A stretch of DNA of 64,000 bases from NCBI GenBank assembly GCA_963667785.2, contig CAXXMU010000006.1, forward strand, positions 1,120,001-1,184,000, read 5' to 3'. This DNA is from Alphaproteobacteria bacterium. Its GTDB lineage: Bacteria; Pseudomonadota; Alphaproteobacteria; UBA828. Shown piece after piece: positions 1 through 64,000 of the stretch. Below the pieces are notes generated by a model. It was given only the letters and a program-made list of their open reading frames with translations, ran no database searches and was not told the origin of the DNA. Positions within the stretch are counted from its first letter, which is position 1; every line of letters starts with the position of its first letter. The position numbers and the translations under genes were made by a program.

Positions 1-613
1 CGTTGAGCGCCCGGCCGAGCAGCAAGCCCACCAGCTCGTCATGGTCCGAGCCGCAGGCGAAGCGGGCCTCGCCTGCGGTGGCGCCCGGTTCCATCTCGGC
101 GAGCTTGATCAGCCCCCTGGTCACGCCGTCCACGCGTCGCGCCACCTTGTCGTCGGCCTCGCCGGCGGCGGCTGCAAGCCGGTAGCCCCCGCCTCCGGTG
201 GCGGTCGCGCCGATGGTGAGGTCGTTCTTCTTGTCGTAGATGCTCGTGGGCAGCGCCGCGACTTCGGCTCCCGGCGCCTTCTTGCAGGCTTCCAGGAAGA
301 GCCGCTTCACCGCCGCACGGTGCTCGGTCCCGCAGGCGAACGCGAGGCGCGCTGGCTGCCCGGCCGCAGGTGCCATGCCACCCATGGCCGCCATGGCCCG
401 CATCACGAATTCCAGTCGTTCGGCGGTACCTTCCTTCCCGCTGTAGCTGTGCGCGAGAAAGCACGAGGCGCCGCCATCTCCGCTGTTGCGGTAGAGGGAG
501 ATGCTGATGTCGTGGAAGTGCGGGTCCATGGAGACGAGCTCCAACCGCTCCCCGAGCTCCAACAGGCGGCCCATCGCCCTCTCGCTGCGCTGGCCCGGCG
601 CCGGCCGGGCCAT
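1..613 (-). CDS. hypothetical protein, 3' end runs off window
   Basis: Frame read by eye (MARPAPGQRSERAMGRLLELGERLELVSMDPHFHDISISLY...), GGGAGGA RBS upstream of ATG at 613, open to the window edge; not in the ORF track because it has no stop. Confidence 0.7.
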   Translation of the reverse strand, partial: MARPAPGQRSERAMGRLLELGERLELVSMDPHFHDISISLYRNSGDGGASCFLAHSYSGKEGTAERLEFVMRAMAAMGGMAPAAGQPARLAFACGTEHRAAVKRLFLEACKKAPGAEVAALPTSIYDKKNDLTIGATATGGGGYRLAAAAGEADDKVARRVDGVTRGLIKLAEMEPGATAGEARFACGSDHDELVGLLLGRALN

Positions 614-683
614 TCCGTCCTCCCGCCAGAATTTCAGATCGGGCAAAGGGAAACAAGGCCACAGCCCCGGATAGCATTGTGGA

Positions 684-1676
684 CTATCCCCAGAGCGCGG
701 GCTCCGGCGGGGTCATCACCGCGCCGTCGTAGCCGAGCCCAGGGCTGCGATCGCGGGCAAGCAGCAGGGGGCCATCGAGATCCACGTAGGCGGCGAGGCC
801 CGCCAGCAGCGCTGCCGGCGCCATGGCGAGCGAGGTGCCGACCATGGAGCCCACCATAATGCGAAAGCCCATGGCCTTCGCGTCTGCCGCGAGCGCGAGC
901 GCTTCGGTGAGGCCGCCGGCCTTGTCCAGCTTGATGTTGATCATTGGGTAGCGGCCCTCGAGGCGCGGCAGGTCGGCGCGGGTGTGGCAGCTCTCGTCGG
1001 CACAGAGGGGGAGCGCGAGACGCCGGTCTTCGAGCGCCACATCCTCGGCTGCGGGCAACGGCTGCTCCACCATCTCGACGCCCAACGCCGCGAAGGCCGG
1101 CAGCAGCTCGTCCAGCATGGGCGGCGTCCAGCCCTCGTTCGCGTCCACGATCAGCCTGGCGTGCGGGGCGTTCTCGCGGACGGCGCGGATGCGCGCGAGG
1201 TCGCCTTCGCCGGTGACCTTGAGCTTGAGCAGCGGGAGCGCGGCATGCCGGGCTGCGGCCGCGCCCATCCGCGCCGGCGTGTCGAGGCTCAGCGTCACGG
1301 CGGTGACGCAGGGCTGCGGCGCCTCGAGGCCTGCCAGCGCCCAGGCGGCCCGGCCGGTCTGCTTCGCCTCCAGGTCCCAGAGCGCGCAGTCGAGCGCGTT
1401 TCGGGCGGCGCCCGGCGGCAGCGCACTCTGCAGGCCCTCCCGGTCGAGCCCCGCTTCGACGGCCGCGCGCACGCCCTCGATCTCGTCCCGCGTGCCCTCC
1501 GGCGTCTCGTCGTAGCGGGGGTAGGGGACCGCTTCCCCGCGGCCCCTGTGGGGTCCGTCGCAAATCTCGACGACGACGGTGCGGGCCTCGGTCTTCGCCC
1601 CGCGGGAGATGCGGAACGCGCCCCTGAGCGGCCAGGTCTCGAGGCGCACGTCGAGCCGCCTCCCCACCGCTGCCAC
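684..1676 (-). CDS. dgcA: dipeptide epimerase / N-acetyl-D-Glu racemase (enolase superfamily)
   Basis: KLK, DANEGW, EQP, ADES, NIKLDKAGG and DLDG motifs; adjacent to DUF1611 gene. Confidence 0.85.
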   Translation of the reverse strand: MAAVGRRLDVRLETWPLRGAFRISRGAKTEARTVVVEICDGPHRGRGEAVPYPRYDETPEGTRDEIEGVRAAVEAGLDREGLQSALPPGAARNALDCALWDLEAKQTGRAAWALAGLEAPQPCVTAVTLSLDTPARMGAAAARHAALPLLKLKVTGEGDLARIRAVRENAPHARLIVDANEGWTPPMLDELLPAFAALGVEMVEQPLPAAEDVALEDRRLALPLCADESCHTRADLPRLEGRYPMINIKLDKAGGLTEALALAADAKAMGFRIMVGSMVGTSLAMAPAALLAGLAAYVDLDGPLLLARDRSPGLGYDGAVMTPPEPALWG

Positions 1677-1679
1677 GCT

Positions 1680-2690
1680 CTAAATGAGGCGGTCGGCGAT
1701 CGCGCCCACGCCGGTGCGCATCGGATCGACGCAGGGGAGGCCATGGGCCCGGCCGAGGTCCGCCAGCAGCGCCTCCGCCTCCGCCTGGCCAAGCGCCTGG
1801 GTGTTGACGCAGAGGCCTGCGCAGACGACGGCCGGATTGGTGAGCCGCGCCGCTTGGAGGTTCGCCTCGATGCAGGCGCCGAGCTCGGGCAGCGGCCATT
1901 CCGGCAGGCCGCGCATGTGGGTCCGCGTCGGCTCGTGGCAGACCACGATCGCATCGGGCTGGGCGCCGTGGATGAGGCCGAGCGTCACACCGGCGTAGGA
2001 GGGGTGGAAGAGCGAGCCCTGCCCCTCGACGAGGTCCCAGTGATCGGGCTCGTTCTCCGGCGTGAGCCACTCCGTGGCGCCGGAGATGAAGTCTGCCACC
2101 ACCGCATCGACCGAGACGCCCTCGCCGGCGATGAAGATGCCGGTCTGCCCGGTGGCGCGGAAGCTGCAGGCCACGCCGCGCCGGCGCCATTCGGCCTCGA
2201 GCGCGAGCGTGGCGTACATCTTGCCCACCGAGGCGTCGGTGCCCACCGTGAGCAGCCGCTTGCCGGCCCTCTTGGTGCCCGTGCCCACCTTGAAGGCCTG
2301 CGGCGGATGGCGCGCGTCGAAGAGCCGCCGACCCCGTCTCTCGGCCGCCTCGCGCACCGCCGGCAGATCGCCGAGGCGCACGTGCAGCCCGCTGGCGAGG
2401 TCGAGGCCGGCCTCGAGCGCGGCGACGAGGGTGTCGATCCAGCTATCCGAGACCACGCCGCCCGCATTGGCCACGCCGACGATGAGGCTCTTCGCGCCCT
2501 TGGCGGCGGCCTCGTCGACCGTCATCTCGGGAAGATCGAGGCGGGCGTTGCAGCCCGCGAGCCTGATCTGGCCGAGGCACCACTCCGGGCGGAAGACGAA
2601 GACCCCGCGCGCGGTCTTGGCGGCGAGCTCGTCCCGCGCGTCGCCGAGGAAGAGCAGATAGGGAGGGTCGATCTGCGGCCTGGTGCTCAT
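1680..2690 (-). CDS. dgcN: DUF1611 family D-Glu N-acetyltransferase
   Basis: TVGTDASVGKM, RATGQTG, VEGQGSLFHPSY motifs; start MSTRPQIDPPYLLF chosen. Confidence 0.85.
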   Translation of the reverse strand: MSTRPQIDPPYLLFLGDARDELAAKTARGVFVFRPEWCLGQIRLAGCNARLDLPEMTVDEAAAKGAKSLIVGVANAGGVVSDSWIDTLVAALEAGLDLASGLHVRLGDLPAVREAAERRGRRLFDARHPPQAFKVGTGTKRAGKRLLTVGTDASVGKMYATLALEAEWRRRGVACSFRATGQTGIFIAGEGVSVDAVVADFISGATEWLTPENEPDHWDLVEGQGSLFHPSYAGVTLGLIHGAQPDAIVVCHEPTRTHMRGLPEWPLPELGACIEANLQAARLTNPAVVCAGLCVNTQALGQAEAEALLADLGRAHGLPCVDPMRTGVGAIADRLI

Positions 2691-2785
2691 GCTCGGTCCC
2701 GGTGCTGACCGCCGCGAGTCTGGCGAATAGCGGCGGGCGCCGCAAGGACGGGCGGGTGCGGACTGGACGGCAGAAAGGAGCGGCA

Positions 2786-2816
2786 GAAAAGAAGGGAGCG
2801 GCCGAAGCCGCTCCCC
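2786..2816 (-). terminator. intrinsic terminator after porin
   Basis: GGGAGCGGC-cgaa-GCCGCTCCC hairpin followed by T-rich run on minus strand. Confidence 0.75.
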
Positions 2817-2841
2817 AACGTCTCGACGATGTCGAGGATGC

Positions 2842-3861
2842 CTAGAAGGCGAACCAGGTGCCGAGCAGGATCTGCGAGTATCCGCCGCCACCCTCAGGCT
2901 CGATGTTGGCAGCCTGCAGGCCGAGATCGACGCCCGGACCCATGTTGTAGTTGATGTTGAAGGCCGTCTGGGTCGTCGACGCTTCGCCTTGCTCGTTGCT
3001 GCCGTACTGGATGCCGACCATCATCGGGCCTTCCGACCAGGAGATGCCATACGTCGAATAGGTGTTCGTCGTATCGCCGATCTCCTGCTCGTAGATGGCG
3101 CCGCCGATCCCGATCTGGTCGATGCTGACCACGAGGCCGTAGCGCATCCCCGAGGGATCGTCGCCGACATTGCCCGCCGCGTCGGCTTCGGCCGTGTACA
3201 TCTCCGTGCCGATGTTGGCGCTGACGCTGCCGCCACCGACATCCATCGAGTAGCTCAGCGCTGCCGTGATCTGCTCGGAGTTGTGGCCGTCAGCCGTGCT
3301 GTCGCTGGCGTAGGAGGCGGTCGAGTTCTCCGGCGCATAGCTGACCGCGACACCCAGGCCGTTGAAGCTCGGCGCGAAGTACACGATCTTGGTGGAGTCC
3401 TCGTTCATGATGGCGTTGGTCGTCCAGCCACCCATGATGCCGCCGAACCACGGCGACTTGATGCCGCCGATCGCCGCGCTGTTGCCCGGCACCCAGGTAT
3501 CCATCTGCTGGGCCGCGCCCTCGATGTTGCCCATGTGGATCGAGCCGAAGCCGCCGCTGAAGAAGACTTCGCGCTCGTCGGAGTGCTCGTAGTCGTTCGT
3601 GGTGAGCCGCGCACGGACGCCGGCGGTCATGCCGTTGTCGAGCGTGGTCGAGCCGCCGATGTTGAACTCGTTGTTCTGCTGGATGCTGTGACCACGGCTG
3701 TTGTCGCCGGTGTCGGCATTGATGATGGCGGCGGTGTAGTAGCCGCCGACGCTGACGGAGATGGGCTCGGCCATCATCTCGTCATCGGCCTGCGCTACGC
3801 CGATCCCGGCGAAAGCGGCGGCCGCCACGAGAGCCGTCGTCCCCAACAAGACTTTCTTCAT
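2842..3861 (-). CDS. alphaproteobacterial-type porin (copy 1)
   Basis: Signal peptide MKKVLLGTTALVAA, TLDNG and FGSIHMG motifs, KIVYFAPSFNG, C-terminal Phe. Confidence 0.9.
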   Translation of the reverse strand: MKKVLLGTTALVAAAAFAGIGVAQADDEMMAEPISVSVGGYYTAAIINADTGDNSRGHSIQQNNEFNIGGSTTLDNGMTAGVRARLTTNDYEHSDEREVFFSGGFGSIHMGNIEGAAQQMDTWVPGNSAAIGGIKSPWFGGIMGGWTTNAIMNEDSTKIVYFAPSFNGLGVAVSYAPENSTASYASDSTADGHNSEQITAALSYSMDVGGGSVSANIGTEMYTAEADAAGNVGDDPSGMRYGLVVSIDQIGIGGAIYEQEIGDTTNTYSTYGISWSEGPMMVGIQYGSNEQGEASTTQTAFNINYNMGPGVDLGLQAANIEPEGGGGYSQILLGTWFAF

Positions 3862-4038
3862 GACTGATTCTCCTCGCGAGTTAACGTCTGATCCATGCAT
3901 GGTTCCGCGGCAGCTCACCGTGACATCCGGCGCAGTCTGCCGCATCCATGGATGCTACACGAGCGGGCCGTTCTGCCAACCCTCGGCCGCCGGGAAAGGC
4001 GGCGATTCCGTGTCATGGCCGCGCTTTTCCTCCCCGAC

Positions 4039-4056
4039 TGTGGCGAAACTGCCACA
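4039..4056. promoter_or_regulatory. 18-bp imperfect palindrome upstream of porin
   Basis: TGTGGCGAAACTGCCACA; related sites at 25385-25402 and 28366-28383 upstream of the other porin 5' ends. Confidence 0.55.
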
Positions 4057-4067
4057 TGTGTGGGCAC

Positions 4068-5531
4068 TCAGAACTGGCGCACGAATCTGAGCTCGCCGCG
4101 GGTCCGCTCGAAGTCGTGGAGCTGCGCGTTGGTATCCCGCTTCTCGTAGACGAGCGAGACCTCCGGGCTGAAGCCCAGCACCGTGATGCCCCGGTTGTGC
4201 AGCGACGCGCGCAGGCTGCGGGTGCGGTCCACCCGCGCGCCGTTGTCCGGCACGTGCGGGAACCAGCCGCTGCCGTAATCCGTCCGCCGGTACTCGGCGC
4301 CGCCGCCCAGGGTGAAGCCCTCGGGCAGGATCACCGAGACGCCCGCGCCGATGCGCTTGCTCGCGTTGCGCGCCCGCGTGGACGCCGGCCGCTCCCGCCC
4401 GTAGCCGGCGGAGAAATCCAGCCGCAGCGTCGGCGTGATGACCCACCCGGCGCCGAGCGAGAGATCCGCCACCGGGCCGTCGAGCGTGCCCTGCGTGCGG
4501 TAGCGCCGCCCCTGCCACGAGGCGCCGCCGCTCAGCGTCAGGTGCGTATTGAAGCGGTGGCCCACCTCGAGGCGCGTGCCCAGCGCGTGGTGGTCCTTCA
4601 CCGTTCCGGCCCAGCGCTGGCTCGCGGTGGCGAGCACGCTTGCCTCGGTATCCCGGTCGAGCAGCACGCGCGGGCCGAGATGGACCGAGGCGTAGGTCTC
4701 GTCGAAGCGCGAGTGGCTGTACTCCCGCCGCGAGGCGGTGCCGCCGGCGCGGAGCCGCGTCTGCGGCCCGAGCGGCGCCTGGTACTCCGCCCCGCCCCAG
4801 ACCGAGAGGCCGATGCCCGAGGTGACCAGGTCCTCGTCGTCCCGCACGAAGGGGAGGCCGTAGATGTAGATGATCCGCTCGCCCGAGGTGCCGCCGAGGT
4901 TGCTGTCCGGCAGGAGCGCGAGGCCGGCGTTGTAGCTCCAGCGCCGGCGCGCGCGGATCGCCTCGAGGAAGCGCCGGACGTTGGCCACGACGGGCGGCGG
5001 CACGTCGCCCGCCAGCACCCACTCGAAGTGCTCGCGGGCGAGGTCGTCCTCCCCCTGGTGGTAGAAGGCGCGCGCGAGCTCCAGCCGCACCCGCACCAGC
5101 GAGGGGTCGCGGTTGAGAATGACGCGGAAGGCGGCGACGGCGAGGTCCAGCAGGCGCTCCCGCTCCTCCTCCGCAACATCGGGGCCGAGCGCGGTCCCGG
5201 TCGCCGCGAGGCCGAAGAGGAAGAGCACGTCCGTGCGCCGAGGGTGGTCGGGATGGCTCCGCGCCAGCCGCTCCACGATGACCAGCGCTTGCTCGTAGCG
5301 CCCGTTGTCGATCAGGAACCGCGCCGTCTGCAGGCCCGGCAGGTCGCGGGCGGAGGGCGCGGCGGCGTCAGCGGCGTCGGATTCGCCGGCCTCGCCGGTC
5401 TCGGCAACGGGCTCGTCGGCGGGATCGGTGGCGCCCCAGGCGGGATGGACGCAGACCGCCAGAAGCGCGAGAAGCGCCAGCAGCAGGCAGGCGCAGAGCG
5501 CCGGGGCAACGCGGAGAGGGGCAAGGGTCAT
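4068..5531 (-). CDS. Slam-like (DUF560) TPR + beta-barrel outer-membrane protein
   Basis: Signal peptide, RVRLELARA TPR, DSNL barrel entry, C-terminal RFVRQF; next to TbpB-like lipoprotein. Confidence 0.8.
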   Translation of the reverse strand: MTLAPLRVAPALCACLLLALLALLAVCVHPAWGATDPADEPVAETGEAGESDAADAAAPSARDLPGLQTARFLIDNGRYEQALVIVERLARSHPDHPRRTDVLFLFGLAATGTALGPDVAEEERERLLDLAVAAFRVILNRDPSLVRVRLELARAFYHQGEDDLAREHFEWVLAGDVPPPVVANVRRFLEAIRARRRWSYNAGLALLPDSNLGGTSGERIIYIYGLPFVRDDEDLVTSGIGLSVWGGAEYQAPLGPQTRLRAGGTASRREYSHSRFDETYASVHLGPRVLLDRDTEASVLATASQRWAGTVKDHHALGTRLEVGHRFNTHLTLSGGASWQGRRYRTQGTLDGPVADLSLGAGWVITPTLRLDFSAGYGRERPASTRARNASKRIGAGVSVILPEGFTLGGGAEYRRTDYGSGWFPHVPDNGARVDRTRSLRASLHNRGITVLGFSPEVSLVYEKRDTNAQLHDFERTRGELRFVRQF

Positions 5532-5657
5532 CGGGCACCGGGACCGTGAGCGTGCGTCGGGGCGCCAGCATACAGGGCGCGTCAGGCGCGGCAATGGCGA
5601 CGGCAGCCGGGCCGCCGCTCGCCGCCTTCGGAGGCGTTCAGGGGCGGTGGTGGGCGC

Positions 5658-5689
5658 AAAAAAAGAAGGGCGGCACGAGGCCGCCCTTC
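5658..5689 (-). terminator. intrinsic terminator
   Basis: GAAGGGCGGC/GCCGCCCTTC hairpin plus T7 on minus strand. Confidence 0.8.
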
Positions 5690-5723
5690 GAAGCATGTGG
5701 GGTGTGTAGTACCCCGTTCGGGA

Positions 5724-7964
5724 CTAGTCCTTCCGCGCGGCGTAGGCGCCCGCGGCGTCACCGTCCGTGAAGTGGGCGTTGAAGCCGCCGAAGATGCCCA
5801 TCGGCCGCTCGCCGCTGGTACCGTAACTCGTTGCCGACCACACGCCGTCCGCGCCGCTGGCGATCGTCCTGCCTGCGGTCAACGCGCCGGCGGGGGACGC
5901 CGTGACCTGAAGCTCGACCGACCAGCCTCCATGGACCGCGCCACCCTGGAAGTTGTCCACGGTGCCGGCGAGGGTCGGGCTGGCGCCGAAGGTCGCCTTC
6001 AGGCTCACGTCGGCAGTGAACGCACCGGAAGCGATCGTGTTGACCGTGCCGTCCGTGTTGAAGGTCTTGTACACGGACATGCCGGCGGCGCCCCCGCTGT
6101 AGGTGGCCGAGGTATCCGTCAGCGTGGTGGCGTCCGCCCCCGTGTTCACCGTGGTCACGTCGAGGCCGCTGGTGTTGGCTGCGGTCAACGCGAAGGTGTT
6201 GACGTCGGCCGTGGCCGGGTCAGCGCCGTCAGTCGCCGCCACCCAGTGGCCGTAGGTCGCGTACGTGTTCTCCGCCGCGTAGGTGGTGACCCCATCGGTA
6301 GTGGTGCCGAGGTACCACGCCATCGGCGCTGCCGGGGTGAAGTACCAACTGCCGACCAGCTTCTTCATGGTGGTGATTTCATTGCCATCGGCGCCCGTCA
6401 CGGCCTCCACCACGCAGTCGCTGCCCTGGCAGAAGACCAGGCCGGGGATGCCCTTGTAGTTGACGGTGCTGGTGGTCTCCCGAGTGCCGGCCTGGGTGCC
6501 GTCGCTCTCCGTTGCGGTGGGATCGGTCGTCCTGTCGGTCGCGGTCTGGGCGGTGGTGAGGGTCATGCCAGCGATCGACATCGCCCGCACCGCCACCGTC
6601 GTGCCGGTGTCAGCGATCCGCATGTCCATGACGCTGCCGCCGCCGCCCGTAACGATCTCCTCCCAGGTCATGCCCTGGTGATCGTTCATGCTGACCTCAC
6701 CCTCGACGGTATCCGCCGGTGCCGTAGCGCCGTGCGTGCCCCTCGCTCTGCGCCCGTCGGTTTCGGTTGCGTGGGCAGCGAGCGCCCCGCCGATGTCGTT
6801 GGCCACTCTCATGCCGATCTGGGCGGGTGTCGTCGGGTAGCCTTCGGCCTCGGGATCGTCGCCCGTGACCATCTCGACGGCCATCTCGAGCGCGTCGCCC
6901 CCGGCGGCCATCTCGGCCGCCTCGATCGCCGTCTTGGAGTCCGCGATCGCCGCCTCGAGCGCCTTCTTCAGCGCCATCCCGGCAGCGGTGCTGTCGTCGA
7001 CGCCCATCAAGGCGGTCTCGGCATTCCCCTGCGCGGTCTTGGCGGCACGGATGGCGGCGTTCAAGTCGTCACGGGCCTTGAGCACTGCCGCGGCGTTCGC
7101 TGTCGCCATCGCCGAGTCGCCGTTGACGGCCACCGTGCCGAGTTCCATCGACTTCTCAGTCGCGGTCTCGACGGCCGACGTCGCCAACATGCTGGCGCTC
7201 GCGGCCGCGTCAGCCGCGCTCTGCGCCGTCTCGAAACCGCTGACGATCCCCTGCGCGGTATTCCGCTCGCCGGTCAGCGTCGTGATCTGACCTCTCAGAT
7301 CGGCGATCTGCCCCTCAAGGCCCCCGTCCTCCGGATCGCTGGGATCGCCGGAGATCTGCATCTGCAGGGCGTCCCGCTCGTCCGTCAGGTCGCTGATCTG
7401 CCCGTTGAGGCCCGTGGACATGGGATCGCTGGGATCACCCGAGATCTGCATCTGCAGGTCGTCGCGCTCGTCCTCCAGGTCGCTGATCTGCCCCATGAGG
7501 CCCATGTCCATGGGATCGCTGGGATCACCCGAGATCTGCGCCTGCAGAGCCGCGATCTGCCCGTTGAGGCCCGTGTCAGAGGGATCGCTGGGATCGCCGG
7601 AAATCTGCGCCTGCAGGGCGTCCCTCTGCCCCGTCAGATCGGAGATCTGCCCGTTGAGGCCCATGTCCATGGGATCGTTCGGGTCGCCGGAAATCTGCGC
7701 CTGCAGGGCATCCCGCTCACCCGTGAGGGTCATCACCTGGCCCTGGGCCGTGGTCAGAGCGGCCTCCAGAGCGTCGAGGGCTGCCGGGGTGAGATCGCCG
7801 TCCCCGTCGAACGCCTCCTGCAACGCCGCCAAAGCGTCCTCCGCATTCTGGGCGCGCGTGTTCGCGGCATTCTCGCCGGAACTGGAGCAGCCGTACATGA
7901 CGGCCGAGAGGGCGACGATGGAGCACGCCGCCAGCAAACTGCGAGTCAGCTTCGTCTTCTTCAT
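5724..7964 (-). CDS. surface lipoprotein with coiled-coil repeats and TbpB-like C-terminal barrel
   Basis: Lipobox MYGC; C-terminus GIFGGFNAHFTDGDAAGAYAARKD. Confidence 0.75.
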   Translation of the reverse strand: MKKTKLTRSLLAACSIVALSAVMYGCSSSGENAANTRAQNAEDALAALQEAFDGDGDLTPAALDALEAALTTAQGQVMTLTGERDALQAQISGDPNDPMDMGLNGQISDLTGQRDALQAQISGDPSDPSDTGLNGQIAALQAQISGDPSDPMDMGLMGQISDLEDERDDLQMQISGDPSDPMSTGLNGQISDLTDERDALQMQISGDPSDPEDGGLEGQIADLRGQITTLTGERNTAQGIVSGFETAQSAADAAASASMLATSAVETATEKSMELGTVAVNGDSAMATANAAAVLKARDDLNAAIRAAKTAQGNAETALMGVDDSTAAGMALKKALEAAIADSKTAIEAAEMAAGGDALEMAVEMVTGDDPEAEGYPTTPAQIGMRVANDIGGALAAHATETDGRRARGTHGATAPADTVEGEVSMNDHQGMTWEEIVTGGGGSVMDMRIADTGTTVAVRAMSIAGMTLTTAQTATDRTTDPTATESDGTQAGTRETTSTVNYKGIPGLVFCQGSDCVVEAVTGADGNEITTMKKLVGSWYFTPAAPMAWYLGTTTDGVTTYAAENTYATYGHWVAATDGADPATADVNTFALTAANTSGLDVTTVNTGADATTLTDTSATYSGGAAGMSVYKTFNTDGTVNTIASGAFTADVSLKATFGASPTLAGTVDNFQGGAVHGGWSVELQVTASPAGALTAGRTIASGADGVWSATSYGTSGERPMGIFGGFNAHFTDGDAAGAYAARKD
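7290..7715 (-). repeat. five intragenic ~30-aa repeats (LQxQISGDPxDPxDxGLxGQI)
   Basis: Visible in translation and in DNA (gggatcgctgggatc recurring). Confidence 0.9.
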
Positions 7965-8189
7965 GGCTTCGAGGCTCTCCTCAGTCTGAAGAGGCCTCGT
8001 GTTATTCCCGGAGGCCTCGGTTGGTGAACGTTGCGGCCGTCAGCGTAAATGACGACTCGGGCAGGACTATAATAATCCGCTGATATCAGTGGTTTATCCC
8101 CGAAGTGCGGGGATCACACGCCCGTTGAAATTGCAGGGAATTTCAGACGGCGCCCCGCACCTAGCGCGCGCGACCGGCGGGGCGTTGCC

Positions 8190-8639
8190 ATGTTGCAACT
8201 GATCAATCGCCTCTTCCACTTCGAGCGGAGCGACGGCAACGGCGCGACGGCGCGCTACCTGCATCGGTGGACGCTTCTGCGGCTGTGGGGTGGCCGAGCG
8301 GTCTACCTGCACCACTTCGTCGGCTCGGACTGGTCGCGCGATCTGCACGACCATCCGAAGTCGTTTCTCTCGATCGGCCTATGGGGCTCGTACATCGAGG
8401 AACGTCACGGCCGCCTCGGATGGCGGCGCGATGAGCGTGGGCGAATCGTGCGCCGCCGGTACCGTGCGCCCTGGGTCCGGTGGTTCCCGGCGACCCACAT
8501 CCATCGCCTCGACGTGCCCCACAACTGCTGGACGCTCGTGATCGTCGGCAAGCAGTGCCGCCAGTGGGGCTTCTACACCGCCGAGGGGTGGAACCCCTGG
8601 GATGAATACGTCCGGCTGCATGGAGGGAAGAAGCCGTAA
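8190..8639 (+). CDS. phage-type hypothetical protein (cupin-like)
   Basis: YLHHF..SD..RDLHDHP and HIHRL His-rich motifs; TTG start. Confidence 0.6.
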   Translation: MLQLINRLFHFERSDGNGATARYLHRWTLLRLWGGRAVYLHHFVGSDWSRDLHDHPKSFLSIGLWGSYIEERHGRLGWRRDERGRIVRRRYRAPWVRWFPATHIHRLDVPHNCWTLVIVGKQCRQWGFYTAEGWNPWDEYVRLHGGKKP

Positions 8640-8959
8640 TGGCTGAAGCACCGGCGCGACCCCGCATCCATCATTTCAACGGCACGTGGGGAGAGGAGCA
8701 ATGCGGCCGCTGCCAACTTGCCTCGCCCACCGAATACGTCCGCGCCGACGTCGCCGACGAGCACAAGCGGCAGAGGGATGCGCTGCTCGAGGCGACGCGG
8801 GCGCTCCTGGCGAGTGCCTTGCCCGAAGAGCACTGCCACGCCTGCGATTACTCCATCGAAGGGTCGGGGGTGCGGTACACGCTGAAGCATGAGGACGAAT
8901 GTCCTGTGCCCAGAGCCCGCGCCGCCATCGCCGCGTGCGAGGGGACGGGCGATGGCTGA
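8639..8959 (+). CDS. hypothetical protein
   Basis: Coupled start/stop overlaps, CxxC motifs. Confidence 0.55.
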   Translation: MAEAPARPRIHHFNGTWGEEQCGRCQLASPTEYVRADVADEHKRQRDALLEATRALLASALPEEHCHACDYSIEGSGVRYTLKHEDECPVPRARAAIAACEGTGDG

Positions 8960-9077
8960 GCGGTTTACCAAGTCCGCGCAGATCCGCATGTGCGGCAACA
9001 GCGTCTGCCCGCCGATGGCCGAGGCGTTGGTCCGGGCGAACATCCCCGTGAACGCAGAAGCGAGGGCGGCCGCATGA
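8952..9077 (+). pseudogene. C-terminal fragment of C5-cytosine DNA methyltransferase
   Basis: QIRMCGNSVCPPMAEALVRAN resembles motif X of C5-MTases; only 41 aa. Confidence 0.7.
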
Positions 9078-10885
9078 CGCACCCCGTTCCCGCCGGTGCG
9101 CTCGAGAAGCACATCGCCGTCCTCGGCAAGACCGGCTCCGGCAAGTCCAACCTCGCGAAGACGATTGCGGAGGATCTGCTCGCGCGCGGCGCCCGGGTCT
9201 GCGTGATCGACCCGACCGGGACCTGGTGGGGGCTCCGCCTCATGGCGGACGGCGAGACGCCCTCCGGCCATCCCATCGTCATCTTCGGCGGGCAGCACGC
9301 GGACCTGCCGGTCGCGGCCGCGCACGGCGAGCACATCGCGCGCGCCATCGGCACCTCGTCGACACCCGCCATCATCGACGCACGCGAGCTCAGCGTGGCC
9401 GACCGCACCACGTTCTTCACCGACTTCGCCGAGACGCTGGTTCGGGTCAACCGCGGCGCGCTCACGCTGATCGTCGATGAGGCGCACCTCTTCATGCCGC
9501 AGTCCGGCGCACGGGTGGGCGGCGGTGCGCCGAAGATGCTCCATGCCGGGAACAACCTGGTGAGTCTCGGGCGCGGCGTGGGGCTCCGCATCGTCCTGAT
9601 CTCACAGCGCCCGGCGAAGCTGCACAAGGACAGCCTCACCCAGGTCGAGACGCTGGTCGCCATGCGCCTGATCGCGCCGTAGGACCGCAAGGCGATCGGA
9701 GAGTGGATCGACGAATGGGCGTCGGGCCATGACGCGGCCGGCCTCACGGCATCCCTCCCCTCCCTGCCGACGGGCGATGCCTGGGTCTGGTCGCCGGAGA
9801 TCGACCACCTGGAGCGCGCGCACTGTCCGCTGGCCGCCACCTACGACAGCGGCCGCATCAGGGACCGGGAGACCCCGGACCTGCCGCCGATCGACGTGGC
9901 GGAGATCGCGGGCCGGCTCGAGAAGGCGGGCTCCGATCTTCTGGCCGATGACCCTAAACGGCTACGGCGCCTGATCGCGGACCTGGAGCGCAAGCTGCGG
10001 GAGAAGGCCGCCGCCGGCGTGGACGAGGCCGAGATCACGCGCCGGGTTTCGGCGGCGGTGGCGACGATCCATGACGGCTACGCCCGCCACACCTCGGAGG
10101 CGGGCGCCGCGCTCATGGAGATCTCCCGCGACCTGGGCACCCTGGCTGGGAGGCTCGACGCGGTGCGCGGCGTGCTCGTGTCAGAGGGCCCGCCGGCACC
10201 GACCAAGCCCCCGAAAGGTGCAAGTTCGGGGCCGAGTTCGTTTAGTAGGGGGCCGAGTTCGCCTAGTCCGGCGCCCGAAGATGCAAGTAACGGCCAGGAA
10301 GCTCCAAGTAGCCACTCCCAGCCGGGCACCGACCGGGCGCCCGCTGGTTCTTTGACGCGCAGAAAAAGCCCGTCAAACAACGAGCCGACCGGCCTCTCGG
10401 GCCCGCAGCAGCGCGTCATTGATGCGCTCGCGTGGCTGAGCAGCCTCGGCTTCGGCGAGCGGGCCAGCCGCATTCAGGTGGCGTTCCTGGCCCGGTACAA
10501 GCCCAAGGGCGGGTCCTTCAACAACACCCTGGGCTCGCTGCGCACGGGCGGCCTCATCGAGTACCCGTCGTCGGGCGAGGTCAAGCTGACCGGTGAAGGC
10601 CACAGGCTCGCGCGGCATCCCGACGTCCCGCTCACGGACGAAGCGCTGCACAAGGCGGTCATGGAGCGCCTCGACGGGCCGCAGCGGCGGGTCCTGCAGC
10701 CTCTGATCGACCGCTATCCCCTCGACATGACGGTCGAGGAACTTGCCGACGATGCCGGCTACGAGGCGGGCGGCGGATCCTTCAACAACACGCGCGGCAG
10801 CCTTCGGTCGCTGGGCCTCGTCGACTATCCGAGCCCCGGCCGGGTCGTGGCGCTGCCGGTGCTGTTCGCGAGCGGGGGGAGGTGA
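9074..10885 (+). pseudogene. HerA/DUF87-like ATPase with duplicated C-terminal winged-helix-like domain; one in-frame TAG at 9680-9682
   Basis: Walker A GKTGSGKS, Walker B LIVDEAH, SQRP; the frame continues past TAG to 10885; GGSFNNTxGSLR occurs twice. Confidence 0.8.
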
Positions 10886-11067
10886 CGATGCGCGCCATCA
10901 CGGACCGAGACCGGGCCATGTGCCGGGACCACGACTTTCCGAGCAGCGAGAGCTGCCTGCGGTTCATGGCGAAGCCGGCGCTGTTCCAGGTCTGCGCCGA
11001 CCTGGGCCGGGATGACGGCGCCGAGCGGTGCAAGAGCTTCATTCCGATGGAGGAGGCGACCGAATGA
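10882..11067 (+). CDS. small Cys-containing hypothetical protein
   Basis: GTGA overlap with upstream stop. Confidence 0.5.
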   Translation: MTMRAITDRDRAMCRDHDFPSSESCLRFMAKPALFQVCADLGRDDGAERCKSFIPMEEATE

Positions 11068-11159
11068 AAGCCTGGGCGATCGACATGCTGGCGCTGTTCG
11101 GCGTCGCCGTCGTGATGGTCGTCGTGATCCTCGCGGCGAGCGTGGTGGTGGGGCCGTAA
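11064..11159 (+). CDS. 31-aa single-TM peptide
   Basis: GGAGGAGG RBS, ATGA overlap, MKAWAIDMLALFGVAVVMVVVILAASVVVGP. Confidence 0.55.
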   Translation: MKAWAIDMLALFGVAVVMVVVILAASVVVGP

Positions 11160-11504
11160 GTGTCCCGGATGCCGAGCAAGCAGCGCCGCAAGCGGCGGAA
11201 CGCCCGGAAGGGCATGCGCGTCCACAAGCGCCGGAACAAGTGGCGGCGGCTCAAGGGAGCCGCGACCTGCGCTCGCGGCGCTCTCATCGTGGCCGCAGGC
11301 GGGGAAGTGCCGGGCTCTCTGCAAGCTCTCGCCGACGCGGCGCGCGCGATGCTGCGTGAGCAGCGGATCGAACCGGCGTTCGGCGATGCGCTGCCCATCG
11401 CTCAGATCAACGACCCGAGGCGTGGAGACGATCACGCCCGCGTGCTCGCCATGTTCGACCGAGCCATCGAGGCGGAAAAGGCGGCGGCCACACCCTCCGG
11501 CTAA
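11160..11504 (+). CDS. hypothetical basic protein
   Basis: ORF continuing the operon. Confidence 0.45.
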   Translation: MSRMPSKQRRKRRNARKGMRVHKRRNKWRRLKGAATCARGALIVAAGGEVPGSLQALADAARAMLREQRIEPAFGDALPIAQINDPRRGDDHARVLAMFDRAIEAEKAAATPSG

Positions 11505-11507
11505 AGC

Positions 11508-12731
11508 CTACGCCCCCAGGCTGGCGCGCCATTCGGCCATGGTCTTGTTGCCCTTGCTGCGGTTGCAGCCGGAGCAGAGAAGCTGGAGGTTGTCGGGGTG
11601 ATCGCTCCCGCCGCGCGAGCGGGGTAGCATGTGGTCCACGTCCATCACGCGGAAGGGGAAGTGCGTCTCGCAGCCGGCGCAGACGCCCTCCTGCTCGCCG
11701 TAGAGGCGATGCCGGTGCGTCCGGTAGTTTGGGAGGTCGCCCAGGTCCGTACGCTTGGGTGGCTCGGTGAGCGCCGTCGCGCCGCCCCACAGGCCGCGAT
11801 CCTCGGCGATCCGGTCGTTGACCAGCCTTATCGCCAGCGGCGACAGGTCGACGCCAGCCCAATGTCGGCCAAGGCGATCCGCCGCGACCAGGGCCGTCGC
11901 GCAGCCGCAGAAGGGATCGAAAACCATGTCGCCTTCATTGGAACTGGCGCGAATGATCCGGTCCAACAGCGCCAGCGGCTTCTGTGTCGGATACCCAAGC
12001 CGCTCCCTCGCCGCTGGCATCAGATATGGGATAGTCCACACATCGTCGATTTTCTCTTGATCGATCGTCATGTATTGCACCCGGCCGTCACCATCCTTGG
12101 CGTTGACGATCCGCTTTGTTTCCTTGTCCCAGACCCGTTTGAGGTATCTCTTCGGCTTGTCGAGTTTCTCGAAGACCGGAGAAAATTGGCCATCGGCTTC
12201 TGGGGAGGAGATGTAGAACAGCAAGCGATCTGAATTTCGCGTGAAGTGTTTCATCGCGGCCTTCTGGTACTTCTTGTAGCGCCAAACGATCTCGTTTCGG
12301 AACAATCCCCGTCCGAACACGCTGTCCATCAGCAGCTTCAGATAGTGGCTCGCGGTCGGGTCGCAGTGCAGATAGATCGAGCCTGTCGGCTTGAGCACCC
12401 GGCGCATCTCCAGCAGCCGCACGGCCATGAAGATCAGGTAGGACTGCATCCCCTTGCCGTGCGCCTGGCGCGCGGCCTCGATCACCGAGTAGGCCGCCGG
12501 GTTCCGGTCCGCCAGCTCGCCGTGCTCGTGCACGTCCACGTCGTCCAGCGTCCACGCGTCCTTGAACGCCGCGCCCGCCGCCTTGCTGCCGATGGGTGCC
12601 TCGTAGTGGCGGTTCGAGTTGAAGGGCGGGTCGAGGTAGATCAGATCGACGCAGGCATCGTTCATGCCGCGCATCACGGCGAGGTTGTCGCCGGTCCAGA
12701 CCGTGCCGCTCGCGAAATTGGGCTCGACCAT
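11508..12731 (-). CDS. N6/N4 DNA methyltransferase (beta class) fused to HNH endonuclease
   Basis: DPPF, YPTQKP, DPFCGCAT; C-terminal CAGC...DHMLPRSRGGSDHPDNLQLLCSGCN. Confidence 0.9.
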   Translation of the reverse strand: MVEPNFASGTVWTGDNLAVMRGMNDACVDLIYLDPPFNSNRHYEAPIGSKAAGAAFKDAWTLDDVDVHEHGELADRNPAAYSVIEAARQAHGKGMQSYLIFMAVRLLEMRRVLKPTGSIYLHCDPTASHYLKLLMDSVFGRGLFRNEIVWRYKKYQKAAMKHFTRNSDRLLFYISSPEADGQFSPVFEKLDKPKRYLKRVWDKETKRIVNAKDGDGRVQYMTIDQEKIDDVWTIPYLMPAARERLGYPTQKPLALLDRIIRASSNEGDMVFDPFCGCATALVAADRLGRHWAGVDLSPLAIRLVNDRIAEDRGLWGGATALTEPPKRTDLGDLPNYRTHRHRLYGEQEGVCAGCETHFPFRVMDVDHMLPRSRGGSDHPDNLQLLCSGCNRSKGNKTMAEWRASLGA

Positions 12732-12749
12732 GGATTGAGCGGCTGCTCG

Positions 12750-13334
12750 TCAGCCACCACCTCCGCACCGGATCGAGAACAGCGCCCAGGGCCACATGAG
12801 CTCCTCGTCCTCCGTGGCCGGCCGATCCCCCGGCGGGTCGAACACCAGCCAGAGCGGGCCCCGCCCGCCGATGGCGTGGCGCTTCCCGTCGGCCCGCGTC
12901 GCCAGCACCCAGTCATGCGCTCCGACCTCGGCCGCCGGAATCTCCGTGGCGAAGCCGTCGAGCGCGAGCGTGGTGACCGCCGCGCCGGCAGCGCAGCCCG
13001 CCGCCTCGAGCACGTCCGCGAGGCGCGGACCGGAGAAGTGGATGGGCTCGGGCCACCCCTCGTAGGCGATGACGATCTCGCGCGTACCGAGGCGGTCCAG
13101 CGTGGCCAGGTCGAATTCGACGGCGCGGTCGAACTCCTGCTCGTGGTAGGCGAAGAAGACATCGCGCACCGGGTCGAAGGGCGAGCGGTTGGCATGCGCG
13201 AGGTCGCCCGCCACGGTGAGAACCACGGCGCCGGTGGGCCTCGGCGGATCCGCGCTCGTCGCCGGGCCGGTGGCCGCGGCGACCGAAATACCAGCCAGCA
13301 GGACGGCGATCGCCGCCACAACGATGGTCCTCAT
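12750..13334 (-). CDS. periplasmic protein, molybdopterin-oxidoreductase-like domain
   Basis: Signal peptide; FSGPRLADVL, ALDGF, GGRGPLWLVF. Confidence 0.65.
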   Translation of the reverse strand: MRTIVVAAIAVLLAGISVAAATGPATSADPPRPTGAVVLTVAGDLAHANRSPFDPVRDVFFAYHEQEFDRAVEFDLATLDRLGTREIVIAYEGWPEPIHFSGPRLADVLEAAGCAAGAAVTTLALDGFATEIPAAEVGAHDWVLATRADGKRHAIGGRGPLWLVFDPPGDRPATEDEELMWPWALFSIRCGGGG

Positions 13335-13449
13335 GGGATCCCCGCTCCCCGCCCGCCCGTTGCCATTCCGGCGATGGAGCATATGATGGCGGCCACGCCA
13401 GTCAAGGACGGTCGCCAAGGGCTGGTTCCAGAAGACTAGGAGAGAGCCG

Positions 13450-13749
13450 ATGCACGTCGTCGCTTTCGTGACACACAAGCCGGGACGGGTCGAAGCAGGC
13501 AGCGAGCTTCAGGGTGGCTACACCGACTATCTGCGCGAGCATCCTGATCATCCCGACGTTGTCGTTCACAACGGCGGCCCGACACTCGACGATGCCTCGG
13601 AGTCCATCGTCGGCCTGCTCCTGATCGCCGAGGCGCCTTCTCTCGAGGCGGTACGGGCATTCCTGGCGGACAGTCCTTATGGCAAGGCGGACGTCTTCGC
13701 CGACGTTCAGGTCCGGCCGTGGGAGTGGAGGACGGGTCGTCCCGGCTAG
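13450..13749 (+). CDS. YciI-family protein
   Basis: GGPTLDD..GLLLI..FLADSPY..ADVF. Confidence 0.7.
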   Translation: MHVVAFVTHKPGRVEAGSELQGGYTDYLREHPDHPDVVVHNGGPTLDDASESIVGLLLIAEAPSLEAVRAFLADSPYGKADVFADVQVRPWEWRTGRPG

Positions 13750-13789
13750 CGCCGGGAAGCTCCTGCTCCTTCACCCGAAAGGCATGCAG

Positions 13790-14284
13790 ATGATGCGCAA
13801 GATCGCGCTGGCCGTTGCTGCGATGGGATTCGTGCTCGGGGCTCATGGCGCGGTCGCCGAGGAAAGCGGCGGCTTCCGCCTGCTCGGGAGCCTGACCTAC
13901 GACTACATGACGATCGACCATGCTGGCGGCACTGTTACAGGGGGTCCGTTGGAGGGAACGGTCACCGTGATCGAGAGCACGGGTGCTCCGTTCATCGAGG
14001 GTGCCGACAGCCTCGCGACGTGCCTGGCTCTGGCGAAGATGTCGGACGCGGGTGCTGACATCGACTCATACTGCACGATGGCGGACGCCTCGGGGGATAA
14101 CTGGTATTCGATGGCGAAGAGAGTCGCCGGCGACATCCGCGAGGGCGGCGGCGGCCCCGGGCGATGGGAGCTGATGGGCGGCACCGGAAAGTATGCCGGG
14201 ATCTCGGGGGCCTGCTCCTACGTCACCGAGTACCTGCCGGAGAATCATCTCGTCTCGACCCTGGACTGCACCTGGGAGAGATAG
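13790..14284 (+). CDS. secreted beta-rich hypothetical protein
   Basis: Signal peptide; GGTGKYAGISG motif. Confidence 0.7.
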   Translation: MMRKIALAVAAMGFVLGAHGAVAEESGGFRLLGSLTYDYMTIDHAGGTVTGGPLEGTVTVIESTGAPFIEGADSLATCLALAKMSDAGADIDSYCTMADASGDNWYSMAKRVAGDIREGGGGPGRWELMGGTGKYAGISGACSYVTEYLPENHLVSTLDCTWER

Positions 14285-14306
14285 ACAGGGCCGTCGAGGC
14301 GGAACC

Positions 14307-14486
14307 ATGACCGACCGTGACGAGCGGTTGCAGCCCGTCTGCCCCGTGTGTGGGGCCAGGGCCGACGATGACCCGCTGCCGTGCCATGCGGGCTATGTGG
14401 ATGCCCTGACCTGCCCGGCCTTCCCCGATGACGTCGGCGAGGCCGGGGGAGGGAAGCTGATCGAGCCGAAGGAGCGCCAGACGTAG
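14307..14486 (+). CDS. small hypothetical protein (CxxC)
   Basis: Short ORF with plausible RBS. Confidence 0.35.
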   Translation: MTDRDERLQPVCPVCGARADDDPLPCHAGYVDALTCPAFPDDVGEAGGGKLIEPKERQT

Positions 14487-14593
14487 CCGACGCCAGGGCG
14501 ATGGGTAGGGCCCTGGGTCGAAGGGCGCGCGGCTGGAGCTCGCTAGTTCGCCTGCCACGGCGAGTGCCACGAAATTGCGGTACGTGGAGAAGC

Positions 14594-14713
14594 CAAAAGC
14601 CTCCGCCGTACGGCGGAGGCTTTTGATGCCGGTGGGTGATCCTGGGACACCGAGCCCGCACGAAGGATCGATTTGCTGCGAAAAGGAAACCGACCGCTTC
14701 TCGATTTGCTACG
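14594..14713 (-). ncRNA. tracrRNA (type II-C)
   Basis: 19-nt exact anti-repeat at 14694-14712, internal hairpins, terminal AAAAGCCTCCGCCG-ta-CGGCGGAGGCTTTT hairpin; divergent from cas9. Confidence 0.9.
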
Positions 14714-14752
14714 GGGACGATGTTAGCGTGAGGCACGAACAAAGCAAGGGGA

Positions 14753-17700
14753 ATGACTCGCGTGCCGCTCGTATTCGGCCTCGACATCGGCACAACCTCG
14801 GTCGGCTTCGCCGTGATCGACCACGATGTCGAGCACGCCACAGGACACATCCGTCGTCTCGGCGTGCGAATCTTCCCGGAAGCCCGCGATCCGAAGGGCG
14901 TGCCGCTGAACCAGGAGCGGCGGCAGGCGCGTCTTCGTCGCCGTCAATTACGCCGCCGGCGAGAGCGCCGGCGCTTGCTCGCCGACCTGCTGTGCGACGC
15001 GGAGCATACTCCCGATCCGGCGGATCACGCCGAGTCAAGGACGAGTCGCCAATGAAGCTGGTTCCAGAAGATCTCCGGAGAGAGCGCGTTTGCACGTCGT
15101 CGCTCTCTCGTCGACACAGCGAAGCCGGGACGGGTCGATCTAGCATCTGGCCCAGCGCCGGCACTTCAAGGGTGCGGGACTATCGACCAGACTATCTGAC
15201 GATGCCGATGGCGCATCCTGATCGATCGCGGACGACAAGTTGTCGTTCATCAGCGCGAGAGGAGCCCGTTCAGGCATCGAAGATGCCTCGGCAAGTCCAC
15301 TCGTGCCTGGCCTGGCGGAACGCTGATCGCACGAGCGCAAACGCGGCGAGCACGTCTCGCGGGCGACTGTGGAGAACGAGTTTGACGATGTCCTGGGGCC
15401 GACAGCCCTTCCGAGGGATTTCCGGGAGCAAGTTCGCGGCACGATCTTCAGCCGAGCGTTCAGGTCTTCTGGCGCATGAACACGCTAGGAGGACGTGCCG
15501 CTTCGTCCCGAGCGCTAGCGCCTGTGCCCGAAGGGCTCCTGGCTCCTTCACCCGCAAAGGCGGATGCTGGAGAAGCTGATACAATCTGGAGATCGCGGCT
15601 GGCAACCAACGTTTGCTGCGATAACGAAGATTCGTGCTCGGGGCTCATGGCGCAAGCTGCAAACGCAGGAAAGTCGATGCGGCTTGGGGCGGTGCTCGGG
15701 AGCGGCTGACTCTAGCCGCTCTACATGACGATCGACGAACCGGCGGGGAAAGGCGGCTGAAGTTCAACCAGGAGGAAGTCCGTTGAGAGAGGAAACTACT
15801 CGGTCAATCCGTGCTCGAGAGCCAAACGGGCTGGCCCCGTTCATCGGACGGGTGGCATGACTAGCCTCGCGAGCAGTGCATCAGGGCTGCCGTGCACGAA
15901 GATGTCTGGCACGCCGGGTACGCTGACAGTCGACTCATACTGCACGATGGTCGGGACGCCTCGGCGGCGACAACTGGTAGCTTCGCATGGCGAAGAGGCA
16001 GCGCGCCGCTTCGCGGAGAATTCGGCGTTTCTGAGCAGCGGGGGCGCGCAACCCGGGCGCATGGGAGCTGATGGGCGGCACCGGAACCGTACTCGCTCGA
16101 GGATCTCGGGGGCCATGCTGCCTACGTCACTGGAGGTAGGCCTGCGGTTCGAATCATCTCGTCAACGGTCCGAATTGGGAAGGCTGGCGGACCTGGAGAC
16201 GATCCCGGACAGCGAAACCGTCCCCACAGGCGGAAATCCATAGACCGCTTGCCGTGCCCAACCGAGCAAGGAAGCAGCCCCGTCTGCATCGCCTTGCTGC
16301 GCAACCCCACGGTGGCGCGTACGACAGACCCGAACTGCGCAAGGTCGTCAACAATCTGATCGGGCTATGTTCGGCATGCCGGATCTGATCCTGCCCGGCC
16401 TTGACACCCGATGACGGCCTGGCGAGGCGGGAGCGCGAGGAAAAGCCGTCCCGCATCCGCCGCCAGGAACCGCGTCGGAACTCGTGCTCGTGATAGGCGC
16501 TCCAGCAAGACGGGTTCGCGGAACCGGATCCCGCGCGGATGTCGAGAAATGGATGCTCTGGGAGGAGTGCGGCCACCGCTGTCCGTACACCGGAGACACG
16601 ATTTCATTCGACGCCCTGTTCCGCACCGGGGACTTCGAGGTCGAACACATCTGGCCGAGATTCCGCTCGCTCGACAACAGCTTCATGAACAAGACCCTCT
16701 GCCGCAAGGACGTAAACCTCCGAAAGGGCAACCAGACCCCATATGAGCTCTTTCGAAGCAACGAGGAAGAATGGGCTGCACTTGCCAACCGGCTGGCCGG
16801 CATGAAGGCCGCCAGGGGTGGAACGGGCATGTCTCCCGGCAAGATCAGGCGGTTCCTGGCGCCCTCCATCCCGGAGAATTTCGCCACGCGGCAACTGAAC
16901 GACACCGGTTACGCTGCGCGTGAGGCGGTCGCCTATCTCAAGAAGCTGTGGCCGGACCAGGGACCGGAAGCGCCCGTGAAGGTCTTCGCCGTATCCGGCC
17001 GCGTGACGGGGCACCTTCGCCGGTTGTGGCGCCTGAACAACATTCTGGCCGAAGACGGCGAGAAGACCCGCGCTGATCACCGCCATCACGCGATCGATGC
17101 GCTGACGGTCGCGTGCTGCCACCCGGGGATGACGCAGAAACTCTCCCGATATTGGCAGGAAGAGGACGATCCTCGCGCGCCGCAGCCGCACCTTCCCCCG
17201 CCCTGGGAAACGATTCGAAGCGACGCCGAACGGGTGGCCGCGGCCATCGTCGTGTCCCATCGGGTTCGCAGGAAGGTCTCCGGGCAGCTGCACAAGGAGA
17301 CGATCTACGGCGACACCGGCGAGGAAATCACGGGCGGACGCGGAACGACATACCGCTATTTCGTCCGCCGCAAACCCGTCGAAGAATTGAAGAACTCCGA
17401 GTCCGAGCGCTTCAACGGAACCAGGATCATCGACATCGTCGATGACGGCGTGCGCGACATCGTCCACGGATGGGTCGACAAGCATGGCGGCGATCCCGGC
17501 GCGGCGTTCGTGGACGGCTATCCCAAACGGGGCAGGAAAGGCCCCGAAATCCGCAAGGTCCGCCTGCGCGTAAAGCAGCAGATCGAGCTGATGACGAAAG
17601 CCTCCACGGGCTATGCCGACCTGGGCAACAATCATCACATCGCGATCTACCGGCTGGGCGACGGAGCCGTCGACTACGAGGTGGTCAGCCTGCTGGAGGC

Positions 17701-18031
17701 CTCGCGCCGCAAGGCGCGGCACGAGCCCGTCGTCCGGCGGGATCGCGGCGACGGTGCGCAGTTCGTGATGTCGCTGTCTCCCGGTGAAATCGTTGAATTG
17801 CGGCAAAGCAAAGAGGCCGGATTATGGGTCATGCAGGGGATCAAATCTTCCGGTCGCCCTGTTCTCGCGAGAATCAACGACGCACGTCCTACATCAGGAA
17901 CGGAGGCCGGCAGACTGCGAATGGACGGCAAACGGGAAACATTCGAGCCTCGCTTCGGCGGATTCATGAAGAGAGATCCCAAGAAACTATCGGTAGATCC
18001 CATCGGACGCGTACGTCCGGCCAACGACTGA
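14753..18031 (+). pseudogene. cas9: type II-C Cas9; reading frame destroyed ~15000-16540 in this assembly
   Basis: RuvC-I GLDIGTTSVG and Arg-rich bridge helix; HNH CPYTG..EVEHIWP..NK; RQLNDT; DHRHHAIDA; total span ~3.28 kb fits a compact Cas9. Confidence 0.9.
15001..16260 (+). other. scrambled segment: noisy direct copy of ~13376-14390 interleaved with cas9 sequence
   Basis: Collinear words from the yciI region (gctggttccagaaga, tgcacgtcgtcgct, cgactcatactgcacgatgg, atgggagctgatgggcggcaccggaa) mixed with Cas9 codons (HLAQRRHFKG at 15144). Confidence 0.85.
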
Positions 18032-18043
18032 GCGTGCCCGGCG

Positions 18044-18981
18044 ATGATCCGCAAGACCATCGAGTTCTCGACGCCCGGCACGCGGCTCTCAGTCGCCAAC
18101 AGCCAGCTCGTGGTCGAGCGGCCCGACCTGCCGAAAGCGACCCTTCCCATCGAGGATCTCGGCGTGGTCATCGTGGACGACGTCCGGGCAACCTACACGC
18201 AGTCCGTCTTTCTCTCGCTTCTGGAAGCCGGCGCCACAGTGCTGGTCACGGGCCGCGATCACTTGCCCGCGGGAATGATGCTTCCGCTCGATGCCCATCA
18301 CGTTCAGACCGAACGTCACCGTGCCCAGGTCGAGACCAGCGCGCCGGTTCGCAAACGCGTCTGGCAGGCGATCGTGCGGGCTAAGATCGTTCAGCAGGCC
18401 ACCGTGCTCTCCCATTTCACCGGAAGTCACGGGGGGCTCGTTCCGATGGCGCGCCGGGTCCGTTCGGGCGATCCGGACAACCTCTTGAAGCCCAGGCTGC
18501 GCAGAGATACTGGCCGCGCCTGTTCGGCAAGACGTTCCGCCGCGACCGCGAAGCCGATGGTGTGAATGCACTCCTGAACTACGGCTACGCGGTCGTTCGG
18601 GCCGCCGTGGCGCGCGGCGTGGTGGCGGCCGGATTGATTCCCTCTCTCGGTGTCCACCATCGGCATCGCGGCAATCCGTTCTGTCTGGCGGACGATCTGC
18701 TGGAACCGTACCGCCCTTACGTCGACTGGCGGGTCCGCCAAATGGCCGGGGAGGACGGAGAGTCGCCGCCCGATCTGGAGGAGCGCGAAACTCGCGCCGC
18801 CCTCCTTTCGCTGCTCAACGAAACCGTCCACGTAGGCGGTCGTCGGGAGCCATTGCTGCTTGCCCTCCAGACCAGTGCGGCCTCCCTGTGCCGGACGCTC
18901 ACCGGCGGCGACCGCACCCTGGCGCTTCCGGAAGGACTCCCGGTGGAGCCCGATCTGGTCGATGCCGCCGAGATCGGTTGA
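18044..18981 (+). pseudogene. cas1: type II Cas1, frameshift near 18485
   Basis: PIEDLGVVIVD, RSGDPDNL / EAQAAQRYW frame switch, NALLNYGY, NPFCLADDLLEPYRP. Confidence 0.9.
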
Positions 18982-19331
18982 GCCCGCTGGAGGGGGTGAA
19001 GACACTTCCATGGGGCTGGCGCACGATGTGGGTAATCGCGATGTTTGACCTGCCCACGGACACGCCGAAGGCCCGCAAGGCCTATGCGCGGTTTCGCAAG
19101 GATCTGCTCAACGACGGCTTCACGATGATGCAGTACTCGGTCTACATTCGGCACTGTGCATCGATCGAGAACGCCAGGGCTCACGCGGCCAGAATGGGGC
19201 GCCGCGTTCCGTCCGCGGGAGAGGTTCGATTCCTGACGATCACCGACAAACAGTTCGGCCGCATGGAGACCCACGTCGGGAAAACCCGAAGCGCGCCGCC
19301 GAGTCCGCCCGCCCAACTGGAGTTTTTCTGA
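18978..19331 (+). CDS. cas2: Cas2
   Basis: MWVIAMFDLPT, GFTMMQYSVY, ITDKQF; start uncertain (18978/18996/19026). Confidence 0.92.
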   Translation: MSPLEGVKTLPWGWRTMWVIAMFDLPTDTPKARKAYARFRKDLLNDGFTMMQYSVYIRHCASIENARAHAARMGRRVPSAGEVRFLTITDKQFGRMETHVGKTRSAPPSPPAQLEFF

Positions 19332-19380
19332 CCAGGGGGCGGACGAAAACGACGTACATTCAGTACCCTACGCCACGGCG

Positions 19381-20141
19381 ACTGTAGCAAATCGAGAAGC
19401 GGCCGCAATCCGCAGCGTCTGCGATATGTTTATGGCCTCGGCCAGAACTGTAGCAAATCGAGAAGCGGCCGCAATCCGCAGCGCCTCCACAGCAAGGACG
19501 GCCTCGTACTTCACTGTAGCAAATCGAGAAGCGGCCGCAATCCGCAGCTTGTCGGAGGCCTCGCCGAAGGGCCAGCCGACTGTAGCAAATCGAGAAGCGG
19601 CCGCAATCCGCAGCATGTGCGGTTGGTTGACATGGATTTTGCACACTGTAGCAAATCGAGAAGCGGCCGCAATCCGCAGCTGGTTCGGACGGCAAGGCAC
19701 TTGCGCCGCGACTGTAGCAAATCGAGAAGCGGCCGCAATCCGCAGCGCTGGCGTATGGGGAGAGGCATGAGCGATTACTGTAGCAAATCGAGAAGCGGCC
19801 GCAATCCGCAGCCGTGCACCTCGCACTCTACACCTTCCGTCGACTGTAGCAAATCGAGAAGCGGCCGCAATCCGCAGCGCGATGCTCTATCCAAACGTGA
19901 TAATGCGGACTGTAGCAAATCGAGAAGCGGCCGCAATCCGCAGCAAGGTGGCCGGAACGGTTATCGGGATATCGACTGTAGCAAATCGAGAAGCGGCCGC
20001 AATCCGCAGCCGCTGACGGTCAACCTTGCTCACCGTGTCCACTGTAGCAAATCGAGAAGCGGCCGCAATCCGCAGCGCCCTCAGCGCCAGCAGGGTGTCC
20101 GCCGAACTGTAGCAAATCGAGAAGCGGCGCGCAGTTAGCGC
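19381..20141 (-). CRISPR. type II-C array: 11 perfect 36-bp repeats, 1 degenerate terminal repeat, 11 spacers (ten 30 bp, one 29 bp)
   Basis: Plus-strand repeat ACTGTAGCAAATCGAGAAGCGGCCGCAATCCGCAGC with 66-bp period; orientation from tracrRNA complementarity. Confidence 0.97.
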
Positions 20142-20351
20142 AGCGCGCTGCGGCGCTCGGGCACGATCCTCTCGACTATCGAACGGTTCCTGAACCCATA
20201 TCTACAACTGAGAGCCGGGGGGGGGGGGGGCAGCGGCGCTCACTCCCCCCGGTCGAGATCGGTTACAGCCATCGGCCGCACCCATTCCCCCCTTGCCGCG
20301 CCGGTGCCGCGTGGATAGCCTATTGCCCCCTTGGCAACCAAGCAACGGCCC

Positions 20352-20540
20352 ATGCCCGATACCGACAAGGTGCTGTGCGTCCAGGTGTTTGGCCTGATCG
20401 AGATGGAGCCCGGCAAGCACGCCTTCGGCTTCGCCCGCACCTACGCGATGCCGCCCCAGGTCTCGCCGCTCGACGTCGACGAGGCGCTGCTGCGCCTGGG
20501 CGCGGTCAAGATCGAGAAGCTCCCGATCGAATGGGAATGA
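20352..20540 (+). CDS. small hypothetical protein
   Basis: Good codon usage, MPDTDKVLCVQVFG... Confidence 0.55.
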   Translation: MPDTDKVLCVQVFGLIEMEPGKHAFGFARTYAMPPQVSPLDVDEALLRLGAVKIEKLPIEWE

Positions 20541-20551
20541 GAGGACTCACC

Positions 20552-21517
20552 ATGAAGCGCACCGTCATCGCCCTTGCCGTTGCCGCTCTGCTGCCGCTCG
20601 CCGCGTGCGGGGGCGGCGGAGGGGGGGGGGCGCCGACCGGCCCCTCTCCCAGCGATATCCGGGAGCTCACCGGCCTGGCCGCGCCGGCCGAGAAAGCCGC
20701 CCAGCAGAACGCCCGCGCGGACGGCATCACCGACCGCACCACCTTCCTTCAGCTCTCCCCGCTCTACGGGAACTCGACCCACCCCGACCTCCCCGCATAC
20801 GACACGCAAACGAGGTCGTGCGGCTGGATCGAGGGCTACGGCCACTATTGCGAAGCTCTTGTTTCCGACGAAGTCGCCGACATCATTGCTCTCACTTCTC
20901 TGGAGGTACAGATTTCGGACATCGGCTTCCAGACGATCGAGGGTGGCCCCGGGTTCGAGATCACCAGGAACGACGCCGAGGCCGTCGGCACCAGCAACGG
21001 CATTACCCTGGTGAAGAGCGTCGTGGAGGCAAAGGTCGAGGAAGGCGTCACCGACGGCACCAGCTACGGCGCCTGGATGGAGCACAGCGCCTTCGGCGTG
21101 CTGACGATCGGCATTCCTGACGAGGGTATCTTCCTGTCCGGCCGCTACGCAATCGCCGGCGGGGCGCGCAACAACGACGCGCCGACGGTCGACGCGACCT
21201 GGCGCGGCGTCATGGTCGGGACTCCGACGACCGGCGCCCACCGCGGCGACCTGCTGCAGGGAGACGCGACCCTGCGCTACGACCAGGCCTCGCTCTCCGC
21301 CACCTTCACCAACATCAAGGACCTCGATCATCTGATCGCGCACTCGGTCGAGACGGTGCGCTTCGATAACATCCCCTTCTACGAGAACGGAACCTACTGG
21401 ACCGGCGAGGAGCACGACTTCATCTCGGGCGCCTTCTACGGCCCCGATCAGGTCGAGACCGCCGGCATCTTCGAGAAGTCCGGCATCGTCGGTGCCTTCG
21501 GTGCCAAGCGCCAGTGA
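20552..21517 (+). CDS. TbpB-like surface lipoprotein (copy A)
   Basis: Lipobox LAAC, Gly linker, ATWRGVMVG, GAFYGP..ETAGIF..IVGAFGAKRQ. Confidence 0.8.
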   Translation: MKRTVIALAVAALLPLAACGGGGGGGAPTGPSPSDIRELTGLAAPAEKAAQQNARADGITDRTTFLQLSPLYGNSTHPDLPAYDTQTRSCGWIEGYGHYCEALVSDEVADIIALTSLEVQISDIGFQTIEGGPGFEITRNDAEAVGTSNGITLVKSVVEAKVEEGVTDGTSYGAWMEHSAFGVLTIGIPDEGIFLSGRYAIAGGARNNDAPTVDATWRGVMVGTPTTGAHRGDLLQGDATLRYDQASLSATFTNIKDLDHLIAHSVETVRFDNIPFYENGTYWTGEEHDFISGAFYGPDQVETAGIFEKSGIVGAFGAKRQ

Positions 21518-21689
21518 ACGTGACCAGCTTGCCCCCTGCCGGATACGGCACACCGGCAGGACAAGACGGGAGCTCTCCGCGCTTACATCCCTGGGCGCAA
21601 GGCCCATGGGGGCTCCCGCGTTCCTGGGGCCGCCCGCGCAAGCCACCAGTTGGCTCTCCTACCAGTGGCGGTGGGCGGCCCCTTTTCCC
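21518..21689 (+). repeat. structured intergenic element, copy 1
   Basis: Near-identical to 22757-22936; three GC-rich hairpin domains ending in TTTT. Confidence 0.8.
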
Positions 21690-21791
21690 ATGAATGACGT
21701 CGGGCGCTTCACCCTTCTCGTCATGGCGCTGGCCGGCATCGCCGCGGCGGTCGCGCTCGTGCTGCTCGCCGCAATAGGAGGATCGCCGTGA
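21690..21791 (+). CDS. 33-aa single-TM peptide
   Basis: MNDVGRFTLLVMALAGIAAAVALVLLAAIGGSP; GTGA overlap; paralogue at 22937. Confidence 0.55.
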   Translation: MNDVGRFTLLVMALAGIAAAVALVLLAAIGGSP

Positions 21792-22756
21792 TCCGAGTCC
21801 TGACGATGGCTGCCCTTGCCGCTCTGCTGCCGCTCGCCGCGTGCGGCGGGGGAGGGGGAGGATCGGGGCCTGCGCCCGATCCCTCGAGCAGCGATATCCG
21901 GGAGCTCATCGGCATGGCCGCGCCGGCCGAGAAAGCCGCCCAGCAGAACGCCCGCGCGGACGGCATCACCGACCGCACCACCTTCCTTCAGCTCTCCCCG
22001 CTCTACGGGAACTCGACCCACCCCGACCTCCCCGCATACGACACGCAAACGAGGTCGTGCGGCTGGATCGAGGGCTACGGCCACTATTGCGAAGCTCTTG
22101 TTTCCGACGAAGTCGCCGACATCATTGCTCTCACTTCTCTGGAGGTACAGATTTCGGACATCGGCTTCCAGACGATCGAGGGTGGCCCCGGGTTCGAGAT
22201 CACCAGGAACGACGCCGAGGCCGTCGGCACCAGCAACGGCATCACCCTGGTGAAGAGCGTCGTGGAGGCAAAGGTCGAGGAAGGCGTCACCGACGGCACC
22301 AGCTACGGCGCCTGGATGGAGCACGGGGCCTTCGGCGTGCTGACGATCGGCATTCCTGACGAGGGTATCTTCCTGTCCGGCCGCTACGCAATCGCGGGCG
22401 GCGCACGAAACAACGACGCGCCGACGGTCGACGCGACCTGGCGCGGCGTCATGGTCGGCACCCCGGCGACCGGCGCCCACCGCGGCGACCTGCTGCAGGG
22501 CGACGCGACCCTGCGCTACGACCAGACCTCGCTCGACGCGACCTTCGCCAACATCAAGAACCTCGACAGGCTCGCGGCGCACTCGGTCGAGACGGTGCGC
22601 TTCGAGGACATCCCCTTCTACGAGAACGGAACCTACTGGACCGGCGTCGAGCACGACTTCATCTGGGGTGCCTTCTACGGCCCCGACCAGGCCGAGACCG
22701 CCGGCATCTTCGAGCAGTCGAACATCGTCGGCGCGTTCGGTGCCAAGCGCCAGTGA
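21788..22756 (+). CDS. TbpB-like surface lipoprotein (copy B)
   Basis: Near-identical to copy A apart from the N-terminus and scattered C-terminal changes. Confidence 0.8.
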   Translation: MIRVLTMAALAALLPLAACGGGGGGSGPAPDPSSSDIRELIGMAAPAEKAAQQNARADGITDRTTFLQLSPLYGNSTHPDLPAYDTQTRSCGWIEGYGHYCEALVSDEVADIIALTSLEVQISDIGFQTIEGGPGFEITRNDAEAVGTSNGITLVKSVVEAKVEEGVTDGTSYGAWMEHGAFGVLTIGIPDEGIFLSGRYAIAGGARNNDAPTVDATWRGVMVGTPATGAHRGDLLQGDATLRYDQTSLDATFANIKNLDRLAAHSVETVRFEDIPFYENGTYWTGVEHDFIWGAFYGPDQAETAGIFEQSNIVGAFGAKRQ

Positions 22757-22936
22757 ACATGACCAGCTTGCCCCCTGCCGGACTCGGCACACGACATGCC
22801 GGCAGGACAAGACGGGAGCCCTCCGCGCTTACATCCCTGGGCGCAAGGCCCATGGGGGCTCCCGCGTTCCTGGGGCCGCCCGCGCAAGCCACCAGTTGGC
22901 TCTCCTACCAGTGGCGGCGGGCGGCCCCTTTTCCCC
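22757..22936 (+). repeat. structured intergenic element, copy 2
   Basis: See copy 1. Confidence 0.8.
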
Positions 22937-23035
22937 ATGACTAACCTGCAGCAGCGCTTCGTCCTGCTCGTGTTGGGCCTCGCCGGCATCGCCCTGACGC
23001 TCGCGATCGTGCTGCTGCTGCTGGTGGGAGAATGA
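22937..23035 (+). CDS. 32-aa single-TM peptide
   Basis: MTNLQQRFVLLVLGLAGIALTLAIVLLLLVGE. Confidence 0.55.
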   Translation: MTNLQQRFVLLVLGLAGIALTLAIVLLLLVGE

Positions 23036-23238
23036 TGGGAGTCAGCATGTGGTCGGCTCTCCCGGCAATCGTGATCGCAGCGATATGGATTGCGCTGGCC
23101 ATCGCGACGGCAGTGATCGCTGCAAAGAAAGGGCGCAGCGGTTTCCGATGGTTCTTCCTCGGGCTGCTGCTTCCCTTTGCAATCCCATTTGTGCTGGTCG
23201 CCACACTGCATGCTCGTGCCTGTGCCCATTGGCGATGA
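23032..23238 (+). CDS. small two-TM membrane protein
   Basis: IAAKKGRSGFRWFFLGLL motif. Confidence 0.6.
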   Translation: MMGVSMWSALPAIVIAAIWIALAIATAVIAAKKGRSGFRWFFLGLLLPFAIPFVLVATLHARACAHWR

Positions 23239-23261
23239 CGTACGCGAAAGGACGCAAGCCC

Positions 23262-23705
23262 ATGACCCGCCGCTTCGCAGACCTGAAGCCCGGCGCGCGC
23301 TTCGAGAGCGCCGGCAAGACCCTGAGCGAGTCCGAGATCCTCGACTTCGCCCTGCGCTACGACCCGCAGCCGCTGCACATGGACGTCCCGCGCGCGGCCG
23401 AGGGGCCCTATGGCGGGCTGATCGCGAGCGGCATCCACACCCTCGCGATCGCCATCCGCCTCATGATGCAGTCGGGCGCGTTCGACCTCGACGACCAGGT
23501 CGGCTCGCCCGGCATCGAGGAGCTGCGCTGGCTGCAGCCCGTGCGGCCCGGCGACACCCTCCACGTCGTCGGCACGGTGATCGAGGCCCGGCCGTCGAAG
23601 TCCATGCCCGAGTGCGGGATCGTCCGCTACAGCCTCGACGTGCTCAACCAGAAGGGCGAGGTCGTGACGACCCTGATCAGCACGGCCATCATGCGGCGCG
23701 ACTAG
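23262..23705 (+). CDS. MaoC-family dehydratase
   Basis: YDPQPLHMD, GLIASGIHT, LRWLQPVRPGDTL. Confidence 0.9.
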   Translation: MTRRFADLKPGARFESAGKTLSESEILDFALRYDPQPLHMDVPRAAEGPYGGLIASGIHTLAIAIRLMMQSGAFDLDDQVGSPGIEELRWLQPVRPGDTLHVVGTVIEARPSKSMPECGIVRYSLDVLNQKGEVVTTLISTAIMRRD

Positions 23706-23713
23706 GAGGGGGA

Positions 23714-24025
23714 ATGGCCCGGCCCCCGGTCCTGTCGCCCTTCCACAGCCGCACCCAGATGCGGGTGCTCCTCGCCATATTCGAGGAGGGCTCCGCCACC
23801 CATGCCGCGGTCAGCCTGGACGCAAGCCAGCCTCAGGTGTCCAGGGTCCTGGGCGAGGTCGAGGCGCAACTCGGCGTCAGGCTGTTCGAGCGCAGTCGCC
23901 AGGGAATGCGCGCGACGGTGGCGGGAATGCTCGTGGTCAGCCATGCCCGGAAGATCCTGCACGCAATGGACGACGCCGACCGCGAGCTCGACGAGTACCG
24001 CGCGAAACTCGGCGGCGGGAGATGA
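23714..24025 (+). CDS. LysR-type HTH-only protein
   Basis: GSATHAA..SQPQVSR..E..LGVRLFERS; 103 aa, no effector domain. Confidence 0.8.
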   Translation: MARPPVLSPFHSRTQMRVLLAIFEEGSATHAAVSLDASQPQVSRVLGEVEAQLGVRLFERSRQGMRATVAGMLVVSHARKILHAMDDADRELDEYRAKLGGGR

Positions 24026-24032
24026 GGGCGGC

Positions 24033-24287
24033 ATGCCGGGAGACGACTTCAGCAGCGAGAGCGGAGAGACGCACCGCATCGGCCTGACGCAGGTGATCCC
24101 CGCCGAGACCCAGGATGGCCGGAAGGTGGTGGTGCTCCGCCTCGGCCACGCGCCCGTCGAAGGGACGCCCAGGGACGCCACCAGGCAGTTCGAGGTCGTG
24201 CTCTTCGCCGACGAGGCGCTGGCCCTGGCGGACGCGCTGCGAGAGGCGGCCGTGGACCCTGCGGCCGCGCCGACGCGCCGCCGGTAG
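24033..24287 (+). CDS. hypothetical protein
   Basis: ORF MPGDDFSSESGETHRIG with host-like codons. Confidence 0.5.
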   Translation: MPGDDFSSESGETHRIGLTQVIPAETQDGRKVVVLRLGHAPVEGTPRDATRQFEVVLFADEALALADALREAAVDPAAAPTRRR

Positions 24288-24384
24288 CCGGGCCCATGCG
24301 GATGGCGCTCTACCCGGTCCCGCGGGCCTCTGCGTCGATCGCGCATGATTAAGCACGGCGATGAGGCGGCGAGAGGGGAGAAAA

Positions 24385-25305
24385 GTGTCCGACCAATTAC
24401 CCACTGAAACAAGCCTCAAGGCAAAGCTAGGCCTGACGGGACTGGATGCTCGCACGAACTCGCGTGCGATAGCTGCATTTGATCATTTGCTCGCTGATAT
24501 CATTGACGTTCCGCGATCACTCATTCGGGAATGGAAGGAACGCAGAGAGCAGAAGAGACCATTGGAAAATGCTATAGATACTGCCATTAGGCAAGAGCAA
24601 TTGCGGAGGTTGACGAATAGGGTGATTGTAGTCGAGAAGGCCGTGGAATGTCTTGAGGCAACGAAAAGCAATCAGGATGATGACCAGGATGCCCCAGAGG
24701 TTGATTCTGATTGGCTCAATTACATTGGCTCTTATTCGGAAAAGGCTAGCTCAGAGCATGTTCGGGATTTATGGGGCAGAGTGCTGGCAGGTGAAATCCG
24801 TCGTCCCGGCTCGTTTTCACTGAGCACTCTGCGCCTTTTGGCGGAACTAGATCAACAAATAGCTAGCTGGTTTGAAGAGGAAGTTGCGCTTCGTCATAAT
24901 GGAGATTGCATCATTCGATATGAAGGGAGTCTTGAGGGAGACCGACTTACTAGATTGCAATTTCTCGAAGAAGTGGGGCTTATTAGCAGTGCGCTGACGG
25001 TTGCGCCGATTAAGCGGCTTTTCGAATTGGATGACCGGGGATTTGCTGCAATTATGGAAGGAGAGTTGGCGTTGCGTGTATATGCGGATAATGATTTCCA
25101 ATTGGAGATCATACCTCTGACTCGCTCGGGCGAAGAAATATGCAAAATTCTCCCTCCAGTTAATGATGCAAGTGTTCTTTTGAACATAGCGGAGAAGTTG
25201 GACAAATTCGCGACGAAAATGTCAATACACAGGGTTACTATCAAGACAGAGCACGAATTTGCTCATCATAGTACTCCCATTATGGTCATCAAACCTCCGT
25301 CATAG
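24385..25305 (+). CDS. DUF2806-like protein, low GC
   Basis: DSDWL..S.E....LWGRVLAGEIRRPGSFSLSTL. Confidence 0.75.
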   Translation: MSDQLPTETSLKAKLGLTGLDARTNSRAIAAFDHLLADIIDVPRSLIREWKERREQKRPLENAIDTAIRQEQLRRLTNRVIVVEKAVECLEATKSNQDDDQDAPEVDSDWLNYIGSYSEKASSEHVRDLWGRVLAGEIRRPGSFSLSTLRLLAELDQQIASWFEEEVALRHNGDCIIRYEGSLEGDRLTRLQFLEEVGLISSALTVAPIKRLFELDDRGFAAIMEGELALRVYADNDFQLEIIPLTRSGEEICKILPPVNDASVLLNIAEKLDKFATKMSIHRVTIKTEHEFAHHSTPIMVIKPPS

Positions 25306-25384
25306 ACAGGGAAACAGGCCCCTGTCCTTCGTCGGCTCTGACCCTCGGGCGTTCCCGAGCGCCAAGAGGCACCTCACCGCCAAC

Positions 25385-25603
25385 CGTGACAATTCAGCAA
25401 CAACGCGCCCGGAAAACGCACCGGCCGGGCCGTTCCCGACTGTCTGGCGGCGAGCGGGGCGATAGCCTCCCCACAGTGCTCTGCCGAAACGGCAAGCAAC
25501 AATAGGAGGAGAGACGTTATGCGGAAGGTTCTTCTCGGCACGACCGCCTTGGTCGCGGCCGCCGCGTTCGCCGGGATCGGCGTCGCACAGGCCGACGACG
25601 AGG
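25385..25603 (+). repeat. ~220-bp imperfect direct repeat (porin upstream region plus first 28 codons); partner at 28366-28583
   Basis: Shared cgcgcccggaaaacgcaccggcc...gatagcctccccacagtgct...gagacgttATGcggaagg. Confidence 0.9.
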
Positions 25604-25626
25604 CGGCGGGGTGTTCCTTTTCCTGA
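25519..25626 (+). pseudogene. truncated porin (signal peptide only)
   Basis: MRKVLLGTTALVAAAAFAGIGVAQADDEAAGCSFS*. Confidence 0.85.
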
Positions 25627-25683
25627 AGCCCCGCGGTTCGGGCAGGTGGATTGGAGCTTCACCCGTGACCGCGGGTGCCGGCA

Positions 25684-28239
25684 TCACCAGCGCAGGGAAC
25701 CGCGCAGCGTCAGACTGTGCTCGGGGTCATGATAACGGGCGCGCTCGCGCCTTGTGCCTTCGACGCTCAGCCCCGCGTCCGGCTCCAACTGCCAGCGCAT
25801 GCCGGCGCGCCACGATCGCGCGCCTTCCCCGGCGAGCCCAAGCCCCGCATAAGGCGTCACCACCCCGAGCACCGGCGCGGCGGCGAGACCGTAGCCGATC
25901 TCCGCATCCATGCGCCCGGCTGCACGGTAAGCCGGCCACGTTTCCCCCATGACCCCGGTCTCCCACAGCCGTCGGACGCCGCTGGCGGTCCGGCCCCAGG
26001 CCGGCTGCACGCTGAGCGCGAGACCCTCGCCCGTCGCGCTCGGGTCGATCCGCACCAGCCCGCTCACGCCCCACTCCTCGTGGTCGCCGCCGTGCGTCAA
26101 CAGCGTCCGAACCCGGCCCTCGAAGGTCAGTCCGGCCGCTGCGTCCGAATACCGCAGGCCGCCCCCGGCCTCGATACCGTTGCCGGTCTCGCCGTCGCCG
26201 CCGTCATTGCGCAGGCCGATCTTGACCGACGGCGTGAGCGTCCCTCCCGAGGAGAGATTCCGGGCGTGCGATCCCTCCAGCGCCAGCCGCTGACGGCTGA
26301 CGCTCAACGACATGCTCCTGAGGGTCGCCGCGCCATCGACTTCGGCCCGCGTGAAGGCTGCTTCGCCCTTGAGGGCGAGGCGTGTGATACCGCCCTCGAT
26401 CAGCTGATCGCTGGACACCAGGGGCTCGTTCGCGCCCGCCGCGAACATCTGCTGCGTCAGGGCGCTCGCTCCGGTCCCGTTCGCATCCTCGATCTCGATC
26501 TCGCCCGTGCCGGTGCCGACCGCGGCCCACAGGCTCATGCCGCCCGGCGTCTGCCAGCCCATATAGGGGTTGACGCTCGTCACGCTGGTCGTCACCTCAC
26601 CCGTCACCCCGTAAGAGTCGGTGTAGTCCACCGCGCTCGTCGACTGCGCCAGCGTCATGCCTGCCAGCACGTCTGCGCTCAGCCGGGTATCGAACCCGAG
26701 GCTGGCGCTCACCACGCTGCCGTCGTAGTCCACGGTCTCCGAGGTGCCGCCGGAGAAGCTGCGGTAGTCCCCGCTGCCCCAGAGCGTGAGGTTCCCGAAC
26801 AGGCCGCCGCCTCCGCCATCCGCCGCGTTGAGCGCGAGCGTGAAGGACGAGTTCGCGAGCAACCGGGTGAGATCGAAGGTGCCGTCCTCCAGCGCCTGCC
26901 CGTTTGCCATCACCGCATCGGAAAGCGTGGAGGCCCCGCCGAAGCTGAGTTCCGCATCCGCCGCGCTGCCGGAGGCTGCCCGCTCCACGCGGCTGGAGAT
27001 GGCATCGACCGTGCTCGCGGTCATGGCCCGCATGACCTGCGGCAGAACCGACTGGACAACCGTTTTCCGACTCGCGGCGACGACCTCCGGCGAGTTCAGG
27101 TAAAAGCCCGACCCGACGATGAAGTCCAGGTTGAACGCGGTTCCGTCATGCCTCCTGATCGGAACGTTGAACTGGCGGGCGTAGCCTACTTTCGGGACAT
27201 CGGCGCTGTCGCCCGGATCGGTGGGATCGTCGAAGTGATACACCAGGAAGCCCCCTTCCGGGCTGCTTTCCGCCGCTTCGATGACCTGCGGCAGGATGAG
27301 CTTTCCGGTAACGGCGTCCTGGGCCGTCGGCACCAGAGGACGATACTCGTATCTGTCCGGAAAGGCGCCGTGGAACCAGATGACATTGCTGGTGCGTTCC
27401 AATGCGTAGAGGTAAACCGAACCATGTTTCCAGGGCCCGTTCGGATCCCGCAAGGCGATCCTGGCCTTCGATATGGCGGCCGGATCGTTTTTCTCCAGGA
27501 CCGAGAAAAAATACTTTATCGATTCCGTGACGAAAGCCTTCAGGGTCTTCCGGTCCACCACATCCGCGGCGGTAATGGCCGGGTTGCCGAAATCGATCTC
27601 CTCTTCGACCAGGTGAGATTCGTCGATCTCGAACCCGGCGAGCATTATCGGGATCTGCGGGTTGGCCGCATACACGGCAGCATAGCCGGAGGCGCCCGGG
27701 ACATTGGGTACGTTGAACGACCCACCATTTCCGGCCGCGGCGGCGAAGGCGGCAAAAGCCGCAGCAGGGTCGGCAAGGCCGGCCGGATCGATTCCCAATG
27801 CCTGGAGGATCGCGCCGTAAATCGACGGGTCGAGCTTCCTGCCCGACAGCGCCATGGACTTCGCGTGTTCGAATACCCTGCCGTCGGGCGTCAGAAACAC
27901 AAGGTAGGTGGAACCGGAACGCCAGGGGCTTCCTTCCTCCCTGATGCGGCATTGAAGGTATGCCGCTCCTTCAAGAGTCTGGACTTCCTGGCCCAGGCTC
28001 ATATATCGATCCCGCGCGGCCAGAGCGAACTCCGTCAGGCTTGCGCTTCCGTCCTCCACCTGTTGCGCCGTCACGCGCGGAGGCGCGAGCGGAGCCATGC
28101 CGACAGGGAGCGGACAGGCTCCCTCCGCCTGCGCGAGGGCGGGGTTCGTGTTGGAAAAGGCGCCGACCATGACGAACAGACCGGCCACCAGAAGCGAGGA
28201 GATCCCCGCTTTCCATCGCGTGATATTCGTCGTGATCAT
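25684..28239 (-). CDS. autotransporter-barrel protein with Cache-like passenger
   Basis: Signal peptide; two W..GS.YL repeats; C-terminal barrel (LRNDGGDGETG, TPYAGLGL) ending in W. Confidence 0.75.
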   Translation of the reverse strand: MITTNITRWKAGISSLLVAGLFVMVGAFSNTNPALAQAEGACPLPVGMAPLAPPRVTAQQVEDGSASLTEFALAARDRYMSLGQEVQTLEGAAYLQCRIREEGSPWRSGSTYLVFLTPDGRVFEHAKSMALSGRKLDPSIYGAILQALGIDPAGLADPAAAFAAFAAAAGNGGSFNVPNVPGASGYAAVYAANPQIPIMLAGFEIDESHLVEEEIDFGNPAITAADVVDRKTLKAFVTESIKYFFSVLEKNDPAAISKARIALRDPNGPWKHGSVYLYALERTSNVIWFHGAFPDRYEYRPLVPTAQDAVTGKLILPQVIEAAESSPEGGFLVYHFDDPTDPGDSADVPKVGYARQFNVPIRRHDGTAFNLDFIVGSGFYLNSPEVVAASRKTVVQSVLPQVMRAMTASTVDAISSRVERAASGSAADAELSFGGASTLSDAVMANGQALEDGTFDLTRLLANSSFTLALNAADGGGGGLFGNLTLWGSGDYRSFSGGTSETVDYDGSVVSASLGFDTRLSADVLAGMTLAQSTSAVDYTDSYGVTGEVTTSVTSVNPYMGWQTPGGMSLWAAVGTGTGEIEIEDANGTGASALTQQMFAAGANEPLVSSDQLIEGGITRLALKGEAAFTRAEVDGAATLRSMSLSVSRQRLALEGSHARNLSSGGTLTPSVKIGLRNDGGDGETGNGIEAGGGLRYSDAAAGLTFEGRVRTLLTHGGDHEEWGVSGLVRIDPSATGEGLALSVQPAWGRTASGVRRLWETGVMGETWPAYRAAGRMDAEIGYGLAAAPVLGVVTPYAGLGLAGEGARSWRAGMRWQLEPDAGLSVEGTRRERARYHDPEHSLTLRGSLRW

Positions 28240-28499
28240 CGTGAACGCTCCTGATGTGGAACGGGCGCAGGCGATACAGTAGTGCCCGTATCGTCGCGGG
28301 GACAAGACCCTGCCGCAATCCCTTCGTTTCGATGGCGATCATCCCGCCTTTCGCGAAGCGCCCCTTGTGACAATTCCGCCACATCGCGCCCGGAAAACGC
28401 ACCGGCCAAGCCTTTCCCGATTGTCCGGCACCGGGCGCGGCGATAGCCTCCCCACAGTGCTATGCCGAAACGGCAAGCAACAACAAGAGGAGAGACGTT

Positions 28500-29519
28500 A
28501 TGCGGAAGGTTCTTCTCGGCACGACCGCCCTGGTCGCGGCCGCCGCTTTCGCCGGGATCGGCGTCGCGCAGGCCGACGACGAGATGGCGGCAGAGCCGAT
28601 CTCGATCAGCGTCGGCGGCTACTACACCGCCGCCATCATCAATGCCGACACCGGCGACGACAGCCGTGGTCACAGCATCCAGCAGAACAACGAGTTCAAC
28701 CTCGGCGGCTCGACCACGCTCGACAACGGCATGACCGCCGGCGTCCGTGCGCGGCTCACCACGAACGACTACGAGCACTCCGACGAGCGCGAGGTCTTCT
28801 TCAGCGGCGGCTTCGGTTCGATCCACCTCGGCAACATCGAGGGCGCGGCGCAGCAGAACGACACCTGGGTGCCGGGCAACAGCGCGGCGATCGGCGGCAT
28901 CAAGTCGCCGTGGTTCGGCGGCATCATGGGCGGCTGGACGACCAACGCCATCATGAACGAGGACTCCACCAAAATCGTGTACTTCGCGCCGAGCTTCAAC
29001 GGCATCGGCTTGGCGGTCAGCTATGCGCCGGAGAACTCGACCCAGTCCTACGCCAGCGACAGCACGGCCGACGGCCACAACTCCGAGCAGATGTCGGCTT
29101 CGCTGAGCTACTCGATGGATGTGGGCGGCGGCACCGTCAGCGCCAACGTCGGCACGGAGATGTACACGGCCGAAGCCGACGACATGGGCAATGTCGGCGA
29201 CGATCCCTCGGCGATGCGCTACGGCCTCGTGGTCAGCATCGACCAGATCGGGATCGGCGGCGCCATCCACGAGCAGGATATGGGTGCCACGACGAACACC
29301 TATTCGACGTATGGCATCTCCTGGTCCGAGGGCCCGCTGATGATCGGCGTCCAGTACGGCAGCAACGAGCAAGGCGAGGATTCGACGACCCAGACCGCGC
29401 TCAACCTCAACTACAACCTGGGCCCCGGCGTCGATCTCGGCGTGCAGGCTGCCAACATCGAGCCCGATGGCGGCGGCGGCTACTCGCAGATCCTGCTCGG
29501 CACCTGGTTCGCCTTCTAG
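28500..29519 (+). CDS. porin (copy 2), close paralogue of 2842-3861 in inverted orientation
   Basis: Same length (339 aa), long identical blocks. Confidence 0.9.
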   Translation: MRKVLLGTTALVAAAAFAGIGVAQADDEMAAEPISISVGGYYTAAIINADTGDDSRGHSIQQNNEFNLGGSTTLDNGMTAGVRARLTTNDYEHSDEREVFFSGGFGSIHLGNIEGAAQQNDTWVPGNSAAIGGIKSPWFGGIMGGWTTNAIMNEDSTKIVYFAPSFNGIGLAVSYAPENSTQSYASDSTADGHNSEQMSASLSYSMDVGGGTVSANVGTEMYTAEADDMGNVGDDPSAMRYGLVVSIDQIGIGGAIHEQDMGATTNTYSTYGISWSEGPLMIGVQYGSNEQGEDSTTQTALNLNYNLGPGVDLGVQAANIEPDGGGGYSQILLGTWFAF

Positions 29520-29702
29520 CGATCCGCGAACGGCCGGGAAGGGGTGCGGGTTCAGTCCTCGCGAGGGACTCCGCACCGTCCCGTCCCAGGGGAAGCGTCA
29601 CCACCATGCAGGTGGCACCTCTCCGCTGCGCGGCCCCCGGGGCGACATCCCCGGGGGCCATTTTCTTTCGTGCGCCGCGCATCGGCGCGAGGAGGCCCAC
29701 CG

Positions 29703-30461
29703 ATGAAGCATATCGCGATCCTGGCCCTCGGCCTCGCCGTGGTCCTGTCGGCCTGCGGCGGGGGCAGCTCAAAGGTCGTCTCCAAGCCCAATGACGACGA
29801 CGACCCTCCCTCGGTCGGCACCGACCCCCTTGAGGAGATCAACGAGCGCGTGCTCTCGGACGCGATCTTCGATCTCGATGACCGGCGCGTGCGGATGACA
29901 GAGTGGGAGTGCCGCGAGGACCTGTCGTTCATCTGCACCGCACGCCTCGGGCAGCTGGAGGCCTACGCCGATCCCCGCGGCGAGTTCACCTATGAGGTCC
30001 TCGGGGAATGGGAGCACCTGTACGTCGCCGGCGTCCACTACGACGACGGGGTGCTGTTCGCGGCCACCGCCGGCGTGAGGCACCCGGAAGCCAGCCTCCC
30101 CTCCGGCAGCGCCATGTGGACGGGGAACATGGTCGGCGTCCACCGCCCGCCGGAGACGCCGATGGACGAGCCCGGCCAGGTCGTGCGCGGCGGCGCGGAG
30201 ATCACCCTGGTCGACTTCCAGGACCCCGCCATCGACGTGGTGCTGAGCCCTGAATCGCTGGACGTGATGGAGTGGCGAGACATCCCGGTGAAGGACGGCA
30301 CGTTCTCCCAGGAAGGGGCGACGACGACGGATGCCCCGTGGCCGGGGCCGCCGAACCGGGCCGCCTACATCCAGGGCGTGTTCTACGGCCCCAACGCCGA
30401 GGAAGTGGGCGGGGTGTTCGAGGACGCGGGGATCGTCGGAGCCTTCGCGGCCGGCCGCTGA
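29703..30461 (+). CDS. TbpB-like surface lipoprotein
   Basis: AGGAGG RBS, lipobox LSAC, GVFYGPNAEEVGGVF..IVGAFAAGR. Confidence 0.8.
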   Translation: MKHIAILALGLAVVLSACGGGSSKVVSKPNDDDDPPSVGTDPLEEINERVLSDAIFDLDDRRVRMTEWECREDLSFICTARLGQLEAYADPRGEFTYEVLGEWEHLYVAGVHYDDGVLFAATAGVRHPEASLPSGSAMWTGNMVGVHRPPETPMDEPGQVVRGGAEITLVDFQDPAIDVVLSPESLDVMEWRDIPVKDGTFSQEGATTTDAPWPGPPNRAAYIQGVFYGPNAEEVGGVFEDAGIVGAFAAGR

Positions 30462-30489
30462 AGACAGCTGGCGGGCGAGATCGGGGGAG

Positions 30490-30783
30490 TCAGTCCCCGG
30501 CCGGCGCGGCGGCCGCCTCGATCGCGGCCTCCCTCGCCCGCCAATTCATCGTCTCTTCGCGGCACCCCTGCCACGCCTCGGCGCACTTCGCATGGGCGTT
30601 CACCGCCTGGCGGGGCGTCTCGGGGCGCTCGAGCGGGCAGGTGTCCGTCGCCCGCGCCATGCAGGTCACCGGCGGGCGATCGGGCGAGGGAGCCTGGATG
30701 ACGGTCGTGCGGTCGCCGCCGCCGAGGCCGCAGCCGGCGAGGGCCAGGATCGCGATGCAGGATATGCAGATTGATTTCTGCAT
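30490..30783 (-). CDS. putative o-spanin (lipoprotein)
   Basis: Lipobox LAGC, Pro/Cys-rich, last gene of the lysis cassette. Confidence 0.6.
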   Translation of the reverse strand: MQKSICISCIAILALAGCGLGGGDRTTVIQAPSPDRPPVTCMARATDTCPLERPETPRQAVNAHAKCAEAWQGCREETMNWRAREAAIEAAAAPAGD

Positions 30784-30794
30784 CGTGCGGGAAA

Positions 30795-31157
30795 CTATCC
30801 TGCGTCGGCCGGCGGCCAGGGGAGCGGGCTGTCCCAGGTGCAACGTCCCGCTTCCGGCACCTCGTCTGCCTCGCTCTGCGGCGGCGCGGGAGCGAGGCTG
30901 AGCTCGTCGACCTGGGCCCGCAGCGCGGCGGTCTGCTCGCGCTCGTCGGCCAGGTCCGCGCTCACCCGGGCGTAGGCTGCCCGCGTCCCCTTCTGTGCCT
31001 CGTGGCCGGTCTCGATCGTGGCGCGGAGGTTGCGCGCCTCGGCATCCTCGGCGCCCTCCTGGTAGACGCATTCGTACAGGCTGCCCACGGCGGCCAGAAG
31101 CACCCCGCCGATCAGAGCGAACTTCAGGAGGCCGAGGCTGGCGCCGAAGCCGAGCAT
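30795..31157 (-). CDS. putative i-spanin
   Basis: N-terminal TM plus coiled coil, follows endolysin. Confidence 0.6.
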   Translation of the reverse strand: MLGFGASLGLLKFALIGGVLLAAVGSLYECVYQEGAEDAEARNLRATIETGHEAQKGTRAAYARVSADLADEREQTAALRAQVDELSLAPAPPQSEADEVPEAGRCTWDSPLPWPPADAG

Positions 31158-31879
31158 CACTGGCACACCGCCGGCTTGAGCTCGGGCAGGGGCACGTCGT
31201 CGTTCGCCGGATCGGGCGGGAAGCCTGTGAAGCGGCTGATCCGCTTCACATATCCCCGCGTCTCGTCCGCGTGCCGGCCCGTGCACAGGTGGAGCGAGGG
31301 CTCGATGCCGTTCCAGAGCAGCGCCCCCTGCGCCCGGCGCTGACCGCAGAGGATGCTGCCGAGGCCGGCGTTGTAGCTGGCCCAGGCCAACCGGAAGCCC
31401 TCGGCCTCGGGCCGCGGCGACGACCACTGCTTCCGCAGCCCGATCATGTAGACGGCCTGCGCCTCGACGGAATCCCTCGCGTCGAAGGGATCCAGCCTGC
31501 GGCCGAGCTTCCGCGCCACCTCGGCGAGGGTCGGGTCCATGAACTGCGTGAGTCCCTTCGCGCCGACCGGCGACGTCGCCCGTGGCTTCAGGCCGCTCTC
31601 AGCCGCCGCCTGCGCTTTCAGCCAGCACCAGTTGCGCTCGATCGGTGCCGGCCAGTGCTTCGACGCGGCACGGCGGAACAGGTCGTCGAACTGGCGGTTG
31701 CTCCGGTAGACGGCCGGGAGGTTCGGGCAGTCGCCCTGCGGCACCACGAGCGGCGAGCGGTTGGGGCTCTCGAGGGCATTCGCGTCCGGCGGCCATATGA
31801 ACAGAGCCGCCACAAAGGCGGTGGCCACGATCAAGAGCATGACGCCCGCCATCCGCACCAATTCCCCCGGAGTGCTCAT
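31157..31879 (-). CDS. SLT-domain lytic transglycosylase (endolysin)
   Basis: AESG, GAKGLTQFM, ASYNAG, ETRGYV; N-terminal TM/signal. Confidence 0.88.
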   Translation of the reverse strand: MSTPGELVRMAGVMLLIVATAFVAALFIWPPDANALESPNRSPLVVPQGDCPNLPAVYRSNRQFDDLFRRAASKHWPAPIERNWCWLKAQAAAESGLKPRATSPVGAKGLTQFMDPTLAEVARKLGRRLDPFDARDSVEAQAVYMIGLRKQWSSPRPEAEGFRLAWASYNAGLGSILCGQRRAQGALLWNGIEPSLHLCTGRHADETRGYVKRISRFTGFPPDPANDDVPLPELKPAVCQ

Positions 31880-31885
31880 GGTAGC

Positions 31886-32647
31886 CTACCCGTGCGGCGT
31901 GGCGAGGCTCGCGATCACCATGTAGACGCCGATGATGTAGGCCGCAGTCGGCAGCGCGCCGGCGAGCAGGACCAGGCCGGCCTGCTTCTCCGCGTCGCGC
32001 TCGGGCTGGGTCATGGCGTCCTCGAGAGCGCCGGCGGCACGCTTCGTCCACGCCTGCCGCAGGTGCTGCACGGCATCGCGGATCTCGTCGATGTTCGGCA
32101 GCAGGCCCTTCTCGACCGCCTTGCGGTGCAGGAGGAGGCCGAAGCCGATGGCGAGCAGAAAGCCGACCACCATGTTGATCGCGCTCACGATCAGGTGGTC
32201 GAGCGCGTTGTCGCCGTGGTCAGGCTGCGTCGCCGCATGGAGCGCCGCGGCCTTCTCGTCGACGATCCGCGAGAGCTGTTGCGCCACCAGGTCGACGCTT
32301 GCCGGGTCGAGCACGACCGCCTCCGCGCCGTGGGCGTCGGGCGCAAGCACCGCGCCGGCTCCAAGGGCCATGACGCCGACCATGAGAACCAGCACCAGGT
32401 GGCGCGCCAGGATCGTGATGGGAGAGGCCAGCACGCAGATGGCCAGCACGCCGCCCATCGCCCACTCGACCGGCTGGCACCGCCAGCGCGTCCCGGAGAG
32501 CCGACCTCGCAGAAGGTCCGGGAGCCACCAGACCACCAGATCAAGGATGCCCTCGAGACCGAGGCCTCGCGGCCGCTCGCGGAGACGGAGATAGAGCACG
32601 CCGATGGCCAGATAGATGGCGATGGCGCAGGCTGCGATGACGATCAT
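31886..32647 (-). CDS. multi-TM membrane protein, holin candidate
   Basis: Several hydrophobic segments; directly upstream of endolysin. Confidence 0.5.
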   Translation of the reverse strand: MIVIAACAIAIYLAIGVLYLRLRERPRGLGLEGILDLVVWWLPDLLRGRLSGTRWRCQPVEWAMGGVLAICVLASPITILARHLVLVLMVGVMALGAGAVLAPDAHGAEAVVLDPASVDLVAQQLSRIVDEKAAALHAATQPDHGDNALDHLIVSAINMVVGFLLAIGFGLLLHRKAVEKGLLPNIDEIRDAVQHLRQAWTKRAAGALEDAMTQPERDAEKQAGLVLLAGALPTAAYIIGVYMVIASLATPHG

Positions 32648-32754
32648 GGTGGCGTTCTCCGTTTCTGTCTGACGGCGCCGGAGTCCTTGCAAGCGCCCCC
32701 GCGCTCGGCTACGATCTGTCCGTTCAGCAAGAGTCCTCTAGCGGCGTGTGTTCC

Positions 32755-32789
32755 GAGCCGGGGCCCTCATTGGCCCCGGCTCTTTTTTC
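32755..32789 (+). terminator. hairpin terminator (T-run on plus strand)
   Basis: GAGCCGGGGCC-ctcatt-GGCCCCGGCTC-TTTTTT. Confidence 0.6.
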
Positions 32790-32831
32790 ATGCCGCTACG
32801 CTCGGCCCGCGCATCGTTCCTCTCTCGGTCC

Positions 32832-32906
32832 TGGTTGCGGGGGCAGGAATTGCACCTGCGACCTCGTGGTTATGAGCCACGCGAGCTACTGCTGTTCCAC
32901 CCCGCA
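32832..32906 (-). tRNA. tRNA-Met(CAT), initiator-like, CCA encoded
   Basis: TGCGGGGTGGAACAGCAGTAGCTCGCGTGGCTCATAACCACGAGGTCGCAGGTGCAATTCCTGCCCCCGCAACCA folds as a cloverleaf. Confidence 0.9.
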
Positions 32907-32930
32907 TCTGCAGCCTGTTTCCTCGGCGAC

Positions 32931-32946
32931 CGGAATCCTTGTCAAG
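32931..32946 (-). promoter_or_regulatory. phage promoter motif CTTGACAAGGATTCCG
   Basis: Copies or variants at 32679, 36020, 41391, 42904 and 54107, all upstream of minus-strand genes. Confidence 0.75.
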
Positions 32947-33064
32947 CGATTCCGATGGCTGCGCGGCCTCACTCGACGGTCTCCGTCTGGATCCGGTGCT
33001 GCAGGTTGGCGACCGCGCCTAACAGTGGGAACACATGCTCCTCGGATACGTAGGCGCTCCACAG

Positions 33065-33439
33065 CTACTCGCGCACGACGACCGAGTAGAGCAGCGCCGT
33101 GCCTCCCGGTTTTACCGTGCCGACCTCTTTCACGTTGTAGATGGCTCCGCTGACCGTCACTTTATCGCCCGGGCGGGGCTGCACGGTCAGCGTGGTCGCA
33201 CCGATCAAGAGCTTGTGATCTCCGTCTTCCACAAGCCCCGCCGCGCGCTCCTCAGCCGAAAACTCTCCCCAGATGCAGACGAATTCATAGGAGGCCGTGG
33301 TTTCGCCCGTCGGCGCATAGCTCGGGCCGGAGTGGCCCGTGACGCGGGTGAGCGTGCCGCGGAGCTGGCCGGCGCCGAAGCGCGTCCCGGCGCGGGACAG
33401 GATGCCTTCGACGCGCTTGGCGAAGGCCGTGCCGGTCAT
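33065..33439 (-). CDS. head-closure / head-tail joining protein
   Basis: GLVEDGDHKLLI..PRPGDKV..VKPGGTALLY; synteny. Confidence 0.7.
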   Translation of the reverse strand: MTGTAFAKRVEGILSRAGTRFGAGQLRGTLTRVTGHSGPSYAPTGETTASYEFVCIWGEFSAEERAAGLVEDGDHKLLIGATTLTVQPRPGDKVTVSGAIYNVKEVGTVKPGGTALLYSVVVRE

Positions 33440-34086
33440 CCCCTTACCGCCAAACTGCTCACTCGGCTCCCCCCGGCCCCGCCCCCGCCCCCGCCCGCTG
33501 CGGTGTCGAGGAACTCGCCGATCAGGTCCTGCACCAGGAGAAGAACCGGCCGGGCGCCGTAGGCGTCCTGGCGGCTGGTATCGTAGGTAACGGCGACCGG
33601 GCCCGCCTTCTCCATCTTGACCCGGTCGTGAGCCGTGTAGGCAGGCTGGAGTGCGGACGGGTTTTCGAGCTCGTAGAATGCCGCCTCGGCGGTCGCCCAC
33701 TTAAGCCTGCGCGGGATGCTGCCCTCGCCGCTGTTCGGCACGTAGGCTCCCTCGCGGTCATAGACGCCGTATCGGGGCCAGGCGAGCGCTTGGAAGTGAT
33801 CCACGCCGTCGCGCGTCGAATTCCGTCCGTAGGTGCGGTAGCCCTTCCAGCGGAAGGATTCAGACAGGTACTGCGTCGCGCGGACGATCGCGGCGTCGAT
33901 CTGGGCGGCAACGTAGGATGTCTGCCCGACCAAGAGCGGATCGTCGTCCGCGAAGCTCGACGGGTGGTCGGTCTTCCCAGGCACCGTTCCCCGGCCACGC
34001 TCGACCCAATACTGCAGGGCGTAGACGTGGCTGATGAACGCGTTGGCGTCTTCTCGTCCGGTGCCGTCTTCAACGATGAGGGGCAT
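33436..34086 (-). CDS. head-tail adaptor (DnaT-like family)
   Basis: MPLIVEDGTG..ANAF, QALAWPR, EKAGPVAVTY. Confidence 0.8.
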   Translation of the reverse strand: MPLIVEDGTGREDANAFISHVYALQYWVERGRGTVPGKTDHPSSFADDDPLLVGQTSYVAAQIDAAIVRATQYLSESFRWKGYRTYGRNSTRDGVDHFQALAWPRYGVYDREGAYVPNSGEGSIPRRLKWATAEAAFYELENPSALQPAYTAHDRVKMEKAGPVAVTYDTSRQDAYGARPVLLLVQDLIGEFLDTAAGGGGGGAGGSRVSSLAVRG

Positions 34087-34099
34087 GGCCCCGCGACTT

Positions 34100-34684
34100 C
34101 TACCCGTCGGTCAGCGCAGCTTCGGCTTCGTCGCGCTCGGCGGCCGAAATGTCGTAGCCGAGGATCGCCTCGATGGCCTCCACCTGTGGCTTGCCGCTCT
34201 TGGTGAAATGATCGGAGTTGTCCCGGTCGAACTTGCCGATCGCGCCCTTGATGGCCTCGAGGCGCTCGGCGGGATCGGTTGGAACCCTCTGCGCCGCTTC
34301 CCGCTGCTGCTTGGCTTCCTCTCTGGCGGCGTTGCGCTCGCGGATGGCTTCCGCGTAGTCCGCCTGGAGCGCCTCGAGCTCGGCCTCTGCGTCCGCCTTG
34401 GCTTTCTCGGCGGCTTCGCGCGCGGCCCGCTCGGCCGCGACGGCCTTCTGCGCCTCATCGAGAGACGCCTCAGCCCTCTCGGCGCGCTCAAGGGCTTCGC
34501 TCGTTTCCTTCCGAGCGCGGGCCATGTCGGCGGCTGGTGCGGCCGCATCGGCCGGTCCGGGAGCCGGCGCCGGCAGCTCTTCGCCCTCGGCGAGGGTCAT
34601 GGTCAGCGCGTCAAAGTCCGACGCATTGATGATCCGGACGTCACCCTCTCCGTCCTGCACTTTCACGGTCGGGATGCGGGCCAT
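34100..34684 (-). CDS. phage hypothetical protein (coiled coil)
   Basis: IINASDFD N-terminus, HFTKSGKP C-terminus; downstream of capsid gene. Confidence 0.7.
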   Translation of the reverse strand: MARIPTVKVQDGEGDVRIINASDFDALTMTLAEGEELPAPAPGPADAAAPAADMARARKETSEALERAERAEASLDEAQKAVAAERAAREAAEKAKADAEAELEALQADYAEAIRERNAAREEAKQQREAAQRVPTDPAERLEAIKGAIGKFDRDNSDHFTKSGKPQVEAIEAILGYDISAAERDEAEAALTDG

Positions 34685-34764
34685 GTCGCTGTTCTCCTGT
34701 CGGTTCGGGGCGGGGCGAGAACCGCGCCGAGGCGCGAGCCCCCGCCCCTATGGGGCTTGAACTG

Positions 34765-35922
34765 TTAGCCGAGCAGAATGGCCAGATGCGCCGGCTTGAT
34801 CACGCTCGACCCCCACGCGATGCCCACCGTGTAGGTCACCTGATGGAACTGGCGGTAGACGGCAATGTCGAACGGGAGCCCGCTGACGGGATCGATGACC
34901 GTCGTGCGATCGTCGGCGGCGTCCCCGCCTTCCGGGATGGCCGGGAGACGGACACCCAGCACGATCGCGTCACGGCTGAACGCCAGGCTGGGCGTGTAGT
35001 CGCCGACGGCCGTGATGGCCGCGTTATCCGCAGCTGCCTCGCGCAGGCCCGGGTTCTGGATGCTCAGCGTGGCCGCCGACGCGGCCATCGCCTTGGCGAC
35101 GTACTTGTTGGTGTCGCCGGCAAGGGTGACGACGTCGCCCGCGTTGAGGATTTCGCCGGCGCCGCCCCCGTCGACGGTCAGGTCGGTGGCCCCGACCGGC
35201 TCGCCGGCGCCCTTGTTGATCGCGACGCCCGAGATGGTGCCCGACGCGTCGTGCTCGGTGAACTGCACGCTCTCGCCGAGATCGAAGTTCAGCAGCATAC
35301 CGACTGCACCCATGCGGCGACCCATCGGAGTGCCATCCTCGTTCACTCGGAAGACCGACGGCTGCTTGCCGCGCAGGTTGGCCGACGCCGCGTCGTTCAG
35401 CACCAGGGAGCGGCCGCTCGGGGGTGCGCCGTTCTGGTCGAGAATCCGCCGCACCTGGGCGATGTCGCTCAGGTCGTCCTTCGTGCCGAAGGGCGTGGTG
35501 CCGGCGGTGCCGTAGGCGCGCGATGCGCCGACGTACCGGTCGCAGAGCTCCTTCTCGATCTTGTTGGCCAGCGTGCGAAACGCCTCCAAGAAGGATTGCG
35601 TCATGAGGTCGTCGTTGGTCCCGGCCACGGAGAGGCCGAGCTCCTCCTCACCCGTGAGGTGGAACGAGTGCACCTCCGAATTGTCGACCGTCAGCGTGAC
35701 ATTCCCGACGTCACGGTCGCTTCCGGTCGGCGCGACGTTGCTCGGCACGATGGGCGCGCTGGTCGCCTTCGGCGCCACGGGGGCGATGATGGATTGCCCC
35801 TTGGCAACGCGCTCGATGCTGGCCGAGCGGGAGACGGCCGGGACCATGCCGGTCATCTCGCGGCTGACCACGTTGAGCGCCGCGAAGATTTTCGGGTACA
35901 GGTTGGTCAGGGTGTTGGCCAT
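34765..35922 (-). CDS. major capsid protein (P22-coat-like)
   Basis: MANTLTNL..ALNVVSRE..PAV, DPVSGLPF..YRQF. Confidence 0.85.
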   Translation of the reverse strand: MANTLTNLYPKIFAALNVVSREMTGMVPAVSRSASIERVAKGQSIIAPVAPKATSAPIVPSNVAPTGSDRDVGNVTLTVDNSEVHSFHLTGEEELGLSVAGTNDDLMTQSFLEAFRTLANKIEKELCDRYVGASRAYGTAGTTPFGTKDDLSDIAQVRRILDQNGAPPSGRSLVLNDAASANLRGKQPSVFRVNEDGTPMGRRMGAVGMLLNFDLGESVQFTEHDASGTISGVAINKGAGEPVGATDLTVDGGGAGEILNAGDVVTLAGDTNKYVAKAMAASAATLSIQNPGLREAAADNAAITAVGDYTPSLAFSRDAIVLGVRLPAIPEGGDAADDRTTVIDPVSGLPFDIAVYRQFHQVTYTVGIAWGSSVIKPAHLAILLG

Positions 35923-36125
35923 GACGGGCTCCCTTCATGTAGCAGTTGGAAGCCATCGTCGGCCGATCAGTGCCGCATCGCGCGGCGATCCAAGGATTCG
36001 AGGGACGCTAGTGCCGCAGCGGAATCCTTGTCAAGCGTCCCTTCCGCACGGGGGGCGACATCGGCGACCCGTGAGGCGTGCCCAAGCCCCGCTCCGATTG
36101 AGTCAACGCCGACGGCACGCAGCGG

Positions 36126-37112
36126 CTAGTACGGTGGCCAGATGCCTTCGCGCACGGTCCATTCTGTCGAGCCCGTTTTGACCGCCGAAAATACGCCGCG
36201 CTGATTGCCTCCGCTGCCGATCATTTCCGACGTTCCGGCGGCGGTCAGGGTCGCGATGCCCCTGCATGAGAACAGCTTGAGCGTCCCGCTGACCCACTTG
36301 AGGTTGACGGAATTGTTGCCCTGCGTACGGCAGGCCAACACCAGTCGGTCGCCGATATTGCCGAGAGCGCCATCAAGCGATACGTCGATTGTTCCGGTGC
36401 TATAGAAGCTGTTCCACTTGCCGATATCGGAAGTGGCGAGAACGTGCGACGCGGTTCTGTGCGTGCCGTTGCTTGGCGGGGTCGCGGCACCCGGAATGTT
36501 GATCGTCTTTTCGGCACCCGCGCCGGAAGCCGTCACACCCGCGCCCGTGAAATTCAGCGTGGTCGCCGCGGTCGCGAGAGCGGTGCCCTCATCTTCGACG
36601 ATGACCGCGCCAGGCGGCGGAGGCGGCGGCGCGCCCGGCGAAACCGGCGGCGCTCCGCTGCGGATAACCGCCGTTTCGTCGATCGCCAGCAACACCCGCA
36701 GCCGGATCGCGTCCGCCGCGCCGCCTACGAGGCGTTTCAGCGATTGCACCAGCACTTGGAAGTAGTACGTCTCGACCGAGCCGTTCTCATCGGGGGGGAG
36801 GCTGACCCGCACCGCATATTTCGACCGCGATGCTGCCGCTTCCTCGAGGACGGCTTGGCCCGCATCGGCTCCGTCGAACAGAAGCTCGACCGCCAGGCTC
36901 CCCTCATCGACGGCGCCTTTGTACTTCTTTGTCCCGCCCCCACTGATCGCGCGAGACCGCACCATTTCATATTCCGGCCCGAACTCGCCGAGATCGACCA
37001 CTTCGCCACATGGCGAGAAGGCCAGCGCCTCGTATTTCGCCTGCGTCGGCGTTCCCGTAACGAGACTCGCCGACATCGCCAGCGTGGTCTTGACGCTGCC
37101 TTTAGTCGCCAT
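36126..37112 (-). CDS. tail-tube paralogue with Pro hinge and C-terminal extension
   Basis: N-half aligns by eye with the tail tube at 63661+ (GEFG.EY, K.KG..D.G, LLFD.ADAGQ, SLKR.VGG..DAI). Confidence 0.75.
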   Translation of the reverse strand: MATKGSVKTTLAMSASLVTGTPTQAKYEALAFSPCGEVVDLGEFGPEYEMVRSRAISGGGTKKYKGAVDEGSLAVELLFDGADAGQAVLEEAAASRSKYAVRVSLPPDENGSVETYYFQVLVQSLKRLVGGAADAIRLRVLLAIDETAVIRSGAPPVSPGAPPPPPPGAVIVEDEGTALATAATTLNFTGAGVTASGAGAEKTINIPGAATPPSNGTHRTASHVLATSDIGKWNSFYSTGTIDVSLDGALGNIGDRLVLACRTQGNNSVNLKWVSGTLKLFSCRGIATLTAAGTSEMIGSGGNQRGVFSAVKTGSTEWTVREGIWPPY

Positions 37113-37179
37113 TGAAACCCGGCCCCATGCTGAGCCGCGCAAGCAGGCGCTGGAATTCGCGGAGAGTCATAAGCTGACG

Positions 37180-37557
37180 CTAACCGGCGGGGTGCGCCTC
37201 GTCGCGGCCGGCCAGATAGCCGCGCAGGTTCGCGATCTCGGCCCGCACGTCGCTGACGCCCTGATGCAGCGGCCGGCGGGCCTCAGCCTCGTCTTCCTTG
37301 AGGCTCGCAAGGTCCTTGGCGATCTCGCCGGCGAGCTGGTTGTGCTGCTCGGTCTGGACGCGCTCGGACTCCTCCACGCGGAGCCGGACGCCCTCGATGA
37401 GCTCCTTGATCTCCGGGTCGCGCTGCTGGAGCGCCTTGAGTTCCCCCTCGACCTTCGTCTTCCAGATGACGGCCCGCACCAGGTGGGTGATGAAGGCGCC
37501 GATCAGGAGCAACAGCGTCGAGGCGATCAGGACGACGTACTCGGGGTGGAGCTCCAT
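37180..37557 (-). CDS. TM plus coiled-coil protein
   Basis: N-terminal hydrophobic helix. Confidence 0.65.
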   Translation of the reverse strand: MELHPEYVVLIASTLLLLIGAFITHLVRAVIWKTKVEGELKALQQRDPEIKELIEGVRLRVEESERVQTEQHNQLAGEIAKDLASLKEDEAEARRPLHQGVSDVRAEIANLRGYLAGRDEAHPAG

Positions 37558-37596
37558 GATCGGGCCTTCCGTGTGGTTGCCCCGGCAGGGCGGGCG

Positions 37597-38054
37597 CTAC
37601 GGTCGCAGCCGCTTCTCCATCCAGCCGCGGTAGGTGATGTAGGCGACCAGCCGCTCCATCACGTCGTCGCCGTACCAGCGGACTTGGGCCTGCTCGCCGA
37701 CCACGGCCTGCAGGCGCTCGTAGACGCGGACCTCCGCCGGGACGATCCCCCAGAGACGGTCGCAGAGCTGATGCACAGTCTCGGGCGACTGCTCGACCAG
37801 GCCGACGATCCCGCCAGCGTTCCGCCCGCAGGCTGGTAGAGCAGGTTGATCGTGACGTCGAGCAGCGCGCGGTTGCGGATATAGGCGTCGGACGCGCTGC
37901 CAGCCTCGGCGACGTCCGGCTGCACGTTCACCTCTACCCCTTCCTCGACGCCATCGAGCTTGGTTTCGTCCAAGACGGTGAAGGGGTTGGCGACCTTGAG
38001 GGGGTCGCCGGCGACGCCGGTGCCGGTCAGGGTTCCGTCATGCACAACGGTCAT
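37597..38054 (-). pseudogene. frameshifted fibre-like fragment
   Basis: HDGTLTGTG..DPLKV, KLDGVEEG.EVNVQPD..SDAYIRN; coding-like frame switches near 37810. Confidence 0.45.
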
Positions 38055-38338
38055 GGCAACACCTCCGCTTTCGAAGAAGATCTGGGCATTGGGCCAGGAC
38101 GCTGCCTTGCGGCTCATCAGACATCGCCCAGCCGCTTTCGGAGCTCGCGGCGCTCGCGCGTCAGCAGGACGATGCGCCGGGCAAGCTGCTCCGGAGACTT
38201 CTTGCGCGCCATGATCTCGCCCTGTTCGTCGAGCCCGGCCGCCTCGACGGCCCTCTCGATCAGGCGCTCGCGGCGGCGGCCCCGCAGCCTCTCGAACACT
38301 CCGAACATCCGCATCGCACCCTCCTGCTCAGGACGCGG

Positions 38339-38752
38339 CTAGGCGGTCGCGACGGCGTAGACCTGCCGATCGCAGCGCACCATGAAGTCGCCGGCATGAT
38401 GTGCCTCGATCCGCAGCCCGCCGAACGGGGCCTCCTCGACATCGAAGGTGGGCCCCGTGATGGTGCCGTGCTGCCGATGGGTGACCCAGTCGCGCGACAT
38501 CGCGGAATAGCTGTCGGGCGACGCATCGGGGCCGAAATGCAGCTCCAGGCGGCATTGCCCTTCGTCGGCGTCCGGTATCCAGCCCCAGAAGATGTTGCAC
38601 CAACCCTGCGGGGTGGTCTCGCGAACGCCGTCTTGAGTGAGGCCCGGAAGCAGGTAGAGAACCTCCGAGCCGCTTCCCGCGGCCCGCCAGCGCTGGCACC
38701 AGGTCAGCGCGTCGTTCTGGCCATCCGGACCGAGTTCGGGCGACCAAGCCAC
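38339..38752 (-). CDS. hypothetical protein
   Basis: ORF in operon. Confidence 0.55.
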   Translation of the reverse strand: MAWSPELGPDGQNDALTWCQRWRAAGSGSEVLYLLPGLTQDGVRETTPQGWCNIFWGWIPDADEGQCRLELHFGPDASPDSYSAMSRDWVTHRQHGTITGPTFDVEEAPFGGLRIEAHHAGDFMVRCDRQVYAVATA

Positions 38753-38755
38753 GGG

Positions 38756-39019
38756 TCAGACCGCTTCGTTGTAGACTACGAACCCGGTGTCGATCTGCCT
38801 CTCCGTCCAGACGAAGATCCCGGTCGACGGCGAGCGGCGCTTGCGGATGCGCTCGTCCGGCTGCAGGCGGTTTGCCGACCGCCCGTCTACCGGCGGCGTG
38901 TCGAGCGGGGCGTCCTCGACGAAGATGATGATGTCGGCCCGGTTCTGGATTTCGTAGGGCGTGTTGACCTGGACGCCCTCGAGCGGCCGAGGCTGCCCCT
39001 TCAGGTTCTGCCGGGCCAT
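38756..39019 (-). CDS. hypothetical virion-associated protein
   Basis: Abuts scaffold gene. Confidence 0.65.
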   Translation of the reverse strand: MARQNLKGQPRPLEGVQVNTPYEIQNRADIIIFVEDAPLDTPPVDGRSANRLQPDERIRKRRSPSTGIFVWTERQIDTGFVVYNEAV

Positions 39020-39020
39020 G

Positions 39021-39833
39021 TCAGGCAGCCTCGTCGACGACCTTGTAGCCCTCGCCCATCTTCTTGGCCATTTCGGCCGGGTTCTCCGTGGCGAGTTTGT
39101 CGGCCTCGGCGCGCATCATGGTCTTGTCCCCGCCGCCTCCACCGCCGCCCGAGCCCGGCGCTCCGGTGCCGCTCTTGTTGGCGCCCTTCAGGATCTGGTC
39201 CTTGAACGGGGAGGCCTCGACGAGGACCTTCAGCGCCTCGTCGAATTCCGCCCGATCGCCCGGCTTCGACGGCGAAAATATCTCATTGCCGTTCTCGTAT
39301 TTGGCGACCACCTTGCCTTCCTCGATCGTGAAGTTCTTCCCGAAGTAGGCTTCGATCATGGGCACCGGCGCCGCCAGTTTCTCGGCGATGTACTTCGACC
39401 GCGCGAAGCGGCCGCCGATCATCTCCTTGTGGAGGGCTCCCTTGAGCTCGTCCCGCTCTTTGATCGCCGGCTTGTACTGCTGCTCGATCTGGTTCTCGTA
39501 CTTCTCCTCGGTCGCCTTGATCGCCTCGGTCTTGACCTTCTCGACCTCGCCGGCGTCCACCAGCTTCTTGTCGTCGAGGTTCTTGACCGTCGACAGCGCC
39601 TTCCTTGCGGCCTCGGGATCGTCGATCCCCTCGAACGTCGCCAGCCGTTCCTTCGCTTCCTTGAGCTCGCGGCGCCGCGTGGCGCTTTCGCCGTTCACCT
39701 CGTGCAGCTTGTCGGCCAGGCTCTCGCCGTTGTAGCCGATTTCCTTGCCGTCCTCGGTCGTGTAGAGCGGGTCGCCGTCATCCGACAGCTCGGCGTACTT
39801 CTTGCCTTCGATCTCAACGATTTTCAGCGCCAT
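39021..39833 (-). CDS. head scaffolding protein
   Basis: LDDKKLVDAGEVEKVK, FARSKYI, EFDEAL, Gly-rich linker. Confidence 0.8.
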   Translation of the reverse strand: MALKIVEIEGKKYAELSDDGDPLYTTEDGKEIGYNGESLADKLHEVNGESATRRRELKEAKERLATFEGIDDPEAARKALSTVKNLDDKKLVDAGEVEKVKTEAIKATEEKYENQIEQQYKPAIKERDELKGALHKEMIGGRFARSKYIAEKLAAPVPMIEAYFGKNFTIEEGKVVAKYENGNEIFSPSKPGDRAEFDEALKVLVEASPFKDQILKGANKSGTGAPGSGGGGGGGDKTMMRAEADKLATENPAEMAKKMGEGYKVVDEAA

Positions 39834-39887
39834 GGTTCACTCCTCCATCTCGGATTGTCGTTGCCCGTCGCGGGCGGGTTGGGGTCG

Positions 39888-41366
39888 TCACGGCCCGTCC
39901 ATCGGCCCGTCGAGTTTGTCGAGGTCCTTTTCCGGGTCGTAGCCGTCGTGAAGGACGCCGCGCCGTTTCATCTCGACCAGGAAGGCCTCGCGAGAAATCA
40001 GCGGCTGGGATCCCTGATCGGGCAGCGCCATCCTGATCAGGTGAGCCACGTCAGATTTGCTGTACCCGATGTCGAATTCGGTGTGCACCATGACCTCGGC
40101 CTTCCAGTCGTCGCCGACATCGAGCCATTTGGCGGTCATCTCGAAAGCGCCTTTGAGCGCGTGCTTGAGCATGAGCACCCAGGCATGGATGGCGATATTG
40201 GCCTTCTGGGTCGCCGACGCCGCGGACACCACGGTGAGGTTCGGCGCGGGTTGGGTCAGCAGTTGCCGGCCGAGCTCGCGCAGCTGCTGCACGGTCACGG
40301 CGATGTCCTGCTGGAGGAAGGTCAGCGATCCGCCGGCGGGTTCGACGTAGCCCCATTCGCCTTTGCCGTCGAGACCGCCGCCGCCCCACAGGATCCTGCT
40401 CGGCCCGACGACGATTTCCGTGTCCGCGTCCTTCGACATGCCGTTGGCGGCGAGCATGGGGTAGGCCGTCTGGGTGCGGATGTGCTTGAGGCCGTTCTCC
40501 TGTTGGTACAGTTCCACCTGGAGGTGCGCCGCGTTCTTGAGGGGCGCGTCGATCCGCCAGCCCGGGGCTTTGCGCTGCCCGAATATCACTGGCACGACGG
40601 GGATGACGTCGATATCGAGCGGATGGGGGCCCTCCTCGATTTCCCATTCCGAGCCGGCTACGTGCTGGCCGCTCGCGCCCGGCGTGTCCTTCTTCCTGTA
40701 CAGCAGCCATTCCGGCGCGCCGTACTCCCTGGTCTCGGGGTCCATCGGGCGCCGCAGCACGCGGATCCGGTCGTCTTTCTTCTCGGCGAAGCCTTCGCGC
40801 TTTGTTGCGGTCTCGGCGAAGCGGATTTCGACGATCTGCTCGACGCCCTTGATCCGGGCGGAGTAGACTGCCAGCACGTCGGCTGCGTGATAGTGGACCC
40901 AGATCGGCCGGGCCCCGAGTTCCTTCTCCTGGGCCACGCTGGCGCCGCGCGGGATGTTGGCGGTGTAGTCGACCAAGATCCAGGTGTGGCCGTCGACCAT
41001 GGCTTGCCGGAACAGGTCGTGCGAGAAGTCATGCACGTCGCTGCCGCGCCCGTCCACGTCCTTCGCGAATTCCACGAGCTGCTCCGTGGAGTCCTTCTCC
41101 ATCGTCCATTGCTCGTCGAACGGCTTGAGCGACTGGGTGTCGACGATATCGGCGAACACGTTGGTCATCCGCGCCAGGCGCAGCCGCCACTGGTAGGATT
41201 CCTCCGGCTCGCCCGGCCATTGGGGCAGATACTTCGTCCCGGCCGCGCGCATGCCGTCCACGCCGGCCATGATCGAGGCCACCATCGTGAGGTAGCCGTC
41301 CATGGCGATGCGGTCTCCACTCTTGGTGGAGGGGTCGTCCTTCGTCATTGCCGTCGGAAGGGCCAT
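39888..41366 (-). CDS. portal protein (DUF4055-like)
   Basis: MRAAGTKYLPQW..E...Y..RL, ILVDY; follows terL. Confidence 0.85.
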   Translation of the reverse strand: MALPTAMTKDDPSTKSGDRIAMDGYLTMVASIMAGVDGMRAAGTKYLPQWPGEPEESYQWRLRLARMTNVFADIVDTQSLKPFDEQWTMEKDSTEQLVEFAKDVDGRGSDVHDFSHDLFRQAMVDGHTWILVDYTANIPRGASVAQEKELGARPIWVHYHAADVLAVYSARIKGVEQIVEIRFAETATKREGFAEKKDDRIRVLRRPMDPETREYGAPEWLLYRKKDTPGASGQHVAGSEWEIEEGPHPLDIDVIPVVPVIFGQRKAPGWRIDAPLKNAAHLQVELYQQENGLKHIRTQTAYPMLAANGMSKDADTEIVVGPSRILWGGGGLDGKGEWGYVEPAGGSLTFLQQDIAVTVQQLRELGRQLLTQPAPNLTVVSAASATQKANIAIHAWVLMLKHALKGAFEMTAKWLDVGDDWKAEVMVHTEFDIGYSKSDVAHLIRMALPDQGSQPLISREAFLVEMKRRGVLHDGYDPEKDLDKLDGPMDGP

Positions 41367-41420
41367 CGGTGGTGATGGCTATGGTGCGAGCGGAATCTTT
41401 GTCAAGCGGGTGGCGCGCCC

Positions 41421-42881
41421 TTACGCCCGGCTTGCCATTCCTGCGAATTTCCCTTCCGACCGCGATGAGACTTTCGTGTTGGAGAAAAAGCCGTAGTGAC
41501 TTTGGCTTGCGCCGGGAGGGCGTCTCAAAAGCGCATCGAAGGCGGTGGACGTGGAATCCGCGTCGTCGTCATGGCCGTGCCGCTTGGGCGGCGGGAAGTT
41601 CTCCAACTCCCGGAACCAGCGCTCGTTCCAGTCGCCGCAGACCACATCCACGTTTCCGGGCTGCGCCTGTGCGGAGAACGGCTTGAACCGCGCCACCTTG
41701 TCGGTCGACACGGGGCGGAACCGGACGTTGAACCCGGCCAGCTTCCGCGTCAGCGCGACTTTCTGCGACACGCCGGCCTGGCCGGGGTCCTGCGGGATTT
41801 CGATGTCCACCGCCGTTCCGTCCTTCTGCGCGGTCGCGAGGATCATGTCCTCGACCCCGCTGGGCGACAGCCGGTCGAACACGTGGTCGGCCACGCAGTA
41901 CCGCTTCTCCGGGCTGACGCCCATGAGCGTGCCGCAGGTCCAGTCGGGGTCGGTTCCGGGTCTCGGCACCGTTCCGGCGAGGTCCCAGCCGCGCGCCCAG
42001 CGATACCCGTCCGGCCTGTAGTCCAGCATGTGGTCGGCCACCCAGCTCCGCTGGAAGTAATCCCCGCTCGAGGGCCTGACGTGCCAAGAGCCGTCAACAA
42101 GCTGAGCCTTTTCGAACGAGACGAGGCCGCTCATCATCTTCGCTTCGTAGAGCGGGTCGCTGTCCAGCAGAATCCTGTTGTCCCGCCAGCTCGCCGCCAC
42201 GAACGTCAGCGACAGAGGCGGCACGCCCCAGTCCGCGAGGTCCTCGCGCCGATTCGCCCACACGATCTCGTCGCCATCCCGGACGAACCACCGCAGCATT
42301 CCCGACCGCTCCCGTATAGGAAAGCCGGTGTCGGGGTCGATCCACCACTCGATGAGTTTGTGCACCCAAGAGTCGGCCTCGGGGTTGGTCGTGCCGCGCA
42401 TGTGCGGCGGCACCCCGGACATGCTCCGGTTCCTCGAGAGCATGTACCAGAACTGCCTCTCCTCGAACGTCGTCAGCTCGTCGAACCCGACGAACGCGAG
42501 CTCGGCACCGCGCCAGTCCATCGCCGCGTCGGGGTGCTCGAGGTGGCCCATCTGCAGCAGGGCGCCGCTCGGAAACCGCCACTCGTACTGCGGCTTCTCC
42601 CGGCTCTCTCCGCCGTAATCGAGAAACACGTCCTTCGACGCGTCCCAAAGCCCGCCGGGCCGCAGGAATTGCGGGCTGGTCCGCCGGAACAGGACGCCGC
42701 GGTACAAGCCGGGGTCGAACGACGCGCCTTCCTGGGGCACCACCCACTGCACGGCAGCCTGCAGAAGCGCCCAAGTCTTCCCGCTTGCCAACGTGCCGCC
42801 GAATATCGCGATGTCCGCCGGCGAGGCGAGAAATTCTTCCTGCGGGCCGGACTGCGGGCGAATGTCTATCTGGCGAGCCAT
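41421..42881 (-). CDS. terminase large subunit
   Basis: PQSGPQ, GG...GKT, FDELT, TTNP, WDLA, QDPGQAG, HDDDAD. Confidence 0.93.
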   Translation of the reverse strand: MARQIDIRPQSGPQEEFLASPADIAIFGGTLASGKTWALLQAAVQWVVPQEGASFDPGLYRGVLFRRTSPQFLRPGGLWDASKDVFLDYGGESREKPQYEWRFPSGALLQMGHLEHPDAAMDWRGAELAFVGFDELTTFEERQFWYMLSRNRSMSGVPPHMRGTTNPEADSWVHKLIEWWIDPDTGFPIRERSGMLRWFVRDGDEIVWANRREDLADWGVPPLSLTFVAASWRDNRILLDSDPLYEAKMMSGLVSFEKAQLVDGSWHVRPSSGDYFQRSWVADHMLDYRPDGYRWARGWDLAGTVPRPGTDPDWTCGTLMGVSPEKRYCVADHVFDRLSPSGVEDMILATAQKDGTAVDIEIPQDPGQAGVSQKVALTRKLAGFNVRFRPVSTDKVARFKPFSAQAQPGNVDVVCGDWNERWFRELENFPPPKRHGHDDDADSTSTAFDALLRRPPGASQSHYGFFSNTKVSSRSEGKFAGMASRA

Positions 42882-43248
42882 CGCGTGGTGTTTGTCGCCC
42901 CGCCGGACTCCTTGTCAAACGCTCCGCACGCCCACCGCCGGCGATGCTCCATCTTTCGCAGCCGCTCGATCAGCTTCGCGTGCCGGGTCCCTGTCGGCCT
43001 GTCCCCCGCATGCCGATACCAGGCGAGCAGGAATCTCAATTCGCGGTCGGGCTCCCTTGCCCTCCGCAGGAGCACCGCTATCCTCTCGACGAAGTACGGG
43101 GGAACGGGTTCGCCGACCATCCAATAGCGTTCAAAGGACGCCCGCACATAGTCGCACTGAAACGCCAGGTCCTGCTCCTTGCCCTTCCCGTAATCTTCGT
43201 CCGGCAACGGCAGCATATCGGGATACCTGTTGATCAGTTCGCCTCGCG

Positions 43249-43467
43249 TTACCGCACCCCCTTCTCTGCCGCCCAATGCACAGGCTCCGGGACCAGATCG
43301 GTACGGCCCTGCTCGATGGCTTCCCGAACGGAAAGATCGGCCTTGTACAGCCCGATCCAGTCGACACTGAGCGACCGCTGAAACGATCTGGCGAGATCCT
43401 CCACGGCCTCACTGGACAGCACGGGCTTCGCGTTCAGCCATTCAACGAGGCTGTCCGCCTTTCTCAA
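43249..43467 (-). CDS. small hypothetical protein
   Basis: TTG start overlapping upstream stop; start uncertain. Confidence 0.35.
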   Translation of the reverse strand: MRKADSLVEWLNAKPVLSSEAVEDLARSFQRSLSVDWIGLYKADLSVREAIEQGRTDLVPEPVHWAAEKGVR

Positions 43468-43952
43468 CTCTTTCGCCTGACCGGCCACGGCAGCCCCTCT
43501 CGCTCGGCGTAGCGCCGGGCCATGACCCTCGCCGCGGCCCCCTTGTCCCGGTCCGAGAGCCCGACCTCGCGCGCGATCGACACCCACGTCCGCCCGCCGG
43601 ACGCCTTCAGCTCGTACGCCCGCCGGCCCTTCTCCGACCTCGGCCGGCCCACCCCGCGCGGCGCACCTTCTTTTTTTGGGGGAGAAGCACTTTCCGCCCC
43701 CTGGCGCGAACCCTCAACCGCCCCCTCCTGAAAGGACGCCTTGACCCGGTCTCGAGCCTCAAGGACCTCCCGATACCATGACAGCCTCGGATCCCCACCC
43801 CGTGCCGCCCGCTCGGCCAGCTTCTTCGCCCCGGCCGCGTCCCACCCCGGACACCAACGGCTCGCTCCGGCCCAGTCCGGTCGTCCGAGCTGACCCAGCG
43901 CGCCGAGAACCCGATCCGCCGGCGAGCCCTTCGGCGGTGCCGTCCACTCCAT
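43464..43952 (-). CDS. hypothetical protein with C-terminal HTH-like motif
   Basis: RAYELK..GRTWVSIAREVG. Confidence 0.55.
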   Translation of the reverse strand: MEWTAPPKGSPADRVLGALGQLGRPDWAGASRWCPGWDAAGAKKLAERAARGGDPRLSWYREVLEARDRVKASFQEGAVEGSRQGAESASPPKKEGAPRGVGRPRSEKGRRAYELKASGGRTWVSIAREVGLSDRDKGAAARVMARRYAEREGLPWPVRRKS

Positions 43953-43966
43953 CGACCCCTCCCGAA

Positions 43967-44031
43967 TATTGTTACCCCTAAGCCCGAGAATAGTATTGTT
44001 ACCCCTCCCATGCTAGGATGTTGTTACCCCT
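43967..44031. repeat. three direct repeats T(A/G)TTGTTACCCCT
   Basis: At 43967, 43994 and 44019. Confidence 0.85.
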
Positions 44032-44642
44032 GCGCCGGGATCCACCCCAACCTTCTTCCAGGCGTCAAGCCGGGCCTCGGCGGCAGGGTAGGGGGTGGCC
44101 GGGTTTGCCGAGCTCGGGCGCCATGCGTCGGGCGCCGGTCACCAAACACAAGTTGCGAATCGATGCGCCGATAAGTGCCATTATGGGAAAGTGTATCAGG
44201 CCGGCCAGCAGTATCCGCAAACATTCGCGGGCATAGGGCGCCGACGGTCAAGTACCGGATCGGGCTTCACTGTCGCGAATACTGGCGAGGCGCGGCGGTC
44301 TCTACTTGGCGTCTACTTGCGGCCGTTATTGCGCGACATGCAGCGGGCGCATTGCCTGGCGCGAGTTGCTCCGCACGACGATCGGGCGCGCGAGGAGTCG
44401 GGCATGGTGGGCCCCGTATCCCTCAGCGCAGCGCATGGCCACGGCAGGGGCGAGACTGTGCGAGGCGACGCGTGCGGGCGTGACGCCAGGGCGAGCGGGG
44501 CCGGATAGGCGCGTGATGCGAGGCGACGGGGTCCGGGTCCTGCAGGGGCGGCGGGATAGGGCGCGTGGCGCAGGATGTCGCCGACGGGCGATTGGGGGAT
44601 GCGGGGCGAGTGTTGCGAGCGTGAGGCGACGCGGGCGCGTCG

Positions 44643-45362
44643 TCACTCGGCGGGAGCGGGCAAGGCGGGCGCGGAGTTTGGCGCGATCGCATCGGGCGCG
44701 TCGGCGGGATCGCTGTCGGGTGGCCGGCGGGCGGGCTCGGCCGTTGGCGTGATGTCGCGGGCCTGAATGGCGGGATCGTCGACGCTGCGCCGGGCGGGAA
44801 TGTGGTAGACGCGATGGACCTGCTCGCCTTCATGGCGGACGGTGGACTCCCGGCGGAACGTGCCGGCCTCGAGGTAGCGGGCAACCTCAAGCTGCAGCTT
44901 GGTGTCGTATTCCATGACGGGCACGCGGGAGCCGGCCGGGATGACGGCGCCGCTCGGCAAGGTGATGTCTTCGTCCGCCTCGATGATGATCGGCTTCCCG
45001 TCCCGGTCGACCTTCGGGCAGCCCGTCATGGCGCGATCGTACATGGTGGCGCGGAGCCGCGGGAGTAGCACGGCGCGGGCGAGCTCGTGCGCATCGTCGA
45101 GCGCCTGGGCGAACGTCGGATCCGCGATGCGCGCCTGAGATAGAGCTTGAGGCGATACGCCAGCATGCCGGGCCGCGGCAGCTTCGGACATGCCGCGCTC
45201 TACCGCCCGGCGGGCCCGGTCTTTCCAATTGCCGAGACGATGGAAGCGTGAGCGCTTGAGGCTGCGCCGGCGGGCCGGCTGGGAGCTCGGCTCGCCAGGC
45301 GCAACGGGCTGCGCTGCAGCGCGCGTTGCCGCTTCAATCCCGTCAATTGGCGAATCCGTCAT
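44643..45362 (-). CDS. probable terminase small subunit
   Basis: N-terminal HTH (AAARHAGVS..DPTFA), EYDTKL..L...F. Confidence 0.6.
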   Translation of the reverse strand: MTDSPIDGIEAATRAAAQPVAPGEPSSQPARRRSLKRSRFHRLGNWKDRARRAVERGMSEAAAARHAGVSPQALSQARIADPTFAQALDDAHELARAVLLPRLRATMYDRAMTGCPKVDRDGKPIIIEADEDITLPSGAVIPAGSRVPVMEYDTKLQLEVARYLEAGTFRRESTVRHEGEQVHRVYHIPARRSVDDPAIQARDITPTAEPARRPPDSDPADAPDAIAPNSAPALPAPAE

Positions 45363-45468
45363 GGTGCGGCAACGCAAGCACGATTCGGCACCGCATGTCA
45401 AGTGATTAGGCGCCGGCTGGCCTGGCCCAGCGCACGGCAGAAAATTGCGATATGCAGCCATTTTCCTC

Positions 45469-45497
45469 TTGCGTTACAGGGCCATTGGCCCTAGTAT
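45469..45497 (+). promoter_or_regulatory. sigma70-like promoter with palindromic operator
   Basis: TTGCGT-N17-TAGTAT; AGGGCCA-T-TGGCCCT at 45478-45492. Confidence 0.65.
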
Positions 45498-45547
45498 AGT
45501 AACGCTGAACAGGGGCAAAGCGCCCCGCTCAAATCGGAGAGAAAACG

Positions 45548-46915
45548 ATGAACGCGATCACCACGATCACCATGGACCATAACGACGTTGCCCGCGCCCT
45601 GGCCACCGGCAATCTGCCGAGCCCTGTTGCGACGGAAGCCAAGCCGGCGCCGGTCGAGACTCCCGAGCCGATCATGCAGCCCGCCGCGCCGGGCATGGCC
45701 GTTACGACAACGGTCAAAGACTTGCGCGCCGCGCTCATGGCCTGCGGCAAGGTAGTGGCGTCAAGCTCCTACGTTCCGATTCTGGAATGCGTGCGGATCG
45801 ACGCGGCAAGCCATTTCGGAAGCGACTATGTGAGCGTGAGCGGCACCGACATGGACGTCGCGGTCACGGTCACGCTGCAATCCGAAGTCTATACGGCCGG
45901 CGCCGTGATCCTGCCGCTGAAGCCGCTCAAGAAAACGCTGGTAAAGCGCAAGGCCGGCGAGCCGGTCAGCATCGAGGCGATTCCCGCGGATAGCCCGGAC
46001 GGCTCGCCAAGCGCGCGCATCACCGTCGGCGAGACCGAATTCCGCATGAGCTCCTACAGCACGGATGAATGGCCGGCCCCGGCGCCCGCGATCGAGCCGG
46101 AGGTAGCGGACATTCCCGGCGCGGCTCTGGCGGGCGCGATCGCCGACGTCGCGGCCGCGCAGTCCACCGAAGAGACTCGCTATTACCTCAATGGCGTTCT
46201 GTTCGAGCGGACCGACAAGGCGTTTCTCCGCACGGCCGCAACGGACGGGCATCGACTCCACGTGCACGATACGGGCTGGCATTGGCCGGCCATGGGAGTC
46301 CAGCGGACGGACGCCAAGACGGGCGAAACGGACCGCGAGCCGCGCGCCATCGTGCCGCGCCTGGCGATCACGGCGCTGCAGCACCTCTTGAAGGGCGCGA
46401 CGATCGACCGGGACATCCTGGTTTCGTCCGACGGTCACCGTATGGAATTCGAGGCGGACGGGTGGCGCCTGGCAACCAAGCTGATCGATGGCAGCTATCC
46501 GGACTTTGACCGTGTGATCGGCGCGGCGTTTCCGACCGTGGCGGGCGAAGAGGCGCCGACCGTGCACCATGCCGAGCTCGAGAACGGGCCGACTCTGGAT
46601 ACGATGCGCGCGATCAAGGCCGCGGCAACGGACCCCTCGCACGCCGCGCGGCTCGATTTCTCGGCGGGCGAGATTCGCGGCGGCAGCGTCGACTCCGGCA
46701 ATCACTCGCGGCACCCGCTGGCACGCGTCAATGGCGAGTGCGGAATTGGCGTGATCGGGCTGAATGCGGCCTATCTCGCCGACGTTGCCGAGCGCTTCGC
46801 GGACGTGGAGTCCGCATCGCTCACGCTCACCATGACGGATCCCGGCTCGCCGATAGGCGTCACGTCCGGCTGCAAGCCGTATTTCACGGCCGTCGTGATG
46901 CCCCTGCGCATCTAG
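45548..46915 (+). CDS. DNA polymerase III beta-clamp-like protein
   Basis: GTDMD, STEETRYYLNGV, ATDGHRL, KLIDGSYPDF.RVI, VVMPLR. Confidence 0.88.
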   Translation: MNAITTITMDHNDVARALATGNLPSPVATEAKPAPVETPEPIMQPAAPGMAVTTTVKDLRAALMACGKVVASSSYVPILECVRIDAASHFGSDYVSVSGTDMDVAVTVTLQSEVYTAGAVILPLKPLKKTLVKRKAGEPVSIEAIPADSPDGSPSARITVGETEFRMSSYSTDEWPAPAPAIEPEVADIPGAALAGAIADVAAAQSTEETRYYLNGVLFERTDKAFLRTAATDGHRLHVHDTGWHWPAMGVQRTDAKTGETDREPRAIVPRLAITALQHLLKGATIDRDILVSSDGHRMEFEADGWRLATKLIDGSYPDFDRVIGAAFPTVAGEEAPTVHHAELENGPTLDTMRAIKAAATDPSHAARLDFSAGEIRGGSVDSGNHSRHPLARVNGECGIGVIGLNAAYLADVAERFADVESASLTLTMTDPGSPIGVTSGCKPYFTAVVMPLRI

Positions 46916-46919
46916 CGCA

Positions 46920-47001
46920 GCCGAAACCGGGCGCGGTGCGATGGGGCACCGCGTCCGGTCCGGGTGCCGCTGGCCGGGCGCCCGCTGACGATGGCAGGCC
47001 A
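46920..47001 (+). ncRNA. type II hammerhead ribozyme HH1
   Basis: GCC-GAAA-stem III(13 bp)-GUC^46960-stem I(8 bp)-CUGACGA-U-GGC; loop UGGCC can pair with tail GGCCA. Confidence 0.88.
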
Positions 47002-47018
47002 CCAAGGGACACCACGCA

Positions 47019-47135
47019 ATGAATCACCTCGAGATCCTGATAGTGCTGGGATTTACCGCCGTCGCGATTCCCTTCGCGCTCGGCACCGTGCGCGCGCTCG
47101 GGCGCCTGCTGCCCATGGAAGGGGAGACAGACTAG
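47019..47135 (+). CDS. 38-aa membrane peptide between HH1 and HH2
   Basis: MNHLEILIVLGFTAVAIPFALGTVRALGRLLPMEGETD. Confidence 0.6.
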   Translation: MNHLEILIVLGFTAVAIPFALGTVRALGRLLPMEGETD

Positions 47136-47211
47136 CCGAAACCGGGCCCCGCGCACCTGGGGCCCGGTCTGGCGGGCGCTGGCCGGCCCGCCTACTGACG
47201 AAGGCAGGCCA
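47135..47211 (+). ncRNA. type II hammerhead ribozyme HH2
   Basis: GCC-GAAA-stem III(9 bp)-GUC^47169-stem I-CUGACGA-A-GGC; same loop and tail as HH1. Confidence 0.85.
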
Positions 47212-47233
47212 AGGGACAAGAGGAGTCGAGAGA

Positions 47234-47515
47234 ATGCACGAAGTAGCGCAATACGAAGCTGAGCGCTTTGAAGAGCTTTGGGCCGATGCTGTCGCGAGCG
47301 ATAGGCCTGACCGCTGGCAGGGCAAGCCGTACAGGCTGAACTCCGGCCGCTGGGGAACATGGATCCAGCATCCGACCGGCCAGGGGCCGAAGGTTGGCGA
47401 TACCGTGACCGTGACCACGCGGCGCGGCAAGCGTTGGGACGCGACGATCACGGGCATCGTCGACCGGTCTATGGCGGGCGAGCTCGCGGCATCCGTCGTG
47501 ACCACGGCGCGCTAG
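47234..47515 (+). CDS. hypothetical protein
   Basis: GAGGAG RBS; GDTVTVTTRRGK. Confidence 0.65.
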   Translation: MHEVAQYEAERFEELWADAVASDRPDRWQGKPYRLNSGRWGTWIQHPTGQGPKVGDTVTVTTRRGKRWDATITGIVDRSMAGELAASVVTTAR

Positions 47516-47606
47516 GCAGGGATTCCGGCGGGAAGCGGCCGCCCGCCCGGCCGTTTCACGATGCAATCCCGCATCGCTGGTCAAGGGACATGAAAGGCCA
47601 AGGGAC

Positions 47607-48260
47607 ATGAAACCGAATCCGATCTATGAGAAGTGCCGCGCCGCGAACGGCGAGAAGACCGTCTATGTGAGCCTGACCGATACCGCGAAGCTGATTCGCG
47701 CCACGCTAAAGGCAAAGTTTCCCGACATCAAGTTTTCCGTCCGCTCTGAGCGCTATTCGGGCGGATCCTCGATCCGCGCCAGCTGGCTTGATGGGCCGCT
47801 CGGCTCCGCCGTGCAAGAGGTGATCACGCCCTATGCCGGCAAGGGTTTCGACGGAATGATCGATATGGACTACCTCAAGGGCGCGTGGCTCTACCCCGAC
47901 GGCTCCGCCGGGTTTCGCAAGTCGGACGGTACCGCCTACAGCGCCGGCTCTGTCTCCGCCTATCGGCACGCGCCTGCGAACCCGGACGCCCTGCCGGTCA
48001 GTTTCTGGGTGTCCTACGTCTTCGCCGAGCGGCGCATCTCTGCCGGCTACCTCAGCGGCGTTCTCGAGGATTACGCCAAGGTGTACGGCGATGAGCTCGC
48101 CGACGCGATCCGCGCCGGCAAGGTGACCGCAACGGGCGATGACGGGTACGCGCACATGAGCGGCGCGAACGGAATCCGCGTCGGGAACGATTGGGCCGAC
48201 GTCGCGATCTATCGCTTTGACCAAGAGCGCGCGGCATTGCTCGCCAGGGTCGCAGCCTGA
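47607..48260 (+). CDS. LPD29-like domain protein
   Basis: TAKLIRATLKAKFPDIKFSVRS..YSGGSSI...W.DGP, FDGMID. Confidence 0.75.
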   Translation: MKPNPIYEKCRAANGEKTVYVSLTDTAKLIRATLKAKFPDIKFSVRSERYSGGSSIRASWLDGPLGSAVQEVITPYAGKGFDGMIDMDYLKGAWLYPDGSAGFRKSDGTAYSAGSVSAYRHAPANPDALPVSFWVSYVFAERRISAGYLSGVLEDYAKVYGDELADAIRAGKVTATGDDGYAHMSGANGIRVGNDWADVAIYRFDQERAALLARVAA

Positions 48261-48261
48261 A

Positions 48262-48335
48262 GGCGAAACGGGCCGGCGGGCAACCCCGCCGACCCGTCGC
48301 GCGGCCCTGGCGAGCCGCGCCCGATGAGCCAGCCA
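48262..48335 (+). ncRNA. type II hammerhead ribozyme HH3 (core variant CCGAUGA)
   Basis: GGC-GAAA-stem III-GUC^48298-stem I(7 bp)-CCGAUGA-GCC; loop UGGC / tail GCCA. Confidence 0.72.
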
Positions 48336-48362
48336 AGGGACACCGAAGAGAGGCCAAGGGAC

Positions 48363-48719
48363 ATGAACGCGAACCATCTTCGCTGCGATACGACGCTGGG
48401 CCCGCTATGCGGCGCGCACGGCCGCATGATCCGCTACAGCAAAGCGAATGTCACCTGCAAGCGCTGTCAGGCGATCGCCGAGAAAACCCCGACGATCGAT
48501 CCCGAGACCGCGATTTTCCTGCGCCGCGTCGCGCTCGACCTCGCCGAGCGGGGCATCGAGGCACCGACCGAAGCCGACATGATCGACGGCATGCGCCGCA
48601 CGATCGAGCGCGACGACGAATTGCTCGCGGCGTTCACCCGGGCCAATCCGGACGAGCGCGGCGCGTTCTCCGAGTGGCTCGCCTCGCGCATCCACCAGCG
48701 CATCAACGCCACCGCCTAG
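48363..48719 (+). CDS. hypothetical protein (Cys/His N-terminus)
   Basis: H....PLCG..VTCKRC. Confidence 0.65.
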   Translation: MNANHLRCDTTLGPLCGAHGRMIRYSKANVTCKRCQAIAEKTPTIDPETAIFLRRVALDLAERGIEAPTEADMIDGMRRTIERDDELLAAFTRANPDERGAFSEWLASRIHQRINATA

Positions 48720-48746
48720 CCAAGGGACATGAAAGGGACACTGACC

Positions 48747-49064
48747 ATGACCAGCCAAGGGACACCGAACGGAAACGGAGCGCGCCAGCCGACCAGGGCG
48801 CACCACTACATGGCCGACGGCCAGAGCTCGCCGCTTTGGCTTGCCGTCACGGCGCAGACCATGACCGACGTCGGCCGCGAGCGCCGGCGCTTCGAGGCGC
48901 GGGACGGCTCGGCGATCATCGCCACGCCGACGCGCCAGGGCCTCGGCGTGCACCGCGACAAGCTCGAGGCCGCCCGCGAGCGCTACAGCTTCGGCGCGCT
49001 CATCCTGGGCGCGTTCGTCGAGGACGGCCACGGGCTGACCGCGGACGACGCGCTGCCGGCCTGA
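48747..49064 (+). CDS. hypothetical protein
   Basis: ORF in operon. Confidence 0.6.
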   Translation: MTSQGTPNGNGARQPTRAHHYMADGQSSPLWLAVTAQTMTDVGRERRRFEARDGSAIIATPTRQGLGVHRDKLEAARERYSFGALILGAFVEDGHGLTADDALPA

Positions 49065-49066
49065 CC

Positions 49067-49134
49067 GCCGAAACCGTCCGGGCCCGGTCAAGGGACGCCG
49101 GACGGTCTGCGGGTCGCTCCCGCACTGACGAGGC
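49067..49134 (+). ncRNA. type II hammerhead ribozyme HH4
   Basis: GCC-GAAA-stem III-GUC^49107-stem I UGCGGG/CCCGCA-CUGACGA-GGC. Confidence 0.85.
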
Positions 49135-49173
49135 AACGGCGGATCGCTCCCGCCAGCCAAGGGACATGAAGCC

Positions 49174-49950
49174 ATGACGCGGAATCATTACGAGGAGAAG
49201 CAGGAGAGGCGCCGCGAGCGCCTCGAGGAGGCCGCCGACCGGGCCGAGCGTGAAGGCCACGCCAAGATCAACCGCGGGCGCGATATGGCGTCCGTGATCC
49301 CGTTCGGCCAGCCGATCCTTGTGGGGCACCACTCGGAGAAGCGAGACCGGAACTATAGGAGGCGCATCGACAACACCATGCGCGCCGGCCACGAGTCCCT
49401 CGAACGGGCGGGCGATCTCCGCGCGCGCGCCGCGGCGGTCGGCACCGGCGGTATCAGCAGCGACGATCCCGACGCGCCCGACAAGCTCCGCGAGCGCCTC
49501 GAGGAGCTGGAGAAGAAGCAAGCGCACATGAAGGAAGTCAACAAGGCGCTCCGCAAGGGCGACGATGCGGCGCTCGCCGCGATGGGGCTTTCTGCCGAAG
49601 CCGTCGCCAAGCTGAAGGAACCCGACTTTGCCGGCCGCACGGGCTATCCGGACTATGCGCTGACCAACAACGGAGCCAATCTCCGGCGGCTCAGGAAGCG
49701 TCTCGCCCGCCTGGAAAGGCACGCGGACGACGAGACCACGAGCGAAACGGTGGGCAAGGTGGAGATCCGCGACAACGCGGAAATAAACCGCGTGCAGATC
49801 ATCTTTCCTGGCAAGCCCGACGAGGGAGTCCGCCGCCAGCTGAAGGCGAGCGGATTCCGTTGGGCGCGCAGCGAGGGAGCATGGCAGCGCCACCGCTCGG
49901 CGGGCACGCTCCACCAAGCTCGGGCCATCGTCGCCGGGCTGCCGCAGTAG
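49174..49950 (+). CDS. DUF3560-family protein
   Basis: IPFGQPILVGHHSEKRDR, ISSDDPDA, LK.SGFRW. Confidence 0.85.
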   Translation: MTRNHYEEKQERRRERLEEAADRAEREGHAKINRGRDMASVIPFGQPILVGHHSEKRDRNYRRRIDNTMRAGHESLERAGDLRARAAAVGTGGISSDDPDAPDKLRERLEELEKKQAHMKEVNKALRKGDDAALAAMGLSAEAVAKLKEPDFAGRTGYPDYALTNNGANLRRLRKRLARLERHADDETTSETVGKVEIRDNAEINRVQIIFPGKPDEGVRRQLKASGFRWARSEGAWQRHRSAGTLHQARAIVAGLPQ

Positions 49951-50108
49951 CGACGCCAGCGGGTGTCGCTCCGCCCTGGGGCGGCACTCACGGGCGCCGA
50001 GAGGCGTTCCCTACCATGCGGGCCGGATAGGCTGGCCCGCGCCATTGGCCCTACAATCCCAGTCGATCGCTACCGGGCTTGTGGCCCACCGGGAACAGGA
50101 GAGATCGG

Positions 50109-50282
50109 ATGACTTTCGCGACCTACGCTGCCAACCCCGCCGAGGATGTTTTCGTGCCGGTTCGCGTCCCGGGCTGGCACGCCGTCGACGGCGAAGCTCG
50201 CTCCGCTCGCGTCGAATTCGTGGACGGCCGCCGCGTCTGGGTGCCCGCCTGGGCCCTGCACGACATCTATACCGACGCCTGA
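50109..50282 (+). CDS. small hypothetical protein
   Basis: AGGAGA RBS. Confidence 0.55.
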   Translation: MTFATYAANPAEDVFVPVRVPGWHAVDGEARSARVEFVDGRRVWVPAWALHDIYTDA

Positions 50283-50441
50283 CGCAGAAACGGGCGGCCC
50301 AAGGGACACCCGAACCGCCCGTTTCGTGCTGGCCGCGCTCTCGCACGGGCCAAGGGACGCCACTACCCTAGTCAGGGGACGCCGGTCCGGTCAAGGAACA
50401 TGAAGAGGGCCCTAGTCAGGGGACATGAGGAGGACACGACC

Positions 50442-50699
50442 ATGAAGCCCGAAGAATTCCGCGCGATCCGAGAGAGCGCGGGCCTGTCGCAAGGTCGCCT
50501 CGCCCGCCTGCTCGGCCTGGGGCGAGACGGTGGCCGGGCGGTACGGCGATGGGAGAGCGGCGAGCGCTCGATCGGCGGGCCGGTGACGATCTGCATGAGG
50601 GCACTTGAGCTCGGCGTGCTGCAGCCGGGGGAAGACGGCACCCCGGAGCTGCGGGGGAAGCCCAAGGCCAAGGGACGCCGGACTGGTCAGGGGACATGA
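50442..50699 (+). CDS. XRE-family HTH protein
   Basis: FRAIRE..GLSQ..LA..LG...VRRWESGER. Confidence 0.85.
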   Translation: MKPEEFRAIRESAGLSQGRLARLLGLGRDGGRAVRRWESGERSIGGPVTICMRALELGVLQPGEDGTPELRGKPKAKGRRTGQGT

Positions 50700-50766
50700 A
50701 GCCCCGGTCGCCCCGCGCGCGCCGGCGCAGTCAAGGGACAGGACACCAGCCAGGGGACATGAAACC

Positions 50767-50952
50767 ATGCCGGAGAAGATCACCGATTTCGTGGTCCAAT
50801 ACCGCTTGCCAGACGGCTCGCCATGGACCGATCACGGCGGCCACGACGACCTCGAGGCGGCCCGCCGCTTCGTCGAACGCCGGACGCCTGACGCAGATCG
50901 CGAGTGGCGCATCATGCGCCGAACGTGGACCCAGGTCGACTACGCCAGATAG
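50767..50952 (+). CDS. small hypothetical protein
   Basis: Last ORF of plus-strand operon. Confidence 0.55.
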   Translation: MPEKITDFVVQYRLPDGSPWTDHGGHDDLEAARRFVERRTPDADREWRIMRRTWTQVDYAR

Positions 50953-52367
50953 CCAACCGGCGTCTCGGGGTAGGCCAGCTCGCGGGGATCGTTGTAGCCC
51001 CGCCACCCCGGGGCAACGTAGTTGATCAGCAGCGTGCGCCGCACGCCTTCGATCGGGCGCGGCCGGAACCCGTGCCATGTGTCGGAGGCCGGCACGAAGA
51101 TGGCGCCGACGTTGTCGGCATAGGGCAGCCGCTTCGCTGGCGTCTCCGGATCGTGGAAGAGGTCGGTCCCCCAATCCGGGCCGTCGCCGCCCTCGTCCAT
51201 GTAGATGAACATGGTGAACACCTTGTCCGCGATATCGGTGTGCGGCTTGCTCCAGTAGCCCTCCGTGTCGTGGGCGTACTCGATCCGCAGGTAGGTGCCG
51301 GCCAGGTCGATGCCGCAGAACCGCTCGAGCGCCTCGGTCACCCGCGGACCCTGGAACGCTTCCGCCAGTGCGCGGGACGAGGGCATGTCGCCGATGGCGC
51401 ACGCATCGACGAACTGCCGCCCGGCATTGTGCTCCTGCCGGCAGCCGTGGTCGTAGTGGAGCTCGCGCGCCTGGGCGGGCCAGGCCTTGAGGCCGGCGAG
51501 TGTGTCGGGGTCGAGCACGTCCTCGAGGAGCCAGTGCCGGAACGGCTCGGCCTCCTCCTCGGCGCGCTGCAACGCGGAGAGGATGGCCGCCTCCGCCGCC
51601 GGCGTGCCGGTGCTCCGCCCGGCTGCCGCGACGGCTTGCACCGCCTTCGGCGCGCCCGCCCGGGCGGCTTCCTCGTGGTAGCGGAGGAACAGGTCCACGC
51701 AATCCCTGCGCTGATGGTCCCGCCTCTTCCCCTGATACCAGTGCTTGCGCGGGCGGTGCGAGACATTGCGCTGCACCGCGCTCCGAAGCCGCGCGTCCGC
51801 GAGCACCGCGGCGGGCTGCGTCGACATGTCCGTGAAGTGCAGCCCCTTGATCGCCTCGAGCGGCATGTCCTCGCCGTCGAGACAGTTCCACCGAGGATCA
51901 AGCTTGGCGATGTGCTCGCGCCCGATCGTGTCTTGAAGGCGGGCGTGCGCTCCGGAATCGCCCCTCATCGCCTCGATTGAGGGAAGTACCTCGCGCGCCG
52001 AAGCGCAATCGAAGACCGACACGCACAGGCGGCCCGGCCAGCGCGCCATGATGGGCTTGCCCCCCAGATCCGCATGCCAGAGCTCGGCCAGGTCGCCGAG
52101 CACGAGCACGTCGTTGTCCATGTAGATGGCGCGGCCCTCGTGGCCGGCGGCCTCCGGTACGGCCCAGCGGTATCCGCTGAACGGCGTGGCCCACCGGCGG
52201 CGATCCCAGCCCGCCCACGGGCCTTCCGAAGCGTCGGCGCGCATCCAGGTGATGTCGACAGGCAGCGAGCTGTGCTTTCTGGCGCTGTGTTCCAGCACGC
52301 GCTCCGTTTCCAGATCCATGCCGCCGGGGCTGGCACCGACGAAGAGCCTGATGGATCCTGCGCTCAT
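50940..52367 (-). CDS. GT-A glycosyltransferase fused to 2OG-Fe(II) oxygenase
   Basis: TPFS..RW..RAIYMDND..DLAELW, WN.LD, LHFT; C-terminal PHTD...WHG...RRTL. Confidence 0.8.
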   Translation of the reverse strand: MSAGSIRLFVGASPGGMDLETERVLEHSARKHSSLPVDITWMRADASEGPWAGWDRRRWATPFSGYRWAVPEAAGHEGRAIYMDNDVLVLGDLAELWHADLGGKPIMARWPGRLCVSVFDCASAREVLPSIEAMRGDSGAHARLQDTIGREHIAKLDPRWNCLDGEDMPLEAIKGLHFTDMSTQPAAVLADARLRSAVQRNVSHRPRKHWYQGKRRDHQRRDCVDLFLRYHEEAARAGAPKAVQAVAAAGRSTGTPAAEAAILSALQRAEEEAEPFRHWLLEDVLDPDTLAGLKAWPAQARELHYDHGCRQEHNAGRQFVDACAIGDMPSSRALAEAFQGPRVTEALERFCGIDLAGTYLRIEYAHDTEGYWSKPHTDIADKVFTMFIYMDEGGDGPDWGTDLFHDPETPAKRLPYADNVGAIFVPASDTWHGFRPRPIEGVRRTLLINYVAPGWRGYNDPRELAYPETPVGYLA

Positions 52368-53152
52368 AGCTCGTACTTCTTCCACATGCTGTAGGTCGCC
52401 GGATCGGCCGTATTGACGTAGGGGCCGAGAAAATACTTCCGGTGCAGCGCGTCGTCGACGGCCCGGATTTCCTCGGTCGTCTTCCCGGCGCAGTGGGTGT
52501 CGTAGTAGGCGTTGAGCTTGCAGCGCTGGCACGTGCCGCAGGCGGGCGTCGAGGGGCACCGCACCGTGAGCGCCCACAACGCCGCCGGGATGCGGCTCTG
52601 AAGCTCGAACCGGCCCACGCCGGAATATGTGCCGTCCTCATGGGCGGTGTAATACCCGCGATGGCGCAGCGGAATGCTCGTCTGCGCCTCGTAGTAAGGT
52701 ACCCAGACCCGTTCCTGAAGGTCGTTGTCGGTGTCCCAGAGGCACATGCCGGTCAGCACCTCGTCGCACTCCCAGAGCTCGGCGTAATGCGCGAGCGTAT
52801 GCAATTTCTCCTTGCCCCAGCAGACGTAGGCGTCGCTGGTCTGCGTGTAGCCCGTCCGGCAGGGCTGGAAATCGGGCTTCTCCAGGTCAGTACCGGCGGG
52901 CTTGCCCAGGACGACGAGATCGCCGTAGCGAACCTCTGAAATCGCCCGCACATTGGCGGAGAGCCATTCCGCGCAGGCCTTCGTGCTGTCCTTCTCGATT
53001 TGGGGGCGTCTCGATTCCGGCGGGTTGGAGCTGTAGTGGCGGGACTCGTCGAGGTTGAGCAGAATCACCTCGTTGTCGGTGTCGCGCAGCGTCTCGTAGG
53101 CGAGGGCGGTGCTCTCGACGCCGCCCCCGAAGCCGAGCAGGCTCTTGACCAT
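52364..53152 (-). CDS. QueC-like PP-loop protein
   Basis: GFGGGVEST (SGGxDS variant) and C-terminal C..CGTCQRC. Confidence 0.6.
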   Translation of the reverse strand: MVKSLLGFGGGVESTALAYETLRDTDNEVILLNLDESRHYSSNPPESRRPQIEKDSTKACAEWLSANVRAISEVRYGDLVVLGKPAGTDLEKPDFQPCRTGYTQTSDAYVCWGKEKLHTLAHYAELWECDEVLTGMCLWDTDNDLQERVWVPYYEAQTSIPLRHRGYYTAHEDGTYSGVGRFELQSRIPAALWALTVRCPSTPACGTCQRCKLNAYYDTHCAGKTTEEIRAVDDALHRKYFLGPYVNTADPATYSMWKKYEL

Positions 53153-53154
53153 CC

Positions 53155-54057
53155 TCAGTTCTCCGGCTTCGGCGGGAGGTCGACGAGAGGTCGGCAGCGC
53201 GCGTGGATCTCCAGCGCCCGCACCTTGAACGCCGCGAACCGCTCTGTCGCGTCGGCGTCGCCGATGTCGAGCGGCACGTAGCCGGACCATGGGCACGAGA
53301 GCAGCCGGTCGACCGCCTCGGCCAATCCAAGGGAGCTCTGCCGGATCGCACGGTACAAAGCGTAATAGCGGCCCCTTGCCTCGTGCGAGTAGAGCGTGAA
53401 ATCCACGATGCCCTTGCCCAGCAGGCCGGCCACGAGCCCCATCTCGCTCGCAGTGGTGTAGCCCACCACGTCCGCCTGCCGCAGCAGAGCCATGCCGCTC
53501 ACGTTCTTCGGGTAGACCCGTGCCGGCCCGAGCGGGGCGACGAAGGCCTCGTGCACGAAATCGTCCGGCGTCACCGGGTGCGGCTTGCACATCCACGCAG
53601 CGTCGGTCTCGAAGGCCCTTCGCACGTTGTCGCCGCTCACCATGTAGCTCAGGTCCTCGCCTGGCGGGAACCATATCTTCCTGGCCGCCCCGGCATCCTC
53701 CGATATGTCGGCCGCCGCCCACTTGTCGGCGATGCTCCGCGCTATCGCCTCGGCCCTGCCGTGCTCGACCGTGCCGTTCCACACCAGCACCGCGTCCAGC
53801 GCGAGGCGCAGGTTCACCTCGGCCGACATCGGAGACGCGATGAACGTGCCGAATCCCTCCGTGTAGGCCCAGGCGAGGGGGATGGTCATGTCGACGACGT
53901 AACTGGCCACGTCGTAGACCGGAATGTCCGGGGCCATTACCCGGCGGAAAATCGCTTCCAGTCGCTCCAGGTCAGGCAGTGAACCGCGGCCATCCGAGGG
54001 TAGCCCCTCTTCCTTTCTGACTTCCGCCACGCTCTTGAGCATGAAGTCCATATTCAT
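53155..54057 (-). CDS. KpsS/KpsC-like (GT-B fold) protein
   Basis: KPHP and SEMGLVAGLLGKGI motifs. Confidence 0.55.
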   Translation of the reverse strand: MNMDFMLKSVAEVRKEEGLPSDGRGSLPDLERLEAIFRRVMAPDIPVYDVASYVVDMTIPLAWAYTEGFGTFIASPMSAEVNLRLALDAVLVWNGTVEHGRAEAIARSIADKWAAADISEDAGAARKIWFPPGEDLSYMVSGDNVRRAFETDAAWMCKPHPVTPDDFVHEAFVAPLGPARVYPKNVSGMALLRQADVVGYTTASEMGLVAGLLGKGIVDFTLYSHEARGRYYALYRAIRQSSLGLAEAVDRLLSCPWSGYVPLDIGDADATERFAAFKVRALEIHARCRPLVDLPPKPEN

Positions 54058-54357
54058 TATCGGATGGCTCCGTGACTCGGGTGATCGCCGCAGTCGGCCT
54101 CGGCAACGGAATCCTTGTCAAGTGGGCGCTTGACGGGGCTGCGCTAGGACGCCCCGGCGAAGCCGAAAGGCCATTTGGCGGGTAAGGCCCTTAGCGTAAA
54201 ATGGTGCCAGCCATGGCAGTGATCTCCTATGCCTACCCAGCTAGGGACCCGCATTGCCGTGGCTAGCGTCCCAACTGGTGCCGGCGGTGCCGGTTGGGAC
54301 ACGCCTCCCCTTTCGGGACAAGGGCAAGCTCTTCATCGTGTTCGCCCTTCAAATGTC

Positions 54358-56466
54358 TCACACGACGCCCTGCACGGCGATGCGGGCCCGCGCGTAGATG
54401 CCATCGGTGTAATACACCTGCCAATCTCTCGCGAAGCCGTATGCCCAGCCGCGCACGCCTGCGGTGTAGTCGCCGACCCACAGAGCCCGCTTGCCGCCCC
54501 GGAACTCGTGCATGACGGTGGCGAACTTATCCAGGTCCCCCACGGGGACTTGCACGTCGAACCGATGGAGCGTCGTCGCGGAGCGCTGGATCGTCGTCAG
54601 ATCGCCATAGATATTCGTCTCGACATGAGAGAAATCCAGACCCTCGAATCCGCTATCCCCGATCTGCGCGTCTCCAACGTTCTGGGTGCTTCCCAGCACG
54701 GCTTGACCGCACGAGAGTTTGGCGCCGCCCGACAAGCTGAGCTCCACATAGTCCGCGATGTTTTCGTCAGGGATATCGCCGATGATCACGCCCCCGCTCT
54801 CATCGTCTACCGGCACGATCCGCGTGTAGATCACCGCGCCGGCCGGTCCGTTCCTCCTCAGCGTCACGGTGACGCTCGAGCAGTCGATCAAGTTGATCAG
54901 AGCCACCTCGTTGATGGTCTGCGGCGTGCTCGTGTTGCGGGTCATCGCGAAACTGGTGTTGCGGGACGAGGTGAAGGTCGTGGAGCGGGAGCCGAAGCGG
55001 GTGGCACGGCTCCCCGTGCTCGTCTGGCGGCTGGCGGCGCTCGTGCTCCGGCTCCCCGTGCTCGTGCTCCGCTGCGTGGCGGTGGTGTTGCGGGTGGTAT
55101 AGACGGTGGAGCGGCTGGCGAGGTTCGTGCTCCGGCTCCCCGTGCTCGTGCTCCGCTGCGTGGCGGTGGTGCTGCGGGTCCCCAAGGAGGTACTGCGAAT
55201 TTCGCTGACGAACTGGGTCGAGCGGGTCGTCGCCGTCGTGTTGCGGCTCCCCGTGCTGGTCGAGCGGGTGACGGTTCCCGTCGTATTTCTAACGCCGGCG
55301 TTGGTCGAGCGGCTGCCCGTGCTCGTGTTGCGCGTCGGCGTCGTGTTGCGGCTCACATTGGTCGAACGGCTGGCCTGCGTGGAGCGAAATTGGCCACGCT
55401 GGCCAGTGGTGTTGCGGGTGAAAGTGGTGTTGCGGGTGGTATAGACGGTGGAGCGGCTGGCGAGGTTCGTGCTCCGGCTGCCCGTGCTCGTGCTGCGGGT
55501 CAACTGCGTCGAGCGGGTGACGGTTCCCGTCGTGTTCCGGCTGCCGGTGCTGGTCGAACGGGTCGTCGCCGTCGTGTTGCGGCTCCCGTGCTCAGTCGTC
55601 ACCCGGCTGCCCAGGCTCGTCTCGCGGCTGGAGACGGTGGTGTTGCGGCTCCCCGTGCTCGTGTTGCGCGTCGGCGTCGTGTTGCGGCTCACATTGGTCG
55701 AACGGCTGCTCGCGCTCGTCAGGCGGCTGCCCGTGCTCGTCTGGCGGCTGCCAGCGCTCGTGCTCCGGCTGCCCGTGCTCGTCTGGCGGCTCGAGATGCC
55801 GCTCGTAACGCGGCTGTCCTGAAAGCTCGTGTTCCGATTACCAATACCGGAGAGCGTCGTGCGGCTCAGCGCTCCCAGGTTAATCCCGGCCAGCAGGACA
55901 TTGGGGTTGGTCGCCCCCTGAGATGGCCTTCCGTCGAACAGGCGCCACTTGTTCGTCTGTCCGATATAGACCCAGTGCAGCGGGTCTGGATCTTCCACCA
56001 GGGGATCGGCGACGGCGGCAGCTTCGGCGGTCGGGGAATTGGCGGCGGGAAGAGCCGAGCGTTCGACAGCGGCATTATCGGCGACGGCAGCGTCAAGCCC
56101 GGCCCTGAGGGTGAGCGTTTCAGTATTGCGATCCACTGACTGCACGATGGCCGTCACCGTGCCCAATGTGATCGTGTCACCTGCGTCGATGCCCGTATTC
56201 GCGGCCCCCACGTCATCCACAACGATGCTCGTCGCGCTTGCGGAGTAGCCACCGGACTTGTTCACACGGGTCGAGAACGCGTCGCTCTCGCGCGAAGACG
56301 AGGTGTGGTCTCTGAGGGACTGATAGACAGAGTGCACGGACGAAATCATGCGATAGTCGCCGCGCTTCAGCGTCTGACCGGCAGCCCACTCCGGGTAGTC
56401 GTTCTCCGTCAGATTTCCAGCGACGTACGCCGAGTCGGAAATCGGGATCGGCGAGATCACATCCAT
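54358..56466 (-). CDS. tail protein with long Ser/Thr/Arg-rich repeat insert
   Basis: Follows tape measure; ENDYPEW..W...G.TNKWRLFD; ~300 aa of RNTT/RSTSTGSR repeats. Confidence 0.75.
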   Translation of the reverse strand: MDVISPIPISDSAYVAGNLTENDYPEWAAGQTLKRGDYRMISSVHSVYQSLRDHTSSSRESDAFSTRVNKSGGYSASATSIVVDDVGAANTGIDAGDTITLGTVTAIVQSVDRNTETLTLRAGLDAAVADNAAVERSALPAANSPTAEAAAVADPLVEDPDPLHWVYIGQTNKWRLFDGRPSQGATNPNVLLAGINLGALSRTTLSGIGNRNTSFQDSRVTSGISSRQTSTGSRSTSAGSRQTSTGSRLTSASSRSTNVSRNTTPTRNTSTGSRNTTVSSRETSLGSRVTTEHGSRNTTATTRSTSTGSRNTTGTVTRSTQLTRSTSTGSRSTNLASRSTVYTTRNTTFTRNTTGQRGQFRSTQASRSTNVSRNTTPTRNTSTGSRSTNAGVRNTTGTVTRSTSTGSRNTTATTRSTQFVSEIRSTSLGTRSTTATQRSTSTGSRSTNLASRSTVYTTRNTTATQRSTSTGSRSTSAASRQTSTGSRATRFGSRSTTFTSSRNTSFAMTRNTSTPQTINEVALINLIDCSSVTVTLRRNGPAGAVIYTRIVPVDDESGGVIIGDIPDENIADYVELSLSGGAKLSCGQAVLGSTQNVGDAQIGDSGFEGLDFSHVETNIYGDLTTIQRSATTLHRFDVQVPVGDLDKFATVMHEFRGGKRALWVGDYTAGVRGWAYGFARDWQVYYTDGIYARARIAVQGVV
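54925..55865 (-). repeat. nested low-complexity repeats encoding T/S/R-rich tract
   Basis: Recurring cggctccccgtgctcgt blocks; duplicated STNLASRSTVYTTRNTT and STNVSRNTTPTRNTSTGSR. Confidence 0.9.
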
Positions 56467-56478
56467 GACCGGTCCCGC

Positions 56479-59400
56479 CTAACTCATATCAATTTGTTGC
56501 TGCGTCGGCTGGTAGCGGTCGCGCCGCTGCTCGTCCAGCAGGTCGGCGCGCTGGCGGGCCGCACTGATGTTGCCCGCCTGCACCAGTTGGATCAGTTCGC
56601 GCAGCAGCGCGTTGATATCGCCGCCTGCCGGCTGCAAGTTGCGAAGCTCCGGCGCGCTCTTCACGAAGATTTCCTGCGAGAGCGAGCGGAACAGCCCCTG
56701 CGGCCCCTGAAGCGCGTCGTCAAGCGTCTGTGCTTCCCTCGTCACCTCGGCGAACTGGTCGGCGACCTTGATGAGCCCGGCGAAGAGCGCCCTGCCGGCC
56801 TCGGTGGTCAGGTCGGCACCCTCGACAAGAGCCCGGAACTCCCGGCGCGTGCGGGGCGCTGCAACTTCCAGCTCGAAGAACGCCTGCGCCAATTCTCGCC
56901 GGGTCCGGGCGATGCGCTCGTCCTCGGTGGAGAAGTTCTGATAGTAGCCGGCGAGGCCGGACAAGGCCTGATTCTCGTCACCGAACATGCCGCTGAGCTG
57001 GCGGCCGAGACGCATGAGGTCCTCGCTGAAATACTCCGTACCGAGGGTGATTTCGGCGAAGGCTTCATGCGCGAACCGTGCCGCCCGGAGGAACCCGTGA
57101 ATCCGCCGCTCCTCCTGCCGTGCCGCCTCCGCAGCCCGCTCCCGCTGCGCCGCCAGGTCTGCCTCCAGCGCGATGAGCTGCTCTACCGAGCGCTGGTGTT
57201 CAAGCAGCGCCGCCTGCAGGGCTGTGCCTTCGCCTGCCGCCTCGATCTGCCGGCGGAACCCCTCAGCGCCGGACGTATCGACACCGGCGCTGACGAGACG
57301 GTTCCGAAGCTGGTCGATCCGCTCCGCCCCGCCGAAGAAGGCTTCGCTCGACCGGAAGCTCTGCAGCAGGCTCGCACGCCGTTCCTTCTCGGCCTCCGCT
57401 GCACGCCGCGTCGCCTCGGCCGCTCGCGTGCGTTCGTCGGCAAGGCGCTCCTCGAGCGACGCCAACAGCTCGACCTGACCCTGGTGCTCCAGCAGCGCCG
57501 CTCGCAGGGCCTCCCCTGCCGCCTCTACCTGCTCCCTGAACTCGGCGAGCGAGCCGGTGGCCACCCCGGTGGAGACCAGCTCGTTGCGGACCCGATCGGC
57601 CCGCTCCTGCAGGCTGAAGAACGCCTCGCTGGACTGGAAGTTCTGCAGCAGGGCCATGCGGCGCTGATCCTCGGCGCGCGCCGCCTGCTGCGCCGCCTCG
57701 GCACCCTGCGCCCGTTCTTCGGCAAGGCGCTTCTCATAATCGGCGAGAGTGCGCGCCGCCGCACTGTTTTCGAGCAGAGACACGTAGAGCTCGCGGCCTT
57801 CGTCGCCAAGCGCCGCCGCCGCTTCCACCGCTCCCCGGAATGTCTCCGCGACGTCGCCGGTCCCTTCGAGAAAGCCGGACAACATCTCCTGGAGATTGGA
57901 CGGCAGGCTGTCGAACAGCGCGCCCATCCGTTCGCCTTCGGAGTGGAAGCGCGAGCGATAAGAATCCTCGAGCTGGCGGATGCGTTCCTTCTCGGCCTCC
58001 GCTGCCTGCGCCGCTGCGCTCGCCGCCGCCGCCCTCTCGGCGGTCAGCCGCGCTTCATAGTCCAGGACAGCGTTGAACCCGCCTGCGAGCTGCAGCAGCG
58101 CCGTGTAGAGCTCGCGCCCCTTCTCCGTGCTGAGGTCCTGAGCCTCGACCAGGGCGCGGTACTGCGCCGCGGTTTCCGGCATGGCGGTGTTGAGTTCGGC
58201 GAGCGCGTCGGTGATCCGCCGACGCGTGTCGTCCATGCGCTCGGCCTCGGAGTGGAAGGCCGTGTAGTACGTCTGGGCGGCGGACTGGAAATTGCCGACG
58301 CCGCCGAAACGCCCGGCCAGGTCCTCGGCGAGCAACGCACCGCCCACTCCCGTCGCGAACGGCGCGTGCCCCATGCTCTCGAGCACCGCGTTGACCCCGG
58401 TGAGCGCGCCGGCCAGCGTGGTCAGCCGCTCGGCCGCATCGCCGAGAGCAACCTCCAGCTCCGTGCCTTCGAGGGCGAAGGCCGCCATTTCGTTGCGGAT
58501 GCCCCCGAGAACCTCCTCGACCTTGGCCTGCCGGGCGGCCTCGTCGAGGCCCTTCACGGAGAACCGGACTTCCGTGGTGAAGGTGCTGAGCGCGTCCGCC
58601 CCCAGCCCCAGCGCGGCCGCGGCGTCGGCGATCTCGGTGCGGATCGTGTCGACGGCCCCCCGTATGGGCGCCGCGTCCTCATCGGACAGGGTGCGCTCGT
58701 CGGTGAACCGGCTCCGCTTCAGACCGAACAGGCTTGATTTCTTGTAGCGATCGAAGGTCTGCACCAGCGTGTCCATCTCGGAGATGGAGAGGCCGATTTC
58801 CGAGTCGATCAGCGTCTTCTTCGACTGGAACACGCCGAGCAGCGCCATCGCGCCGACCACCACGCCGATGGCGGGCAGCGCCGCGCCGATGGTCGCGCCA
58901 AAGCCGCCGCCGGCGAGGCCTGCGTTCGTGCCGATGCTGAAAATGCCGGCACCGGAACCCATCGCCGCGCTGAGTCCGCCAGACAATCCCGTGCCATACG
59001 CCGACGCCGCAGCAGCATTCACGGCACTGAACGTCGCTGCGCTACCGACGCCCATGCCGATCGTCCCGGCCGCGCTGGTAGCTCCGCCTAGACCAAAGAT
59101 ACCGCCGAGTATGCCACCAGTTCCGGGGCCACTGGCTGACAGCAGGCCACCGGCTCCGAACAAGTCTCCGATGATACCGCCGCCGCTCGCAAGCTCGCTG
59201 ATGCTGCTGAGCGTTGACCCGAGGGAACCCAAGCTGAGCAGATTCGCGAGGCCCCCGCCGCTGGCAATGCCGCCCGCGCCGAGCGCGTTGAGAACGCCGA
59301 GACCAAGGCCGACCTTTGGCCTTGAAGCCATCAGGTACATCATCATCAGGTTGCCAAGGTTGAGACCTCCATTGCCGAGATCGAAACCGCCGCCGAATGT

Positions 59401-62244
59401 CGGCAGCCCGGCACCGCTGCCCTGTGCCGCCGCCATGGCCCGCGCGTTGAACCAGTTGGCCATCGTGAGATCGCGTCCACCCGACGCCGGAGCCGCGCCA
59501 TCGCCCCGGAATGACGCGGGCCGGAAGCCGAACTGCGCGCCGGGCGGCGTGAGCCAGCGCGGCTGCATGCGGAAGTAGTAGTCCCGCATCTGGCGGTCGA
59601 GCTCGCGGTCCTGCGCGTCCCGGTCGCTGTAGCCGAAGCGCCCGCGCGCCAGCTCGTCGGCCGCTGTCAGGGGAGAATCGCCGGTGCGGAGCCGGTCGGC
59701 CGAGCGCCGGCGCAGAATTTCCTCCACGGTGATTTCATCCAGCCGACGCATCACGTCGCGCATGTAATCGTCGGTCGAGCCGCCGATCTCGCGGGTGATG
59801 GCGCCCAGGCCCCGGACGCGCGGCAACACGCCCGGTCCGCGCTGGCGGAGGATGACGCCGAGCTGCCGCCGGGTCTCATCCTCGGTCGCGGCCCGGTCCA
59901 TCAACGCCTGCGGATCGATAATGCTGCCGTTGGCCAAGCCGCGCCGAATGCCCTCAGCGATCATCTCGTCGAGCTCCGGGAAGCCCGCGTTGTAGCGGTA
60001 CTGCCTGCCGCCGGGTGCCGCCTGAGGATTCCATGTGCCAGATGCCCCGCCCCAGATCGGCATACCGATCTGCTGCATGCCGCCGTGCGGCTCCTGCCAC
60101 CACGTCGGCGGGTCGCCAGTTGACCGAAAACCCGACCTCTCTCCGCCCCGATCGAGGTAGGTGGGCCGCGGCTCGAACCCCGGGACTGTGACGGCGGTCG
60201 CCGCGCCTCCGAACAGCAAGGACATGAGCGGCTTGGCCGCGGCCTGGGCGATCATGTCGGCCAAGAGCCGCCTGAAGGCATCCTTCACCCGGTCCGTGAA
60301 ACTCTTGAAGTCGTCGAAGCCGCCCGCCACCCAGTCGCCCCAGGCCGTGGCGATGTCGCCGACAAGGGTGTTCATGCGCCGGAATGCGGGCTCGTTCGCA
60401 GCGATCTGCGCGTCGAGCCGCGCCAGCCTCTCGTACTTGGCGATCAGCGTGTCGCGGGCCTTTCCCGTGATCCTGGCCCGGTCGAGCTCGACCTCGAACA
60501 GCTCGCGCTGGATCGCGGCCTCGGCCCGCCTCACCTGCACGCTGTCCCGACCGTAGGCCAGAATCGCCTCGCTCACTGTGGTTTGGTGCGAGAGAGAACG
60601 CGAGATGTTGGCCTCGGCCTCCAGCCGTCGTTGCGCCTCGCGGACAGTCCGCTCGAACTCGCGCTGCATCTTGCGCTCGGCGGCCTCCTGCGCCCTCTTC
60701 TCCTCCGACACCCGCTTTTCCCAACGGGCCCGGTCCTTGGAGAGCTGGAGACCCTCGATTTCCATCTCCAGGGCTGCCCGCAGTAGCCGGGCGATGTCCT
60801 CCGAGAGGTTGCGCCGCTCGATCTCGCCTTCGAGAGCCGCACGCATCGCGTCGTAACGCGCGTGCTCGGCGTCCAGGGAGTCCTTGCCGTACTTCCCCTC
60901 GACCTGGGCCACCTTGGCCCGCTCCTGCATGGTGGCGAGCTGCCTGGCCGCCCACTCGGCGTTCCGCCTGGCCGCGTTCGCCGCATCGTCTTCGGTCTCG
61001 ATCGTCCGATCCGCCTGCGCCTGGCGCTCGCGCGCCATCTTGAGCAGGTTCACGTAGATTTCGAGCTGGTCCTCCTCCTGCGCCGTCACCTCGCCGTCGG
61101 CCCTGGCCAGCTTCTGCGTCGTGGCGATCAGCGCCTCCAGGACGTCGACCTGCGCGTCGAGATCGGTGCCGGAACGCGCGAGCGCCTCGTTGTGCTCGAT
61201 CCACTCCTGCCGCAGGTCTGCGACCTTGGACTGTGCCTCCTCGGTCCGCCGTGCGTACTCCTCCATCTCCTCGGTGAACTGCCGCGCCTGCTCCGGCCGG
61301 GGTCCGAAGCCCTGGAATATGTCGGCAGCGTTGATGTCCGGCGGCGCGGTGAACTGTCGCTGTGCCCTCTCCAGCTTGTCGAACACGGGCCCGAGATTGA
61401 ACAGGGCATCGGCGCCGCCCTGGACGTCGGTGAAGAAGCCGCTGATGTCGCCCAGCGCCGCCTCGCCGGCGGCCGCGATCTGCCGCCCAAGCCTGCGCCC
61501 CTCGATCTGGCGGACGATCTCGAGGTACTCGCGCATCCGCTCGGTGCCCGCCCCGAAGCGGTCGGTCATGTCCTCCATGCTGAGGGTGGCGTCGTCGGTC
61601 GCCGACTTGAGGTCGCCCAGCGCGCCCTCGGCATCCTCGAGCACGTCGGCAAGCGAGCGGGTCTCGCCCCCCGCGGTGATGGCCCCGAACACCCACTGCC
61701 CGAACGCGGCACCGCCCGCGATCAAGCCGACGGTCACCAGGCTCAACGGGGAGATGATGGAGGTGAAGGCGCTTACCAGCGTCTGACGCAGCGGGGCGCC
61801 AGTGGCTCGCATCTGCGTCAGGACCTGGTTGACCTGAGTGCCCTGCTGCACCGCCAGCAGAAACGGTGACTGGCCGCTCGCCATCATCACGCCGATATCG
61901 TTGAACTGAGCCGCCAGATTGGCCGTCGCGAAGCCGGCGGTGGAGCTGGTCCGCGTGTAGGCCTGACCATGCGCGTTGGTGCGCCTCATGGCCGCGCCAT
62001 AGCTGCTCAGCGAGCCGGTCGCCGCCCGCGCCTGGGCGACCATGTTCTGGGTGGCGGAGCCTGCTTGCCTCACCCCGCCCGCCATGCTCCGCGCGCCGGC
62101 GCCCGCACGCTGGGTGCCGCTGGCGACACCCTCGACGGCCGCGTCCGCGCGCTGGCCCGCCCGCGCCGTCTCGTCCAGCGCGGTTTCCAGCCTCTGGAAA
62201 TCGGACGTATCCAGGCGGGCGGATACTGTGTGGACGTCGGTCAT
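56479..62244 (-). CDS. tail tape measure protein
   Basis: 1921 aa; NLAAQFNDIGVMMASGQSPF..QQGTQ. Confidence 0.92.
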   Translation of the reverse strand: MTDVHTVSARLDTSDFQRLETALDETARAGQRADAAVEGVASGTQRAGAGARSMAGGVRQAGSATQNMVAQARAATGSLSSYGAAMRRTNAHGQAYTRTSSTAGFATANLAAQFNDIGVMMASGQSPFLLAVQQGTQVNQVLTQMRATGAPLRQTLVSAFTSIISPLSLVTVGLIAGGAAFGQWVFGAITAGGETRSLADVLEDAEGALGDLKSATDDATLSMEDMTDRFGAGTERMREYLEIVRQIEGRRLGRQIAAAGEAALGDISGFFTDVQGGADALFNLGPVFDKLERAQRQFTAPPDINAADIFQGFGPRPEQARQFTEEMEEYARRTEEAQSKVADLRQEWIEHNEALARSGTDLDAQVDVLEALIATTQKLARADGEVTAQEEDQLEIYVNLLKMARERQAQADRTIETEDDAANAARRNAEWAARQLATMQERAKVAQVEGKYGKDSLDAEHARYDAMRAALEGEIERRNLSEDIARLLRAALEMEIEGLQLSKDRARWEKRVSEEKRAQEAAERKMQREFERTVREAQRRLEAEANISRSLSHQTTVSEAILAYGRDSVQVRRAEAAIQRELFEVELDRARITGKARDTLIAKYERLARLDAQIAANEPAFRRMNTLVGDIATAWGDWVAGGFDDFKSFTDRVKDAFRRLLADMIAQAAAKPLMSLLFGGAATAVTVPGFEPRPTYLDRGGERSGFRSTGDPPTWWQEPHGGMQQIGMPIWGGASGTWNPQAAPGGRQYRYNAGFPELDEMIAEGIRRGLANGSIIDPQALMDRAATEDETRRQLGVILRQRGPGVLPRVRGLGAITREIGGSTDDYMRDVMRRLDEITVEEILRRRSADRLRTGDSPLTAADELARGRFGYSDRDAQDRELDRQMRDYYFRMQPRWLTPPGAQFGFRPASFRGDGAAPASGGRDLTMANWFNARAMAAAQGSGAGLPTFGGGFDLGNGGLNLGNLMMMYLMASRPKVGLGLGVLNALGAGGIASGGGLANLLSLGSLGSTLSSISELASGGGIIGDLFGAGGLLSASGPGTGGILGGIFGLGGATSAAGTIGMGVGSAATFSAVNAAAASAYGTGLSGGLSAAMGSGAGIFSIGTNAGLAGGGFGATIGAALPAIGVVVGAMALLGVFQSKKTLIDSEIGLSISEMDTLVQTFDRYKKSSLFGLKRSRFTDERTLSDEDAAPIRGAVDTIRTEIADAAAALGLGADALSTFTTEVRFSVKGLDEAARQAKVEEVLGGIRNEMAAFALEGTELEVALGDAAERLTTLAGALTGVNAVLESMGHAPFATGVGGALLAEDLAGRFGGVGNFQSAAQTYYTAFHSEAERMDDTRRRITDALAELNTAMPETAAQYRALVEAQDLSTEKGRELYTALLQLAGGFNAVLDYEARLTAERAAAASAAAQAAEAEKERIRQLEDSYRSRFHSEGERMGALFDSLPSNLQEMLSGFLEGTGDVAETFRGAVEAAAALGDEGRELYVSLLENSAAARTLADYEKRLAEERAQGAEAAQQAARAEDQRRMALLQNFQSSEAFFSLQERADRVRNELVSTGVATGSLAEFREQVEAAGEALRAALLEHQGQVELLASLEERLADERTRAAEATRRAAEAEKERRASLLQSFRSSEAFFGGAERIDQLRNRLVSAGVDTSGAEGFRRQIEAAGEGTALQAALLEHQRSVEQLIALEADLAAQRERAAEAARQEERRIHGFLRAARFAHEAFAEITLGTEYFSEDLMRLGRQLSGMFGDENQALSGLAGYYQNFSTEDERIARTRRELAQAFFELEVAAPRTRREFRALVEGADLTTEAGRALFAGLIKVADQFAEVTREAQTLDDALQGPQGLFRSLSQEIFVKSAPELRNLQPAGGDINALLRELIQLVQAGNISAARQRADLLDEQRRDRYQPTQQQIDMS

Positions 62245-62249
62245 GGCGG

Positions 62250-62678
62250 CTACTCGCCGTTCAGCCGCCGCGCGTTTTCATCCAGGATGGCCGGCCACGT
62301 TTCGACGGCGCCGCGCACGAAGAAGCGCGGGGGCACGCTGCCGTGCCCGTACTCGACCGCCCCCGAATGCTCGGCGGTCCACGTGGCCGTCACCACATCC
62401 CCGAGCTCCGTGTCGGCGACGGTCGCCTCGTTGGGCGTCCCTCGGGCGCTCATCTTCTGCTCTCGCGTCAGCCCGGCTCCCGTCGGCGGCGGGATCGTGC
62501 CGTCGTAGGTCATCACCAGGCTGTTCTTGAGAAACCCGGTATCGACGGGGCAGTTGGCCTGCGCCTTCTCCACCAGATCCTGAGCAGACTGGCGGGTCAA
62601 CGCCGTCAGCTTCTCGCGGGTCCGGTCGCCGACGGCGCGCACCATGTCCTCGAACGACAGATGATAGAAGTTCGCCAT
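62250..62678 (-). CDS. HK97 gp10-like tail completion protein
   Basis: PVDTGFLKNS, VEYG, PRFFVR. Confidence 0.8.
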   Translation of the reverse strand: MANFYHLSFEDMVRAVGDRTREKLTALTRQSAQDLVEKAQANCPVDTGFLKNSLVMTYDGTIPPPTGAGLTREQKMSARGTPNEATVADTELGDVVTATWTAEHSGAVEYGHGSVPPRFFVRGAVETWPAILDENARRLNGE

Positions 62679-63112
62679 CACCCGGCTCTCTTCAGCGCGC
62701 GCAGGCCGGAGCGCAGAGTGTCGGCGACGCTCTCCTGGCGCTTCTCCTCGCCCTCGTCGTCCGTCCACGGCGACGGGCTGCCCGTGGTGCGCGAGGCCTC
62801 GTTGTATTCGCCAACGTAGGCCCGGCTCATGAGGACCAGCGCCTCAGCCTGCCAGGAGGCGAGCTGCGTGGCGGTCAGCTCCGTCCACGCGCGCATCTCG
62901 GACCATGAGATCGGCGCAAGGCCGAAGCCGGTGCCGGCGGCGGGACCCACGGTGTACAGCAGGGTCGTCACCCACTCGTCGCCCTCGTCGAGGAGAGGCG
63001 GAAACTGCAGCTCCGGGTTCATCTCCCGGTTGGTACGGCTCCCCTCCTCCGGCGTCGCGTCCGCCCATCCCGCTTGCCGCGCCCACTGCGTGAGCGCCTT
63101 CAGGCGTTTCCC
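62678..63112 (-). CDS. tail assembly chaperone, -1 frameshift extension (gpGT-like)
   Basis: PISWSEMRAW..WQAEAL..MSRAY; frame open back to the slippery site. Confidence 0.75.
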   Translation of the reverse strand, partial: GKRLKALTQWARQAGWADATPEEGSRTNREMNPELQFPPLLDEGDEWVTTLLYTVGPAAGTGFGLAPISWSEMRAWTELTATQLASWQAEALVLMSRAYVGEYNEASRTTGSPSPWTDDEGEEKRQESVADTLRSGLRALKRAG

Positions 63113-63540
63113 ACGAAGTTCGCCCGGTCGCCGAAGAAGTCGATGACCTGCTCGCGGATCCAGCGGTGCTCGGTGTAGAGCTTGATAGCGTTCTCATGGG
63201 AGTGCGGGAACTCTGCGCCCTCCCATTCGATGTGTTCCCATCCGAGGGTAATGGCGGCGAGTTCCTCCGCCTGCATGCCCTCGTTCTCGCCGGCCGCCTC
63301 GAGTAGCTGGTTGGCGGTGACGCGGCCCTTCTTCGGCGGCAGCGTTTTCTTCGATCGCATGGCGACGGTACGGGCGACCGCCTCCTCGTACGCCATCGAG
63401 TCCGCGCCGCGGACCCGGATGCGGCAAGGCTTCTCCTCGGCGACGCCGAGCTCCTCGCCGGTGATCGGATCGACAAGCTGCAGCCACGCCCCCTTCTCGG
63501 CGGCGGCGCGCAGATCGAAACCCCTTGAGAAATCCACCAT
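63100..63540 (-). CDS. tail assembly chaperone (gpG-like)
   Basis: DPITGE..IRVRGADS..WIREQV..F..DRANF. Confidence 0.85.
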   Translation of the reverse strand: MVDFSRGFDLRAAAEKGAWLQLVDPITGEELGVAEEKPCRIRVRGADSMAYEEAVARTVAMRSKKTLPPKKGRVTANQLLEAAGENEGMQAEELAAITLGWEHIEWEGAEFPHSHENAIKLYTEHRWIREQVIDFFGDRANFVGNA

Positions 63541-63660
63541 CGTCGGTTCTTCCTTTCTTCATCGCGAAGCCGGGGCGGCACCGGGGCGCGCCATCACGGC
63601 ATTGCGCCAGAATCGCCGCTGCCCCGTGCCCCTCCGCAGGGCAGCGGCGGGTGTCCGGGC

Positions 63661-64000
63661 TTAGGTGCCCTCGATGATGTCCAGATGGTCGATCTCGAGC
63701 GAGCACCTGAGCATGATCGCATCGTCCGGGCCGCCCACGACGCGCTTGAGCGAAGCGACCAGGGCCTGGAAGTAGAACTCCTCGCCGGCGGCACCGGTGC
63801 CCGGCAGGCCGACCTTGAATGCGTACTTCGCGGTCGAGACGGCAGCCGCTTCGAGGAGCGTCTGACCGGCATCGGCGCTGTCGAACAGCAGATCGACCGC
63901 GACGGTGCCGTTGTCGTAGCTCCCCTTGAACTTGCGGGTCGCGCCGCTCGCCAGGTTGTTGACCCGGACCGTGTTGTACTCACGGCCGAACTCGCCGACC
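63661..64000 (-). CDS. major tail tube protein, 5' end beyond window
   Basis: VGEFGREYN..TRKFKGSYDNG..DAGQ..FYFQALV; upstream of chaperones. Confidence 0.85.
   Translation of the reverse strand, partial: VGEFGREYNTVRVNNLASGATRKFKGSYDNGTVAVDLLFDSADAGQTLLEAAAVSTAKYAFKVGLPGTGAAGEEFYFQALVASLKRVVGGPDDAIMLRCSLEIDHLDIIEGT

Follow-up and report, generated by a model that had tools for sequence, protein, structure and literature searches.

Do the genes of this prophage operon share a transcript that cuts itself apart? A first-pass annotation of the 64,000-nucleotide stretch of DNA analysed here (the window) placed four type II hammerhead ribozymes, HH1 to HH4, between phage genes on the plus strand and proposed that they divide the message.

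Detection of four type II hammerheads in a prophage operon

The Rfam covariance model for type II hammerheads (Hammerhead_II, RF02276) matches all four sites on the plus strand of the 64-kb window. A search with Rfam hammerhead models was the check that the annotation had suggested, and it recovers every element, but only HH2 (47134-47213, 37.9 bits) exceeds the gathering score of 37 bits. HH4 (49066-49142, 31.8 bits), HH3 (48261-48338, 29.7 bits) and HH1 (46919-47003, 24.8 bits; E 0.14 in an 8 kb scan) score below it. The long, very G+C-rich stem III helices (10-14 bp) reduce these scores. R1, a covariance model built from 35 hammerheads of other phage contigs and none from the window, gives 52.2 bits for HH2, 45.5 for HH1, 34.2 for HH3 and 28.8 for HH4 (whole window, filters off; E-values 4.5e-11 to 3.8e-5). 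The fifth-best R1 match in the 64 kb has 14.8 bits (E 0.12), and the scan finds no fifth copy. At E up to 5, the Rfam scan matches the window to no other ribozyme family.

A structural descriptor (stem II, GAAA, stem III hairpin, UH, stem I hairpin, C[U/C]GANGA, zero or one extra base, stem II) has five matches when the 4,094,588-base genome is scanned in full on both strands. Four are HH1 to HH4, with C17 at 46960, 47169, 48298 and 49107, the same nucleotides after which the annotation had predicted cleavage. The fifth lies on contig C5 and has the core CCGAGGA. We conclude that the four elements are genuine and lie on the coding strand, with HH3 classed as a core variant.

All four lie between plus-strand ORFs, in an operon flanked by prophage modules (head genes at 33436-42881, tail genes at 53155-63540). 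Its features are as follows.

45469-45500, plus strand: promoter-like site (TTGCGT, 17 nt, TAGTAT; scan reading GTTACA-16-TATAGT)
45548-46915, plus strand: gene for a sliding clamp (DNA polymerase processivity factor), 455 aa (PF02767, E 1.7e-18; phrog_947, E 3.4e-46)
46919-47003, plus strand: HH1, predicted cut after C46960 (Rfam, R1, descriptor, fold)
47019-47135, plus strand: hydrophobic ORF of 38 aa between HH1 and HH2 (ORF list)
47134-47213, plus strand: HH2, predicted cut after C47169 (Rfam above the gathering score, R1, descriptor, fold)
47234-47515, plus strand: ORF of 93 aa, without known family (Pfam, PHROG; best Atlas score 0.84, uninformative)
47607-48260, plus strand: gene for an LPD29-domain protein, 217 aa (PF18847, E 1.8e-19; phrog_15549)
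48261-48338, plus strand: HH3, variant core, predicted cut after C48298 (Rfam, R1, descriptor, fold)
48363-48719, plus strand: ORF of 118 aa, without known family (Pfam, PHROG; best Atlas score 0.81, uninformative)
48729-49064, plus strand: ORF of 111 aa, start uncertain (ORF list; two GYCARGGRACR copies in its first 36 bases)
49066-49142, plus strand: HH4, canonical core, predicted cut after C49107 (Rfam, R1, descriptor, fold)
49174-49950, plus strand: gene for a DUF3560 protein, 258 aa (PF12083, E 2.9e-32; phrog_6744, E 1e-56; phrog_19458 'primase', E 5.8e-45)
47003-50759, plus strand: 19 copies of the motif GYCARGGRACR, in the tails of HH1 to HH3, in two hairpin loops and before start codons

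The annotation had set each element within 5 nt of a stop codon, which fits all four positions. HH1 begins at 46919 behind a TAG at 46913-46915, HH2 at 47134 within a TAG at 47133-47135, HH3 at 48261 behind a TGA at 48258-48260 and HH4 at 49066 behind a TGA at 49062-49064.

The 38-aa ORF has no match in Pfam or PHROG and is presumably a real gene. With a clamp and a DUF3560 protein that resembles a primase-like PHROG, the module looks like one for replication or establishment; the 'host takeover' role in the annotation is suggested by the LPD29 name only. The promoter-like site at 45469 carries an inverted repeat, GGCCA-T-TGGCC, within its spacer, and the scan finds two such sites in 9 kb against 0.8 expected. 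The plus strand has a single terminator-like site, which falls within the clamp gene; such sites are as frequent as chance predicts. A 13-mer at 45481 recurs at 50041, where the HTH gene probably stands behind a second promoter- or operator-like site. That one transcript runs from 45469 through the HTH gene, as the annotation drew it, is doubtful because of this repeated 13-mer.

Core, stems and pseudoknot

All four elements have type II topology, with loops closing stems I and III and stem II open. Each has GAA-A...U-C with a GUC cleavage site (G12-A13-A14, A15.1-U16.1 and H17), and the 15.1-16.1 pair is A-U in all four copies (alignment columns 8 and 41). Stem II is 3 bp long throughout, GCC/GGC or GGC/GCC, and always contains the G10.1-C11.1 pair. 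The core is CUGACGA in HH1, HH2 and HH4, in agreement with C3-U4-G5-A6-N7-G8-A9. HH3 departs from this strict consensus by a U4 to C change (CCGAUGA), and its stem II is swapped to GGC/GCC; both features, already read by the annotation, are verified in the parts of the element. Since U4C fails the strict criteria given in PMC3088659, we file HH3 as a family-derived core variant and not as a consensus member. Stem III measures 14 bp and stem I 8 bp in HH1, and HH4 has a 6-bp stem I with a 5-nt loop. At minimum free energy, the minimal elements of HH1, HH3 and HH4 fold into the hammerhead junction, and in HH2 the junction lies within 2.7 kcal/mol of the minimum.

The pseudoknot between loop I and the 3' tail that the annotation had claimed for HH1 to HH3 is identified in all three, as UGGCC/GGCCA (5 bp) in HH1 and HH2 and as UGGC/GCCA (4 bp) in HH3. 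HH4 is without the usual UGGC/GCCA pairing; a possible 4-bp pairing, CGCU/GGCG, can be read from its sequence. The R1 match to HH4 spans model positions 2-60 only, and the HH4 tail is outside it. The majority of type II hammerheads (RF02276), not all, have this pseudoknot. Among related hammerheads the pseudoknot helix is 89% paired, with four of its five pairs changed on both sides.

Covariation was counted on an alignment of the four copies to R1 (A3), which is biased towards the R1 structure; a MAFFT alignment (A1) put the stems out of register and was excluded. In A3, 96.8% of 63 cells are paired and 11 of 16 pairs are altered on both sides. None of 500 shuffles is as good, and slid controls leave 31-40% of cells paired. 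The annotation's reading that stem sequences differ while pairing is kept is borne out by these counts. The compensatory changes across three stems argue for selection on the fold.

A single unpaired base lies between A9 and G10.1 in HH1 (U) and HH2 (A), a detail absent from the first-pass description. One extra base after A9 likewise occurs in L006, a hammerhead from the unbiased Rfam search of relatives, and in 43 of 49 descriptor matches in viral loci, a count biased because the core-plus-tail pattern that selected those loci itself contains the extra base. From these sequences it appears to be common in this hammerhead subfamily.

Relatives and published clusters

The core-plus-tail pattern found 29 viral loci; the descriptor matches hammerheads in 16 of them, with a maximum of 12 in one locus. 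Ten of the 29 were scanned with Rfam and gave 40 matches above the gathering score, with up to 11 per locus; the IMG/VR clusters include L106 (11), L105 (6), L083 (5) and L099 (5). Twenty-six of the 40 start between -12 and +6 nt from the stop codon of an ORF with 50 or more open codons, and 35 have an ORF start at most 120 nt downstream. Alignment A2 comprises 34 of the 40 matches together with L006. Six matches are absent from it: two L107 rows, whose scores equal those of L085 rows; L099:6200 and L099:7545, whose scores equal those of L087 rows; L083:6335 (a near-copy of L083:6648); and L083:5953 (a long stem III insertion). RNAalifold recovers the type II fold from 35 such hammerheads, with 12 of 16 pairs compensated.

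The IMG/VR clusters resemble the window in the subfamily signature CUGAYGA-N-GGCAGGCCA, in the order of stop codon, ribozyme, tail, Shine-Dalgarno site and start, and in a tail-plus-ribosome-site sequence repeated within a phage, such as TCACGGAGG seven times in L099. In the window, however, the repeat is CAAGGGACA, which is found also away from the ribozymes. The RF02276 family likewise shares the open stem II, the looped stems I and III, the GAAA and CUGANGA cores, the GUC site and, with HH1 to HH3, the loop I/3'-tail pseudoknot (UGG.../...CCA), and the HH3 tail AGCCAAGG agrees with its consensus AGCCaAAg. The window elements differ from the family in a very G+C-rich stem III of 10-14 bp, the U4C change of HH3, the lack of a canonical pseudoknot in HH4 and the extra base after A9 in HH1 and HH2.

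An orthologous operon did not emerge from our searches. The region 45400-50800 compared by blastn with 50,697 phage records gave no operon, only three records with the same 126-nt primase-gene match; against 49 genomes of the order it found only its own genome and otherwise matches of at most 63 nt. The operon proteins have no relative in the hammerhead-bearing viral loci by tblastn, where matches fall only in the DUF3560 loci L033-L038. Those six viral loci (36-44% identity) gave zero hammerhead matches with the E limit set at 1. Clamp relatives occur at three loci in genome contigs (24-28% identity), likewise without a hammerhead match at that limit, and at none in viral or metagenome contigs; LPD29 relatives are absent from the viral contigs. 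We found no literature joining hammerheads and DUF3560. Among 101 genomes (100 relatives and the host genome), RF02276 matches five at E up to 0.01 and exceeds its cut-off in two, the host included. Its distribution among the relatives is sporadic, as expected of a mobile element.

The arrangement itself, clustered hammerheads dividing a prophage operon, is already well described, and Dataset S1 of PMC3088659 may already list these four ribozymes. Perreault et al. (2011, PMC3088659) describe clustered hammerheads that flank prophage genes in Agrobacterium tumefaciens, Azorhizobium caulinodans and Clostridium scindens. As in the window, several same-strand hammerheads flank single genes or short blocks, the neighbours are small phage genes of establishment type, and polycistronic RNA is proposed to be cut to gene-length messages. 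In A. tumefaciens three hammerheads flank ardA, whereas the window has clamp, LPD29 and DUF3560 genes. According to that paper the three clusters cleave in vitro, and the A. tumefaciens cluster also in vivo when cloned and expressed in E. coli; cleavage there is demonstrated by experiment, whereas the window elements are known from sequence. In Desulfovibrio vulgaris, three type II hammerheads self-cleave in cells according to cyPhyRNA-seq data (PMC8782182). They too lie beside hypothetical and phage-like genes, but at three separate genome sites and not in one operon.

Proposed processing of the transcript and alternative readings

We infer transcription, cleavage in vivo and an effect on stability at this locus. 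Once an element is transcribed, stems I, II and III would fold around the CUGANGA/GAAA core, and in HH1 to HH3 the pseudoknot would hold stem I alongside stem II. Self-cleavage 3' of C17 would then follow after 46960, 47169, 48298 and 49107. The message upstream of each cut would have a strong stem III hairpin (about -23 to -31 kcal/mol) at its 3' end and terminate in a 2',3'-cyclic phosphate. The message downstream would open with a 5'-OH, followed by the stem I hairpin, the tail and a Shine-Dalgarno-like site. The outcome would be five separate messages with uncoupled decay and translation: the clamp gene, the 38-aa ORF (a predicted unit of 209 nt, 46961-47169), the 93-aa ORF with the LPD29 gene, the 118-aa and 111-aa ORFs, and DUF3560 onward. 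This layout matches the mono- or bicistronic units that the annotation envisaged. Self-processing of polycistronic phage RNA that alters transcript stability or translation is the standard hypothesis in the literature (as put forward in PMC3088659 and PMC6765202). It is very probable that the four are genuine type II hammerheads of a prophage operon that cut its transcript into five uncoupled messages. We are highly confident that HH1 and HH2 cleave efficiently and consider it likely of HH4, while for HH3 the chances of efficient cleavage are about even.

Some or all of the elements, above all HH3 and HH4, could instead be decaying remnants that no longer cleave and now serve as intergenic hairpins that stabilise mRNA, or do nothing. 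HH3 with its CCGAUGA core invites this reading, and the U4C change may slow its cleavage or abolish it; the Discussion of PMC3088659 states that U4C considerably reduces activity in vitro. HH4 lacks the canonical pseudoknot and its tail is unmatched by R1, and one hammerhead deprived of its pseudoknot was inactive at 0.5 mM Mg2+ in the work of Perreault et al. (PMC3088659), who also report that 4 of 18 consensus hammerheads were inactive in vitro. Furthermore, the same module carries a hammerhead-like remnant without a CUGANGA box at 50283-50359, matched by neither RF02276 nor R1, so decay of elements seems to occur here. Against this, HH1, HH2 and HH4 retain every core base, all four copies keep three stems through many compensatory changes, and a U4C variant is, as cited in PMC3088659, active enough in vivo for viroid infectivity, albeit in a plant viroid and a type III context. 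We consider decay of the elements unlikely.

A second alternative keeps the ribozymes and makes their cutting conditional. The motif GYCARGGRACR stands ahead of nearly every start codon in the module, singly or often in tandem arrays with copies mostly 17-25 nt apart, and 11 of the genome's 18 exact copies of CAAGGGACA fall within 3.7 kb. It contributes the pseudoknot strand GCCA of HH1 to HH3; two hairpin loops also hold a copy, the stem III loop of HH4 (49089) and the loop of the remnant. It is conceivable, though we think it doubtful, that cleavage is not constitutive and is coupled to translation through this motif. If so, ribosome standby at the motif, or an RNA-binding protein of phage or host that recognises it, would compete with the pseudoknot, and motif binding would decide, for each gene, between ribozyme folding with cleavage and translation of the gene downstream.

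The motif was also sought in other phages. GCCAAGGGACATGAA occurs at 42 loci in viral contigs, a single copy at each and by our own estimate about as often as by chance, and none of the 56 loci with GGCAGGCCAAGGGAC places it behind a hammerhead core. Tandem CAAGGGACA occurs at 119 loci or more, and none of those examined was informative; those examined with at least three copies are mostly 7-nt microsatellites, coding repeats and origin-like iterons (e.g. L201). As a CsrA site the motif was rejected: the genome has no CsrA, and Pfam CsrA has no match at E up to 0.01 in ten ORFs of the operon region (nine plus-strand, one divergent).

The reading of five separate messages also has to be weighed against cleavage followed by ligation, by which flanked segments such as the 209-nt unit would become circular or spliced RNAs. 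The 5'-OH and 2',3'-cyclic phosphate products can be ligated, and Perreault et al. (2011, PMC3088659) raised the possibility. Yet RtcB (PF01139) was not found in the 98%-complete genome, in a search whose control was positive in 10 of 14 known genomes, circular or spliced products were undetectable to these authors by their account, and the flanked units are ordinary ORFs with start signals. We regard ligation as very improbable. Chance resemblance of hairpins adjoining short GAAA and CUGANGA words is effectively refuted by the descriptor and R1 scans: hairpins are common at 69.7% G+C and one descriptor match lies elsewhere in the genome, but there are four matches in 2.2 kb against that one in the remaining 8.2 million bases of both strands, a 14-bit gap separates HH4 from the next R1 match, and each of the four elements directly follows a stop codon on the coding strand.

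The locus leaves existing knowledge of hammerheads unchanged and adds a further clean four-ribozyme case to its class; a 2019 review (PMC6765202) calls for more work on the purpose of these bacterial and phage ribozymes. It also offers a test bed within a single operon, with the strong HH1 and HH2, HH4 without the usual pseudoknot, the U4C variant HH3 and an apparent remnant. Because these ribozymes differ within one operon, a single transcript would allow cleavage rate, tertiary contact and the expression of downstream genes to be compared.

Four type II hammerheads between plus-strand ORFs

Four highly significant sequence-and-structure matches to type II hammerheads lie on the coding strand between ORFs. 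The first-pass annotation had read them from the sequence alone as elements punctuating a phage early operon, and the Rfam model RF02276 (Hammerhead_II) matches all four on the plus strand with 24.8 to 37.9 bits. HH2 alone exceeds the gathering score of 37; the other three were scored in a scan of 44000-52000 with E values up to 10. Ribozymes of other families were not found by Rfam in the whole 64 kb (E up to 5). The elements were also scored across the window, filters off, with R1, a covariance model built from 35 hammerheads that include none from the window; its next-best match reaches 14.8 bits.

Type II hammerhead elements (coordinates, strand; Rfam and R1 bits; C17; stem II; core; base after A9; stem III; stem I; loop I/tail pairing)
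HH1: 46919-47003, +; 24.8 and 45.5; 46960; GCC/GGC; CUGACGA; extra U; 14 bp; 8 bp; UGGCC/GGCCA
HH2: 47134-47213, +; 37.9 and 52.2; 47169; GCC/GGC; CUGACGA; extra A; 10-11 bp; 8 bp, one bulged U; UGGCC/GGCCA
HH3: 48261-48338, +; 29.7 and 34.2; 48298; GGC/GCC; CCGAUGA; no extra base; 12 bp, one C/A mismatch; 7 bp; UGGC/GCCA
HH4: 49066-49142, +; 31.8 and 28.8; 49107; GCC/GGC; CUGACGA; no extra base; 9 bp plus inner helix; 6 bp, 5-nt loop; usual pairing absent

A type II descriptor, which runs from one stem II strand through GAAA, the stem III hairpin, U-H, the stem I hairpin, C(U/C)GANGA and at most one extra base to the other stem II strand, finds five matches on both strands of the 4,094,588-base genome, four of which are HH1-HH4. 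Its C17 positions are identical to the cuts predicted by the first-pass annotation, and each element starts 0-4 nt from the stop codon that ends the preceding ORF, within the 5 nt claimed there. The fifth match (contig C5, 193712-193828, +; core CCGAGGA, stem lengths 6 and 7 bp) is probably due to chance, and the weak additional Rfam matches in the genome (20-22 bits) lie elsewhere.

All four elements possess GAA-A...U-C (site GUC) and G10.1-C11.1. Aligned to R1, a fit that leans towards structure, the copies are paired in 96.8% of 63 cells, and 11 of 16 pairs have changed at both positions, so that the stems indeed vary between copies while pairing is kept. This level of covariation was reached by none of 500 shuffles, and in slid controls the paired share is 31-40% of cells. 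The minimum-free-energy fold is the hammerhead junction for the minimal elements of HH1, HH3 and HH4; for HH2 it differs by a terminal U-A pair alone (2.7 kcal/mol). The swapped stem II and variant core of HH3 and the loop I/tail pseudoknot of HH1-HH3 are likewise present as first described. The identification as hammerheads is sound, and the observation correct.

The U4-to-C change in HH3 fails the strict core consensus that Perreault et al. used as their acceptance rule for hits (PMC3088659), making HH3 a core variant and not a consensus member. A natural U4C variant had considerably lower activity in vitro, with viroid infectivity still possible (PMC3088659). HH4 is without the canonical pseudoknot, and R1 covers it at model positions 2-60 only, leaving the tail unmatched. 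Its stem III loop contains GUCAAGGGACG. Just 3' of HH4, a second hairpin (GGCGG-AUCGCUC-CCGCC, 49138-49154, +) carries the sequence of stem I's 3' half again (UCGCUCCCGC) and could be a competitor of that stem or a partial duplication.

A hammerhead-like remnant (50283-50359, +) directly follows the stop of a 57-aa ORF. It comprises CAGAAAC, a hairpin with CCAAGGGACA in its loop, GUUUC, a hairpin with UGGCC in its loop, and GGCCAAGGGACG; the CUGANGA box is missing, and A replaces C11.1. Neither Rfam nor R1 returned a hammerhead match here. Its opposite strand weakly matches ftsZ-DE in Rfam (29.8 bits versus a cut-off of 72.2).

Hammerheads of other phage contigs

Descriptor hammerheads occur in 16 of 29 viral contigs picked by a core-plus-tail pattern, with up to 12 per locus. 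Rfam, run on ten of the contigs, gave 40 Hammerhead_II matches above the gathering score (11 in L106, six in L105, five each in L083 and L099) and two tRNAs. Four hammerhead-rich contigs also carry RAGATH-28 RNAs (L084 10983-11062, L105 2803-2884, L085 3833-3913, L107 1608-1688; 67-73 bits, cut-off 45.3).

R1 was built from 34 of the 40 matches and one hammerhead, L006, from a genome of the same order. RNAalifold recovers the canonical three-stem fold from this alignment, 12 of 16 pairs showing compensatory change, and the pseudoknot helix, added by hand, is 89% paired with both sides changed in four of five pairs. The extra base after A9 occurs in 43 of 49 descriptor matches in the phage subfamily, a count biased by the selecting pattern, which contains that base; L006, which came from an unbiased Rfam search among relatives, has it too.

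The viral-contig hammerheads share the order seen in the window: stop codon, ribozyme, tail, Shine-Dalgarno site, start. An ORF stop lies within -12 to +6 nt of the hammerhead start in 26 of the 40 matches, and an ORF start follows within 120 nt in 35. Relatives of the operon proteins were absent from the hammerhead-bearing contigs fetched, and clamp and DUF3560 relatives elsewhere have no hammerhead at their loci.

Prophage setting, promoters and a repeated motif

Genes in and around the plus-strand module
33436-45461, -: terminase-small-like gene, large terminase, portal, scaffold, major head protein, adaptor
45548-46915, +: sliding clamp
47019-47135, +: 38-aa hydrophobic ORF
47234-47515, +: 93-aa ORF
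47607-48260, +: LPD29 protein
48363-48719, +: 118-aa ORF
48729-49064, +: 111-aa ORF
49174-49950, +: DUF3560 protein, primase-like PHROG matches
downstream of the DUF3560 gene, +: 57-aa ORF, then HTH protein
53155-63540, -: tape measure, tail completion protein, chaperone

GC3-based ORF selection supports the larger plus-strand genes. Since head (33-45 kb) and tail (53-64 kb) late genes, both on the minus strand, flank the module, it is part of a prophage and sits between the late modules. A tRNA gene (32835-32906, -, 56.9 bits), with the head-tail adaptor gene (33436-34086) on one side and a lysin-like gene (31157-31879) on the other, could belong to the phage or mark an attachment site.

A promoter-like site occupies 45469-45500. 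Two plus-strand copies of the 13-mer GCCATTGGCCCTA, with the inverted repeat GGCCA-T-TGGCC inside it, lie at 45481-45493 and, in front of the 57-aa ORF, at 50041-50053; a -10-like hexamer comes next in each case (TAGTAT, TACAAT). The 13-mer resembles an operator shared by two promoters of the module. Because of this recurrence the HTH gene, which the first-pass annotation had placed on the transcript from 45469, is probably transcribed as part of a second unit. Host takeover, the role proposed there for the encoded proteins, finds its one basis in the LPD29 protein: LPD domains, a set delineated in polyvalent proteins from phages and conjugative elements, have been proposed to assist the early stage of invasion, also when they occur as solo proteins (PMC5512222).

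The module also repeats a short motif. CAAGGGACA has 18 exact copies in the genome, 11 of them at 47003-50732 (+); allowing one mismatch, the window holds 22 matches versus 9.4 expected, a number reached by none of 100 shuffles. A looser pattern, CA(A/G)GG(G/A)AC(A/G), gives 19 copies of the form G-Y-CARGGRACR at 47003-50759, all on the plus strand in intergenic stretches. Copies sit in the tails of HH1-HH3, immediately 3' of the pseudoknot strand; HH4 has one in its stem III loop, and another lies in the loop of a hairpin at 50288-50324. Tandem copies, mostly 17-25 nt apart, precede the starts at 47607, 48363, 48729, 49174, 50442 and 50767.

The simplest reading is a module-specific extended translation-initiation signal, because the motif is Shine-Dalgarno-like (AAGGG or AGGGG versus the canonical 16S 3' end, present in the genome) and other phages with hammerheads likewise contain repeats of their own tail and ribosome-site sequence. 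In three cases (47019, 49174, 50767) the motif is followed 7 nt later by a start codon; in others its own ACAUG overlaps the annotated start. This reading does not account for the tandem and hairpin-loop copies. CsrA was not found in the genome, nor a related phage with the motif in searches of viral contigs. The AUG within the motif opens mini-ORFs of six (47590-47610, +) and three codons (49166-49177, +), whose UGA stops overlap the LPD29 (47607) and DUF3560 (49174) start codons as AUGA. In an unrelated viral contig of 63% G+C (L201, 2978-3100), ATCAAGGGACATC occurs six times as a direct repeat at intervals of about 22 bp, with inverted copies as well, in what looks like an iteron array; the 9-mer that it has in common with the motif is probably a chance match.

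Predicted processing of the transcript

Hammerheads cleave 3' of C17 by internal transesterification, leaving a 2',3'-cyclic phosphate and a 5'-OH. Cleavage at the four sites would yield five RNAs: the leader with the clamp, a 209-nt unit with the 38-aa ORF, the 93-aa ORF with LPD29, the 118-aa and 111-aa ORFs, and DUF3560 onward. Circular RNA is an unlikely alternative outcome, as RtcB was not found in the genome and Perreault et al. (PMC3088659) report having detected no such products.

Natural type II hammerheads were first described by Perreault et al. (2011, PMC3088659), together with their loop I/tail pseudoknot and frequent prophage association; the authors proposed that long phage transcripts are cut into operon- or gene-length mRNAs. 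Clusters of C. scindens, Azorhizobium caulinodans and Agrobacterium tumefaciens cleave in vitro, the last also in vivo when cloned into E. coli (PMC3088659), and three type II hammerheads near phage-like genes are cleaved in D. vulgaris cells (Olzog et al. 2021, PMC8782182). A 2019 review (PMC6765202), which regards the purpose of such ribozymes as still undefined, states the idea put forward in the first-pass annotation, that processing of polycistronic transcripts gives differing stabilities or translation efficiencies. Arrangement and proposed function are already in the literature, and the case is of modest interest.

The stem III hairpins alone fold with -23 to -31 kcal/mol. Such a hairpin would end each upstream message, and each downstream message would begin with a 5'-OH and the stem I hairpin. 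Decay and translation of the five units would thereby be uncoupled.
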